From assembly GCA_973895155.1 (NCBI GenBank), contig OZ316892.1, positions 15,802,861 to 15,866,860 on the forward strand: a stretch of DNA of 64,000 nucleotides, written 5' to 3'. Source of the stretch: Marsupella aquatica. Its lineage: Eukaryota > Plantae > Marchantiophyta. The notes below the pieces were generated by a model. The model made no database searches and was not told the DNA's origin. It saw nothing but the letters and a program-made list of their open reading frames with translations. Below, piece after piece: positions 1 through 64,000 of the stretch; position 1 is the first letter of the stretch, and each line of letters opens with the position of its first letter. The position numbers and the translations under genes are program-made.

Positions 1-2050
1 TTTCTTTCGTTGGCTGCTGCTTGGCTTCCTCTTGTTTATCTTGCTTTTCTTGCTCCTGACGCCGGGCTGTCTCGGCTGCTTTGATGTCCTTATCGATTGC
101 CTTCTGGTATTCCCGAGCTTCGTAAGCCTCCAGTTGTTTCTTTACCAATTCTTCGATGCGGGGGAAAAACAGCTTCGGGTCATCCCATCGGTAGTCATCG
201 TCCTTTTCCGGGGGTATATTTATCGCTGGCTGCACCGGAGTAGTATCTTGCTTTTTCCTCCGTTTCTCCTCCGTCTTTTCTTCCTTCCGTTCGGCCCTTG
301 TCGACACTCGGTAGCACTCGGCCTCATCCAATGGATTAGGGTGTTCCGCCACGTCCACCAGATTCACCCACTCGGTGTTGTCATCTTGCCATTCTACAGC
401 AATCATTTGGACGACTGCATCGCTCGTGACTGGTCCAGCCTGGGCCGGTCTAGCCGCACTCGTTCGAGCAGCGATTACCAACGGACAGTTGGACGTGGAA
501 TGAGCCTCCGTTTTGCAAACTTGACATAGTGGGGTGCCTCGGCCATCTCCCTGACATCTTGGTTGGGTGCATTCCCTCGCAAAGTGTCCTGGCTTTTCAC
601 ATTTGTAACAAACCGGGGACCACCAAATCCCTGGCTTAGGAGGGATGCTCGGGTTACTGATAACCTGGAAACTCCGGCCATTACTTGGGTAGGGGTACGC
701 AGTTCTACCCGCTAAATTACGCGGTCCTACCATTGAAATCTGGTACACGGAATCAGGAGGGTCCTCAAAGAAATACTCCGTGGACTCCCATTCGGGGCCC
801 GGGTTGTCAACATCATCCAGCTCTACTTGGTGAACTCGGTTCTTCCACCTTGGGCATTCCTGCACCACATGGCCGGATTGGAAGCACTTTGAACACCACG
901 CATGGGCTTGAATCTCAGATGGCTTCTTCTTCTCCATCGGCTTCTCCGCAAGATGTACTGACAGTGCTTTGAGTCGATCCGTGATTTCGTTCAGCTTGTC
1001 TGCTTCGGCAGCCTTTGGATCTGGTATCGTTCTTCGCGCCCGGGGTTTAATCTTCCCCTCCTTCTTCACTCGTCTCTTCTTCTTTTTGCTCCGGCTTTCG
1101 CTCTCCAAGTCACTTCCTGATGAACTGGAGGTAGAGGATCCGATGCTTGAAGCTAAATCCGAACTGGATTCCGTCTCGGAGCTGGACGAGGTCGAACGAT
1201 GTTTCTTCTTCTTCTTGCGTTTCTTCTTCCTCTCGTCGTCCGATTCGGAGTCACTGTCACTGAAGGTTTCATACTTACCCTTCCTGCGGCGTGCTCGCTG
1301 GCTCCGCCGGGAGTTATAGGTGGACTCCCGGTAAGTTTCGGCGCACGCTATGGCCGCCTGCATTGAAATTGGATTATTCTGGCGTACCCAGAATTGCATA
1401 TTCGTGGGCAAACCATGAAGGAACCATGTAAGCTGGAGCGCGTCTCCTGGCCTGGGCCGGATCTTGGCCGCAAGTTTCTGAAACTTCTGAATGAACTTCC
1501 GCAGGGACTCTTTTTTTCCCATGCGAAGCTGGCCAATCTTTAATAGAGAACGCTGTTCTGATCCAATGGCACGAAACTCCTGCAGCAATGCAGCTTGGAA
1601 TTGTGCCCAGGTAGTCCCGGGTGGTAACGAGTTGTACCATGGACGAGCTTCTCCCCGCATCACTCCCGGGAGGATGGTTAGCTTAATGGCGTCTTCCCCA
1701 TTAGCTTTAGCAGTGGCTTCAAACTCATCCAACCATTCATCCGAATCATCCCCATGACGCCCTTTGAAAGGTCGATAATGAAATCGCGATCGTTGCGATA
1801 TTTGTGGAGGCACCTGAGCAGCGCGGGCCACCGGTGGAGCGGCTGCCATAGGTGGTGGTGGTGGTGGTGGTGGTGGTGGTACCGCAGCAGGGCCGGTCGA
1901 ACCGGACCCCGAAGATCCCGGGGGTATGTTCATACGTCGGGACGATTGCGAGTCCTCCGAGCCCGACGAGTCGGAGCTTGTTGTGGTTGCACTTTCTCGT
2001 TCGCTGGTCAATCTCCTCAAGTAAGCTGCTTGAGAACGAGTGACGGGCAT
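1..2050 (-). CDS. gag: Ty3/gypsy Gag (element A, Tat/Athila-like); runs off the left edge of the window
   Basis: Manual translation from ATG 2050: MPVTRSQAAY...YRPFKGRHGDDSDEWLDEFEATAKAN...RGEARPWYNSLP...WAQFQAALLQEF (retrotransposon capsid-like). Three in-frame CX2CX4HX4C knuckles follow (CSKCFQSGHVVQEC, CYKCEKPGHFAREC, CQVCKTEAHSTSNC). Absent from the ORF track, presumably because no stop falls inside the window. Confidence 0.9.
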   Translation of the reverse strand, partial: MPVTRSQAAYLRRLTSERESATTTSSDSSGSEDSQSSRRMNIPPGSSGSGSTGPAAVPPPPPPPPPPMAAAPPVARAAQVPPQISQRSRFHYRPFKGRHGDDSDEWLDEFEATAKANGEDAIKLTILPGVMRGEARPWYNSLPPGTTWAQFQAALLQEFRAIGSEQRSLLKIGQLRMGKKESLRKFIQKFQKLAAKIRPRPGDALQLTWFLHGLPTNMQFWVRQNNPISMQAAIACAETYRESTYNSRRSQRARRRKGKYETFSDSDSESDDERKKKRKKKKKHRSTSSSSETESSSDLASSIGSSTSSSSGSDLESESRSKKKKRRVKKEGKIKPRARRTIPDPKAAEADKLNEITDRLKALSVHLAEKPMEKKKPSEIQAHAWCSKCFQSGHVVQECPRWKNRVHQVELDDVDNPGPEWESTEYFFEDPPDSVYQISMVGPRNLAGRTAYPYPSNGRSFQVISNPSIPPKPGIWWSPVCYKCEKPGHFARECTQPRCQGDGRGTPLCQVCKTEAHSTSNCPLVIAARTSAARPAQAGPVTSDAVVQMIAVEWQDDNTEWVNLVDVAEHPNPLDEAECYRVSTRAERKEEKTEEKRRKKQDTTPVQPAINIPPEKDDDYRWDDPKLFFPRIEELVKKQLEAYEAREYQKAIDKDIKAAETARRQEQEKQDKQEEAKQQPTKE

Positions 2051-2141
2051 TTACTCATATAAATGCAATGGTTAGTACTACGTCCTGATGTATCCTGCCT
2101 AGGTGAATACGCACATGTCTCCCCTCTACGATATGTAGAGT

Positions 2142-2161
2142 GCCCCCTCCATCTAGCGCCA
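2142..2161 (-). promoter_or_regulatory. Primer-binding site of gypsy element A
   Basis: Minus strand reads TGGCGCTAGATGGAGGGGGC, like the TGGCGCTAGAAGGAGGGG PBS of Tat-type elements. It lies 12 nt after a ...CGTGACA end and about 90 nt before the gag ATG. Confidence 0.7.
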
Positions 2162-2173
2162 AAACAAAGGCTA

Positions 2174-5100
2174 TGTCACGTCGTAGGCTTCGGCCTTAAC
2201 TCAGACTTCAGCTTAGACGGGTACATCCCTCGTAAATCTGAGGGTTCGGGCAGGAAGGGAAGCACGTAATGCACCTTATTCTTGTAAACTAGCGCTAAGT
2301 GCGCATACTGCTAAATACGAACACCTCCTAGGTATGGTTTGTGTTCCGCCGCCGGAACGTACCTTAGTCGATAGCAGGATCGACCCCGGCTTAAGGGCTT
2401 CTAAGCCTTCGTGCTGTCCGCCTTCGATCCGGATTCGATGATACAGATCCTCAACCCGTGCTCGCAACCACTTACCCGTAGGCTGCACCCTGTGCACGTC
2501 TCGGGTAGTGCGTTCGGCCTGGCGCTGCCACCCATATATGAGAAACCCACACACATATGCGCACACATGCATACAATCTTGATTTACACGAAGGAAAATG
2601 ATGGGAAAGGATTTTACTACAAAGGGAACATATGCGTACACTTAGTTGACACGACAGCCCTGGAATGCACAGGTTCAAGGCCGAGGGTGCACACTACAAC
2701 GGAGCCCAGCTCCGCACTCGCCCGGCGAGCTTAGTCCTACCCCCTCCCCTTGGTACTCTGTCATTCCCAGAGGTCGGGACTCCCCGCATGTCCCGCGGAT
2801 GTCCGACTCTGAAACTAAAAACCCCCCCTGCCTCTACCGAGGGGTGCACTAAATACTAAGAGCCGAGGAACGGGGTGTCCTCTCACCAAAGATTCGCTGA
2901 CTAAGGTCCTAACTAAGCTGACAGTCAGGCCGGAAAACGGCTGTGTCTTATTAGAAGATCCTAATCTACGCAGGCTGGACAGCAGGGCAGCGCTGCTGTA
3001 CCTAAGGCAGGTGCCTATCCCAAGAGCCTGACTAAGCCAATCCTAATCCTAATCTATTCCTACTCCGCCGCTAATGCCTGGCACGCTTGCCAGAGCCGCC
3101 CGAATGGGAACGGCCATCCCGCTGCCTTCGAAGCCTATCATTGTCCGCCTTGAGGAGCTGGACCTGGTCCAGCAGAGATTCGTTCTCTCGCCTTGCCGCG
3201 TCCGTCTCCTCTGCTGCCTCCTGACATGCCTCCTCCAGCTGCTGGGCGTCGCTCGTCAGTTTACTCGCCAGCTGGTCCTGCTTCTCGGCCTCGGTTTGGA
3301 GCTGCGCCATCTCGGCCTGCAGCGTGGCTATCTCCGTCGCGTCCCGCTGGGCTCGCTCCTCGGCCTCCTCCAGGTCTTTCTGCCAGGTAACAGCTTGTTT
3401 CTTCAAACTGTCAATCTGGTTCCGGAGTCGTGTAATCTCGGCCTCGTTCCCGGCTTTGGCCTGTTCGGCTAGGGCGGTAAGAGCGTACGCCTTTGCTAAC
3501 AACTCATCGGCGGCTGCAACCTTGGGTCGTAGTTGCAGAAGCTCAGCCTCTTGAGCCGCCACTTCGTTCTTTAGGTACACGGACTCCACCCGGTACCGCT
3601 CTATCCTCTGAAGGGCCTCCGACTGGGCCCGACCTGCCTTTACGGCGGCAACCAACTCCTGATTGAAGAAACAGGCTACCTTTCGGGCCATGAACTCCCC
3701 GGTATCCCGGGCAATTTGATGAGAGAAATCTCCCAGAAGCCCGTTCAGAAACGTACCCTGTACGAAGAGTTCCGGGTGGTCCAAGTTGTGCCTGTCCGGA
3801 TTTGGGCACGGGTAGACATCAACATGCGCAAGGGCCGGGGCAGTGACGTCCAGCCCTTGGGACATAACGTTGGAAGGGGCTGGAGTGTCCTCCTGCAGCG
3901 ATGTCCGGTTCTCCAGAATTGCCACCGGCGGGTCCTTGGGAGACCCGGGTTCGGGTAAGACCTCTGCCGTACCAACTTCTGTACTTAGCCCGGCGAGTTG
4001 GGTCGCATCAACGGTTGCGACGACCGACCCCTCCGGCGCCTCCTCGGTTACGATTACAGCTATTTGTGGAGGTGGGGTGGGTGAAGCTGGCGTGTCCACT
4101 GGACTTCGGGCCTCGGGTTGGGGCCGTCTCTCCAATGCCGGAAAAACCCACCTAGCTGGGACCAGCTTTGTAACATTGATGCGGGGAAGGGTTCGTCGAT
4201 CAAACCGGGCGTACCACTCAAGAATGATTTCGATGTGACTAGCGAAATACGCCTTCCCGCCAATGTACAGCGTCTTCCTTCGCCGCTCCATCTCTTCATG
4301 GAATTTCTTAGCGAAGTACGACGCCCATTTCCTAGGTCGATAGTTCTCAACTTGGATAACCTGGGCGGCGGAGATCTCCCCCCGGGGTTCCATCATGTGG
4401 AGAGCGTACCTCTGGAACTCCAGCCGCTCAGCTATCTCGGGCATGAGGCAGGTCCTCATCACGAACCCGTTGTCTACTGATCCCTCTGAGGGAAAACTTG
4501 AAGATTGGTACTTGGCCCCCTTGCCCCCGGGAGCCCGTGATTCGACTCGATGGTCACCTTCGGGTAACCCGAAGATCATCTTGAGCCGTTCTTCTGTGAG
4601 GGACATATTCCTTCCCCGCAGCCGAGTCTGTTGACGTACGTCGTCATAATTCTTGACGAATTCTGTCATGTCCTCCCCGTAGTACCTGCAAGTGTTCCAG
4701 GGGAGAGAGGCGAGGTGCTCAAATCCCTGAGTCTTCAGGTACACCGCATGCTTGGGATGGAGGATGTTGCTGTGAACGTTTTCCCCCATGCGATGCATCG
4801 TCACCTTGGCTACAGCTACCGTGGCCAACGGTAACCCGGATGCAGTGGCGGATTCCTTCCTCTTCTTTCCCCGTGACTGACTCGGGGAAGGTGATACTTC
4901 CCCATCCTCCCGATCGGGCCTGGGGAGTGCCACTGCGGTTGGTAACGGGCCCGGGGCGGCCACGGTCACCATGTTGTCTGCTAGGGCCGCTCCTGGGGTC
5001 AGAGCAGTCGGTGGGGACGATATAGTGTCAGCCCCCCGAGCGCTTGTTCCTCTGGGCCGCCTGGTCAAGGGTGGGGTAGCCTCGTCGTCATCGCTAAGAT

Positions 5101-6176
5101 CCACAGCGTTGATGACGGAGCGTACCTGTGCTGGCTGGGTGATAGGTGGTGGGGTTTGGCTAGGCTACGGCTGAGGCTGAGGCTGGGGTTGCATGGGCAC
5201 GGGTACGGGTACGGGTACGAGTACGGGCCCGGCTGAGTTGGTCATGTTGGTTGATGGCCGAGTTCCCATGAAGCTCTGCAGGTGCTGGTAGAAGTTCTCC
5301 GAAGCGAGTGCGGGCGCCCTTGTTGAACGGTTGGTACTGGACTCGCCGTTAATGACAGCCCGAACCTAGGCAGGGATGTGGTCAAAGTGATGTCGTTGCA
5401 GGTCGATTGTACCCGGGATATTGAAGACCTCGTCCGGAAGCCGAAGCAATGCTTCCCAGAACCCGATATATTTATCTCCGTTGAAGTACCCAGATACCTC
5501 AGCTGGTCGGTAAAGCTCGCTCTGAGATGGGTAGTCAAAGTTAAGGACGTAGTGGTGTCGTCCTGCTAGGCGGATGACTCTCTCGTATTCGCGTTCGATC
5601 TCGTATCGGCGCGGGTTGGCGTGTTTCAATGAATCGGCCAAGTGCCTTCCGGTAGATAGGAACTGCGTCCAGAATCGAATGGCCGAGCTGGAGAGGATCG
5701 TGTGCGACATTCAGAGGAGATAGTAGTGGCGACCTAGAGAGAACGAGAGAGCTGGGGTCAAAGCTGGCGCGCGGACTGATGGACTGGTGCACTACAAAGG
5801 GTTGGCTCCCCTTTTATACTTTGAGGGCTTGTCGATCCCCGACGTCTCCTCGACGCCCATAGGTTGAACTGCTCACGCTTGTGGTGTACCGGTCACTCCG
5901 CCGGTCTGAGTCAGCGTGCGTCAGTGGCCGCTTCCTTAAGTTCGTTATACGGACCCGAGGGAGGGGCCCCTCCACGCTCGTAACCCGGGTGTGCGAATAG
6001 CGACCCGCCGCCAGCCCGAACCTGAAGTCCCCCTTATTGCCTAATGATGTCCTACCCCTAATGATTACCTAAATACTGTCGTTATGCTAATAATAGCGGC
6101 CTAAGACCCACCTAACGCGCGTGCCGAGCGCAGTTAGACTAAATCACTCATTAACCGCCATACCGGCGGCGTCACA
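2174..6176 (-). mobile_element. Probable ~4.0-kb 5' LTR of gypsy element A
   Basis: Starts TGTGACG at 6176, where the gag of element B is interrupted. Ends CGTGACA at 2174, just before the PBS (near-perfect terminal inverted repeat). TATAAAAG box on the minus strand at ~5810-5818. The partner LTR is outside the window. Confidence 0.6.
3071..5710 (-). pseudogene. Accessory ORF of gypsy element A (~879 codons, two in-frame TAGs); Athila-ORF/plant transposon protein-like core with a C-terminal coiled coil
   Basis: Track ORFs 5366..5710 and 3071..5104 share a frame and are separated only by TAGs at ~5366 and ~5166. Core EDMTEFVKNYD...LRGRNMSLTEERLKMIFGLPEG resembles gypsy accessory ORFs. C-terminus is rich in E/Q/A heptads. 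Confidence 0.7.
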
Positions 6177-6970
6177 GAGAGCCAACTCAGGAACTTTTGT
6201 CCACTTTGTTCGTAGGCCCCGTCATAAGTTGGAGGAGTCGGTAGCTGGTTCACTTGGAACATACTCCGTCCAACTACCATTCCCCCCTCGGGATGCGACG
6301 CACTCTGACTACCCAGACTAAGTAAGTACTTAATCTGGGCCCCCTTGTTGTGTTCCAGTTGCTCATAGATGAGTCGTTGATCTTGAGTCAATGGACCCAG
6401 ACCGCCGTCAACGGCTGGGCCCTTGTGGGTTGTATGAGGACGGTCCTCCAACCATCTTTCCTTTGCGGGCCGCCTGTCCTTAGGTTCTCTTGTGGATTTT
6501 GGTGACACCCCCCGCATCTTGCAAGCACCATGACCTCCCGGGATTGAGGTATCACCCGCGTCATCCTGGTTCTGCTTGGTCAAATTATCCACGATGATGT
6601 CCGGCTTGGCATCGTCCTCTGGTTCCGCATTCAACCCTCTCAAGGCTGGGATCAGTTCCTCTTCCGGGTCTTGACCCTCTTCTTCTGTCTCAACTTCAGC
6701 GTTGTCATCGCTTGCAGTTGCGTCGGAGTCGTCGTCATCCGACCCATCCTCTAAAGGATCAGCCGCCTCCTTCCCTTTAAGTTGACGGCACTCTGCACTT
6801 GACTTGTTTGCCGTAGTGGTTGACGGTTCGGCTGTTGCGTCTTCTTTGTCTTGCTTGTAACGTTCGTCTAGGGAAGTCGACCCGTCCTCCTTCTGTTCAT
6901 CGTGAACTTGGGCTCTCCCCTTGGTGGGGGCAGCCTGCTTGCCACTCTTTGCACAAGTGTTTTTTGCCAT
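6177..6970 (-). pseudogene. gag: N-terminal gag of gypsy element B, interrupted by element A
   Basis: ATG 6970 (MAKNTCAKSGK...) lies downstream of a PBS. An acidic linker leads to QLPTPPTYDG, a typical capsid-domain start, and the frame is cut at 6176 by TGTGACG. Confidence 0.65.
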
Positions 6971-7101
6971 GTTCCCAGCAACCAAATCTGCCCGCAGTCG
7001 ACCCGCCAGGGACGTTGAAGCACTAAGTCCCCACAAAAATCCGTTAAGATTTTTGGATTCTGACTTAGCACGACCCCGGTCCGATGTCTATGCCGGCAAT
7101 T

Positions 7102-7113
7102 GCTCTAATACCA
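7102..7113 (-). promoter_or_regulatory. tRNA-iMet-type PBS of element B
   Basis: TGGTATTAGAGC on the minus strand, one mismatch to TGGTATCAGAGC, 2 nt from the LTR boundary. Confidence 0.8.
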
Positions 7114-7115
7114 CA

Positions 7116-8598
7116 AGTGGTGGACCTGGCCACCCAGCGCCCTCACCAATCCCGGCACTTGCTCTTAAGTGCCCTTGGTGCCCGAACGCCTCCACGGAAT
7201 ACCTCGAGCAAGCATCCAAGTGCCTCTAGCACCACCTACGGCCACTCCCATACAAAGCCGCACTTGCTCACCTGCACGACCGCTACTCAACGGTCCTCAC
7301 TGTCTGCACAAACAACCAATCACCTCAGTAAGTAACCCCTCCGGATCTAGAACTTGCCCAGTCTAGCATCCTAACTCAAGCTCAACATACGTTGGTAAAT
7401 AGGTCAGCGATAGGTCCTCCCGATGCCATAAGCCAGAATCAGAACCCACGCCCACTGTCCGTCCAGAACAACTCCTTCCTTGGGCGCGGCCCGGGTTCCC
7501 CCTCGTACCTATCCATCACCAACTGACCACCCTGACCTCAGGACATGCTCATGGCCCAAATAGGGTAGCTTGTCCTAAAGCTTGTCCCAACATGCCGGGA
7601 CCAGAACGGCCCCGACCCTAGCAATCGCTCCCGGTTCGCCCCACTGATGGTCTAGGGACGGAGCACCCTTGGGACTCAGCCTCCATACCTACTTGGCCTT
7701 GCCTTCCAAACGCAAGCTCCCTTGGGAGGCTGAACGCGGCTTGGCTGCTGTTTGGCAGGATTTGGCAAGCGGACAAGCTAACACCCGCAAACCATGAGAA
7801 CCCACGGCACCCCCGGACCCATCTGAGCTTAGGAGGGCGTAGCCTTCCTCAAGAGCTTTCCAACGAACCTAGGAAGTTCTCCAACGGACTTCCCGTTGGG
7901 AAGATATCGCCATTTCCATTTGGCGGTTTCTCTTAGTGTTGCGACCGCCGCGGCTCACGACTTCGGCTCGCCCTTAGCTCCCAGGGAGACACCACTCCCC
8001 TCATATATGTTTCTGGAGACCTGCCACCCCCGGACCAGCTTTGGTCCCTAAACATTTGGCCCCCAACCCGGATCCCATCGCGCATAATGGGCGCGCCACC
8101 AACTGGCAACGCCCATAACTTTCTTGATAGGCATCCGCAAGCGGAGTGCCGTAGCCCGTTGTGACCGGGCCGACCCAGTGCTCATGCCTAGGCCCTCAGG
8201 TCTGATCGCCGCTTGGGGCCGCCGACCGGCCCAACCCGGATTGGGTCACAACTTGCGCCCCAAGCGTCCGTTGCCAATGGCGTCAACTCCATTGGCCTTG
8301 GGCCCAAGAGGAGCTCACTCCCAAGCCCTTAGAACTCAAAGTCCATCCGACGGTCTGGACGGCCATCCTTGAGCCTGGCCCATTTCCCCTTGACCCGACC
8401 AGCCATAGGCTAGTCCAAGTCCTTAGTTTGTGTCCCCAGCTTGGCCCCTTGCCTCGCCAGTGCCACGTCTCATTGCCCACAAGTCTCCCCATGCTAAGTC
8501 CTCCCCGGATGGCCTATCCGGGCCTGGACCATAAGGGAGCTTGGCGTCGGAGTTAGCGACGTCGGAGCTAAGTGTTAAGGTAGCCGAGTTCCGTGACT
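7116..8598 (-). mobile_element. 5' LTR of gypsy element B (1483 bp, AGT...ACT termini)
   Basis: Aligns end to end with 61250-62625. Shared sequence starts at agtggtggacc and stops at gtgact in both copies. Adjacent to the PBS. Confidence 0.88.
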
Positions 8599-8912
8599 CA
8601 ATCTTACACCCTCATAAAACTTGCAAGCAGTGAAAACATGATATTCATTCTCTATACTAGAGCTATCACAGAGTTGGCAAACCCTATTTTTCTTCTCAAT
8701 ACCCTTCCATCTCCTTTATTCTACTTCAAGATGGTGTTTACTAAGTCTATAGCGAGCATCATATGTCTGAGTACTGAAAAAGTACTAGATAGGTATTCTT
8801 GCTCTCCATAGGGTTCACATCCCTCATGTAGTATTGCAGCCTTGGCCGATCATGCCAAAGTTTGTGCACAGCCCTTTGTTCAAGTACTGATCTAAGCTTT
8901 GTTGGGTGTGTT
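8599..8912 (-). mobile_element. LINE ORF2 C-terminal fragment (same family as 42578-45007)
   Basis: Reverse complement of ~44815-45000. Continues YRLSKHHLEVE*RRWKG...RVCQLC...ENEYHVFTAC, a C-terminal zinc knuckle of RTE-X-like LINEs. Confidence 0.8.
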
Positions 8913-9139
8913 GTTGTGTAGTGGGTGCTGGCAAAGGTGCACTACTCAACAAAGAAACGGCAGCAGCAGCATGCGTTGCAATGGCAACTTGCAGTGCTGT
9001 TTGGTGGGCACCAGCTATGGTAGCAATGTAAGCCGGATTTGGGGTTTGAGTGACACCCAATAACCACCTCGAGTGCTGCTGGTACACGTCCAATGCTTTG
9101 TGGTGCACATACCTTGCCAATTGTTTATTGGTGTCTCAT

Positions 9140-9278
9140 GCGAGAGTGCATGGTTATCATCACCCACCACCATGCCCTATGCACGCCGACTAAGATATTA
9201 AGGTAGTTTAGGTTCATCATTTAGAGACCATATATGCAAGCTGTAGTAGATGTGTTTGGTGTTCTCTAAGCAAGCATT
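9140..9278. repeat. Dispersed repeat; inverted copy at ~63838-63955
   Basis: gcatagggcatggtggtgggtgatgata(a/g)ccatgcactc and its flanks occur at both places in opposite orientation. Confidence 0.7.
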
Positions 9279-11939
9279 CTCCTCTTAGTACCACTTTGGG
9301 CAATATTCTTGTAGTAAACTCTGGTTGTTCTTGAAGCAAAGTCTTTGTTAGAAGCACTCCAGAGCTAGTATACTTAGAGTCCAATGTTCACTTCAGTTCT
9401 TCTTGAGTCTTAGCTTTAGCCTTGCAAGTACTTGGATATGGCAACACACTCCATGGCTCCTCCACACATTTGAGGATTGGCTATGGCTCTTTAGATGCTC
9501 CCGGAACATCATGGTAGGGTGCTGGTTTGCATATGTACTACTCACTCTACATGCTACATACATATTACTCAAGAAGAACTCTCTTGACGGGATTACATCC
9601 GCTGATGTAGCAATATGGTTTTGAGTGATAATTGTAGAGTGAAGCACTGAATGTGAAAGACGTTCATGAATAGAGGGAGGTAGATTTGTATAGGGATAGG
9701 CCGAACACAAACTTGCAAGTCATCATTGGTTCTCAAAACGCCATTTTGAGCACATCTGAGTTCTATTCTGGTCGTAACTCTTTGGTCACTTGACGAGACT
9801 TGGAGCTTTTAGCATGGTTGGAAAGCTCTCATTGAGGCACAAAATATTGATATAAATAACTCCAAAAAAAAAGTTCTATCAAGTGAGATACACTTGCTGA
9901 TATTTTGACTTCACCAAAACACAAGTTCGAGATAATTTTGCAAATAATATGTGTTCATAGAAAGAGGAATGTATATAGAGAGGAGAATGGTATCTTATGT
10001 ATTATTATTAAAATGATAACATGCATGACAATTTTTTATCATTTTATTAATATTAAAAAATTATTAATAAAAAATATTTTGGTGGGATTTTTATTGTACT
10101 AAAAGAAGGGGGTAATCTTGACTAGTATTCATAAAAGAAATAAATTGCAAAACAAAACGTAATTCATCAAGAACTATAATACAAGGTTGTGCCAAAAAAC
10201 GCCTTGGTTGTCATTCAAATTTGGCGGCCCAAAAAAACAGAAACGGCAAAAAGTGAAAGCAATATAGAGGGATAAAAAACCAATCCTCCCTTTTGTCGCT
10301 ACAATCCTGTGTTGCCCCGCACTGAACCCTTGTCGCCTCGGTAAAAGATGGAAGAGGAAAACACCGTCGCGACCACCCTGCACCCACTGTCGCCGTGGCC
10401 CAATTCACTGTGGGCCGACTGCCCCTCCCTGTATGATCGCCGCGGCACAACAGGCACAGCCCTGAGCGGCCGTCCCCCGCCCCGACCAAGAAACTCCATC
10501 GACGGCCTGACTTGCCGCCATCCCCATCTTGACTTGCCATCCCTCAATGGCCATGCCCTCACGCCTCGCCATCCTTTGGCATCCCTTGCTTGCCCTCGCT
10601 CCTCATCGCCATGGCCCTGCCCTTGCGCCTCGCCTGCCCCTGCCTCACTAGAAGAAAACGTCCCCTTTTGAGACCCTATGCTTTGTGACTTTAGGGAGAC
10701 TTTCAAAAATACATGACTCCAAGTTTAGGGGAGTCATTGTTGTTACATTTTATCAACTGATTTTTGGGGGATATTTGTGAAAGTCATTCCTACAACTTCT
10801 GATAAAGTAGCAATTGTAACACTAGTAGGGCAGTCATATGTAAGTTGAATAAGCTACTCTCCATTACGGCATTCTGAAATAGAGTGCAAGAAGGATTACA
10901 TGCACTCTAGACATCACGGAATGTTCCATTTACAACCCTTGACTTGCAACTTGCGGAGTCGGGAGCACTAGGTGCACATAGAAGGAATGGGGGTTTAGGG
11001 TTGCAGAACTAGTTAAATGTCTTCATGTCAAGAGCATTGTAGTTATCCTGGCCTAATTAAACGTGCATGGGAGTACTTGCCTCTATAATAGTAAGTCTTA
11101 TGCTGCTCAATGGATTCCTTAGAGTTCATGGGCAACTTTGACAAGAATATTGGGGTGATATCATTTTCAATTCAGGGCTAAAGTAGTGTCTGGCCCCCAT
11201 TCTTTGTCCACCCTCCCTAAGTGGCATGTGTAAGGGTTAACTTACAGTTGCGTTCTAAGAGGTTACAGTTGCGTTCATTTAATCTTTGCTCACAAAGTGT
11301 CATGTCCAATTTGCTTTAGGGTACTAACATGTGTATCAACGGCTCATGTCAACGCAAAGTGGTCGAGGCTCATTGGGTTTGGTTCACTAAGTGTCACTAA
11401 GTGTTAAGGTATGCTTTGTGCGTGAGTGTGCCTTTGGACACGAGTTTAGGGTGCGCGGGTTTTGTTTAGGGTTTAAACACGCCCGCAGAGTGCAAACTTC
11501 AGTTCAATGTGCGTGGGAACTCGGAGGTTTTTGTTTCAGAAAAACTCACTTGTCCATTACGGGGACATTCGTCATGCCTGAAGGTCGTCACATTGTGCGC
11601 GGTCTCACGAAGTGGGGAGTGTGCTTCGCGATCGGGGCAGTTCCTTCGCGTAGGGGAGTTTTGCGCTTGGAGCTTGAAGGTTTACCTTCAAAGCTCTAGA
11701 GCATTCAAGCTGAGAGGGCAACCGGCTTGCGGAGTGGAGAGGTGAGCTTCAGTGGATGACGAGCTCTAGGACTGGGAGGAGCTGTGGGCGGGCAGGAGCT
11801 GCAATTTGGGAGCTGCTCTGGCCGCCGGTCTGGCCGAGGAGCCACGAGCGGAGAGCAGCTGGAGTGGAGTTCGAGCGGAGTGGAGCTGGAGTGGAGTGCT
11901 TCTGTCACACACTGCTGAGGATTGCTACGTAGCTTCAGT

Positions 11940-12105
11940 TTGGGTGGCGGTGCGAGCAGAGGTGCTGAGAGCGGCTCAGGTGCCAAAGGAGGTGGTGCCA
12001 GCGGAGGTGCGAGCGGAGGTGCTGAGAGCAGCTCAGGTGCCAAAGGAGGTGCTGAGAGCGGAGGTGCGAGCGGATGTGCTAAGAGCGGAGGTGGTAAGAG
12101 AGGTG
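11940..12105. repeat. Degenerate GC-rich tandem repeat (ggaggtgc...gagc units)
   Basis: Repeated ggaggtgctgagagc, ggaggtgcgagc and tcaggtgccaaa units. Confidence 0.7.
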
Positions 12106-13792
12106 CTATTGGATCACTGAGAAGGCTACAACCTCTCTATCTTATTCCTACTATCTGGCGGTTGCAGTTGGAAGGAGGGTCGAGTGGCGAACATTTTGTC
12201 AGTTGAGGACTCAGCTGCGGGTTTGTCATTTCCTGGAGCTCAATCGCTTGCTGCTAAGACTACTGTTGCTGCAAATTTGCAAGCTGCTTGATCATGAGCT
12301 ACCTAGCTCCATTGTGAGTTGCCTCCCTATTCTCCTTGTTCTCCCTGTCTCCCCCTTGCTTGCAGTTACTATCGCCAGGAAGAATGTGTTTGGCCAAGAT
12401 GCTAGATTGCGACTTGTCTTCTTGCTTCTAGCTCGTGTATATGCTGGCATCCGTGGGGGTTCCTCAAGTTTGAGTCTGCAGAGGAAGAGTCTATCATAGT
12501 CTAATTAAATGTGGGCCATATTACTCTGGTCAATGAATGAGTTCCCTGGAAATAGAACCTCTCTGATTATAGAGGTGCGATTTGGTCAGAATTTTTTCCC
12601 CTCTCATTGTATCCATTGATGCCAACTCACTTTCATCACCTCAATTCTGAACAATGAGTGTAGTCTCAGGCTCCATACTGCCTATACTGAATGGTCTAGC
12701 TGCGATGTCCACCTCGGCTGAAGTGAGCTCTGACTTGGAGCCTTAACATTTGTGTTCTGTGGGGCTGATTAGAGTTGGTTCCGTCCAGAAGCTGCTCTAC
12801 TAAAGTGATAGAGCTCCGGCTTGGAGGTGGATCTTCACTTTTTTGTGGGTCTGAGTGACTTCTGTCTAGCTGGGCTTAGCTGAGTCAGTAATACATTCAA
12901 AAGAGGTGAGTATCCCTGACCAACATTTATTTACTCTTGACCACGCCAAACTAATGGCGCTTCAATTTGAACTTTCTAAGTCTGACTGCTGACTCCGCTC
13001 CTTAAAACCTACCTTAATTATATTCATGTCTTTCTTTTGTGCATGCGCATAATGTCTTTCATTCAGTTTAACATTAAATGTGAGACAGGGCTGCATCCAG
13101 CTCTTCTAGATGACAAGAAGGCATTGATCAGTTGCTTTTTGATCTTTCCTCACCAAACAAGAAATCTTTCTTACAAGAAACCTGTCTTACAAGAAATCCA
13201 GCCTGGCCGAGAAGCTGCAAGTGGGGAGGATGTCTGTAGAAATTTGTAAGGAGTGGTTTGTCTCACAATGCCATTGTTGATGAAACCTTGCTTCTTCTTA
13301 ATCCAATGCTTGCTGCCTTGTTACAACGTTTGTCTAGTTGACCGCTTCAGTGCCTATTCTTCATTTCCTGTTGTTCCATTTTTGGAAATTTATGCTTAAG
13401 GAACCTGCATTTCCTTCCCTGTCCCCATGCTATCTCCACTGCACCTTCCACTGCTAGCTATGTTGATTCCTTCCACTGCTAGCTCTAGACAATGATGCAG
13501 TCCAAATGCTGATCAGTCTCACTAGGGGTGCGGGTGCAGACACAACTCGCACTGTGTGATTGTAGTTTTGCTTTGTCGAAACGAATGTGTTTGGCTAAGA
13601 TGCTAGATTGTGGCTTATCTTCTTGCTTCCATCTCGTGTATATTCAATTAGTAGAAGCTGGGAACGAAGTGAAAATTGAATTTCCTTATATTAAGCATCC
13701 TGACCTAGAAACTCAATACATAAACTCCTGGAGTCCCTCGGGACATAAAATGAGCCAAATTGTTTCAAAATTGGGAACCTACACCGCACTAC

Positions 13793-14132
13793 TCAAACAA
13801 ATGTGTTGGGCTTGGTGGCCTTGTAAGTCGTCTTTAGCTTTCGCGATGGAGGTTGAATGTTGCGGTACGTCAAGGGGAACTTGATCTTTGAATCATGGAA
13901 CTGCTTGGTACTTTCTCGCTTGCACAGAGAGACAGGGACTGTCGTAGTCTTGATGATCTGGATGCAAGGGAACCGAACTCTATGACAAGAAGCCATCTCA
14001 TCATACATCTGCTGTGTGGTTGTTTAATGTGGTATCACGATATTTCTTGTACATGTTGGGATAACCTATACGACTCTGATACCTCACCCAGATACCGAAG
14101 TTCTTAATTGTGGTGGGCTTCTTTTCGAAGAT
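13793..14132 (-). pseudogene. RPL18A: Captured last exon of 60S ribosomal protein L18a (eL20) inside the CACTA
   Basis: After acceptor ctaccag|: [37 protein letters not shown], a frameshift, then [46 protein letters not shown]...[15 protein letters not shown], matching the plant L18a C-terminal half. Confidence 0.92.
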
Positions 14133-15141
14133 CTGGTAGACACATTATTCAGCATTTGCTAACTTCGAAACTAGAAGGGTAACACATTAAACAATAGAGA
14201 AACTCACAACATCCTCCTTTGGTCCTTCAGAGTCTATACTTTGATTATGAAGTTTGACTGAGTTTCTGTTTACTGAAAGAATGTGACTGTGTAAGAGTTT
14301 CGTTTGGCAGTGGATTGGTTGAAGCACTTCATGCTAGTGTGTTGTCCACAGCTCTTCAACCAGCTTTCATCTTCCTTGTCTTTCACCACTTACGATGACA
14401 TCAATTCAGCTAAGACCATAGAAGGTTCCAAAGCATCTAACTTGTAAAATCGCATTCTGTTACATCAAGGACTAAGGTGTTGGGTGCCAAAGGAGACAGC
14501 ACAACAAACACCCTGAAAAGACTTCAGGACTGGGTTCAACAAGGTAGTGAAGGTGCTTAGAGCCATAGTAAGTATGCATTCTGTATCTTTCTCTGTTGAT
14601 GTGAGCTTGTGCATAATGGGAGTTGTAGTTGGCAAGAGTTCCAAATATGAATAGATCCAGAAGTATGTGATCATGTACTTGCTCTATAAAGTTCTGAAGA
14701 TATAAGCATTTTCTGTTAGACCAGGCAACTTGGGAGTTGGTAAGTGTCACCTGCATCTGAGGGGCTACACCGGGGGCATCAGTGGAGGTTCACTTGCACA
14801 ACACGACAACCAGTGAATTTTCTCTCTGCTGCAACCTGCAAGGTGAGACTTTTGGTCTTTCTGGATGAAAAAACAGGATTTTAATACGATTGATATACAT
14901 GTTCGTCGAGAATATGGGTTTATCACCAAGCTCTTTGTCTTAGGAAACTCATAAACTCAGAATCAAATATGTACTATGCACGTTTCATGCTATGTGTATA
15001 CTATGACCTGTAGTTGGAACCAAGACAATGAGTGGGAACTGATTAGTTTAGGTGGTTGTTGTTGGCGAGGCAAGTCGACCTCCTGCTCACCTTGCTCATC
15101 AAAGGACGTGAACAGAGGACATCACAACGAAAGCAACACTT

Positions 15142-15591
15142 ATGGTGAGGACCCGCAACGCTGAACATGTGCGACTTGCACGCAAGGCAGAGATGTTGCG
15201 CCTTGAGTATGTCAGACTTGGGATCCTTCCAGCCCAGTCTGCATGGTACTTTGAGTACCCTGTTGTTTCCAGGAACAACTACAGCCGGCCTCTACCTGCT
15301 TCAGTACCCTTCCCGACATCCTTGGTATTTGTGTCTCTTGTACATGACCCGCCACAAATTAGGTGCCAAGGGTGTGTACATAGTTGCCAATATGACTATC
15401 CTGCCTGTAGGGCTTCTGGCCCAGAATTGGATGACCGTTCTCTTGGATGCCGATTTTTGCACAGAGCACAATGTATCATCTGGAACCACTCGCCATCCTG
15501 CAGTGTGCCTGGTGATGTCACTTGTCCTGCCCTCCCAAACCCCACCACTGGTGACTTTGGTGTCTACACATGCTTGGATCACATGCTCTAG
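15142..15591 (+). CDS. Cys/His-rich ORF of unknown function in the CACTA
   Basis: 149 codons from an ATG (MVRTRNAE...) with clustered Cys/His (CQGCVHSC...C...CRFLHRAQC). Same strand as the transposase. No family recognised. Confidence 0.35.
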   Translation: MVRTRNAEHVRLARKAEMLRLEYVRLGILPAQSAWYFEYPVVSRNNYSRPLPASVPFPTSLVFVSLVHDPPQIRCQGCVHSCQYDYPACRASGPELDDRSLGCRFLHRAQCIIWNHSPSCSVPGDVTCPALPNPTTGDFGVYTCLDHML

Positions 15592-16206
15592 AGGACCACT
15601 TGTCACACCGCATGCACAGACCAGATACCATTGACCTATAGCTTAACACTCTCACTTCAACACAGAGGATATTTACTTAAAATTTTGATGTATGAGCAAT
15701 TTTGGGTCCAGGGTTTAGGGTCAACAGTACATAACTTATCCTATTATGCCTGCACTAAGCAAAATATCCTAATTTAAGAGGCTAGCAAACTCGCATAAAA
15801 GTCTCTATTGAAAGACTGCTTTCATGACTGCTTTAACCTGGTGAACATTGCAACGTTCAATGAATTAATGGGCCATGTGATAACCTGTAAAATGTGATTT
15901 ATGCATCACTTATTTGTCTCAGCCACTATCATAGCCTATTTAGGATGTATAAATTTCAACCCTTATGACACTGCTTCATACCAATCCTCTTCGAAGAATG
16001 CCTGTTTTACATGTCACGACTATTGTATGTGATTCAAATGCATGAAATGTTGTTGCAGATCTCCTTTGGTGAATCATAGCCACAATTAAAATTGAGGTGT
16101 TGGTGGAGCAATTGTATTAGGGGATCAGGTTTGTGTGTGGGCTCAACATACCAAAAGTATGTCTGCTCTGCATCCTTGTGTGGCCATTCCAATTCATTGC
16201 AGTAGC

Positions 16207-16350
16207 AAATGCCTTTGTACCTTAAATGCTAAATATATTTTACTTTCTGTGCAGTCTGCTAAATTGTAGAGTCTATCTAAATGCCTTTGTACCTTAAATG
16301 CTAAATATATATTACTTTCTGTGCAGTCTGCTAAACTGTAGAGTCTATCT
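16207..16350. repeat. 72-bp tandem duplication upstream of the PHD ORF
   Basis: aaatgcctttgtacc...gagtctatct occurs twice (16207-16278, 16279-16350) and contains a tttctgtgcag acceptor-like motif. Confidence 0.9.
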
Positions 16351-16361
16351 CATGCGCAGGC

Positions 16362-17042
16362 ATGGCACGACCTAAAATTCAAGCCAAAAAGCGTGTGACA
16401 GAGGTGAGAAACACAGGTGTACTTGGGGCAGATGCTACTAACTTCTCTGCAAGTCAGATTTTCCAGAAGGCAGCTCATTGTTGTGCCATTTGTGACGATG
16501 GTGGGGGCCTGGTCATTTGTGAGGGCCCTTGCATGAGGCATTTCCACCTCAACCCGGAATCTGACCTTGCTGTAGAAAACAACTGTCCAGGGGTGGGCCT
16601 CCCGTCAACACACCAGGGAGACTGGATGTGCACTGATTGTTTGGAGAAGCAGACTAAGTGTGCACAGTGTGGGAAGTTGGGGTCCTATGAGGGCTCTGTT
16701 GATGCTGCAGCAAATGTTAGGAAATGTCCAGACCGTTTTTGTGTGAGATTTTTCTGTTTTGAGTGTTTGCCTGCTCATGCCACAGCTTGCCCACTTCATA
16801 GGTGCAAGGCATGTGATGAGCATGATCATGAGTACTAGACTGACATAGTCCACTATGCTAGGTGTCCCACCATGTGGCACTATCATTGCCTGAAAGATCG
16901 TCAAGCAGAGGGTTATGCTTGTGATAGAGAAATCTATGATCACTCTGCACATGGTGTTGATCGATGGATATTTTATTGTCATCGCCATGCCATTGATCCT
17001 ACCTCGCGCACTCCTGTGAGAGATCACATGTCTTGGCTGTGA
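16362..17042 (+). pseudogene. EDM2-like (NSD-type) PHD-finger cassette, ~226 codons, one internal TAG
   Basis: CAICDDGGGLVICEGPCMRHFH...WMCTDCLEKQTKCAQCGKLGS...VRKC...C...CPLHRCKAC. Past the TAG at 16836 the frame continues RCPTMWHYHCL...WIFYCHRHAIDPTSRTPVRDH, colinear with the PHD region of Arabidopsis EDM2, including its IYC..H.ID....TPVRDH motif. Confidence 0.85.
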
Positions 17043-17634
17043 AGCTGAACATTGTACATGCACAATGCACCTGATGTGGATGTACTATTTTTTGAGATTG
17101 TAGAGATTCCAATTTTGAAAAGGAGTTGGGTAGGCGAGTTTATATAGGCAGCACTTATCTTGTGCTCTGGCGTCAGTGGCTGGGTACATGCCTATAAAAA
17201 CTTATCCTTACAAGCCTTCTTGGAAGTATTTAGGCTGAGTGGTCATTTTCATAAACACTTTCATCAGACTGCTAGATTAAAACAGGACTTCTAAGTTGTA
17301 AGCGTATAAATTATCAGGCATGCAATTAATCAAATTGCCCTATAAGTTTGTCATTGAACGTATCCTCCTTTACAACAAAATATGTATGTGCCATGACAAG
17401 TTGGTTGCACTTCATTTCACCTTCGATATGGATTTTGTAGTATATATTCAAACAATGTCCTGCATCCGTGCAGGTGCCTAGTACGTATTGTTCACATATC
17501 CCTTGTACCTATCAAAATTGGACCTGAGCACCAGTGGGCCAGATCAACTCAAAAAGCAGGAATTTTATTGTCCTTGTATTGTCAGGTGAACCCATTCTTC
17601 CAAAATTCACTGTCATCACGTAGGGTGTGTGTAC

Positions 17635-18507
17635 ATGGAGCCTGGGAAACGTAGAAAGTGTGACCACCCAGCAGTGTTTACAGGGGTCAAAGCCATTTTG
17701 GTCCATGGCCAGCATGGGTTGACCAAAGTGCATTGGCCAACTGTACAGAAACGATTCTCTGAGCTCCATGGCACTGTAGTTCAGGACATCACTCCAGAGA
17801 CTACACATGTTGTTGTAGGGACATGGCTATCAGTGATAAAGAAGTGGTCATGGTCCTACATGAATTCTGCAATTACTAAGCAAGGCCTAAAAGTAGTTGA
17901 GGCCTCTTGGATCACAGATTCCATAGCACATCAGATTGTACAGGATACTGAGCAATATGAGCTGTGGGAGGATGAAGAAGCTACTGCATCAGCTTGGGCT
18001 GAACAAGAAGTCTGGGAAGCAAAGGCACGGCTTGCTGATGTCCAATATGGACCTGTACTCAACAAAGGACAGAGCTCTAGAAGGCTGAAGAGTATGTTGG
18101 CTGAGGAGACGAAGCAACCAACCCCCATTCTGAAAGGGCTGAGCATGGTATTTGTGGAGGCGGGAATTGGAGAGGTTAAGTGCAAAGTGTACAAGTCCAC
18201 GGTGCTTGACCTAGGTGGGACAGTGGAGGAGAATATAACAGAGGACACCACTCATGTCATTACTAAGTCATATCCCAAAGCCTGCCGCAAGTTTGGGAAG
18301 GGAGACATTCGCTTTTATGTCATGTCCCATAATGTGTTTGTGGTTTCATATGCTTGGCTTGTGGAATCAGTAGCAGCTGGGAAGCGTCAAAACCCAATGG
18401 ACTATGATCTTTTTGAGGCCTGGCCACGGAAGGGTCAGGATCCTTACAGAGAGGACTATGAGACAACAAGTGAGGAATGGGTCATTAGCGATTATGAATC
18501 AGAGTGA
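17635..18507 (+). CDS. Tandem-BRCT protein (290 aa)
   Basis: Two BRCT units: VFTGVKAILV...HGTVVQDITPETTHVVV...VVEASWITDSI...EQYEL and ILKGLSMVFV...LGGTVEENITEDTTHVIT...VVSYAWLVESVAAGKRQNPMDYDL. Uninterrupted frame. Resembles the DNA polymerase lambda-type BRCT. Confidence 0.85.
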   Translation: MEPGKRRKCDHPAVFTGVKAILVHGQHGLTKVHWPTVQKRFSELHGTVVQDITPETTHVVVGTWLSVIKKWSWSYMNSAITKQGLKVVEASWITDSIAHQIVQDTEQYELWEDEEATASAWAEQEVWEAKARLADVQYGPVLNKGQSSRRLKSMLAEETKQPTPILKGLSMVFVEAGIGEVKCKVYKSTVLDLGGTVEENITEDTTHVITKSYPKACRKFGKGDIRFYVMSHNVFVVSYAWLVESVAAGKRQNPMDYDLFEAWPRKGQDPYREDYETTSEEWVISDYESE

Positions 18508-18992
18508 GGAGTAGTAGCATCAGTTTGGACACAAGTTTTTTTGTATAAATCAGATCATTGAAATAAATGTGATCTTTGAACTAATGTACCTTGTTATGGT
18601 TAGTGGCAGTTGAGCTTATTTTACTGTTGGCGGATTGTTGTTTCCTGCTGCCTGGGGGTGTCACTATAAACGTACATGCCTCTGGTACATTTGAGGACAG
18701 CGGAGGAGGTGGTGACACCCTCCAACATTTAGGAATTTTGTGTCATTCACTTGACAATAGGTACACTACTTGCGAACCTGTTTTTTTCTTTTGGGGTGGT
18801 TTAGGGTTTGTGAGAATTTAGTACACGTTATGTTAACTCTTTTGGCAGATACAGTCAGGGATATATGGAACACAAATACCACCATTAGGCATCCTTGTTC
18901 ACTGCTGTCCATGACTGTAGAGCTCCCAGCCTGTTACAATGCACCCTGGTCACCACCCTCCCCAGACCCAGCCCAGGGCATAGGCACTGCCT

Positions 18993-21900
18993 TTGCATCA
19001 TCCCACAAGGATATCACGCCATGATAATAAGCTTTGGCAGCGTGAAAGGTTACGAACCAGACTTTCAGGAGCCAGTAGGATGAGATGTCCTTGTGCAATC
19101 TGCCAAGGATTCCATACCAAGGGTCTGAATGAGGTTTGGCGGCATATCGCGGTTCATGGAAGAGATCCACGACATCGAGTTTGGAATGATCTTGTAGAGG
19201 AAGATTCTTCCGACGAGGAGTGGAGGTTAGAATTTGATGCTGCCAATGCTGCAAGACGGGCAAGTGAGGTTCTGCCTGGTGCATTTGAAAATGTTGTAGT
19301 TGGTCTCTATGGGTTGTCAGCTCTCCAACGGGATGGTGCTCAGGCAGCACCACGTGACAAAGGAATTCATGTGGAAGAGATGGTGAGAGACATCTTCCAA
19401 GACTTGGATGCATTTCATGATGGGCTGGACAACGAAGAGGATACGGCTGCAGATGCAAGTGTGCCCCCTGTCGAAGAGCCTCTTGATGAGTTTGAGATAG
19501 GGCAGGAAACCCCTGGGCATGATGGGATGTTTGGCTCTCCCCTACAAATACAGGAAGGCAGGAAGTCTTTGTACCCCGGTAGCAAATGTTCTAAACTGGG
19601 ATTTGTCATCATGTTCCTGAACATTTGCGGCAACCACAATGTCCCCAACGTTTTGGTTTCTGAGTTGTTGGCATTCTTGCGAACAACTGTGCTACCAGAT
19701 GGTAATATTTTGCCCAAGAACATGTACGAGGCAAAAAGATGCATATCTAATCTTGGATTGAACTATGATTTGATCCATGCCTGTCCTGATGGGCATGTTC
19801 TTTTCAGAAAGGAGTATAAAGAATCGTTGGCATGCCCTAAGTGTGGGAAGCACAGGTATCGGAACTCAGGAAAGTCTATGGTTCTCGCCAAGGTACTTCA
19901 TCATTTTCCACTCATTCCCAGACTTCAGCGGATGTTCAGAAGCCGTGCCATCTCGGAGATGATGACTTGGGCAACTGACAAGAAAAGTGATGATGGGCTA
20001 CAATGACATGCTGCAGATTCAAGGCAATGGAAACTCATAGATGAGATGTATCCCGAATTTGCTGCTGAGCTGAGGAATGTCAGACTTGGGCTGTCATTGG
20101 ATGGGGTAAACCCATTTGGAGACAAGAACAACAAATTTCCGTGCTGGCCTGTAACTATTTTGAATTATAACCTTCCTCCTTGGATGACTACAAAGCAATT
20201 TTTTGTCTAGATGGTCCTACTGATACCAGGGCCAGACAGTGCTGTATCTGCCAACATAGATGTGTTTCTGGCTCCCCTAGTGGAGGAATTGAGAAAGCTT
20301 TGGGAGGAAGGAGTCCTCACATATGATGTCCTACAGAGGCTTGGGAGGTTAAACCCATTCATCCTTAGAGCCATTGTCATTCTGACTATAGCTGACTACC
20401 CAGCCCATGGGATGATATCAGGCCAAACAACAAAAGGATATTGTGCTTGTACTATCTGTGGGCGCAATGTCACCAGTGAGTACTCCAGAGCCCTTCAGAA
20501 AGTGATATACATGGGCCATCGTCGTTTTCTGAAGGCAGATCACCCTTACAGAGAAAGACAGGCACTAATTTCACACTTTGGCAATGAGATTGAGCAACGT
20601 GGACCCCCGGCACGAGTGACCAAAGAGGAGATCAGGCAGTGGGGAGCACTGAGGGATGACTATATCAAACGAGGGGGCAGGGAAGATGGAGTGAGTGATC
20701 CAATAAAGCGATATGGTGTAAAAAGACTGAGCATATTGGACTTGAAGCTCAAGTACTGGAGGGTAAGCCTCTTGGAGTTGATGCTAATTGGGATACATGT
20801 TTTGGTTCAGAGCATGTGCATTCATTTCGAAGAGAGAGACTAAACCTGAGGCATTTCCTGACGCTTTTGCATTGCAACGATGCAGGAGTTTGAGCCAAGC
20901 AAACATAACATTGATGTTATGCACATTGAAAAGAATATTTGTGAGAGTCTACTCAGATTCTTGTGTGGAGAGAAAGACACTGGTTCAGTGAGATTGGATC
21001 TTGAACAAAGGGGAATGAAACCCCATCTTTGGTTGAGGCCACATGCCCACAGAGCTGATGTGCTCTTGAAGTACCAAGCGCCCTATGTTCTGACAGACAC
21101 AGAGTGGGAACTATTTGTGTAGAGGTTGAGTTCTTTGAAGGTTCCTTCAAACTATGGCAGTGCTTTCAAGAAGCATATCATGACTAGAAAACTTGGTAGT
21201 ATGAAAAGCCATGACTACCATATGTTGATGCAACAAGTGTTGCCTTTATGCCTGAGGGGCCTGTTGCAGAAGCTTGTTCGTACTGTGATCATGCGACTCA
21301 GTGATGTGTTTCGTCGTATTTGTGTGAAGGTTTGGGATGAAACACACTTCCCACAACTGACAGAAGATGTCGCTCAGGTGCTGTGTGACCTGGAGATTTA
21401 TTTTCCTCCCGCATTTTTTGATGTCATGACCCACCTACTTGTCCATGTTGTGGAAGAGCTACACCAATTTGGGCCTGTGAGTGCTTGTTGGTTGTACCCT
21501 TTGGAACGGTACATGAAGCTACTCAAAGGTCACGTGAGAACATATTACAAACCTGAAGCAAGCATGGCTAAAGGTTACATCAAGGATGAGACTCTGGGAT
21601 TTCTGACCGAATACATAGCACAATATGAGCATGTGAAGACCAGGGTGTGGAATTCTGATGAGGAGGAAGGGGTGATAGGTGAAGTACTGGAAGGGGCTGC
21701 AACCACAAAGAACCTGACCATATCTATGAGAGACTTGGCACATGACTTTGTATTGCACAACACTGTGGTGATGGAACCCTGGATACAGTGAGTGCATACA
21801 TGTGCTATAATCCAGTTCATGAGCTTAAATGTTGTGTTCGTGTGGTTTTCTCCTTCAGCCTGTTCATGTTTACCCAAGCTAATGTTGTGTGGTTGTTCGT

Positions 21901-22669
21901 TCAGGGAGTATGAGTCATTGAAGGCGGCCCATCCCACTGCAGGAACAACTTTTCCAGGTTTCATGGAGTGGATCAGAGTGGCAATTAGAGAGCATCACGA
22001 GACCCACCCAAACATGGATGCAGATGTTTACCTACTGTCTAATGCCCCTAGCCTGAAAGTGAAGACTTACAAACGGATGAGAGCATATGGGAATCACTTT
22101 CGAGTGAAGGATGGTGACAGTGCTACAGGGTGACGAATGACTGTGGGCTCATCACTGTATTTGAGCAACAGAGCCACAATCACGACAGGGCCTGGATGGA
22201 GATGAGATATGTGGGAGAATTAGTTGACATATGGGCTCTGGACTATGGGGCGGTGTCCAGTCCTGTGATTCTTATGAAAGGTTCATGGGTGCAGCAGGAT
22301 TGGCTTGGTAACAGGGCTACCATGAAGAGAGACAACGACGGTTTCTTGCTGGCCAATTTTAGAGGGAAATTGCCCGAATGGTTTGAGCCATTTGTGTTTC
22401 CTAGTCAGGTGGAGCAAGCTTTCTTCTTGGATGTGGAAGACTCCCCAGGTTGGCGTGTAGTGTGTCATAAACAGGCCAGGCAACGTCGGATGGAAGGATC
22501 AAACCTTGAGTTTCATTTACACTCTCATAGTGCCTTTGATCGTCGGCGTTCATACCAAGTGCCTATAGTTCATGATAGCGGGGACTTCATTCCTGTGACA
22601 AGGGTAGATGCATTTGCTGAAGGAGGCGAATTCAGAGATGCAGATGCCAACAGTGTGCCTGTGCCATGA
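18993..22669 (+). pseudogene. CACTA TnpD/Tnp2 transposase
   Basis: Transposase-associated RCPCAIC...HIAVHG; IHACPDGHVLF; PLIPRLQRMF; RNVRLGLSLDGVNPF; DYPAHG; DVMHIEKN; MKSHDYH; FFDVMTHLLVH; EPFVFPSQVEQAFF. Introns 20763-20885 and 21788-21904. Stops at 20004, 20208, 21120 and a break at ~22131. Confidence 0.95.
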
Positions 22670-22825
22670 GTAATGTGAATTGTTTGCATGGACATTAGTG
22701 AGGGGAAGGATGTGTAATAAAGTAATTCTGAAGCAACACAGATGTATGGATGGATGCCTGGTGATTGTGGTTGCATTGTGTTATACGGGGTGACCATAGA
22801 TGACATGTTTTTGTGGTCCAGTAGG

Positions 22826-25823
22826 ATGGAACAGAGTGACACAGAGATGTGTGAGTATGAAAGGAAAGCTATGGAACAACGAGCATACGTGAAAGCCAAA
22901 ATCGCAGAACTGGATCTGGAAAAGGATGTGGCTGAATTGTAAGGGAATGATTCTCAACTACACCCCTCCGCTGAGTTTGTGTGACATGAATAGTTCAATG
23001 TGGCACTGAAATTGTGACTGTATTCTCATATTGGATTCAGACAACATGAAATTCTGTCCACCTGCCATTGCATGCAGATTCTGCCCAACCTGATTGGGCA
23101 AATGCTAGTAATGATCAGTTCCAATGTCCACAAGGACAGACATGGGTTGAACCAGGTTGGGAGGATGGTGGTGGGTCGTGGAATGAACAAGGTTGGGAAG
23201 GTGGTGAAGGTAATTGGCAGGGATATCAAAATACAGTACCTACAAACGCTGGAAGAGGGGCAGGTAATGTCTGATCTTGTCAGCAATGGAAGAACTCATT
23301 ATATCTGGAGTCCATTCACGTGGGGGGGATTCTGCACATGTATAATGATAGAAAATGTATGTGTGCAGGTTGGATAGTCGAACTATCGACTCAAGTATTC
23401 ACTAATGCCCCTATGCAGATGCAGCACGGAAGGGGGACAGGTATGTCGGTGAATGTTCAGTTGTTTTCCTATAGTTTGTACTTAGTTTTCAGTACATATG
23501 TTTGCACACACATACCTAGAAAGTGACATCATCCGGCCCCTGTACTAGGCTGGACAGGTGGTCCAGGGTCGCAACAATTTCAGAGTGCAGTCCCTGCACA
23601 GGCATCTATAGGCAGAGCTACAGGTATGTATGTTTGAAGAATTTTTCTTGAAGTGAAGCATTGAATGTTGCCGTCATCCATTCTGCTATATGTAGTTCTC
23701 AAGCATGAATGGCATTGTATTTTCCCAGGTGGCTTCAGAACCCCAGGTAGGGTGAATGAAGGGGTGGCCAATACAACGCCCAGTACTACCGAGAGCAGTG
23801 CACGAGGGGAGGTGACAAAGAAAGGGAACGTAAAGTTGAATGAGAGACAATGGGTGGATGCTGAGTGTCCTCGCAAGAACCGATGGCATGCTAATTTGAA
23901 AGCTGAAGTATTGCGTTGGTTAGATGTGAGTGTTATTAATTAAAAAAAACAGCATCCAAAAGATTGGAAGACTGTATGTGAAAATGTTGCTGCCAAATGG
24001 AATTATGTGGGCAGTGATGATGGCGTGGACATAGGTTGCCTAGAGAGTACAGCAGGTAAAATCATCAAGCAAGAGAGGTGGAGAATGCATAAGGCTTGGA
24101 AGGAAGGTGGGGAGAAGCCAGATATACCTCCACCAGCCAGTTGTGATGATAAAGTGTGGGCAAGGTTAGTAGCTTATTTTGTAACAGATGCTTCAAAAAA
24201 GAAGAGTTCACAGATGACCGAGGCTAGGTTGAGTGTTCAGAACCCTAATCTGACAGGAAGGACCGGCACTGCACCGACAGCTAAACGTTTGGTAAGAATG
24301 AATGGCCTAGCTATGTAATTTATGCTACACTATGTATTGTTTTTTAGTGTAAACCCATACATGTAAACTTTGTTTTTTAGTGTACGTTCCCTGAATATTG
24401 ATCGATAACTTGTGTTTGCCATGCATGTGCAGAAAGCCCAATTGGGGCAAAGCCCTTCAAAAGAAGAGTTGAGGGCTGAAATTGTGAACACCCGGGCTCA
24501 AGAGGGTGCATCTGAATCCTCCAAGCATGTAAGTTATATGAGTTCTGATTGGTAATTGAATGACCTGCGTTGAATTTCAGGTGTACACTGTATATAACAT
24601 TGATTGTGCATATATTGCCCAACATTTCATATGGAGTGATTGAACCTATACCCCTGTGTCATGTAGGGAGGTGGATCTTCACTTACAGAGATAAGTGGTC
24701 GTTTGAAGGCTATCGAAACATGTCTTCCAGAGCTCAATGAACGTTTGAATTCATTGACTGACTTGTTCCATGTGAACTTCAAGACATTAATGGAAGCTGT
24801 TGTGTCGGTGAGAGATAAAATTGATTCCAATTCTGCAGGAGTTCCACCATCACCACTTGAGGTGGCAAAGTCGATGCACTCTTCTGGCATGCCAACGACA
24901 TGTAGGCTTGAAGGTAAGGCCTTTACAACTGTGTGGGATATGATTATTAAATGTATAGTTTGAATTGACATTGTTTGTTGAATGTGTTATTTTCAGTAAC
25001 ATATATTGTGGTTGTTGTGTCCATAGAGAATAAGACAGGTGCTACAGAGACGAAGTATGAGAACCTGGCAAATACTCGTTGTAATTTAGAGGCAACAAAG
25101 TTGCAGTCTGTACAAGCAACTTGTTTGACAGAGGGCAGTCAACCATGTTTGGATGAGGATGACATTGGCAAGGGAGTGGATGATATCAATGTTGGGGCAA
25201 ATGAGGATATCAGCAAGCATGACAATGATACCATTGAGCCAGATTCATGCTATGTAGATCTTGACTCCATTGCAAAGATAAATGATTTGCAAAATGTATC
25301 ATTCTCAATGACAGGTGTGCCTCTTGTTGAGATAAATCCAACCAAAGAGTTAGTTGGTATGACACTCCTAGGTGATGAACCTACTACTGTGATAGTCCTA
25401 ACAGAGGAACCTACTGAGCCTAGCTTCACTACTGTGAAGAGAGGAAGAATGCGCACACGAAGCAAGTCTGCTGGTGGGAGCAGAGCCACGTCAAAGGTTT
25501 CATACAAACCTCCAAGAACGGTGCTGGCAGAAAGATCTAAGGTGGAAGTGGGGAAAGCACCTAATGCTGAGGGACAAAGTGGCTTGTTAGCTCTTGATGA
25601 GAGTGGAACACGAGTAGGATTTGGCAGAGTGCAGGTTGGTTCCACAACGTTCCATGGCAAGAGGATTCCCCCAGGTTATTCAGTAGTGTTAGTCACATTA
25701 CTAGTGAAACCTAAAGCTGTCCTTCCCATTCCAAACACAAATGATGATCCTCCTCAAAAGACACTTGGAGATACTGCAGGTTCTTTGGTATTATGGCCAA
25801 GCAAGTTCATAGAGGATCCATAA
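22826..25823 (+). pseudogene. CACTA TnpA/ORF2-like multi-exon gene
   Basis: Several short GT-AG exons. PPPASCDDKVWARLVAYF...KKKSSQMTEAR...NLTGRTG (Ptta/En-Spm-like), then C-terminal FHGKRIPPGYSVVLV...LPIP...TLGDTAGSLVLWP (Tnp1-like). In-frame TAA at 23941. Confidence 0.8.
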
Positions 25824-26379
25824 CAATGTCATGCCATTATTTGTTTGTAGTGTGAGTCATGTTATGTAGATTTTAGATGTCAAGAAGCAGTACAAGAATC
25901 ATGTCCTCTTGGAAATTCATAGTATCATGCATGTGCTTTTTGTATCTCATCCTGCAGTCATCAATTATGAGTTCCTGTTTTGTCTGAATTACATTGATCA
26001 CATTGTAAACTATTCCATTGGAATTCAAATGATCTTCATTTTTTAGCAAGATTGTGATTGTGTTTAATTCTTATGAATGTTTTATGTAGGATCTGCTTAT
26101 ATGATGCTTTGTTTCATGTGGATGTCATTCATGCTATGTTCATTTCTTGTATTCAATGTGTTATATTTCTAAAGTTAGAACATCAGGTTTCTATGTATTG
26201 TAATGTCGAGTGCTCTCTCTCCTTATGAACTGTCCCTCTGTGTTCATTAGTCATGGTTATAACTTGCATGTGAACCTTATTAGTTATAAACATGAGTATA
26301 TAGAGTCCCAAATGGTTCTGTTGTGTGACGCGGGCCAAGGTCTCCATTGGTCTCTCCTGTGACACTAAATGGTCACACG

Positions 26380-26660
26380 CTAGTCGTTGTTGAATGCGGG
26401 TAAGTCATGTATGTGACTTACGATGTGACTCGCTGAAGTCATATTGCAGTCACGTCGAAACAAGGCTAGACTCCACAATAAAGTCACAGATCAGTCACAA
26501 ATGGGTATCAAGCAAGTTGCAAAGCCCAGTATCAATAGTGACTTCCATTTTTTGGTCTCAACTTTTGCAACTCCAAGGGTCACAGCGTGGGTCAAGTCAC
26601 GTTGAGTCACAATGAAGTCACATGAGCCAAAATGAGTCACATATTGCGGTCTCAGTTCAC
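26380..26660. repeat. CACTA 3' subterminal repeats
   Basis: Many AGTCAC(A)/GTGACT motifs in both orientations; similar motifs at ~10680-10790. Confidence 0.75.
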
Positions 26661-26680
26661 CTCGGATTCTTCTAGTGCCT

Positions 26681-27330
26681 CTTCACCACGGCCTCGCCTG
26701 CCACTGCCTCGCCTGCCATGGCCTCGCCTGCCACGGCCTCGCCTGCCACGCGCCTGCCACGGCCTCGCCTGCCATGGCCTCCTCCTCCTCCCCTGCCCCG
26801 TGCCTGCCCTCCCCTCCCCTCCCCTCCCCGCCCCTCCTCCTCCCCTCCCCTTGCCTCAACTAGTGAGGGCTGCAGCGGCCCTGCCCTCCTCGTCTCGCCC
26901 CTCAACGTCGCGATCCCCTCCTCCCTCTTGCGGTCATGACCCCCTCCTCCCTCTCTCCCTCCTGCCGTCCCGACAGCCCCGTACCTGGACCAGCCTGACA
27001 GCCCCGGCCCAACAGCCCCGATGCCTCCCCACCTCCCGCCCCGCGCCTTTGACCAGCGAGGGCCGCGGCGGCCATGCCCTCCCCGCCCCGCCCCTCTTGC
27101 CCAGACGCCAGCCTCCCCTCTCGGCCTCCCCTCTCACTCACCCGACCTTGCCTCCCCTCCCCCTCACGACCTTGCCCTTGCCGCAACCTCGAACCCCCCT
27201 CCCCCTCATCACGACCTTGCCTCCCCTCCTCCTCGCCGCAACCTTCCCTCCCCCTCACCCAACCTTTCCTCCCCTCCCCCTCACCATGACCTCGCCCTTG
27301 CCACGACGGCCGACTCCCAAGACTCCTGGA
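26681..27330. repeat. GC/pyrimidine-rich low-complexity tract with 15-bp ggcctcgcctgccac repeats
   Basis: About five tandem 15-mers followed by ccctcccc arrays. Continues the tract at 10560-10645. Confidence 0.8.
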
Positions 27331-27819
27331 ACAAACCTCTACTCTGCCATTGCCTCTTGATGCCCAACTTGCCTTGGCCTGCAGTCGCCGAGGACAACTC
27401 CGATCCCAACTCAGGCCTGGGCTGCTGACAACAACTCCATGCCCGACTCAGACCTGGGCTCAGCCTTGCATTGCCCTTGCCTGGACCCAATAGATCCCTT
27501 GGATATTGAAACTTGAGACATGAGACTCAAGAGTGTAGGCCCCAACATGTGCTCTAACTCACCTACTTGCCCCAGGATCAAACTCCGAGGCAAGCACTCG
27601 GTTGCCGTTATGTGTTGCCACTATGTTTTGCACTGAAAGATGCATGGGTTGGGGGCCAAAAATATCAGGACCAAACGTGGTCCGGGGGTGGCAGGTCCCC
27701 ATAAGCATATATGAGGGGACCACCTCCTCTCAAGCATCCAAGTTGGAAGGTGATACAAACCACACCACCACCCCAAGGGGGAATGGCATTGGCATGTAAC
27801 GAGCCGAGTAAACATGGAC

Positions 27820-28965
27820 GAGGTCACCAATGGGATTCCATGCAAGGGGTAGGAAATTTGTGCCGCTAAAAAGTCGGCCAACCCGTGCCGTTGCCCCAAG
27901 GGGTCTTGACATTGGGGCGGCCAAAAGCCAAATAAGCGGTCACAACGACTTTAAGTGAAATGCTTAAAGTAACCAAAAATCTGGGGTTACCAATGGGGTT
28001 GGGGGATGCAAGGAGTAGGTAAAAGGCCCATTGAAAAGTTGGCCAAGCCGTGCTGTTTCCCCAAGGGGTCTCGCCATTGGGTCTGCCAAAGCCAAGTAAG
28101 CGGCCACTGCAACTTTAAGTTAAACGCTTAAAGTGACGAAAACTTTGGGGTTACCAATGGGGTTGCGGGATGCAAGGGGTAGGAAAAAGTCCCGTTGAAA
28201 AGTCAGCCAAGCCGTGCTATTGCCCCAAGGGGTGTCGGCACTGGGGTGGCCAAAGCCAAGTAAGCGATTGTGCGACTTTAAGTTAAATGCTTACTAGATT
28301 GCTACCAGAAACTAGATTGCTCCGTGTAAAAGAGCTCCTTAATCAAGAACGGGTTGCCTGGATACATAGCCGCAATGTTTGGATTACTTTTGTTTGATGT
28401 CGATTATGTTGAGTAGGTCCTCTTCTGGTTGAGTGTGTTGGATGCTATGTCCTCTTTGATTAGGCTATACCTAGGAGAGGTCACTTAGGGCGGACTAGCT
28501 GGGATTCTCAGTTTGCTTTGGCGCTGCTTTTGTTCTGCCCCCTCATTGGTATGGTGCCAGTGGTGGCTGTGTTTGGTTTGATTGTTTTCCCCCCAACCAT
28601 GGGGTTTTCGTGGCCTTTATGTTATTAATGAAAAACAATTTCAAGGAAGTTAAACGCTTTAAAAAGTGACAAAAACTTTGGGGTTACCAAAGGGGTTGCG
28701 GGATGCAAGGGGTAGGAAAAAGGCCCATTGAAAAGTTGGCTAAGCCGTGCCGTTGCCCAAAGGGGTCTCGGCATTGGGGCGTCCAAAGCCAAGTAAGCTT
28801 CCGCTGCGACTTTCAATTAACTTTAAGTCACCAAAACTTTGGGGTTACCAATGGGGCTGGTTCTTGATGCAAGCAGTGGCAAAATGTTTAGTTGAAAAGT
28901 TGGCCAAGCCGTGTCATTGCCCCAAGGGGTCTCGGCATAGGGGTAGCCAAAGCCAAGTAAGCAAA
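27820..28965. repeat. ~164-bp tandem array (about 5 units) in the Helitron 5' region
   Basis: ggggttaccaatggggttg...gatgcaagg...aaaagttggccaagccgtg...ccaagggg...aaagccaagtaagc recurs at ~27822, 27983, 28147, 28680 and 28841. Confidence 0.9.
28293..28646 (+). mobile_element. 354-bp insertion, probably a 5'-truncated non-LTR retroelement
   Basis: Interrupts one tandem unit. Flanked by a 13-bp duplication aagttaaa(t/c)gctt (28280-28292, 28647-28659). A-rich end ttattaatgaaaaac. Confidence 0.65.
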
Positions 28966-29306
28966 CATGGGTTAATTTAAGGGCAAGAGGCACAAATCCT
29001 GGAAGCAGGAGGAACGTTGCCAAGGTTAGGTGGGTGTGTGGGATGAGGGGGCCCTTATAGGATGTATCCTTGACGGATATTGGGCTCCTTGAACTAATAT
29101 CCCATGTCTCTTGCGATGGTGTCCTCCAACCGACGTTCAACCTACTTAGGGTTTGTCAAGCTTGGAACGGGGCATGTAAATTTGAATGACTCATTTAAAT
29201 TTGAATGACTAACAATATATGTGCGTTGGATGCAGACAACGGACTATGGGTGAGAGCATGGAGTAATTAATTAGGGCTTTCTTATGACGAGGGTACCATT
29301 GCCAAC

Positions 29307-32300
29307 ATGCCTCCTCCCGACCAGGTATTGGCGGCTTGCCGTGAGAGGTACGCCAAAAACAAAGATGCCATTAATGAAAGGCGGAGAGAGAGGCAAGCGC
29401 AGCGTTGGCAACAACAAAATGGGGTGGTTGGAAATAATGGAGGGGCTATGGGGGCTCCAACGGATGGGGTTCGGGCAAAAGCAAGCGCTCAACCAAACTT
29501 GGTTGCGCACATGAACAATGGGAGACAGCTTTGTCGTGAGGCTCGGGGCCAAGGGCAAGCATTGGAAAGACCCCATGACATTCCAATATTAGTGTTGGTG
29601 ATCCAAGCACATCAATCTGCCAACCCATGGTTCCCTGTGACCCACATGTATTTGATGAAGGATGGCTGATTCAAGGTGCTTTGGATGAAAGTGGGATTCA
29701 CCATCGTCCATTGGAGTTAGCCGCCAACACGTCCTATGAGGCAGCATCACATGTTCAGCCGGAACCTTGCCTCTATGATGAGGAGTGGTTTATCAATGGG
29801 GCGTTGGATGATGGGGGGATCGATTGTCCTCCGGAGGAATCAATGCACGCTCACACTCAAACTCATTTGTTTAATGAGAAGTGGCTCATCAATGGGGCAA
29901 TGGATGGCGGGTTTGATCAACATGTGGATGGGGGAATTATATGATGCTGAGGAAGATTATGTCAACAATGGGGATGGTGAATTTGACACTTATGTCAAGG
30001 GGACCTTGGAGTTGTCAAGTGGAGAAAGGGAACCGGATGTAGTGCCCAATGTTACATCTGAAGTCCAGGAGAGTTTGGCAGTTGCACCAATCACACCTGC
30101 GTTGCGGAGCAAAGAAGAAATAGCACGATGAAGATGGAGGGCACAACTAATCAATCATCTTCCAAAGGCGCGAAGGCCATTGGATCCTCACTTGGCCCAA
30201 CATTGCTTGGGGCCTATGGACGTGGTTTGCCGCACATGTGGGGCACTTTATTGGCTTGAGGAGTGCAAAAAGGGCACCAAAAACAATCCCCTTTTTAGTG
30301 CCTGTTGTGCGGACGGCAAGGTGAAATTACCTCCTTTTGGTGCCTCACCTGAGCCTCTGTGAAGCTTGCTTACAAGGCAAGACAATGTTGGGAAGAATTT
30401 CTACGACAACATAAGAGGTTATAACAATGCCTTGGCGTTTACCTCCATTGGTGCAAAAGTGGATGAGCGCAATAATAGTCGAGGACCTTATTCCTTTTGT
30501 ATCCAAGGAGCATTGTACCATCTTGCGGGGAGCCTTTTGCCCCCTACAGGAGAAGGACCCAAATTCGCGCAATTGTACATTTATGACACCGCCAATGAAG
30601 TGGGGAATAGGTACATTCCCCAATCCCATGACCATTTGCTCTTCCATCTTGCTTAGGTACATTTTCATATATATCTCCAACCTGAGTGGTTCTAATTGCT
30701 TTTCTTGCAGGCTCAACCAGATGCCACACTTGGATCCAAGGATACTGGCTCAACTGCAAGACATGTTGCACAAACATAATGGATATGTTCATCTATTTAA
30801 GAATGCAGGAAGTCAGATCGAGGGGGGCAATGTGCCAGAGGTATCTTTACGCCTCCTGGCCGAGAGCGATAGTGATCCAAGACGTTATAACAAGCCCATG
30901 GGCGATGAGATCGGCGTTGTCATGGTGGGTGACGAAGATATAGAGGTATGCCATAGGGACATCATCCTTAGGCAAATAGATGGGCATTTGCGCAGGATCT
31001 CTGAGTGGCATAGGTCTTATGCACCACTCCACTATGTTCTTCTTTTCCCGTGAGGCCAAGACAGATGGTCATATGATATCCCATTGACGGGTTTTGAAAT
31101 GAGTGATGGGGTTCTTCATCAAGCTGTTACCAGGGCAAGGAGTGGACATAACGGGTCCAAGAAGGTCACCCAACTGCAATACTTTGCGTACCATCTTCAT
31201 GCACGATGCAATGATGATTGGCTCCTTCGTGGTTGACGGCTCCTCAAGCAGTACATTGTTGATGCCTATGCATGCATTGATCAAACACGCTTGACATATA
31301 TCCGCAATAATCAACAAAAATTGCATCCTGACCTGTATTCAGGTCTTCAAGATGCCGTGCACGAGGGAGATGCACGCGCAAGTGAGTTGGGAAAGACTTT
31401 CATCCTGCCCTCAACTTATGGTGGTAGCGCACGTAGTATGGCCTAGGCGTATCAGGATGCCATGGCTGTCGTACACACATACGGCCCGCCAGATCTCTTC
31501 ATCACATTCACTTGCAATCTAGAATGGCCGGAGATAAAAGTAGAGTGCTTTGAGGTTTGAAGTCCAGCTGACCGGGATGAGATTGTGGCACGATGCTTCA
31601 AATTGAAGCTAAGGGCATTGTTGGTAGAGGTTTGCCAAGGGGTCTTAGGAAGGCCCATTGCCTCTATGTAAGTCATAGAGTTCCAAAAGCGTGGGTTGCC
31701 CCATGCCCACATGTTGATCATTTTGGCAGAGCAGCACAAGATTTGCACCCTTGACGAGGTGGATGAGTTGGTGTGTGCCGAGATCCCTGATAGAGTAAAA
31801 TATTGTCGACTTCATGAGACAATAACCAAGTGCATGGTCCATGGTCCATGTGGCATAGGTTATCCGAACTCGCCCTGCACGGAAGATGGGAAGTGCACTA
31901 AGCGTTGTCCTTACGAATTCTCCTCAAAGACACAATTTGGGGATGGAGGCTATCCTTTGTATCGGAGGCAAGACAATGGCCAGTCATTCAACAAGGACAA
32001 TACTGGATTTAGGTTTGACAATAGATGGGTTGTTCCCTACAGCCCATACTTGAGCATGAAATACAATGCTCACATTAATGTGGAGATTTGTGTTTCCATT
32101 AAGGCAATTAAGTACTTATACAAGTATGTATATAAGGGGCATGATCAGGCAACGGTGGAAGTTGGAGAGTTGTGGGATGAAACCAAAACACATTTTGATG
32201 CACGCTACATGTCTGCGGCGGAAGGGACGTGGAGGATTTTCCAATTTAAAATGGCAAAGAGTAGTACTTCTGTCCAGCGTCTCCAAGTGCATTGTGAACG

Positions 32301-34475
32301 GGAGCAGGCAATGATGTTCAATGAAGATGCAGACATTGTAGACGTGGTTGAAAGGAAATTGGACAGGGACACCACTTTGACAAGATGGTTCAAGACAAAC
32401 ACAATGTTTAAATTGGCACGCTCTATCACGTACACAAATTTCCCTCAAGAATGGACTTGGAACAAGGCGGTACAGAAATGGACTCCGCATCAGCCGGGGC
32501 ATCAGCAAGGGTTCAGCATTGGGCGAATGTACTTTGTGGTGCCATCGGCAAGGGAGAGATATTATTTGCAAGCCCTCTTGATTGTTGTCGCTGGGGCTCA
32601 GAGTTTTGAAGATCTCCAAACTTTTGAGAACGTGGTCCATCCAACGTTCAAAAAGGCCACCCTCACGCGTGGATTGTACAAGAATGATGTTGAGTGGGAT
32701 AGGTGTCTTCGCGAGGCGGGCCTCATGCAAACCGGCTCACAGCTTCAACGGTCGTTCATCACCATCCTCATCTTTGGAGGTCCAACACAACCCTGTGATC
32801 TGTGGACAACTCATGCTTCAAAGTTGAGTGACGATTGTTGTAATCGCCTTCTAAGCTTGGGTTTTCTTGAACCCTTAGAAGAACAACAAAGGAGCTTTGC
32901 CCTGTATTTGATTGGACATGCATTGCACATCCAACGGAAGACGTTGGGTGAATTTGGGTTGCCCCTCCCTTCAAAACAATTTTGTGAAGATCTAGCAAAC
33001 ACCAATCAATTGATACGGGAGGAGAGGTCCTATCACCAGGAGATTTTGTTACAACAATTGACTGAGCAAGCGCCTTTGTTGAATGTTGGGCAATGCACTG
33101 CTTACACTGCAATATTGGAGGCGGTTCGGGGTCGTGAGGCTTCCACATTCTTCATAGATGGGCCAAGAGGCACGGGGAAGACTTTTGTTGAGAATGTTCT
33201 TTTACGTAGGGTGCGGGCTGATCTGGGGACGTAGCGTTGGCTGTGGCCTCTTCAGGAATTGTAGGTTTGTTGTTGGATGGAGGTCGAACAACACATTCAA
33301 GGTTTAAGCTTCCTCTCAATCCCGATGCTCAATCGCTATGCAACGTGAAAAAGAAAACAGAGCTTGCTGAATTATTGCGAAGGACAACATTCATTCTGTG
33401 GGATGAAGCACCTATGGTTCATCGGCATGCTGTGGAGGCGCTTGACAGGACACTTTGTGACATAAGAGAAGACAACAGAAAGTTTGGGGGGCTGGTGGTT
33501 GCATTTGCAAGGGACTTTCAACAAGTGTTGCCGGTGAAGGCAAGAGCAAGCCGTGCGCAGATTGTGGGAGGATGCTTGAAGAAATCTCCCATTTGGCACT
33601 TTGTGAAAACGTTCAACCTTACGGAGAATATGCGTGCGTGGGGTACATCCAGCCACTTCAATTGAGTTTGGGAACCAGACTTTCCAAGAATGGCTCCTTC
33701 AACTTGGGGATGATAAATTGCCAAAGCAAGGAGCGTTAAATAACATGATTATGGTCCGCCATCCATGGTGAAGAACATTGTTGACACAGACTCCTTGATT
33801 CATGCAATTTATCCATCGTTGGAGAATATTGATGACAAGTTCCTAAGCGAGAGAACAATATTGGCACCAACGAACGAGGAGGCACTGAAGAGCAACAATT
33901 CAATATTGGAAGGGCTCGGAGGAGATGCGCACACCTTCTTAAGTTTAGATCGCCCGGATCAATTGGAAGGACGTGACTTTTACCCTACTAAGTTCTTGAA
34001 TACACTAACACCCAGCGGTTTGCCTTTGCACAAGCTGGTACTTAAGGTTGGATGCCCTGTTATTCTTTTACGTAATGTCGACTTCACTACAGGACTATGT
34101 AACAGGACACGACTCATAGTATGTACAATCAATAGTCGTATCATAGAGGTGCGGGTTCTTGCAGGCAAACATGCAGGGAACATAACGTTCATACCACGTA
34201 TTCCATTGACGTCAGATGAGGGACTTCCTTTCATGCTGCGAAGAGTCCAATTCCTGGTTCGAGTGGCATATGCCATGACTATTAACAAGGCACAGGGTCA
34301 GACTTTAGAACATGTAGGATTGCAACTTTCTAAGTCGGTTTTCAATCATGGTCAATTGTATGTTGCCTTTTCAAGAACAACATGTCCTACAAGGATAAAA
34401 GTGTTACTTCCAGATAGTGAAGATGGAGAAGCGAAGTTGACCAAAAATGTTGTATATGATGAAGTTCTCTACTAA
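29307..34475 (+). pseudogene. Helitron Rep-PIF1 helicase
   Basis: LGPMDVVCRTCGALYWLEE...CCADGKVKLP. Rep motifs PDLFITFTCN, EFQKRGLPHAH and KYLYKYVYKGHD. Helicase motifs FFIDGPRGTGKTF, WDEAPM, AMTINKAQGQT and HGQLYVAFSR. Intron ~30611-30710; many stops and frameshifts. Confidence 0.96.
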
Positions 34476-34659
34476 ATCAATAAAAACCTCATCATGTGTA
34501 TTCTCTTCAAAATATTTTATCAAGTGTGAATGTTATTCTTTCACTTTTGTTCTTAACATCTTTTACTTCATAACGTCTTTGACTAATGACATATTTTACT
34601 TATCAACCATATTGTACTTACAACATCGTTAAACTTAACCAAATTTTGTTCTCAACATC

Positions 34660-35105
34660 GTCTTGGGCGACACAACATCTTTTCTCTGCACGACCTCTTG
34701 GCCGACACAACATCTTTTCTCTCCAAGACCACTTGGCCCACACGGCATCTTTCTCTCCACGACCTCTTGGCGGAAATGGACATCTTTTCTCTCCACAATC
34801 TCTTGGCCGACACAATGTCTTTTCTCTCCAGGACCTTTGGCCGCCACACAATCTTTTCTCTCCACGACCTCTTGGCCGCCACGACATCTTTTCTCTCCAT
34901 GACCTCTTGGCCGACATGAAATCTTTTTTTCTCAACGACATCTTGGCCGACACAATATCTTTTTTTCTCCACGACATCTTGGCCGACACAATTTCTTTTT
35001 TTCTTAACGACATCTTGGCCGACACAACGTCTTTTTTTCTCAACGACATCTTGGCCGACATGACTTCTTTTTTTCTCAACAACATCCTGGTCTACACGAC
35101 TTCTT
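34660..35105. repeat. ~30-bp minisatellite in the Helitron 3' subterminus
   Basis: About 14 degenerate copies of ttttctctccacgacctcttggccgacacaacatc. Confidence 0.9.
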
Positions 35106-35118
35106 TTGTGTAACGCAC

Positions 35119-35247
35119 GGGTATTGAGCTAGTTCATAATAGATGCGTCGAGACTTGGGTATTGAGCTAGTTCATAATAAATAAATAGATGCGTCGAGAC
35201 GTGGGTATTGAGCTAGTTCATAATAAATTCGCCGATGCGTCGAGACG
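35119..35247 (+). repeat. Triplicated Helitron 3' junction
   Basis: gggtattgagctagttcataat...gatgcgtcgagac occurs three times in tandem. Confidence 0.9.
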
Positions 35248-35460
35248 TTGGAGGGGTGTTGTCACGCAAAGTCCAAACTAACTCATTAACAAAATGCTAG
35301 CAAAGTGCCCGCAATTCTATTGGTGTTACGGACTTCTTATCTAGTGGACCCTTGCTCGGGTGGCTTGGGCTGATGGTGTACGCCGAAAGATCAACCAAGA
35401 AAGTCTGAATGCGTTCACTTGGCAGTCACGGTCTATCTCAACAACATTACGTCTGGACTG

Positions 35461-38400
35461 ATGGGGCTTGACGAAGACGATGACATTGTGGTGTATGGCA
35501 CCAGGTTAGTTGAAGAGGATGAACTGGGACGAAGGAAAGGCAAAATAGCCGTACAGAACGGGCAGGTTCGTCAGGTGGCTCCGTGGAAACAAGAGGTATG
35601 TGAAAGGTCAACGATATCGAGGTCTCTAGGAATGTCTTCGCTACAAATTCTACGCCGAAGTTTGTAGACGCAGAGAAATTTTGGTATGAGCTGATCGCAC
35701 ATGCATTCGTTCCAATTTGAGCTGCTTTTGGAGTCGGTCTGAGTCCACTGTTTTTTTTTTTAACAAATAGGTCACCGATTCGGAAGGGCGAAGGAGGTTT
35801 CATGGCGCATTTACCGGTGGCTTTTCAGCAGGATACTATAACACAGTTGGTTCAAAAGAAGGTAAGGTTTCTTTTCCCGCGTTGAGGATGTCTCCATTTT
35901 TCGTTGATGGATGCCAAGTGCTGTGATGGCTTGTTTTTTCTTGTGACACTTGCCCTGTCTTCGAAAGTGTTTTGCTGAACAAAGAGGGGGGTCTTATTGC
36001 AGGTTGGACGCCTTCTACGTTTTCCTCCTCTCGAAGTAAACGGGCAGGAAAGCAAGAACAAACGGTGTATGATTTCTTGGATGAGGATGAAAAAGAGGTA
36101 TGATTCAAACGGTTTTGCTGTGAAGCAGTGATCGTTTTGAGGCCTCTCTACCCTCGGAACCATGAGCTTATGGGTTTGTTGTTTTAATGCCATAAGTCAC
36201 TGGAACTCCAGCGTTACCGAGATGCTGGAAAACCAGGTTGCTTCAAACCCCTTCTTTTTGCAGGAGTTCAAATTAAAAGAGTTGTTGCCGTCTGCTGAAT
36301 ACGATGCACTCGATTTGACACCTGCGGAGTTGGGTCGGCGCAACGCAATCAAGGAGAACAATTTATGGTACTAATTTATTATCATTCACTCCTCGCCGGA
36401 TAAGCGTTTGTAAAGCTCTACTAGGCACTAAATTACAGTAGACAATGGTGTTCTTGCAGGATTGGGGTCAGGTGATTCCAAATAGCATATCGGCACCTTT
36501 GGATTGTGCAAGGAATGGTCTTAAACTCATACAGAATGCACAGATATGAATATCATATACCTGTGACGTACTGTAGCCTGGGGATCTATTCTCCACCTGA
36601 TGGAAGAGGGGCTAGGATCTTGTTCCTGTATCTCTCAAGAACTCACCATCTTTTTACATGTGTGCGCCAGGTCATCTGTTGTCTCAGGACTCGTACCTGG
36701 TGAAACTGTTGGTGAATCTCAGTCGATAGGTTTGTGTCTCTGCTAATATTTCGTGGTTTGTGATTTTGTAGACACTTTCGTTCTGGAGCTTTGATGTGAA
36801 TTTGTTGGTAGTCCAGCTTTGAGGTCTGAGACGGAAGTGCAGTAGTTGTATATGGAATTATTCATTTCGTTTTGTGATAGGGGTCAAGTTGCTCATGAAG
36901 ATGGGATGGCGACAGGGATTTAGTGTTGGAGGGCAGGGAGACATTTTTCCTTCAGGTATCTCTTTTCCTTCGACCTTGTCTGAAGGTTGGGCTCGCGTGG
37001 GTGTAATCACAAATCATTTGCTGGTCACTTTATACTTTCATCTGAGAATCTATGAGTGTAAGCCCGTATAGGGGAGTCCGACGTTTTGGGCTCTGCGGCC
37101 TTTATTTGTATTCTGTGGTTCATAGAGAGTTTCGATTTAGCATGGGGCGTACGTTCATGAAGGTTTCTCGTTTACCGACTCATTATTACCAGTATGGTGG
37201 TGTGTCAGCTGCTAATAACAGGCGTGGTCTTGGAGTTGTGGCCTTGAAATCTGATTTTGGAAACAAAGTTGAAAGAAATATGGGTAAATATCAGCCGCAT
37301 GTTTCACTACCTTATGCTTAAAAGGAAGTAAATTGTTTTTGCACAAATTAGTTCAAATGATGCTTTATGTTTGGTCTGCAAAACTCCTATAATCTCCTCC
37401 TGCATCTTTCGTGAAAACTGGCTCAAATTTCTCAAATCCATCTATATTAGACCATGGTAGGATAAATTAGGATAATGGTGTATCAGCCATTGTCCTGGGT
37501 TGTTTTGAGTAGGTGGCTATGCACCACAGGAAGAGGTCACCGTTGGCTTCTACTTGCGTAAGAAGGTCTGTGGTTGATGGTGTTTCAGTGCAAGAACTTG
37601 AAGATCTGGAGAGTGTCAGAACTACGGTGTCGAAGAGATCAAAGTCGGAAATTTTGGGCAGGACAGAGGATTGTCTTCCATCCTTCACTCCCGCAACCAA
37701 TTCATCCCTGACACTTCAGCCACTGCGGTATTGTGTCTTTCCATCTACCATGCCATCCAAATCTCAGTTCTCAAGGTTCCCAGATTATTATCACAGTGTT
37801 CCAGTTTTAACTCCAATTTTGTTGGCTTACTGCCATCTGGTATTTTATGTGCCATATCCGAAGAGACGGTGGACTTTGAAACGATTCACTCTTTCACATC
37901 GTACTGATCTTTAGAAAGCCTCTGTGCATCTTCAGAAGGCTTAAGAAAATGAGCTTTGCATACATCTCGAATAGGCTGGTCAATAGTCGTACCCTATCAC
38001 TGTTTCCATAGTAGTATTTTGCACGAGTGGCACTGTTTGTTGGATTCCTGCCTTTTCCCTGGGTCGTGTTAAGAGCTTGCGTGTCCTTCATGCTAATCCT
38101 TGTTGTCCCGAGTTTACAAGCTGAAATAAGTTGGAGTGTTCTACACACTTGTTTAGCGTACCGACGGCGAGTCGTGACCCTGTCTGGAAACAAGTCTCTT
38201 TGAAAGTTTTTGTAATCACTAAGTTGCTTTTATTTCCTTGTATCCTTTGCAGATTGCCCAGCCTAGTGATTCCTTCGGATTTCACATCAACACATATTTT
38301 ACCAGCACCCCTAGACGACGAACAATATCTATCCATACACGAACCTCCGGATGTTCCTTCTCCAGACCCTAAGACAGGCAAAGCTATAACTGGCGTAGCA

Positions 38401-40370
38401 GCCTTTCTGGCCAGAAGTGGACAAAAGTCTGAGGATCTATTAAAGCAAAAGCACGTCAACAATCCTCAGTTTGTTTTTCTTTTTGAAGGGCGCCTGGGAC
38501 ACGAATTTTATGTCAGAAAACTGTGGGAAGAACGGAGAAACCTCTCAATACAGGGAAAGATGCAGATTCAGTCTCAATTTGATAATAACAGGGCAGAGTT
38601 GATTGGGGCCAACCGGGGTAACATTCTTGGTGAAAGACCTTTACCACGAACGGAGATCTCTCTAGCCTCTTCGATGATTATGAAAGAGGATTCTTCCTCT
38701 TTCGTACGATCAGAGGCACTATCCGAACTTACGGCTCAAATGAATACGCGGTTCACAACAGGAGCTTCTGATACACACCTGAAACGGGTATGTGACGTTT
38801 AGTGGACTCTGTATGCCTGACGCTCTTTACTGGCATGCAAGTAAGACCCGTAAACAGATCATCCTGTTCCCTTAGTATGCTGAACACCCTAAACGAGACC
38901 TGAGCAGATCAGATTCCATAGCTGACTATGAAATACTCCGTCTGCGCTAGATTTAATTTCAAGTTGTTTGTGAAATTTCGTTGGAGGTGACCAGTTAAGT
39001 CGGTTGAAAATTTTCTTGGTCACATTCTTGGTTGATTTGCTACTTTGTGCAACCTTGGAGAGGGATCTTGCGAGTACCTCGTCATTGCAGGAGCCTTCAT
39101 CTCATTACAATCTTGACCGCCATCCTCTTTCGTTAGGACATCCCAAAGTAGCGTTACCGAAAGTCGGGTTGGCTTTCGTTAAGTTTTTCAATGTGCCGGA
39201 CGAATTAATAGCAGGATAATTTTAGAATTGATATATTATGAAATCTTGAAATGCGAACTTTTATCATATCGTGACCTTATGTTTCGTCCATTTTAACACA
39301 CGGCTAGCCCTATTACAACATAGCTTCGTCTATGTTCAAGGATCTGTTCGTACAAGCTTTCCGTCTGATGTTAGGATAATTTTTACTTTGTAACGAGGTT
39401 CTGATTTTTCTGATAAAATTCGCAATATAGTTATCTCAGACAAGTTGTGTATGGTGCAGACTGAAGGATTGGCGCAGGTTGAAAGTATCAAACCTTCTAG
39501 TGCCCTTAAGCATTCGAGTGACATGACGGACTTGCCCCAGATCACGAGGGTGGAGACATCATGGAGGCCTACTGCACTTCTTAGCAAGCGTTTTAATGTA
39601 CCTGACCCTTATTTTGGAAAGGTAAAGGTTTGTATGTGACACCATGTGGAATTCGTTTTGAAAACAAATAATATTCCGCACGTCTTGGTGAGTCAACAAC
39701 TGAATCATGTTAAAGGTTTAAAAGTGGAGAATACATACTACCCTTGTTGTAAGCGTCTGCTGTAGCCTTTTGATAGAGTGAACCCTCAATGCAGTGGAGA
39801 ACGTGCACAATTTTAAGTTTCACTCTTCTGTGTTGTAATATTCTTGTTTTTTGACAGGAAACTACGCTGCCGAAGTCAAGAATCAAAGCGGAACCGCTGA
39901 CTCATTTAGCAAACTTGTCAGGAATTGGTAAAGGGCCTATTTTACCTCTAACCCGATCATCAACATCTGTGGCAAATGCTTCGACCAATGAAGAAACCAG
40001 AGACATTATAATATCTCAAGACTCAATTGATCTTTACAAGGTATGTGGCGCATTGAATTTCTTTGTCCGAGTTATTTTGAATTTATGTTGTGCGGAGCAC
40101 CAAGAGGAGGGAAAGGTGCTAGTGTAGCATACGAAGGGCATTGGTTAGAGGGAACTGTGGTGGTTGCTGCGTTATTAACATAGTGTCTCCTACCCTGTCT
40201 TTGTGCGCTGAATTCAACTTTTGCAACAGGCTATCTTCTCTGATGACGAATACGAAGATGAAAATGAAGATCAAAGGCAGTCGTCTCTTGGGAAGCCAGT
40301 ACAAAATCCGAAGGACGCTGCTGGAGATTTTCTGCAGTCTTTGGGGAAAGAATTGGGATTGAGGGTTTGA
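35461..40370 (+). CDS. TGH: TOUGH/GPATCH1-like protein (DUF1604, G-patch, SWAP/Surp); multi-exon, diverged, 3' end uncertain
   Basis: Exons 35461-35595, 35771-35861 and 36003-36097 give [14 protein letters not shown]...[46 protein letters not shown]...DFLDEDE. G-patch [13 protein letters not shown] at ~36881. SWAP domain in 38251-38787. Then [20 protein letters not shown] and DLYK/AIFSDDE...[13 protein letters not shown]. Confidence 0.85.
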
Positions 40371-40380
40371 GCACACTGGA

Positions 40381-40745
40381 GTGGAATCTATGGAAGTAAG
40401 ACCGTGGTCCATGAAGGGGCCTAGTGACACATTGGATACCCATCACATTATTCTCAGGGTTAAGTACATCCATCCTTCAGGTGTGTTGGAGTTAGAAGGA
40501 GCAGATGACTGTACCCTCAAAGATCATGCTAAGAATTGTGCTCCTTGTCATTTTCCTAACTTGGACTAACCATTGTCGCTTCTACTTGGATTCCTCTGGT
40601 GGATTATCCCTGTAAGGTGTGTCACAGGATTGTTGACGCTGACCAGATGTTGTTGTGCGACCATGCAGCGGCCGTTATCATCTCTTTTGTTTGCGACCTG
40701 AGCTCCCTCAAGTTCCGCAAGGGCTCTGGTTCTGCCCACCAATTT
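40381..40745 (+). mobile_element. Gypsy integrase C-terminal fragment with a PHD finger
   Basis: TLD...ILRVKYIHPSGVLELEGAD...DHAKNCAPCHFPNLD, then PCKVCHR...DQMLLCD: the integrase-PHD tail known from bryophyte and algal gypsy elements. Degenerate. Confidence 0.7.
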
Positions 40746-41599
40746 TTCCATTTCCTCCCCAATTTCATGTCTCATACTCCTAGGCTTCACCGCAAAATAC
40801 TTTTAAGATTGCCGAAATTGTATCAGAAATGATAGTAAGTTCTTATCTCTCCCCACCAATTCGTCCATAACTCAAAGCCCCGCCATGTTGTTACCTCCCT
40901 GGACGCTGTAACCATTCAAGTCTCCTAAAAGGAAAAGTAGGATTCTAAATTGCTCATCAGCAACGCACCTTGGTATCAGCCACTCAGGTCAAAATCCTGC
41001 TAGTCCAGAGAAGCCCCATCCCCTCATCTCCTCACAATAGCATCTTCCACAGTACTCGAAAGAAAGTGCCAAGCTCACGCGGCTCTGCGAGTGCGCTCCC
41101 AGCTCTCAGCGTGCCCCCGAGCAACGGAAATGCAGTTCTTAAAAAGACCTCTTCCAATCTGAAGGGCTCCGTCATAATAGCCACCATCAGTTATCCACAG
41201 GAGAGCAAAACAGAGGCCATCACCTCAAAGCCAGCTCGCGGCAGATTCTTAGTGAAGTGCAGATCATAACAGTTTTGTGAGCCCCTCATTCTTCATGTGT
41301 CCTAAACTGATCGGAGGCCGTCTCTAGCTAAATCTTCAACGACATCCACTCATTCAATGCGATTCTCTCACACTTCTAATCAGCTCATCCAGTCATTGAT
41401 TTTACTAGGTAGCGCGTATTATAATCTCCGGGAACATAAAATTCAAAGGAGCTTCAACAAAAAAAGAAAAGTACAATGCAAAGAAATGAGCAAAGGTAGG
41501 TGATATAAGAAGATAGTCAATGGGTGCTATTGCCTTAACTTGTGTTAAAAGTGGAGCACTTAACCCTGAATGCAAAGAACTTGTTGATCTTGAATCCCT

Positions 41600-42410
41600 A
41601 ACAACCAAACATCACAGTTGCCTTGGATTGTATGCAGGTTCTCTATGAGATGATGAAATAGGTTCATTCGATCCAATACACCGATGGCATAAATATGCAT
41701 ATCCCAATGGAGCATAATAGGAAGCAACAAAGTAGGATTGAGACGGGATTGACTACCTTTGGTGTGGAGTTAAAGCACCATGTGTTAATTGTTGGGATCC
41801 TTGTTATTTGATAGACCAATGCTTGCCATTGCTGCTTTGTGTAGATTGCTATGCCTCCAAATCCGTTCCAGCTTTGAATCTCTTCTTGTTGAAGATGGAC
41901 GCTGTGCAATGAAACCCTGGAATGGTTGGTAGATTGTCTGCCTTGTGTTCCCATGTTTCCAAAAAGATTAAAGTATCCACCTCTCTTGAGCGCCTAATAC
42001 AATCTCCATACAAATCCAGAGACACTCCATGCTAAGTCTCTCCAGGTCCCTCCCCATCACTTCAACACATCTTTCTTCTTTTGAGTGATAACAGCTCGCC
42101 CATCCCCAAGCAATCCAACCTTCTTGTGCGTTTGTTGGTTACTCTGTTAGGAAGTAGATGTCCTCACACAAGATTACAACTTGTTATCTATGCTTTTGTA
42201 TTTGGCATTGGTTGCCACAGCTCCCTTGACTCTTTGGTTCTTTTTGGAGCTTAGAATCTGACTTGCTTTGCTTTGCTTTATGCACCTTATCAAGATCCAC
42301 TTTTCTTGCTTGCCATTGTTTTCTTGCTTGCTATTGAATTGGGGCGATATCATCATCAATCCGTGATATAGTGCCGAAGCTGCCTTAAAGGTAGTGTAAA
42401 CAGGCCACAT
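41600..42410 (-). mobile_element. LINE ORF1 end plus N-half of the APE endonuclease (inverted)
   Basis: Minus strand VDTLIFLETWEH...IPGF... and GFGGIAIYTK. Its last ~65 bp match 42578-42640 in opposite orientation. Confidence 0.65.
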
Positions 42411-42577
42411 GAATTTTTGAGCTAATATCTGGTGTGCTATTCTCACTTCCAAATGATGAAGCTTGAAAAGCAAGCAAGAGAAAAGAGAAGAAAGCTTTGT
42501 GAACCTGCAGATGCAAGCTGTGATTGTTGAGACAAATAGAAAGGACAAAGAAGGGAAAAGGGAGAGAATGATATAGA

Positions 42578-45007
42578 ATGAACCCAGTTCATCATCTCAT
42601 AGAGTACCTGCATACAATCCAAGGCAATGGGGATGTTTGGGTGATTGGGAATATGCACGTACACACGATCAACAGATTCTTTGCACTCATGCACTAGACA
42701 CTTACATCTGGTCCAAGGATGATGAAGGTGAAGAATACTGGTCTAGATGTTCTCAAGATTCAAAAGTGAATCAAATGTCTCCGCACTTCCTTAGATTTGG
42801 AGCCATATGTGATCTTAGGATCATGAATGGAATTGCCAAATTTCCTCAATCTGCCGGCTTCATGTTTAGCACAAGGCAAGGCAATAGCACCATTGACTTT
42901 CTTCTTGCATCACCTACCTCTGCTAGTAAAATCAGTGACTTTAGGATATTACCCTCACAACCTGAGTCCCCTCATTCACCACTTTTGTTCCATCTCAATC
43001 TGACGCTCACAATCCCAGTCAAAGCTCATAAAAAGTCCCTACCTCAGCCTCTGTTTTTAGATCCTAATAGAGAAGTCAGCTTCAAGACCAACTTTGAACA
43101 TCTTCTCCATACCTTTAATAACCAGATAGAGCTTTCACAGGTGATAGCAGAGGCAGCAGCATGTACTTTAGACCTCCACTCACCTTCCTAGAAAGCAAGG
43201 CATGAAGTCATGGTTTGATGAGGAATGTGCTAGAGCAAGGATGCAAGCAATGAATTCAGGGGACAAGAGACTACTTGCATTCAACATGTATAAGAACTTC
43301 ACCAAACATAAGAAGAGGAGCTTCATGAAGACACATTAACAATCACTTTTTGAGGAGTTCATCAAGCATCCTAGAAGTTTTTGGCAGAGAATGTGATCAG
43401 GCAAGACTAATTCCTCTTTGGGTCACCAGGACTTGGTAAACTACGTCACATCCTTGTAATTCTTTCCCGATGCAACTTGCATGCCTTTGCATCATGGGGA
43501 TACCATTGAGTTTACAGAGAAGGAGGTGAAGGTGCATCTATCTCAAGTGCAACACGGTAAAGCCAAAGATTTGTTAGTCCTCAATTTGGAGCTTTCTTTT
43601 ATGGGGAGGACCCTCTTTACTGACAAGCCTGGTGCACGAGTTGAATCTAGCAATGGCTCTAGGTTTACCTAAGGCTTGTTTACCTATGGCTTCTTTACCT
43701 ATGGCTCTAGGTTTACCTAAGGCTTGTTTTCCTAAGGCTTGTTTACCTATGGCTTCTTTACCTATGGCTCTAGGTTTACCTAAGGCTTGTTTTCCTAAGG
43801 CTTGTTTACCTAAGGCTTGTGTTGTGTGAAAAGGCTAAACCTCCACATAAGCCATTGTTTTGCCTTTTTTTGGATTTCTCCAAAGCATTTGACAGAGTAT
43901 GCAGATCCAAACTTTGGCATAGGATGGCGGGAGTTAGGAGAGTCTGAAGAGATCAGGCTGGAAGTTTCTAAATTGTACCAAGAAGTGCGCATCAAACTCT
44001 CAAAACACACATCTGAAGAAATCTGGAGCACTCTTGGGGTGATCCAAGGTTGTCTACTCTCACCTACTAGCTAGACAATATTGTGGGGGAGCATGGTGGA
44101 GTTGGTACTCAATTGGGTAGGTTCCTCCTCCAACTTCTCATATTTGCAGATGATGTGGTCTTACTTGCTCATGATCAAGAAGCCTTGCAAAGACATCTTA
44201 CCTCTTTGGAAGAGTTTTGCCAAGCAACAGGTATGACAATCAACCTTAAGAAGACCAAATGTTTGGGCATTGGCACACGACAGAATCCATTACTTTACTT
44301 CCAAGGAAATGCAGTGGAATCTGTGAACACCTACAAGTACCTTGGCATGGAGTTCTCTCAAAATTTGAGTTGGGCCTCTTGCATCATATCCAGGATTGCC
44401 AATGGATACAAAGCCTTTTATGCCTTTGTGACCAAATGCAAAGCGGCTGGTCTACACACATGGAAGTCTAGGAAACATCTTTTTGGAGCTTTGGTGAAAC
44501 CAGTCATTCGTTACGGAGCACAAATTTGGGGGATCCAAAAGGTGGCAACAAATTGAGGGGATCCAAAAGCTTTTTCTTGAGATGGAGCTTGGGGTCAAGT
44601 CACAAACCCCTTATGCCATGACACTTGTTGAAGCAGGATTGCTTCCATTGGAGGTTGAGGCACTCTTCCAAACACTCAAGTACATCATGCGTGTAAGAGA
44701 GTTAGAGGAAGATAGATATCCTTTTCATGCCTTGCGTTCATCTTCAGCTAAAGGTTGGTATGCAGATGTGTGTAGGTGGGCTCACGCCTGGGACTTTCCT
44801 GAACATGAATGGCCAACACACCCAACAAAGCTTAGATCTGCACTTGAACAAAGGGCTATGCACAAACTCTGGCATGATCCTAGCCCACGGCTGCAATACT
44901 ACATGCGGGATGTGAACCCTATGGAGAAATATGAAGAGCAAGAATACCTATCCAGTACTATTTCAGTACAACTCAGACATATAATTGCTTGCTATAGACT
45001 TTCCTCA
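42578..45007 (+). mobile_element. LINE (RTE-X-like) ORF2: APE C-half plus reverse transcriptase, degenerate
   Basis: RCSQDSKVN...LRIMNG...STIDFLL...SPHSPL; WFDEEC; GVIQGCLLSP; LLIFADDVVLL; YKYLG. Homology ends abruptly after YRLSS. Confidence 0.9.
43655..43822. repeat. ~15-bp tandem expansion inside the LINE RT
   Basis: tttacctaaggcttg and tttacctatggct units with a higher-order repeat. Confidence 0.85.
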
Positions 45008-46479
45008 TCTATACTTTTGAAAACGTACCTCCCAAATCTTTGGCCCCCATATAGAGGCCTTAACAAGGTCCATTGGACCTGCCCTCTTATGTGCGCATAG
45101 GCATCAGAATGCTAATTGTAATGAGATCTCACGGTCCTCAGATGAAGTTTGGGGGAAAAAGTTAAGCCCAACTTAGAGCTCAGGTCAAGTTGTCTAGGTG
45201 TGCCCTATGAGCTTTACCTAGACACATTGAGTCCAAGTGCGGTTGCCGTGTGAGTCGGCGGTGTACCAGGAACCGTTTGATACACTGAGAAAGTTAGTTT
45301 CTATATCTAAGGGACACGTATTTGCACGCTTAAATGAACAATTTATCGTAATCTTTTTTAACCGTAGCTTAAGTTGTTGCAGTCTACTCTAATCCGCCCC
45401 CACAGCAGATGTGGTCCTTTCAGCAATTCCTGAATACGGAGGAAGTGAGCCCTTTTACAAATATATGCTTGGTTTAAAAAGTAAATATCATTTTAAAGCT
45501 ATATGTAGCTTTTCATTCCAATAGAACTTTCATCTTAAGAATTTTAATAAACTTAACGTTGTTCCTTACTTGAAGAATAATTCAAGTTTGAATGTACAGA
45601 ACGTTCACTTTGGCCGGCTGTTCTCTAGCGGGCAGAGGCATCTAATCGCTGATGGTGTTTTTGAGGCAATTGGGACAAAGTATCCTTTTCTTATGAGCTT
45701 CTTTCTTCCCTAGATAATGGAGACAATCTTATTTTCCTCCGAGCTTCTTCTTTCTCCTCCCGTGTATATCACTTTAGTTCAATAATCCAGTCCCACAAAA
45801 TTAATCTGTGGACCCCCATGTTATTTTAGAGGCTATCTAGAAACTGAAGCCTAGATAGACCTCCAAATCTAAAGAAAAAAATTCAAAAATGGACAAGTCA
45901 ATGTTTGACACTTGAAACAGTTGCCAAACTTACCAAGGCAACCATAATTAACATCAATAGTAAAACCAGCTGGAATGTGAACTATTGTTTAATGTGTGGG
46001 TAGCTTAATTGCCCACTTCAGCAAAACAATGCTTGACGATTTCTTCCACGGTATCGACGGGATGCTGGATGCACTCAAGTTGCATCGAAAGTAATCACTT
46101 TCAATTCCTACACGCAGATAGACGAAGAGAGAGAAGTCATCGGTGTCATCAAATCATTAACTTTGCATAATCATTTAAGAAAAAAAGTTTCATGGAAGAA
46201 AATCTCCAATTGTGGAATTTGGAATCGATCGAAAGCTAGAGAAATTTAGAAACTCATGACCATTTTAGTACTTGATAAAATCTCCCAATGTTACACTCAT
46301 TGGAAAGCTAAAGAACATTGGAAAGCTAAAGAACATTGGAAACTTATAATCTCCTCATAACTGAACTAAATCTATCAATGTTAAGTTCATTAAAAAGCTA
46401 AAGAATTTTAAAATTCATAATCTCCTTAGTACTCAATAAAATCTGTCAATTTTAGGTTCATTCTCATGGAGGGGGTCAA

Positions 46480-49400
46480 CATCTAAGGGGTTGTACAACA
46501 AAGATTTCTATTCACGTTAGAGATTATGAAATCATGGGTAAATTTGATTTCTCAAATTACTTACTCAATTCTTAGCAAATGATGACAATGCTGAGCTCAT
46601 TAGGGCCGTCTCTTCAAGATCTTTCTAACGCCATATTATATGTGAGTTTTCATTATGATTTGACTCAGCACTGTCAAATCAAAAATTGCTACCGAGAAAA
46701 TTTTATGTTCAAAGGGTAGAGTCTGGTGGAGATCTACAAGATTTGTGGGTGATGTTTGATGTTATGCATTGGATGACTAAGAAGCAATGATGTCTAGGCA
46801 CAATTTGTGTGTGAGCTAGTTTCAGAAGATATTGTTGCACTATAAACTAAATGGAAGGTCATGAAGCGGGTGTGTAAGTCAAATGGGCTTGACAATGTTA
46901 TGTTTTGCGGGTTCATTGCCAATAATGTTGCAGTTGGGTGGAATTCAGTCCAAAACACATTTAGGGATGGAATTCTCAAAATGAGTGATCTAATGCATTT
47001 CATTGGGCGCAATCAATGGAGAAGATGACAAACAAATGCATTTTTCCAAGCAAAGCAAATGAGTATAAGGAGCTTCTAGATTCATTGAGGGATGCTGTCA
47101 AGTGGTTCTTTTGCATTTAGGACTTTGAGAAGATGAAGGATTGGTGGAAAAATAGGTATGCAATCAAAGGAAAAACCAAGTCACTAGAGACATAGTTGTT
47201 GTGGTGGATTGTGCGGTTCTCCCAGTGGGGAAACTTCATTGGGCTGATAAGTCTATTAATTCTTAGTAATATTCCATTTCGGAGAGGCTCTCCAAGATAC
47301 TTCATGTTGGATATGTCAAAGAGCATCTCCGAGATGGAACACATGGGTCATCTTGGAGAGCCTCTCCGAGATACTGCATCTTGGACATCTTAGGGAGGCT
47401 CTCCAAAATGGAACACGTGGATCATCTTGGAGAGGCTCTTCAAGATACTTCATGTTGGACATGTCAGAGAGCATCTCTGAGATAGAACACATGGGTCATC
47501 TTGGAGAGCCTCTCCAAGATACTGCATCTTGGACATCTTAGGGAGGCTCCCCGAGATACTTCATGTTGGACATGTCAAAGAGCATCTCCAAGATGGAACA
47601 CATGGATCATCTAGGAGAGCCTCTCCGAGATATTACATCTTGGACATGTTAGGGAGGATCTTCGAGATGGAACACATGGATCATCTTGGAGAGCCTCTCT
47701 AAGATACTACATCTTGGACATGTTAGAGAGGCTCTCTGAGATGGAACATGTGGATCATCTCTCGGATCATCTCGGAGAGCCTCTCCAAGATACTGCAACT
47801 TAGAGAGCCTTTTTGAGATGGACCACATGTGTCATCTCAAAGATATTCAGTAAGAAACTAGACATGTTAGAGAACCTCTCTGAGTTTTGTAAACATGTGG
47901 TTCATCTCGGAGAGCCTCTTCGGGATGGAACACATTGGACATGTTTTAGATGTTGTACAAGATGAGCCATGTACATATTTTTGATTATAATTTTTTCTTT
48001 GATTTTTGTGTAGGACATGGACAAGAGTAAGTTTGCATTGATGCTTAACCATAGCGGGGCAGAATCCGTGCATGCCGCAATGCGTTGATGGTCTTCTGCA
48101 ACAAGATTGAAATAATGCAAACTTGTATAACGGATGCAACTTGTGCATTGAATCAATTTGGTGCCCTTGTCAACTACACGGCCCACGGGAGGAAGGGCCA
48201 TGGCCCAAGTCTTTTTGAACTTTGTCTTCGAGATGTCAGGATGGTTGGGAATGTTAGAAGTTTCTTCCCAAAGTTGTGTACAGTGATGACTCCACCAGAG
48301 ATGTTGAATATGCTTTGGGGGACCCAATTCCTGGTGACTATGAAACTCAACAAATGTCGGCTCGAGTGTCGGCTCAAGGCAAGGTTCAAACTGATGCTAT
48401 TGAAGTAGAAGATTCTCATTGCAATGATGTCATTCTAGTAACTCGACCTAAGAAGCAAAGGTTCAAGGGAATTTCAACCCAAGATGCACACTTGAAAAGT
48501 ATCATTCATGTAGTGGTTGACTTGTCAACCTCATCAGACTCTCCTACAGGCTTTGGTGGATCAAATGTTGTAATTTTGGATAGCTCACCACAACATGTGA
48601 CAAGGTCAACATGTGTCCCTCCACCACCAACCCCAAGGAGGTCAACCCGTGTTCCTCCTCCAACCCCAATGAGGTCAATACCAAGGTCAACCACTATTTG
48701 TCCTCCTCCAACATGGTTTGCTAAATCTTTGCATAATAGAGGCAAATAAAGACAAGTGCAGAAGAGCAATGTGATGCTAGGAATGTTGTTTTTGTCTCAC
48801 ATCAGTTGCCATGGGAGTAATCCTGCTTGTAGAGGTGCCTTCAAAGGCACACAACGTCTAGTAAGTGGTCTATACATCAAGGAGGTGGGATTTTGTCATG
48901 CAACGCTGGGTGTGGTAGGATTGTGCTTATTGGCTGGGAGCAGTTACAAGGATCCTAATATTCCACAAAAGTTTTGGTTTTGCCAAAACAAAGAGTGTTG
49001 TTGCCAAAAATCCTTTATGGTACTAGGCGGTTGCCCCTACTACCGGAGAAGGTCCCAGTTGCTTGAGGAACCTTATGTTACAAAAAAGTTGATTTTCTCC
49101 ATGACAATAGATTGAATGTGGTACATGCCATCATTCCTGGTGATTCAGTTGTCAATCTTGACGATATAATTGTGGACTTGAATAGTTACCTAGAGCACAT
49201 GGATCCATTCAAGCCTGATGTCAAGCTGAGCTGGTGCAATGGCCGCTTACGGCAAAGGAGATCAATTGTGATGGCAGAAAAGTTTGTGCTGTCACTCATC
49301 TTTCTCAAAATGTACAAAAGTGGAGCAGAGTGTGTGAAAATGCTCTCATGAATGCCGTATTCAGGTAGATTGTAGAACAAAATGTCACTGAAGTGCAAAC
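46480..49400 (+). mobile_element. Degenerate MULE-like transposase region
   Basis: Fragments LQDLWVMFDV, NVMFCGFIANNVAVGWNSVQ, ERSDAFHWAQSMEK and WWIVRFSQWG resemble the WMMFDH / FKGFMADSAQANW / FHW / FRYRQWG motifs of bryophyte and fern MULE-type transposases. Heavily interrupted; ends not found. Confidence 0.5.
47270..47960. repeat. ~70-bp tandem repeat built from ~35-bp subunits
   Basis: Recurrent atggaacacatgg(g/a)tcatcttggagagcctctcc(a/g)agatact...ttggacat. Confidence 0.9.
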
Positions 49401-50999
49401 TGTTTAAGTAAGTCACCTATTGTGACTGCCAATGTCTATACCATGGCACTCCCTAAACCTGAAGTGGAGTCTCATTGGCGAAGTTGATGTGCAACTACAA
49501 CTTTCTCTTGCCCTTTGAAGTTGCTAATACAAAAGCTAATAAGAATTGTTGCAATGTGAGATCGCGATTGAAGCTCTTAAGGTGAGGGATACTGCCAGCG
49601 AACTCCATCAATTAGACGGCCATCCCCATCATTGCCCTCGGAGTCATGCTCAATCTCCTTTTTCCTGGCCTTTCTGCTCGCCTCTCTTGGCGCTTCTCAA
49701 TTCTTTTCAATCAAGCTTCCCTCTTCTTCTTCTGTGCTACTGCAACCTCTTCCTCCTCCGGATACTAGATCATTTGCATGATCCTACCTACTCTCCTTTG
49801 CTTCTGATCAAACGCAACCAGGTCTTCATCAGGAAAAGGCTCCTCTGGAGGAGAATCAGCCAGAACCGGCATGATGTTCCCATCGGCGGAGGAGGGGTCC
49901 TGTTGCTGCTGCTCATGGGTTGCTTGCACAAGTTCACAAGAAGGAGCCATGGTGAGGACCTTTTCGGCCATTGTAACTTGCTTGGAAGGCATTTTGAAGA
50001 TTGAAAAGTTGACCTTGATTGCCCAGCCCTGCAAACGCAAAATTGTGCGCAACAAAGCTTGATGGAAAAGGCAGCCTGATTGCGCAGCAAGGAAGATCTC
50101 ATAGGAAGAATGAGAGAGAGGACTAAGCTCCCGGAGCATTTCTAGGGTGAATCTACCATGGCCCATAACAGAAATACGTGCTGGGCAGGTTGAAACTTGT
50201 GCCAATGAATGCACAAAAAGGACCTCGACAATTCCAATGCCGAAACTCGTGGCTTCTGAAGGAGCTCTGTATGTACACACGCGAGATAGTCTGGGCTAAT
50301 GTGACTTGCCTCTACTCATGAAATGCCCCAAAAACATACAAAGTATTGGGGGGATATTACCAAAGTGACTTGTCTGTACTAGCGCAAGAGATACAATGGT
50401 GCATAATTGAAATGGCATTGGTCGTGATCACAACTGGAATTTTGCAAAAAATAAAACCAACTGAATTCATCACATTGTCAAAAAAGATGCAATTATAATG
50501 ACGTACAAACTCAAATTAGACAACTGCAATTGGATACTTGCATTCATATGAACATCAAAGACTAATTGGGTATACAAAATTAAAATGTGGAACTCATTCT
50601 CAATTTCACATCCTCAATCTCAAGAGGCAATTACAAATTGTGCTATAGGTTCAGCCAAAGGGACTACAGATTTTGTGCTAGGCCATAGTCAATTTCTGCA
50701 AGCATAGATCTAAAATCCATAGGAAGCCTGTGAATTTGCTGATGGGGTATCAGGTACATATGGTGTTGCATGGTGGAATGAATTCCAGTCACTGAAATTC
50801 AAAGGTAGGTTGCCATAGTTAGCCAAATTTTCTGTAGGTATCCTCATGGGAATGTTGTGCCCTTGTACATTTTCAGGTGCACTCTCCTAAGGGGCATTAT
50901 CTGCACCAACATCAGTTGGGGGAATGAGGTGCTGCAACCGGAGTTGGTATTGGGGTTCGGGTTGCAGCTCGCCTGGAAGCAACCTCAAGAGCTCGAGCT

Positions 51000-52315
51000 A
51001 CAGCTCGCTATCCTCCCTCCTCCTCCCTCTGCAACTTCAACATGGCAATTCTCATTTCCTATTGGTCTACTCTTGATGAAGTAGTCTGGCAGTCCTCATC
51101 AATGTCACAAAGCCTGAGTGTGAGTAAAATTTGCCTGTCTTGCAATCGCCTAGCACCGATTTCTGCCATATCTCTTTGTGCATAGGCTGCCATTCTAGAG
51201 CTTCATTCATCAACTTTCTGCTTCTTTGCATTCTTATTCCCCAGTGGCCTCAACTCACCAAAATGGGTAGTCTCTTGATCAAGCTCTCCAGTGCCTTTGG
51301 CCTTGCTCATTCTCAACTTGCTCTCCACCACACTCTACATCCGGACACTCAATTCTCTTTTTCATCAGAAAAGCCCTTTCCCTTGCCCTTATGCTTCCTA
51401 GCTTTCTTTTGTGCAGCTTTCTGCTTCATGCCATCCATAGTCATTGCAAATCTAGGATAGTTTTTCAACAAATACCATTGGTCAAGGTAGCTGAAATCCT
51501 TTGCCTTTAGATGCTTTGTCACATACAACTCCTTTGCCCTGGCCACAATATCTTCCTCGTTCTCATTGGAATGACGGGCATCAACTGCTGATGCATACGA
51601 CCCTGAAAACTTGGCAACGTCGTGTTTAAAGTCGCTCCACTTGCTCTCCAAAGATCAACAGTTCCTCTTCTGTGTGTCCTGTCGTGCGCATACATATCAC
51701 TACACAACATACATCGCTTGTCACATACATCCAAACATAGTCACACTGCCACATCACAAACACAAGAGAATGGAATACAAGTGGAACTCATGTCCACACA
51801 TGTCCAAAACCCACAATAATCTCAATACAATCGGCACAACGATCCCGGTCAACAATACCCCATCGATCCCGCACCGATCCGATCACACACGTATGTCAAG
51901 CCAACGCACCTTGCACTACTCAAGGAATCCACGTTACACAAGCGGAGCTCATAGCCACCATAGCCACTCAAGCTCCTCTCTCTCCAAGGCTCAACATTGA
52001 AAGATGACCTTTCAATGCCTCACAAGTGAGAAGTACCCTCTCACACAAACCTGACGGAACCTTATCGGCTCCAATAGCACTCATACCAAACGTACATACT
52101 CTAATAGCACGATATACTACTACACTACTCAGAATGGTGTGACAGTCCTTTGGTCGATTGTTGTTGTAGTGGATTGTTGTTTGATCCCAAAACAATCCAT
52201 TCTTTTGCCCAGAACCAATGATTGGGTCTTGCGAGATGTGCATCCAGGAACAAACCAACTGCTTCAACTCAGCAGATGAGAAATTGTTGCCTCTTGCTTT
52301 GGTCGAGTCTGCCAT
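51000..52315 (-). pseudogene. PIF/Harbinger Myb-like DNA-binding (NAM-associated) protein
   Basis: RGNNFSSAELKQLVCSWMHISQDPIIGSGQKNGLFW...RPKD [insertion] TQKRNC*SLESKWSDFKHDVAKFSG...FSYLDQWYLLKNYPRF. The frame is restored when 51680-52148 is removed. Confidence 0.8.
51680..52144. mobile_element. Solo LTR, 465 bp
   Basis: TGTC...GACA termini; 4-bp TSD GTCC at 51676-51679 and 52145-52148. Confidence 0.85.
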
Positions 52316-53079
52316 CTTTGGTTACGAGGGGAATGTGCCGCAGGCCCTCAATCGTGCAATTTTTGCACAACACACGTACTTGTAGCAACACAGTTGAGTA
52401 GTGTCTGTTGATAATCCTCCAGTTCTACCACGAGGATGGTGCCCCCTAGTGAAGGCAAAGCAGTCCATATCTTCACAGATCCACAACTCTCTTCCGTGCG
52501 ATTCAAATGGAGTGTTTGAGCGGGCAGTGCTAGTTTGCGGCAGAATGCTGCGCGGGAGGTCTATTTCGGTGAGACGGGATGGTGTTTTTAGAAATACCGT
52601 GTCCCGGTGGGGATGAAAATATCCCTAGAGTCTTTCCCTGCCTAAAACCCTCACCTGGCAGCTGTTCGCCACGTCCAGTGGGGATCCTCTAAGTGCCTAG
52701 CAGACGAGCCCTATTTGGTCTCCGGTCAGCGTGTTAGCGGACATCACAGCTGGTAATAAAGCAACACTACATTACGTGGCTGATGTGTCGTTCATGGCTG
52801 CTCTAAGCCACAAAATTAGTGGTTGAAAATTTGCACAAGTCTGATTGTACGAGTATCAAGGGTCGGCCTGCTTCGGCTGAGGTGCAGGAGAAAATCGAGG
52901 ACGAAACGGACTTGAATGTCCCAATCCTTTCCCTGCTATTGATTTCAGGAGGAGAAGAGTAAGGGCCCTTAGCGAGGGAGGAGGAGCAAAATCAGTCCGC
53001 TCATCGTCTGGTTCCTTCCTATTTGAGGACAACAACAATTTCGATAGCGGCAAGCAGGGAAGCTCCGTCATCGAACAGA

Positions 53080-54814
53080 ATGCAGTCCGCTCACCTTCTC
53101 GTCGCTTCGAATTTAAGGACAACAACAATTCCATCAGCAGCAGACATAGACGTTTTGTCGTCGAGCCTCCTTAAGTTGCAGCATGGCCATGGTCGGACTG
53201 CGGCAGGTTATTCAATTGGGACGAGGGACAGGAGGCTGAAAATTGGAGCTCTACAGAAGTCTTCTGCTTCTCAGAATGCAGAGCTGCCACTATCTGTTCG
53301 ATTCGGGTGGCTTAGAACAAGCAGCAGCGCCGGAATTAGTCTTATCACTAGCCTAGGTCTGGATCACGGAGCACGTCCTGTAAGGCGTGGGAGAGGGGCA
53401 GGAGCAGCTGTGAGGATGGCGCTCGCAGTGGAGGAGGAGGTAGCGACACCATCGTGGGAGAGCCTTGCGGACAAATTGGGGGGTGAGAATTTTGGGCCTA
53501 CGGTGAGAATTGCTCAAGCTCAAGAGCGCGTTTTTGCCTCTAGCCAGGAAACGAAAGTCGTGTTTTACCGAGACAGCTGGTCCTGGTGCCCTTATTGTGA
53601 GCGGGTGTGGCTTCAATTGGAAGAGAAACAAATTTCTTACAGTGTGGAGAAAATCGACATGAGTTGCTACGGCAAGAAGCCCGAATCGTACAAGAGCATC
53701 GTGCCGTCAGGGTTGCTTCCAGCAATGAAGCTGGACGGTGAACTTATCACGGGATCGATGGACATTATGAAACGTTTGGAGGAGAAGTTCCCCGACAGTA
53801 ATCCTCTTTTGCCCAATCCGGACTCTCCAGAGTTTGCTGCCCTAGACGAACTGCTCAAACTGGAGAGGGAGCTAACTGGAGGATGGATTAGTCGGCTGAT
53901 AAGTTCGGATGGTGACGATGGATCTTTCGAGTTGGCCATGGACAGGGTCAACACTGCCCTTCAACGGTTTAGTGGGCCTTACTTCCTGGGAAGCCAAGTA
54001 CGATTCTCGTTTGCTTCCATAAGCTTGGAGTTGTTAAATTGTCTTGAAGAAATTCTGTCTCGTTGACACTCTTGCCAGGACGGTACGATTGGTCTCATCC
54101 TCTTGTTGTTTATGTTGTCTACAGTTTTCACTGATGGATGTGGTGTATGCACCATTCTTGGAGAGAATTGCAGCCAGTATGCCGTACTGGCTTGGAATTC
54201 AAGTCCGCGGAGCAAGTCGCTGGCCTGCGTTGAATGCATGGTTTGATGCTATGGATTCCAGGCCTTCGTATCAAGCTTTGAAGTCGGATGATTTCGGCAT
54301 CGCGCATAACCTTGAGCTTCAAGTGGGCCCAATTAATATTGCAGAGGCTGGAGCTTTTTACCGAGCTTTAATAAATGGGACCTATGGGAGCTGGGACTTG
54401 CCCTTGAAGCCCGAAACAACTGCTTGGGGAACAGATGATGGGACTGGCAAAGGCGGAGCGAAGGAAGAAGCTGCACAATTTATCATAGAAAATAAGGAGA
54501 AAATCTTAGAATTTGCCTTAAAGGGTCTAAATGAGGGTCACAACTATAGGGCAGTGGTCGACACAGGTTTTCGCATTGTTGCACAGGCTTTGTTAGGTAG
54601 TGTGGAGAATGTAGATGTTCCCAGATATTTTCCTAAAGAAGTTGCGATTGCAGCTGCATATCTCAAAGACAACGTTGGTGTGCCAAGGGATTTGACTTAT
54701 CCTGCCGCCAGACAACTGCGGGCTCACTTACAATGGCTGGTGAACAATTCAGGTGAAAAATTAGAAATGTTCTGCTTTTTAAGAGGAGATGCAAAACTGA
54801 CTAATTGTTCATAA
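53080..54814 (+). CDS. GSTI: Iota-class (cyanobacterial-type, CPYC) glutathione S-transferase with a transit-peptide-like N-terminus
   Basis: YRDSWSWCPYCERVWLQLEEKQISYSVEKIDMSCYGKKP...VPSGLLPA. Intron 53998-54124 (CAA|GT..AG|TTT) joins GPYFLGSQ to FSLMDVVYAPFLERIAAS, then VGVPRDLTYPAARQLRAHL. The 3' end may splice at 54752. Confidence 0.88.
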
Positions 54815-55019
54815 TGTTAGGCAGTTATCACAAACGGTTTCATGGTAGACTATGGAACCACCGAGACATACATGAAGGAATAACGCTGTCTACGGAACTT
54901 TCACCTACTACTGGAGGCCTGCAACGAGAAATGTTCTTGAGGAGGGTCGCCAGTAGATAGATTTATTTGAGTTTGAGTACTTTTCCTGACCAGCTTTTAG
55001 TGCTGTTAATGATCGCCAG

Positions 55020-56128
55020 GTTTAGGGCTCAATACAGAATTAGCAGACAATCTGGATCAGGAATCAGGATTGAATTCATGGCTGTACCCAAGCAAGGATG
55101 AGCTTCCGGATGAAAAGGAAATGACCATTTTTGACCATTTGGAAGAATTACGAGAACGACTCGTAGTGTCTGTTACGGCTGTTGGAGCTGCGATTCTTGG
55201 CTGCTTTTTCTTTGCTAAAGATCTCATCAAGGTTCTGGAGGCTCCTGTCTATGCCCAGGGCGTCCGTTTTCTCCAGCTTTCACCTGGGGAATTTTTTTTC
55301 ACAACTTTGAAGGTATGTAGCACCTCCTAATACTTTGAATCTCAATGCTTGGACTGGAAGAGAAGAACAGAGCACATGGAATTAATGTATCTCTTAAGTG
55401 CTAATGCATGCACAATTAATCAATTCGATACTTAATTCTCTTGTTGATGGCTCAGCAATGTTCCCATGCAATACTTATAATCTGCGAAATGTGCAGGTTT
55501 CTGGATACTGCGGCCTTTTAATAGGAAGCCCTGTGATTCTCTATGAGATCATAGCCTTTGTACTTCCAGGCCTTACTCGAAGCGAGAGACGGTTCCTCGG
55601 ACCTATTGTCCTAGGTTCATCTGTTTTATTCTACACCGGTGTTGTGTTCTCTTACATAGTGCTGACTCCTGCAGCACTAAATTTTTTCGTGAACTACGCG
55701 GAGGGGGCGGTGGAGTCATTCTGGTCAATTGACCAGTACTTCGAATTTGTTTTGGTGCTGCTCTTTAGCACGGGTTTATCATTTCAGGTATACCATTTCA
55801 CCCCTGAAAATTTTTGCAATCGCTTTCATCAATTCTGACCAGTCCTCAAAGCTCGGAAATTGCCCTTTGCTGATGGTATTGCTGGCTAATTGTAATGTAG
55901 GTGCCTGTAATTCAACTCTTGCTTGGGCAAACGAGGTTAGTGTCAGGGGATCAAATGCTGGCAGTGTGGAAATATGTAGTAGTTGGTTCTGTTGCTGCTG
56001 CGGCAGTTCTCACTCCATCCACTGACCCGCTGACTCAGATGCTCCTTGCATTTCCTCTCATGGGACTTTATCTTGGAGGCGCCTTCCTAGTGAAAGCTCT
56101 AGTCTCAGAAACCGACCCTAATAGCTAA
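55020..56128 (+). CDS. TATC: Chloroplast TatC (twin-arginine translocase) exons; no 5' exon of its own found
   Basis: Exons 55020-55312, 55497-55787 and 55901-56128: [27 protein letters not shown]...[23 protein letters not shown]...[10 protein letters not shown]...SFQ/VPVIQ...TPSTDPLTQ. Intact, with canonical splice sites. Confidence 0.95.
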
Positions 56129-56640
56129 CATTCTTAGAATTGGATCACCTCCAGTAAAGTGACTAGTCAGGCATCCTTGATAGTTCTGTCGAGCGCACAG
56201 ATATGCGACTGTATTGTATCAATTTTTGGAATAAATGGGGCATCTAGAGAGTCAAAATCATGGCTGAATAATGCCAGAATCAGACCACTGTAAAGCCAAA
56301 TATCAATTATCTGACATTCGATATCTCTGCCTTGGGAACCGCTTTATTGCCTTCAATATTGGCATTTACTGCAGGCGTTGATGAAATTCTTGTAGCATCT
56401 GCGCATTATCTTCGATACAATAGTCGTAATGTTAAGTCAGCGCGCTGGAAAGTCAATGCACTCATGACACTGTCACAGCGCTTGTGGAGAGGTATGGCAT
56501 GACACTTGGGCAATTGTGAAGTTCTCATTCTGGCCCCAGTTTCACACTACTGACGAAAAGTCAGAGGAGGCTTCTTCGCCCAGGAATTACGAGAAAGGTG
56601 GAGGCAAACAACAAACAAGAACAAATGTCAATGGGAAGGG

Positions 56641-56889
56641 ACTACCAAACCAGCTCGAATGGATTATGATTATATGCAGAATACACGGTCTCCAGATTGC
56701 AGATGCAAATTAAGTATGCTAAGAGCTCACCCAACCTGGGGACAAGGCATTCTAGGTACTCTATTAGGGGTCGTAATACTAAACCAGCTTGAATGGATTA
56801 TGATTATATGCATAATACTCTCTCCAGATTGCAGATGCAAATTTGCTACACTAAGGGCTCACCCAATGTGGGTACAGGGCATTCTAGGT
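56641..56889. repeat. ~135-bp tandem duplication
   Basis: aaaccagct(c/t)gaatggattatgattatatgca...ctccagattgcagatgcaaatt...gcattctaggt occurs twice. Confidence 0.85.
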
Positions 56890-59800
56890 CCTACAAGTGA
56901 TATCAAAGCTCCATGTTTGACGTTCGGTTCCTGGACAGTGGTGGATCATGGTAAAAGATTGAATCGTCGTCAACGATTGCGTGATCTTTTCATTGGTCGT
57001 GTTGCGTTAATCGTTTTGTGTTTGGAAATGGTGACAATCTCCCGATTAAAACTTTGCTGAAATATTGGACATATCACAGTGTTTCTAAAGGGTATTGTCG
57101 GGAGGATAGTTCAATGATTTATTGTGCACATCAGCAGGCACTTCATCTTGGTGAAAGTTTTGCAGCATTTCATCTGACAAGTGCGGAGCAATATCATTTT
57201 ACGTTTTGTTGTTTATAACCTAATTTCTTTGGCTATGGAATCTAAGTGCTCGGCTTGATCTCGTACAGGTCTTGGGTTGATGTTTTATTCAGAAAATGTC
57301 GATGTGTTTTTTCCTCTCTTGAATCAAAGTTGCATTTTTTTCTCAATTTTTCTTTGTTCACCTCTTGGGTCGCTTTGGGCAACAATTTACGGCGGCATCA
57401 ACAACTTTTGTGGTGGAGTATAAGTGCAAGTAAGCAGGGACAGTCGGGCACTGTAGAGGTGCGGTGTGGCTGTTAGTGAGGGCAAAGAGAAAATGACAAG
57501 TGAAGAGTGATTTTGTCCAAAAATCACATCGTGTGTAACGCTTGTTTTGAGTGGTGATGAGAAAGTTCTCCCACATAACACTATTCTATTGCAACCCAGT
57601 GGTGGTGAGAAAGTCTCCCACAAAACATTGTTCCGTGACGGTTCTTTGGTGGGAAAATAGTGACCCATGGAACACCGTTCCGTGACAACTTTGCGTTGGG
57701 GAAAACAATGACCCACGAAACACCGTTCTGCGGCGCATTTGCGGTGGGAAAACGCTGACCCACAGAACACCATTCCGCAGGTTCTTTGAGGAGAGGGAAT
57801 TTTTTTTTGTGAATAAGTTTCTGTTGAAGCAATTTTTTGCCAAATTCTTTTCAGATATTGGTAGTGTACCTTGTAGGCTACGCAATGGTGCATTACATTT
57901 CCACTTTTGCCAACTTTCATTTTAATTTTGTGATTGTGTGTAGAGGTATTTTGGTATTTGTGTTTCGTGTGTGTTTGAGTCAGTATCAATGACTTCACCA
58001 AATCTTGCGGCACCAAAGTTTGAGGTGGAGAAGTTTGACGGGAAGGTCAGCTTTAGCCTTTGGACTCAAGAGGTGACCAACGTGTTGATCCAACAGGGTC
58101 TTGAGAAGACCATCACTGGAATGAAGCCCACGACTCTAACAGATGAGGAGTGGAAAGGCATGTAGTACAATTGATTTGTTCTTAGCGAACAACATTCTCA
58201 AGAACGTGTTGGGGATGGATCGTAACGCCAAGAAGATTTGGGATACATTTACTCAGCTATACCAAAGTACTTCATTGACTACTCGCATTTACCAATTGGA
58301 GCGGCTATTCAGGTTGAAGTTGCAAGATGGTGGAAACATGCGCGATCATCTTAGTCTCTTTGATAAGATTCTGCATAAGGTGACCACGACAGGAGATAAG
58401 TTGACTGATGTTGCTTTTGAAGAGCTTTTCAACGTTGGTAACGATCATCACACATGACAAGAGTACGTTGAAGTTGGATGAGGTGAAGGCAACTGTTCTT
58501 GCGGAATGGAGCAAGCAACATCTATATGCCTGTGATGATGAGTCTACTGCCTTAATGGTTAGAGGTAGATCGACTGAACATATTGCGGATCAATCTAGAT
58601 CTAGATCTCAGAACAAATCTAAATCTAAGTCCCATAGTAAGAAGGTTCAGTGTTGGCATTGCCATGAGAAGGGCCACACCAAGTGGTCTTGCCCTTCTTT
58701 GACCAAGCATAAGCGTTCTACTTTTGATGGTGCATCTTCATCTTTAGTTGGCATAGTGATTGCTAATCATGAGGGTGGTGTTGAAGTGCTATGTATTGGT
58801 GCTGTTAATTTTGTGTATGATATTAAATGGATGTTGGATTCGGGTTTGTCTTATCACGTGTGTCCAACGCGATCTTATTTCTCTATTTACCAACCGTGTA
58901 CTGGTAGCGTGGAAACCGACAACGGAGTCCGATGTGAGATCGTTGGCATGGGGACTATTAAATTTTGGATGTTTGATGGTGTTGTGCGAGCGTTGACAGA
59001 GGTCAGGCACATACCAAATATCTCTAAGAACTTGATTTTTCTTGGTGCTTTGGAAATTGGTGGATCTAATTTCACTACACGTGATGGTGCGCTTTTTGTT
59101 GTCAAAGATGATGTATCTTTGATTGAGACGCTATAGGAGAATAATTTGTACATCTTGCAAGGAGATGTCATTGCTCCTAGAGTGAAGCATGTGGATTTTG
59201 TGGTGGAACATTTGGATGCAGTGGTGTCGCCTGGAGCCCAATCTAGTAAACTCTCTTTTGTGAAAATTGTATCTTTGGCAAGTAGAAGAGAGTGAGTTTT
59301 AGTTCTAGTTTCTACCATTCTCATGAGATTCTTGAGTATGTACATTCAAATGTTTGGGGTCCAGCGCCGGAGCCGTCGTTGGGTGGAGCTAGATATTTTG
59401 TGATATTTGTAGATGAGTACTCTCAAATGTGTTGGTTGGACTACATGAAGAGAAGTCTCAAGTATTTAAGATCTTCAAGGAGTGTAAAGCCATGGTGGAG
59501 CTACAAACTAGGAAGGGGTGGAGTGTTCGGTCAGATAACGGTGGCGAGTATAAGTCAATGAGTTTGACCAATTTGGTTGGAACCTTGGCCTCAAGCTTCA
59601 TTACATTGTACCAAAGACCCCGCAACAAAATGGAATGACAGAACGGTTGAATCAAACATTATTGGAGAAAGCACGCAACATGCTATGTAGGTCCAAGTTG
59701 CCCGATAATTTTTGGACTGAAGTTGTCAACCAAGCTGCATACGTTTACAACCTATCACCGCACAGTAGTAAGTTGATGCAGACTCCATTTGAGTTATGGT

Positions 59801-60010
59801 ATAAGAGACCTACTGATTACTCTAGATTCTTAGTTTTTGGGTGTGCTATCTATGTTCACATTGAGCAGACACACAGGTCTAAGTTGGATCCCAAGTCTAA
59901 GAAATATATTTTTCTAGGCTACAAATTGAGGGATCTTGTCGATTGCAAGGCAGTTGTGGCAGAAATATTGTTTTTGATGACGAATGGTTATCAAGACCCT
60001 GGGATAATCA

Positions 60011-60354
60011 TGTTAGATATTGCTCTAGTCTTGTGACTCATGAGCTAACCACAGTTTGTCTAACTCGGGTTAGAACTTAGCTAATGTTAGCGGTAGTGTT
60101 GTTGTGCATATAGCCAGGGCTAATGCTAGACCCTGGTGGAACTTAGGCTCATTGTTACGGAGCTAGTTGAGAGATAGGGAGAGCTTGTGCTGTGGATGCT
60201 TGGTATGGCCGGTCGGCCTAGAGTGCAGTAAACCTCTTGTGTGTTCCCGTGGACGTAGCCTCATGTGGAGGTGAACCACATATCTCTTTGTGTCGACTAT
60301 TGTGCGTTGGATGGTTCATGGGCTTGACGTTGTGAATGTCGTCTATGCTCAACA
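60011..60354. mobile_element. Solo LTR, 344 bp, inside the copia element
   Basis: TGTT...AACA termini; 5-bp TSD AATCA at 60006-60010 and 60355-60359. Confidence 0.9.
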
Positions 60355-61249
60355 AATCAGGAGGAGCAGGTGGAGGAACCCACTACGGTGGAGCTTGATG
60401 GTGTTGAGGAAGCTGTTGGTCCCTCTCATAGAGGTGCAATTCCTCAACTGAGGTGCTCCACAAGGGCCAATCTTGGCCAACCCCCTGATAGATTTGGTTT
60501 TGCAGATCCTCGTGTTCACTTGGTTGAGCACGACAATGATCCTGATGTTATTTTTGCTCACTGAGGATGGAGACGCCTCTAGCTATGAAGAAGCTATGGC
60601 CTCTCCAGAGAAGGATAAGTGGATGGAGGCAATGTTGAAGGAGATGAATTCTTTGAAGGAGATGAATTCTTTGAAGAAGAATTCAACTTGACGCTTAGTG
60701 GACATGCCTCGCGGGAAGACACTGGTTCCATGTAGATGGTTGTACAAGAAGAAGCAGGATGGCACCTACAAAGCACACCTTGTGGCCAAAGGGTACAACC
60801 AAAAGGAGGGCTTGGACTACACAAAATTTTCTCACCAGTTATCAAACTTGCTTTCCTACATGAATTGCTTGAGATGGAGATTTATATGACTCAGCCTTTA
60901 GGTTTTATTGACAAGCAGATTAGACATTTGGTGTGTTAGCTTTTGCGCTTGTTATATGGTTTGAAGCAAAGTCCCAGATAATGGAATAAGCATTTTGATT
61001 CCTTCATGTTGTCTCATGGGTCCACGGGGAATGAACATGATTGTTTTATTTAAACAAAGGAGATGGAGAATTACTCGCGCTTTGGTTACATTGTGTTGGC
61101 ACTATACGTGGATGACATGTTGATCTTGGCTGAGAACAAGTCTGATGTTGCCCATTTGAAAGCAATGGAGTAAGGAGTTTTCAATGAAGGACTTGGGTCA
61201 GGCCAAGAAGATTCTAGGAATGAAGATTCATCATGATAGGGATCAAAGG

Positions 61250-62625
61250 AGTGGTGGACCTTGCCACCCAATGCCCTCGCCAATCCCAACACCCACGTCT
61301 AAGTGTCCCTGGTGCCCAAACGCCACCACGGAATACCTCAAGCGAGCAACCTAGTGCCCTTTGCACCATCAACGTTCCCTCCCATACAAAGCCGCACTCG
61401 CTCTCCAACACGACCGCTACTCAATGGTCCTCACTGTTTGCACAAGCAACCAAGCGCCTCAGTAAGTAATCCTCCAGGATCTAGATCTCCCAAGCCTAGC
61501 ATCCTAACTCAAGCTCAACAGACATTGGTAAGTAGGTCAGCGATAGGTCCTCCCGATGCCATAAGTCGGAACCAAAATTGACGTCCACTGTTCATCCAGA
61601 ACAACTCCTTCCTTAGGCATAGCCCGGGTTTCCCCTCGTACCTATCCATCACCAATTGACTGCCCTGCCCCCAGGACATGCTCATGGCCCAAATAGCGTA
61701 GCTTGTCCTACAGTTTGTCCCAAGCTTGTCCCTACCGTTGGTACTAGAATGACCCCGACTTTAGCAACCAACTCTTGGTTCTCGCCCCACTGATGGTCTA
61801 GGGAGCGAGTGCCCTTGGAACTCAATCTCCACGCCTACTTGGCCTTGCCTCCCCAATGCAAGCTCCCTTGAGAGACTGAACGTGGCTTGGCTGCTATTTC
61901 GGCAGGATTTGGCAAGCGGGCAAGATAGCACTGCAAACCTTGAAAGCCTACGGTGCCCCTAGACCCAGATGAGCTCTAGAGGACGTAGCCCTCCTTGAGA
62001 GCTTTCCAACGCACCCAAGAAGTCCCCAATGGACTTCTCATTGTGAAGCTTTTATCGTTTCTGTTTGGCATTTTCCCTTAGTGTTGCGACCATTGCGGCT
62101 CCGCATGTCTGGGCATGCCACCAACTGGCAACGCCCATAACTTCCTAGTTAGGCGTCTGCAAGCAGAGTGCCTTAGCCCGTTGTGATCGGGCCAACCTAG
62201 TGCTCATGCCTAGGCCCTTAGATCTCATCGCCGCTTGGGGCCCCCGATCGGCCAAACCCAGATCGGGCCATAACTCACGCCCCAAACGTCCATTGCCCAT
62301 GGAATCAACTCCATTGGCCTTGGGCCCAAGAGGGGCTCTCACTCAAGCCCTCAGAACTCAAAGTCCATCTAGGGGTCCAGATGGTCGACCTTGAGCCCGA
62401 CCCTTTTTCCCTTGACCTGGCCAGCCCCCATCTAGTCTAAGTAAGTTCTTAGTGCGTGTCACCAGCTTGGCGCCTTGCCTTCGCCAGTGCCACGTCTCAT
62501 TGCCCACAAGTCTCCCCATGCTAAGTCCTCCCCAGATGGCCTATCCGGGCGTGGACCACAAGGGAGCTCGGCGTTGGAGTCAGCGACGACGGAGCTAAGT
62601 GTTAAGGTAGTCGAGTTTTGTGACT
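61250..62625 (-). mobile_element. Solo LTR of gypsy family B inside the copia RT
   Basis: Homologous to 7116-8598 with a ~110-bp internal deletion. TSD aaagg/aaaga. Removing it restores copia RT GMKIHHDRDQRQLWLS. Confidence 0.92.
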
Positions 62626-63537
62626 AAAGACAATTATGGTTGTCTTAGAGGCAATATTTGGATAAGGTACTTGCCAAGTTTGGGATAGAGAATGCAAAAG
62701 CTGTTGGTTCTCCATTGGCTTCTCATTTTAAACTCTCAAAGAATGATTACCCTTCTACTTAGAGTAATGGACTGACAATGAAATAGGTTTCCTATGATAG
62801 TGTTGTGGGTAGTTTGATGTATGCAATGACATGCACTAGACCTTACATTGCCCACGTTATTAGCATTTTGAGCAGATTTATGGCAAACCCTAGTAAACTT
62901 CATTGGGAAGCAATGAAGTGGGTATTGGGGTATTTGAAAGGTACTTTAGATTGTGGGATTCTATTTGACGATAAAACAAACTCTACATTAGAGTTAGAAG
63001 GATTTGTAGATTCAGATTGTGCTGGTAACTTGGATAATAGGAAGTCTACTAGAGGCTATGTGTTTATGTTGGGTGGAGGTTGTATAAGTTGAAAGTCGGC
63101 AACTCAATCGTGTGTTGCATTGTCTACTATTGAGGCTGAGTACATGACTGCCTGCGAAGCAACCAAAGAGCTGATCTAGCTACGGAGGTTGGTGAGTGAT
63201 TTAGGTATTTTATCGGAAAGACTGGGGCTATTGTGTAGCAGTCAAAGTGCTTTGCATCTGGCTAAGAACCCTATGTTCCATGCTAGGATAGTGCACATTG
63301 ATATTCGTTATCACTTCATCCGTGAGGTGATTAAGACAAAGCAAATATTCCTGGAGAAGGTGGCTTCAGAGGAGAATGCGACATACATGCTTACTAAAGT
63401 TTTACCTACCAATAATTTCAGTCATTGTGTGGATATTATTAATGTTACGGTCAAACCAGAGATTATGTAGATATGTTACTTAGTTACATATTGTATATCA
63501 CCTAACTTATTGTGTGAACTAGAGTCAAGGTGAAGAT

Positions 63538-63830
63538 TGTTAGGAATTGACTCGAGTTCCCGACTTTAGTTAGTTTAGCCTTACTAGGGTTAATTGACCC
63601 TTGGTTAATCTAGGATAAGATCCACTTATTTAAGCCCACACATCTTAGTTCCCTTTGGGGGTATAGGTTGGAGGGAGAGCATTATCTCCCTCATTCGTCA
63701 CATGTTCTTTCTCATGAGTTATGGATTCTTTAGGAGTTTCTCCATGATCGTGGTGTCTTGTCGGTGTAGTGTGATTGAGTGCTCTCATGTTCCGCATTGT
63801 TGTCTAGTCTGGTCTGATGATTCTCCTACA
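63538..63830 (+). mobile_element. 3' LTR of the copia element
   Basis: TGTTAGGA after the PPT, ending ...CTCCTACA; the same end as the 5' remnant at 56889-56895. Confidence 0.7.
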
Positions 63831-64000
63831 TAGAACTCTTGCTTCAAGAACACCAAGCATATTTGGCCTCTAGATGCTGAATCTAAACTACCATACCATC
63901 CTAGTGGGCATGCATAGGGCATGGTGGTGGGTGATGATAGCCATGCACTCCTGCATAACACATGTTATATGTACTAGAAAATTTCAGAGGAAAATTTACA

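What the first reader, a model, noticed from the sequence alone, without database searches (positions are those of the whole stretch)
10646..26677. CACTA transposon with a co-oriented accessory cassette: EDM2-like PHD reader, tandem BRCT and Cys-rich ORF upstream of TnpD/TnpA
Seen: between perfect TIRs and a TSD, three compact intronless ORFs (15142, 16362, 17635) precede the transposase on the same strand. AG acceptor-like sites lie just before the PHD (gcgcag|GCATG), BRCT (cacgtag|) and TnpD (ttggcag|) ORFs. Known: canonical CACTAs encode only TnpA and TnpD, spliced from one transcript in maize Spm. Inference: these are element-encoded genes, not passive fragments, giving a system that reads heterochromatin marks and engages break repair, possibly expressed by alternative splicing from one promoter.
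Basis: partly seen in the sequence, partly recalled or inferred. Interest (0 to 1): 0.88.

Follow-up and report, generated by a model that had tools for sequence, protein, structure and literature searches.

The report
Transposon carrying its own chromatin readers
A broken copy of an abundant plant cut-and-paste transposon carries three extra, long-conserved genes (a trimmed relative of the histone reader EDM2, a double BRCT protein and an unknown zinc-finger-like protein) that likely help the element stay active inside silenced chromatin, though no function has been tested.

Summary
The anatomy is real: a 16,032-bp CACTA element (11-nt perfect TIRs, CCT target duplication) with three compact ORFs ahead of TnpD and TnpA. 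They are not one-off captures. In two runs, the whole stretch from ORF1 to the 3' end lies at roughly 340-1,900 times the depth of the unique flank. Each ORF has full-length, stop-free homologues elsewhere at 50-80% identity. The PHD ORF belongs to a clade of PHD-only proteins apart from host EDM2 (at most 33% identical). Corrections: this copy is dead (stops in the PHD ORF, TnpD and TnpA); the PHD ORF is a whole EDM2-type cassette of 226 codons; known CACTA/Mutator elements already carry chromatin-related extra genes. Shared gene order in diverged relatives, expression, histone binding and repair function are untested. Splicing from one leader gets a post-hoc hint only: an AG|G lies within one base of the ATG at 3 of 5 ORF starts. 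New lead: many family members begin with a histone-H3-tail-like motif. Best reading: element-encoded chromatin reader or decoy plus repair scaffold. Verdict: new variant of a known kind; no such combination found in ten literature searches.

The parts
10643..10645 (.). Left target-site duplication CCT
   Evidence: sequence
10646..10656 (+). Left TIR CACTAGAAGAA
10657..15141 (+). 5' arm without a recognised ORF: a few subterminal AGTCA/GTGAC motifs (10685-10945), telobox at 11467, purine-rich tandem repeats 11845-12100, strong donor-like sites near 12907 and 14843; predicted promoter and spliced leader. 10.7-13.8 kb has only 4-9% of the TnpD depth
   Evidence: promoter and leader are inference
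15142..15591 (+). ORF1, 149 aa, Cys/His-rich, unknown family; homologues at 55% and 54% share the MVRTR start
   Evidence: no Pfam, PDB, Atlas or fold match
16362..17042 (+). PHD-only ORF, 226 codons, complete EDM2/NSD-type PHD cassette with a short basic, H3-tail-like N-terminus; broken here by TAG at 16836-16838 (Trp in homologues) and one Cys-to-Tyr change
17635..18507 (+). Double BRCT ORF, 290 aa, open; AATAAA follows at 18562
   Evidence: Pfam BRCT E 1.2e-13, two stretches; homologues 61% and 55%
19080..22669 (+). TnpD transposase, predicted introns 20763-20885 and 21788-21904; stops at 20004, 20208, 21120, frameshift near 22122; start codon uncertain; AATAAA follows at 22716
   Evidence: Transposase_21 E 3.4e-36, DUF4218 E 5.1e-27
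22826..25823 (+). TnpA-like gene, at least six predicted introns, stop at 23941; first exon predicted
   Evidence: Transposase_24 E 5.6e-05, under the curated cut-off
26325..26641 (.). 3' subterminal cluster of AGTCAC/GTGACT motifs
   Evidence: period-20 array 26594-26642
26667..26677 (-). Right TIR
26678..26680 (.). Right target-site duplication CCT

Best explanation
This is a decayed copy of a high-copy plant CACTA family whose body carries three conserved accessory genes ahead of TnpD and TnpA, and the PHD-only protein likely works as a transposon-encoded reader or decoy of EDM2-type chromatin recognition that keeps the element expressible in heterochromatin. Shown: the anatomy; the high depth of the cassette, spacers included; deep conservation of all three ORFs; a PHD-only clade apart from host EDM2; the decay of this copy. 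Inferred, step by step: (1) an ancestor captured the EDM2 PHD cassette long ago and kept only the histone-binding part; (2) the five ORFs are made as alternative 3' units from a leader in the 5' arm, so TnpD and TnpA need read-through past upstream poly(A) sites in methylated chromatin, the step that host EDM2 controls; (3) the PHD protein occupies or competes for the marks and partners of EDM2, perhaps aided by its H3-like tail; (4) the double BRCT is a scaffold for repair proteins at excision or insertion breaks; (5) ORF1 is a metal-binding partner of unknown role. I put element-encoded functional genes at about 0.85, a chromatin counter-silencing or read-through role for the PHD protein at about 0.45, and the single-leader step at about 0.5.
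For: Depth over the unique flank bin 26776-27392 in runs X1 / X4: ORF1 1902 / 1801, first spacer 823 / 418, PHD 1601 / 808, second spacer 719 / 340, BRCT 431 / 520, TnpD 633 / 537, TnpA 683 / 683; BRCT is 0.68 / 0.97 of TnpD. Other copies lack this copy's TnpD stop at 20004, its TnpA stop and its frameshift. Stop-free homologues: BRCT 2 (61, 55%), PHD 3 (80, 73, 50%), ORF1 2 (55, 54%). Neutral mutation to those identities leaves the frame open in 0-2 of 2000 (BRCT), 11 of 2000 (PHD at 50%), 118 of 2000 (PHD at 73%) and 105 of 3000 (ORF1) trials. 25 of 26 Cys/His columns conserved in host proteins are kept in at least 6 of 7 full compact members. Compact proteins form one side of a branch (SH-aLRT 86 with 134 rows, 97 with 46 rows); best identity to any of 108 long host-type matches is 33%. 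Several family members look truncated or frameshifted, as copies of a mobile element would. EDM2 binds H3K9me2 chromatin and suppresses proximal polyadenylation at TEs (PMC7529245, passages). YAG|G lies within 1 nt of the ATG at 3 of 5 starts against 1.4-1.8% of ATGs, and one 11-mer marks both TnpD and TnpA starts and no other place in the window. AATAAA follows BRCT and TnpD. 16 of 28 C-to-T-type differences of this copy are in CHG context against 18% expected, the methylation class tied to H3K9me2 (recalled).
Against: No DNA context could be obtained for any diverged homologue, so gene order beyond the close family, and even their residence in CACTAs, is unshown. Summed contig depth is not a copy number, and short contigs cannot link the ORFs to TnpD within one copy. 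ORF1 and PHD depths are 1.5-3.4 times TnpD, so these ORFs also occur in other contexts or families. The acidic residues just before the first PHD cysteine in AIRE and many host proteins are replaced (Ala/His) in the compact family, so its mark preference may differ from EDM2's. The PHD Pfam scores are below the curated cut-offs. The H3-like motif is absent from two intact members, P0005 and P0006, and was defined after seeing the data. Most acceptor sites are unremarkable by matrix score, the AG|G test is post hoc, and a telobox also lies before TnpD (18802), which fits separate promoters. No specific BRCT donor emerges (best PDB E about 0.001). Both trees are quick searches without bootstrap. 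The homologue searches select open frames, so the simulation shows that such frames are unlikely under neutrality one by one, not their share among all copies.
Confidence: 0.45

Rival explanations
1. The accessory proteins guide integration rather than counter silencing: the PHD cassette tethers the transpososome to marked chromatin, and BRCT to repair sites, steering insertions into repeat-rich safe ground.
For: This copy sits in a degenerate repeat upstream of a Helitron in a TE-dense window. Reader-guided targeting is known in retrotransposons (recalled).
Against: One insertion site says little, and old copies gather in repeat-rich DNA through selection. No link between the PHD protein and TnpD was tested.
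Confidence: 0.2
2. ORF1 and the PHD gene form a mobile accessory module passed between transposon families, as TET/JBP genes are in fungi; their place in this CACTA is one of several.
For: ORF1 and PHD bins are 1.5-3.4 times TnpD depth. In run X7 the PHD bin (2188) is far above BRCT (104, 6) and ORF1 (14). The PHD-only family is deeply diverged. Precedent: PMC12730594 (passages).
Against: In X7 the PHD depth matches TnpD-bin depths (361-2116), as a related CACTA family would give. The excess may be diverged CACTA subfamilies or deletion derivatives. This rival is compatible with function.
Confidence: 0.15
3. Each ORF is a separate gene with its own promoter and poly(A) site; there is no shared leader (rival for the expression step only).
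For: Spacers of 430-770 nt, TATA-like words in spacers and a telobox at 18802. Four Arabidopsis EN/SPM families encode TnpD and TnpA as separate head-to-tail genes (PMC13547354).
Against: AG|G abuts the ATG at 3 of 5 starts; strong donor-like sites with no ORF lie in the 4.5-kb 5' arm.
Confidence: 0.4
4. Passive Pack-CACTA capture: the ORFs are host fragments carried along without function.
For: This copy's PHD ORF is broken. Pack-CACTA capture is documented (PMC13317346, passages). The host's own genome was not available for comparison.
Against: At most 33% identity to host-type proteins, intron-free full cassettes, conserved ligands, open frames at 50-61% identity, high depth. The transposase decays in this copy too.
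Confidence: 0.06

Closest known systems
Plant CACTA (En/Spm) elements
   Same: CACTA TIRs, 3-bp TSD, subterminal repeats, TnpD and TnpA in one orientation
   Different: Three extra conserved ORFs upstream of TnpD; 16 kb; none of ten literature searches listed a CACTA with PHD and BRCT genes
VANDAL/VANC anti-silencing system of Mutator-like elements
   Same: A DNA transposon with a separate accessory gene probably derived from a host chromatin regulator (VANC from MAIN-like proteins, PMC13547354)
   Different: Other superfamily; VANC is described as sequence-specific and binds non-coding regions; here the captured module is a histone-reader cassette and its activity is untested
TET/JBP-carrying fungal EnSpm, Plavaka and KDZ transposons
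   Same: CACTA-clade elements that carry an epigenetic gene, proposed to escape silencing (PMC12730594)
   Different: There an enzyme acting on methylcytosine; here non-enzymatic readers and scaffolds, in a plant
EDM2 and short EDM2-like host proteins
   Same: Full PHD cassette through the terminal TPxRDH motif; short host paralogues exist in grasses
   Different: No N-terminal RFD-like or C-terminal methyltransferase-like part; 27-33% identity; separate clade; basic H3-like N-terminus; multicopy
Tandem BRCT proteins (BRCA1, Rtt107, DNA ligase IV, TopBP1)
   Same: Two BRCT domains
   Different: Stand-alone, transposon-borne, long linker; no closest host donor identified
Pack-CACTA
   Same: CACTA ends around host-derived coding sequence
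   Different: Carries its own transposase genes; cargo is whole, old and conserved

Membership tests
CACTA (En/Spm) | TIRs beginning CACTA | tested here: met
   11-nt perfect TIRs
CACTA (En/Spm) | 3-bp target-site duplication | tested here: met
   CCT on both sides
CACTA (En/Spm) | TnpD transposase with D, D, E and the C(2)C and H(3-4)H motifs (motifs per PMC12730594) | tested here: met
   Transposase_21, DUF4218; motifs at 20094, 20388, 20442, 21429, 21495; residue roles recalled
CACTA (En/Spm) | TnpA-like second protein and subterminal repeats | tested here: met
   Transposase_24 E 5.6e-05, below cut-off; motif cluster at the 3' end
Autonomous CACTA copy | Intact TnpD and TnpA in this copy | tested here: not met
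   three stops and a frameshift in TnpD, a stop in TnpA
EDM2 protein family | Atypical PHD cassette | tested here: met
   31% over residues 41-225 to the long protein of L001, E 4e-21
EDM2 protein family | Further domains (RFD-like N-terminus, methyltransferase-like ELP domain) | tested here: not met
   226 codons, PHD only; homologues 220-245 aa; a splice to other exons is not excluded
EDM2 protein family | Groups with host EDM2 orthologues | tested here: not met
   separate side of a branch in two quick trees; no formal clade test
EDM2 protein family | Binds H3K9me2 chromatin and controls poly(A) choice | not testable with these tools
   needs binding and transcript assays
Phosphopeptide-binding tandem BRCT (BRCA1 type) | Two BRCT repeats | tested here: met
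Phosphopeptide-binding tandem BRCT (BRCA1 type) | Ser/Thr-Gly and Lys phosphate pocket in the first repeat (recalled) | tested here: inconclusive
   the weak alignment to BRCA1 places no Ser or Lys there; the model is unusable (pLDDT 35)
Pack-CACTA | Non-autonomous, no transposase genes | tested here: not met
   TnpD and TnpA present
Pack-CACTA | Cargo near-identical to a host gene | tested here: inconclusive
   33% at most among 108 long matches, but the host's own genome is not held
Transposon anti-silencing system (VANC-like) | Accessory protein removes silencing from cognate elements | not testable with these tools
   needs transgene assay

The most novel reading that the evidence does not exclude
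A plant DNA transposon lineage has turned the host's heterochromatin-to-polyadenylation reader EDM2 into its own PHD-only factor, fitted with a histone-H3-mimicking N-terminal tail, and uses it to switch splice and poly(A) choice along a five-gene transcription unit so that the transposase is made from silenced chromatin, with a double BRCT protein recruiting repair to the breaks it makes.
Probability: 0.15. Interest if true: 0.92.

Novelty: new variant of a known kind. Interest (0 to 1): 0.7.

Why it matters
How DNA transposons reach hundreds of copies under methylation is understood for few systems (VANC, TnpA, TET/JBP). A family with a captured histone-reader cassette and a BRCT scaffold gives concrete, small, expressible candidates for a different strategy, acting on histone marks or RNA processing rather than on DNA sequence. 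It also gives a minimal natural EDM2 PHD module for structure and binding work, and a new protein family (ORF1). The homologues are unnamed in the collections searched.

Tried and rejected
No whole genome is held, so copies could not be collected. No RNA holder listed; this is no evidence on expression. Searches for loci with flanks: metagenomes gave only a long EDM2-type transcript (L001) and an unrelated hit (L002); viral contigs none for PHD or BRCT; prokaryote genomes none. The base that other copies carry at the PHD stop was not obtained; Trp there rests on protein homologues. BRCT model pLDDT 35, not used. ORF1: Atlas no usable hit, Pfam only a 0.08 crystallin hit in 1 of 4 members, PDB sequence none, model pLDDT 55 with no Foldseek match at E 0.001 and best VIA Z 3.9; this does not show a new fold. 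A recalled likeness of the second BRCT to the DNA polymerase lambda BRCT found no support: no Pol X chain among the PDB hits, Atlas hits generic and under 0.9. Docking of the N-terminal tail on its own PHD cassette: no verdict. Rfam: none in 10000-27500. Earlier scan notes: nothing on this family. Tree rows dropped: 20 of 154 (short cover or span over 330 residues); one search used a hand-picked 46. The 'nsd' label rests on Pfam scores, not names. Rejected: recent passive capture; treating a bare AG before an ATG as evidence; treating runs X5 and X7 as independent species holding this family, since their low even depth may be a trace of the same organism.
Full report
The element. Positions 10646-26677 are bounded by 11-nt perfect TIRs beginning CACTA and by a CCT duplication. 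A degenerate repeat runs on both sides, so the element interrupts one earlier sequence. The 3' end holds a dense cluster of AGTCAC-type motifs. Pfam finds TnpD pieces (Transposase_21 E 3.4e-36, DUF4218, DUF4216) and a weak TnpA hit; eight predicted introns join these into two genes. It is a member of the CACTA superfamily. The host is a land plant by its gene and TE content, probably not a flowering plant (inference only).

This copy is dead. TnpD has three stops and a frameshift, TnpA a stop, and the PHD ORF a TAG at 16836. Contigs of four runs show that other copies lack the stop at 20004, the TnpA stop and the frameshift. Of the 36 best-supported differences inside the element (over 1,200 others were not shown), 28 are T or A here where other copies have C or G; 16 of the 28 are in CHG context against 18% expected. 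This fits decay under CHG methylation; the rows are a selected subset.

The cassette is a family trait. Summed contig depth over the element, divided by the unique flank bin, is about 340-1,900 from ORF1 to the 3' end in runs X1 and X4, spacers included; BRCT stands at 0.68 and 0.97 of TnpD, PHD at 2.5 and 1.5, ORF1 at 3.0 and 3.4. Such depth is no copy number, but it excludes a single-copy capture. The first 3 kb of the 5' arm has only 4-9% of TnpD depth, so 5' arms differ among subfamilies. Linkage within copies could not be shown from short contigs.

The three ORFs are old and conserved. BRCT: 2 homologues among 1023 candidates, 61% and 55% over 97-99%. PHD: 3 among 124, at 80, 73 and 50%. 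ORF1: 2 among 15, at 55% and 54%, sharing the start and the Cys/His pattern. All are unnamed Logan proteins. Random mutation to those identities rarely leaves the frame open. A profile search of 1.84 billion representatives gave 337 hits at E 0.001; the top of the list is a family of short PHD-only proteins, several truncated or frameshifted, followed by long host proteins from liverworts, a fern, a lycophyte and angiosperms. The short proteins form one side of a branch in two quick trees (9 of 134 rows, support 86; 10 of 46 rows, support 97). The window protein is at most 33% identical to any of 108 long matches, yet 25 of 26 host-conserved Cys/His columns are kept. So the PHD ORF is an anciently captured, trimmed EDM2-type cassette, not an EDM2 orthologue. 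No DNA context was obtained for these homologues.

A new lead. The window protein and many relatives begin with a basic motif in register with histone H3 residues R2, K4, A7 and K9 (motif recalled). It beats shuffles of the same N-terminus at p under 0.05 in 10 of 17 members; a pattern drawn from it matches 8 of 17 members and 0 of 121 long host proteins. The members are related, the test is post hoc, two intact members lack the motif, and it may be a localisation signal.

Expression. No RNA evidence exists here. AG sites before ATGs are common, and by matrix score only the PHD site stands out. However YAG|G lies within one base of the ATG at PHD, TnpD and the predicted TnpA start (1.4-1.8% of ATGs), and the same 11-mer marks the TnpD and TnpA starts and nothing else in 64 kb. 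AATAAA follows BRCT and TnpD; strong donor-like sites lie in the ORF-free 5' arm. This favours, weakly, one leader spliced to alternative terminal units; separate genes remain nearly as likely.

Mechanism. EDM2 binds H3K9me2 chromatin at TE-associated poly(A) sites and suppresses their use (PMC7529245, passages). An element with five units in a row, in CHG-methylated chromatin, would gain from controlling that step. I therefore take the PHD-only protein as a likely reader or decoy that keeps the element expressible (about 0.45), with integration targeting as the main rival. Residues before its first PHD cysteine differ from the acidic ones of AIRE and many host proteins, so its mark is open. 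The BRCT protein is likely a repair scaffold by family knowledge alone; no donor or phosphate pocket was established. ORF1 has no known relative or fold.

Known systems and novelty. Precedents are VANC, probably derived from MAIN-like regulators (PMC13547354, passages; PMC10398659, passages), TET/JBP genes in fungal EnSpm (PMC12730594, passages), and Pack-CACTA capture (PMC13317346, passages); a review notes that plant CACTAs can hold additional coding sequences (PMC9033089, passages). PMC11738798 (passages) gave nothing on transposon histone mimics. Ten searches (listings only, apart from the papers named) showed no CACTA with PHD and BRCT genes. The library lacks most subscription papers, Repbase entries were not searchable, and no supplements were read, so an earlier annotation may exist. 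Verdict: a new variant of a known kind, structurally well supported and functionally untested; interest 0.7.

Noticed in passing
window 10646-13800: The 5' arm is shared by far fewer copies than the body and 3' end (4-9% of TnpD depth); subfamilies may have swapped or rapidly changed their promoter arm. TIRs also differ beyond base 11.
   Followed up: partly
window 16362-16391: H3-tail-like N-terminal motif in the PHD-only family.
   Followed up: partly
window 19072-19082 and 22818-22828: Identical 11-mer at the TnpD and predicted TnpA starts, unique in the window.
   Followed up: partly
window 16207-16350: 72-bp tandem duplication (97%) just upstream of the PHD start, holding acceptor-like sites.
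   Followed up: no
window 12382-12442 and 13583-13643: 61-bp direct repeat (90%) in the 5' arm ending in an acceptor-like site.
   Followed up: no
window 27800-34500: Helitron with PIF1 helicase pieces and 164-bp repeats right after the element; the CACTA may sit in its 5' region.
   Followed up: no
window 2-2050 (-), 44071-44553, 58405-60033: Retrotransposon gag, a LINE-like RT fragment and Copia-like pol fragments.
   Followed up: no
window 38125-38799, 52963-55835: Host-like coding pieces: a SURP module, and GST-like and TatC-like ORFs close together on one strand.
   Followed up: no
window 47281-47945: Array of a 37/74-bp unit.
   Followed up: no
L001:325-4212: Full-length EDM2-type open frame without introns in a metagenome record, used as host reference.
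   Followed up: partly
proteins P0014, P0017, P0021, P0049, P0055: Liverwort proteins of about 620-770 aa that end with the EDM2 PHD cassette form their own well-supported group.
   Followed up: no

Follow-up and report, generated by a model that had tools for sequence, protein, structure and literature searches.

Chromatin readers tied to transposition machinery include the PHD finger of RAG2 and the chromodomains of chromoviruses. A PHD finger linked to transposition machinery has also been reported in the Rehavkus transposase (PMC6446971). In plants, the counter-silencing proteins VANC (of the VANDAL MULEs) and TnpA (of Spm) are transposon-encoded accessory proteins that recognise DNA motifs; they are reported to be sequence-specific DNA binders, TnpA being derived from a transposase DNA-binding domain (PMC6446971; bioRxiv 10.64898/2026.08.24.746577). 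The chromatin-related cargo described for EnSpm-type elements is enzymatic: the red-algal Plavaka elements, which are giant (17-19 kb) and high-copy, carry three chromatin-type accessory genes, PAG1-3, that are described as putative writers and erasers (SET, adenine methylase, 2OG oxygenase; bioRxiv 10.1101/2025.02.11.637652). Among host proteins, the PHD fingers of Arabidopsis EDM2 reportedly recognise H3K9me2 among other marks (PMC7529245, PMC7472560, PMC3632883), and the AAE complex reportedly promotes distal polyadenylation across heterochromatic elements (PMC7472560, PMC9292364). The fingers of NSD1, NSD2 and NSD3 (PDB 7crp, 29hg; 4gng, 9gbf) sit in large SET methyltransferases and have no stand-alone mobile form. 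Finally, G9a/GLP and influenza NS1 engage histone enzymes or readers through short H3-like motifs (ARKT, ARSK), histone H3 itself starting with ARTK and carrying ARKS at 7-10, as stated in the consulted section of a review of histone mimics (PMC6028506).

The window, that is, the whole stretch of DNA analysed here, comprises 64,000 nucleotides of the liverwort Marsupella aquatica (contig OZ316892.1, positions 15,802,861 to 15,866,860). It contains a CACTA transposon that carries a gene for a short PHD protein. Its features, in coordinates of the window, are the following:

10643..10645, no strand: left target-site duplication CCT, read from the sequence
10646..26677, plus strand: CACTA (EnSpm) element of 16,032 bp, delimited by terminal inverted repeats (TIRs), target-site duplication (TSD), Pfam matches and family variants
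10646..10656, plus strand: left terminal inverted repeat CACTAGAAGAA, 11 bp
15142..15591, plus strand: Cys-rich ORF of 149 codons, a possible further accessory gene recognised from its open frame alone
16207..16350, plus strand: 72-bp tandem duplication with an acceptor-like pyrimidine tract and AG, directly 5' of the PHD ATG
16362..17042, plus strand: intron-free PHD ORF of 226 codons, with an H3-like tail, a short linker and an EDM2/NSD-type PHD module
16365..16391, plus strand: codons 2-10 of the PHD ORF, ARPKIQAKK, identical to H3 1-9 at 5 of 9 residues by sequence
16836..16838, plus strand: premature TAG, Trp in the family, from variant depth
16854..16856, plus strand: Tyr165 at a conserved Cys position, from variant depth and alignment
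17635..18507, plus strand: uninterrupted twin-BRCT ORF of 290 codons with its own ATG (PF00533, E 1.6e-13)
18984..22669, plus strand: TnpD-type transposase in several exons or pieces, from Pfam
23944..25823, plus strand: TnpA-like exons, their probable extent taken from open frames
26667..26677, minus strand: right terminal inverted repeat, inverted copy of CACTAGAAGAA
26678..26680, no strand: right target-site duplication CCT, read from the sequence

The element possesses the features of the CACTA/EnSpm superfamily: TIRs starting with CACTA, a 3-bp target duplication (CCT on both sides), and both a TnpD (Tnp2) transposase and a TnpA-like gene. The TnpD region matches Transposase_21 (E 3e-36) and DUF4218 (E 5e-27), both above the Pfam cut-off, and more weakly Transpos_assoc and DUF4216, while the TnpA-like assignment is based on a Transposase_24 match (E 5.6e-5 at 23944-24315) that lies below its cut-off. 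All ORFs are encoded by the plus strand in the order Cys-rich ORF, PHD ORF, twin-BRCT ORF, TnpD pieces and TnpA-like exons, and no TIR, inverted repeat or TSD of a nested element is seen around the PHD ORF. An earlier note, made from the letters of this DNA, had placed the PHD ORF within a transposon, an assignment that the TIRs, the CCT duplications and the downstream Tnp2 and DUF4218 matches bear out, but it had overlooked the neighbouring twin-BRCT ORF. The copy carries stops and a frameshift in several of its ORFs, its differences from the family including a stop at 20004 in TnpD and a one-base gap at 22122. Its insertion site is a GC-rich repeat upstream of a Helitron. The CpG observed/expected ratio within the element is 0.23-0.49, as compared to 0.70 in a GST gene of the same stretch, a depletion consistent with a methylated target.

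The twin-BRCT ORF starts with a basic stretch and has two intact relatives (P0163 and P0164, 294 and 295 amino acids long, 61% and 55% identical); its best PDB matches are the BRCT repeats of BRCA1 (E about 0.004). A splice joining it to the PHD ORF was considered and set aside: a fusion of the two products appears unlikely because the GT at the PHD stop is only weakly donor-like and a TGA in the BRCT frame follows the acceptor at 17586. Upstream of the PHD ORF, the 149-codon Cys-rich ORF returns no match in Pfam, Atlas or PDB. It begins with MVRTR, loosely H3-like in this one sequence. Many contigs map to the portion of the element where it lies, and it may be an accessory gene, the third of the element.

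Translated in frame 1, 16362-17042 gives ATG, MARPKIQAKKR, a Cys-rich body, TAG, HYARCP, TPVRDHMSWL and TGA, the ORF ending four codons past the last conserved His. The translation agrees with the earlier description of a single ORF with its own ATG, a basic N-terminus, one internal TAG (at 16836-16838) and a stop after TPVRDH; the claim of a stand-alone module holds at the level of the reading frame, and the tail is indeed basic, although its likeness to H3 had escaped notice. Position 16837 is G in 99.0% (run X1) and 99.6% (run X2) of the mapped contig depth, and position 16855 is G in 99.6% (X1) and 98.9% (X2). The family codon at 16836 is TGG (Trp159), proteins P0001-P0003 carrying W there, and the relatives have Cys at position 165, which confirms the Cys-to-Tyr change suspected earlier in HYARCP; both the stop and the Tyr therefore belong to this copy. 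Uninterrupted versions exist, as had been anticipated, but with TGG and not the CAG that had been proposed at 16836: the relatives are 226, 220 and 245 amino acids long and 77%, 72% and 50% identical.

The region, whole or partial, is present in 9 of the 11 sequencing runs listed, four of which contain at least half of its words; one of the best-matching runs may be the source of the stretch itself. In four of four runs, none of the 30 bins of the element is left without contigs. These number in the thousands, are short and of mixed identity, as expected of a many-copy family. The 801-bp PHD stretch is represented by 420 contigs in X1 and 1,301 in X2, also of mixed identity, while its cover in runs X7 and X8 is patchy or very low.

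The ligand pattern and the homology across two and a half fingers identify the module as EDM2/NSD-type. In Pfam, NSD-type PHD models match the ORF below their curated cut-offs (PF23011, E 2e-5), and PF22908 also does so, again below the cut-off, once the stop is read through. An alignment profile of the relatives retrieves NSD2 and NSD3 chains from the PDB (E 4e-11 to 2e-8), with no EDM2 chain among its matches there. Searched against proteins, the profile returned 337 at E<=0.001; most of the best 150 are long EDM2-like proteins, and short proteins rank above every long one. Named EDM2-like matches include those of Marchantia, Riccia, Selaginella (whose member is named EDM2), Diphasiastrum, Ceratopteris and Artemisia.

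A feature diagnostic of the family is found in 20 proteins, all of 245 amino acids or fewer. Six of them (P0001, P0002, P0003, P0007, P0154 and P0155) are uninterrupted from PHD1 to the final motif, and many relatives are truncated or broken; identity among the relatives is 40-80%, with a family bootstrap of 100. The eight short proteins looked up all come from Logan, ENA or JGI alone and correspond to no organism-named gene, in contrast to the long homologues, for which named annotations exist. The same gene, again intron-free, is present at two metagenome loci of 1.5-1.9 kb, L001 and L002; one of them has a stop ahead of PHD1 and the other a frameshift. These contigs are too short to show a transposase, and the linkage of PHD and transposase genes is seen in this stretch alone. 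Because so many members are broken and the family is absent from named annotations, we infer that the whole clade is transposon-borne. No longer, fused forms occur among 190 candidates, in a search that is weak since it also missed host EDM2 proteins, and scans for related loci found nothing in viral contigs or prokaryote genomes.

The phylogeny against host EDM2 proposed in the earlier note places the family in a separate, deep clade. In a quick tree of 146 rows, from which 12 of the 158 proteins (short matches, one duplicated-domain protein and one fragment) are omitted, a single group (SH-aLRT 94) unites 12 short proteins. A more careful tree, built from 44 rows chosen by the analyst, keeps all nine family rows together with support of 100/99 and a stem length of 1.45. 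By AU tests, the family may be sister to the liverwort paralogues (p 0.23), liverwort EDM2 (p 0.15) or a moss group (p 0.26), none of these positions being rejected, while grouping with four rows of a large, presumably seed-plant, clade is rejected (p 0.009). The likely ancestor of the PHD gene is a host gene of the EDM2 type, acquired long ago. A fragment recently captured in the manner of Pack-CACTA elements was set aside in view of the 26-37% identity to host PHD modules (the sampled ones, rather than Marsupella's own EDM2), the long separate clade and the pattern across codon positions. A lack of intact copies, or a neutrally decaying sequence nested in the host EDM2 clade, had been named beforehand as the outcomes that would undo the idea of an element gene; uninterrupted versions exist, and the gene is no neutrally decaying fragment of a sampled host EDM2.

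Two other sets of proteins are of note. A second short EDM2-PHD group of 255-390 amino acids (P0037, P0039, P0071, P0091, P0109, P0132 and P0142) lies near the large EDM2 clade; three of its members start with MAR.K, and it may be an independent reader-only derivative. The liverwort paralogues of Calypogeia, Riccia and Marchantia (P0012, P0015, P0019, P0047, P0053 and P0058) have their PHD module at the C-terminus, end just past it and are without the methyltransferase-like domain.

Conservation of the family is of the coding type. The 25 Cys/His zinc-ligand positions are all kept in seven of the eight full-length relatives checked, and 24 of them in the eighth. Between the PHD ORF of this copy and L001, which are 42% identical in amino acids, identity at codon positions 1, 2 and 3 is 0.59, 0.60 and 0.33, only 7 of 27 four-fold sites are alike, and the DNA similarity of the element to L001 and L002 is limited to the PHD ORF. 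The retention of ligands together with third positions near saturation indicates a coding sequence under selection. Current variants give a weak signal: among those listed (25% share or more), 13 of 37 are silent across the ORF (p 0.09-0.17). Within the finger core, and with five changes private to this copy excluded, the count is 9 of 20 (p 0.03-0.06); the Tyr of this copy is the sole ligand change among them. The PHD ORF is thus very probably a selected accessory gene of the CACTA family. The earlier suggestion of an anti-silencing or targeting factor finds support to the extent that a selected accessory chromatin factor of a transposon, forming its own deep clade, is present.

The family shares with Arabidopsis EDM2 and the land-plant EDM2-like proteins the atypical PHD module of two and a half repeats and the same ligand positions, but differs in most other respects. 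Its members are about 220-245 amino acids long instead of 800-1800, and the gene is intron-free, resides in a transposon and encodes an H3-like tail 28-48 residues before PHD1. The methyltransferase-like ELP domain, the PGR and the acidic regions are absent; as every other EDM2 domain is missing, the protein is not a member of the EDM2 family. Within the module, position 132 of PHD2 is a Cys in 12 of 17 family rows and a His in 56 of 60 host rows, the PHD2 spacer counts 7 residues instead of mostly 25-27 (an insert of ~20 residues is absent), and the pre-Cys site of PHD1 reads Q..(A/P)H (Gln35/His39), whereas most hosts have acidic residues at 35 and 38. These differences in the pocket and PHD2 mean that the mark specificity of EDM2 is not to be assumed, and with the other domains gone, the read-through link to EDM2, ASI1 and AIPP1 drawn in the earlier note is not well supported. 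The NSD fingers, which match by PDB profile (E 4e-11) and are the best matches by fold, differ from the product of this short ORF in being embedded in large enzymes.

The tail resembles the N-terminus of H3, in which residues 5 and 6 are Q5 and T6. Relatives carry ARCKRPAKK, ARTKVQSSK, ARPKKMAKK or SRPKVVARK. Over 19 N-termini, R2 is kept in 16, K4 in 17, A7 in 11 and K9 in 13, while positions 3, 5 and 6 vary. The summed identity to H3 1-9 is 78, against 53.8+-2.8 (maximum 63) for shuffled tails and 56.0+-4.3 for permuted motifs, 0 of about 3000 of which attained that sum; when scored with BLOSUM, 0.1% of the permuted motifs do better than the H3 motif. These figures are to be read knowing that the motif was chosen after the sequences were seen and that the 19 tails are kin. 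Eleven of the 19 tails score 5-6 of 6, and eight, including those of the intact P0002 and P0003, score below, as compared to 0 of 88 long host proteins scoring 5 of 6 (in two windows of 45 residues, one at the N-terminus and one directly ahead of PHD1). One subclade has an internal motif with Ser as its first residue, which would leave no free Ala amine. Several EDM2-like host proteins of non-seed plants and algae start with MAR(T/V), so that part of the H3 likeness may be ancestral. The N-terminal 25 residues match nothing in the PDB. With a likeness beyond chance that is conserved in 11 of the 19, the tail is, judging from sequence, a probable H3 mimic.

An AlphaFold2 model of P0001, computed from 77 aligned sequences, has a pLDDT of 88.8 and a pTM of 0.83; a fold computed from three sequences (pLDDT 43) was set aside. 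Its best fold matches are NSD PHD fingers (Z 5.6-5.7, rmsd 2.6-3.2 over 83-85 residues). In an all-PDB fold search, NSD2 alone exceeds Z 5 and no row spans the tail. The model has β-bridges at residues 2 and 6-7 as well as at 48 and 50-52, and its pLDDT is 66 over residues 1-10 versus 46 over 11-20. Residues 48-52 align with G306-C310 of AIRE PHD1, the segment that pairs as a strand with H3, D312 and D297 of AIRE contacting H3R2 and K4me0, respectively, according to the consulted part of the report (PMC2261226). As in readers of the AIRE/BHC80 type, the equivalent of D312 is an Asp (Asp54) in 15 of 17 family rows, the other two being gaps, and the acidic patch 45-49 is kept in the family; the equivalent of D297, in contrast, is His39 in 14 of 17 rows, unlike the K4me0 contact of that type. 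Structural alignment to the JADE1-H3 complex (8ge0_B; Z 2.1, rmsd 4.1, 60 aligned) begins at model residue 1, versus residue 38 for apo JADE1, while that to the AF10-H3 fusion (5dah_A) covers the model from residue 37 only and excludes the tail. Docking of the tail in the histone groove of PHD1 is plausible in this model, and no more than that as the JADE1 and AF10 rows are weak (Z about 2). When the tail (2-31) and the PHD core (27-226) were modelled as a complex, without an alignment and by a method unproven for peptides, the score was 0.15 against a mark of 0.34, too low to speak for or against docking.

In our favoured but tentative reading, the transposon has in the PHD protein a selected accessory factor that acts as a histone-tail-gated reader or decoy and likely counters H3K9me2 silencing. 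From sequence and model, the protein is predicted to combine a PHD module that binds histone H3 with an H3-like tail of its own. Removal of the initiator Met would expose a free Ala, and the tail would occupy the PHD1 groove as H3 does. Host writers and readers of H3K4 and H3K9 might then treat it as a substrate; its modification would both divert this machinery and switch the PHD module from its own tail to the nucleosomes of the element, with weaker H3K9me2-type silencing of the element as the outcome. Whether a wider picture applies, in which a non-seed-plant CACTA lineage encodes a counter-silencing protein whose H3(1-9) mimic gates a stripped-down EDM2 reader and absorbs H3K9/H3K4 machinery, with a twin-BRCT partner, is more doubtful. 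Several observations speak against a gated reader: the eight low-scoring tails, intact P0002 and P0003 among them; the post hoc choice of a motif found in kin and the BLOSUM permutations that surpass it; His in place of the Asp that contacts K4me0; the AF10-H3 alignment that omits the tail; the weak selection signal of recent polymorphism; and a transposase that adjoins the gene in this stretch only. The tail might also be a basic arm for nuclear localisation or DNA gripping. That last idea can be taken further, to a selected accessory gene whose tail is such an arm and whose module is a protein-protein scaffold binding no histone. The basic tail, the missing H3 spacing in P0002 and P0003, the replaced acidic K4 contact and the likewise basic start of the BRCT ORF all fit, but a basic arm explains neither the non-basic A1 and A7 kept at exact spacing while positions 3, 5 and 6 vary, nor the far worse fit of same-letter permuted motifs, nor the conserved D54 and acidic patch 45-49, and we judge this reading quite improbable.

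A cofactor of targeting or excision, of which RAG2 PHD beside RAG1 and the chromovirus chromodomain would be analogues, would draw on the same sequence and fold evidence as the gated reader. The PHD module would tether the TnpD/TnpA complex to nucleosomes of a particular H3 tail state, the tail would be an autoinhibitory latch, and the twin-BRCT protein would handle DNA breaks; the twin-BRCT ORF, with its intact relatives, does sit between the PHD gene and TnpD, and this copy did insert into another GC-rich repeat adjoining a Helitron. However, this is a single insertion site and both accessory ORFs encode separate proteins without a visible transposase-binding part; we consider such a cofactor rather unlikely. 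It is improbable that the module imitates EDM2 by binding H3K9me2 and recruiting or displacing ASI1-AIPP1-EDM2, so that a leader would be spliced to the distal TnpD/TnpA exons past upstream poly(A) sites. The homology to EDM2 PHD fingers is genuine, four or five ORFs share one orientation, acceptor-like AG motifs precede the PHD and BRCT starts, and the AAE complex reportedly favours distal polyadenylation through heterochromatic elements (PMC7472560, PMC9292364). Against this, the protein is without the acidic, PGR, methyltransferase-like and proline-rich parts that the consulted text assigns to EDM2 (PMC7529245), its pocket and PHD2 are altered in a family-specific way, and in the portions of the literature consulted AIPP1 binding is not mapped to the PHD module. 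It is very improbable that the gene has no role for the element, being either passive cargo captured in the Pack-CACTA manner or the recently acquired member of a small host gene family that lacks annotation. In favour, a transposon context has been demonstrated for a single family, the skew of recent polymorphism towards silent changes is only weak, and the AU tests allow a sister position to liverwort paralogues, liverwort EDM2 or a moss group; yet ligands are kept at 40-50% identity with silent sites near-saturated, truncation or breakage affects many relatives, as is usual for repeats, and all eight short proteins, unlike the long homologues, are without an organism-named gene.

Compared with the described systems, the gated reader that we tentatively favour may work like the VANC, TnpA and PAG1-3 accessory genes, by analogy, yet it belongs to none of them. 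Unlike VANC and TnpA, it is a histone-reader module of host origin in which no DNA-recognition domain is evident, encoded beside a TnpA-like gene, and no VANC-type match is among the Pfam matches listed for the element and the PHD ORF. The PAG genes are putative writers and erasers, whereas the cargo of this CACTA element is of the reader type (PHD and twin BRCT). The Rehavkus, RAG2 and chromovirus readers are single fingers fused to or partnered with other transposase or integrase families and are not EDM2-type. The H3 mimics of G9a/GLP and NS1 belong to a host enzyme and a virus, whereas here a DNA transposon links the putative mimic to a PHD reader. If the reading is right, a conserved histone reader that includes its own H3 mimic would add a third design to motif-recognising proteins and enzymatic cargo, a reader-only cassette would offer an anti-silencing route needing no sequence-specific DNA binding, and viral-style histone mimicry would reach a DNA transposon. 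Under the rival readings too, there would be a selected chromatin-reader gene of a CACTA family, apparently undescribed in the literature searched, and the ~25 kDa protein is a compact, well-predicted stand-in for the PHD1-3 module of EDM2 and NSD proteins.

In the literature searched, no paper joins CACTA elements with PHD and BRCT, or with BRCT in moss, no title on EDM2 and CACTA concerns a transposon-borne EDM2-type PHD gene, and, by title, no chromatin-reader gene of a CACTA family appears in the broader literature. Neither of the terms PHD and BRCT appears in the main texts of a survey of 962 Spm protein structures (bioRxiv 10.64898/2026.08.24.746577), of the Plavaka report (bioRxiv 10.1101/2025.02.11.637652) and of an Arabidopsis TE-product atlas, though the supplements of the first two, and Repbase, may contain such an ORF; 'transposon' occurs 0 times in the histone-mimic review (PMC6028506). 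The PHD gene is real and selected, an apparently undescribed kind of transposon accessory cargo with a probable H3 mimic.

The remainder of the window holds further repeats and host-like genes. Downstream of the CACTA element, 164-bp repeats at 27869-28962 precede Helitron Rep/helicase pieces (PIF1, Helitron_like_N) at 29271-35250, which are followed by 36-bp and 46-bp tandem arrays. A repeat of ~1.5 kb occurs in two copies 54 kb apart (7116-8601 and 61250-62628, about 80-90% alike) that probably represent the LTRs of a single retroelement family. No clear Pfam match exists for two large ORFs on the minus strand, 3071-5164 and 6134-7087, and an array of 37-bp units with internal inverted symmetry is found at 47201-47963. 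A SURP-module exon at 38125-38802 belongs to a probable host splicing-factor gene, and host-like genes are present at 52963-54814 and 55398-55838. The closest PDB relative of the host-like GST gene, which encodes a CPYC motif, is the cyanobacterial Sll1902 (E 8e-35). This resemblance fits the iota class, which is not known from seed plants, in keeping with a non-seed land plant as the likely host. The other host-like stretch contains an exon that looks like TatC.
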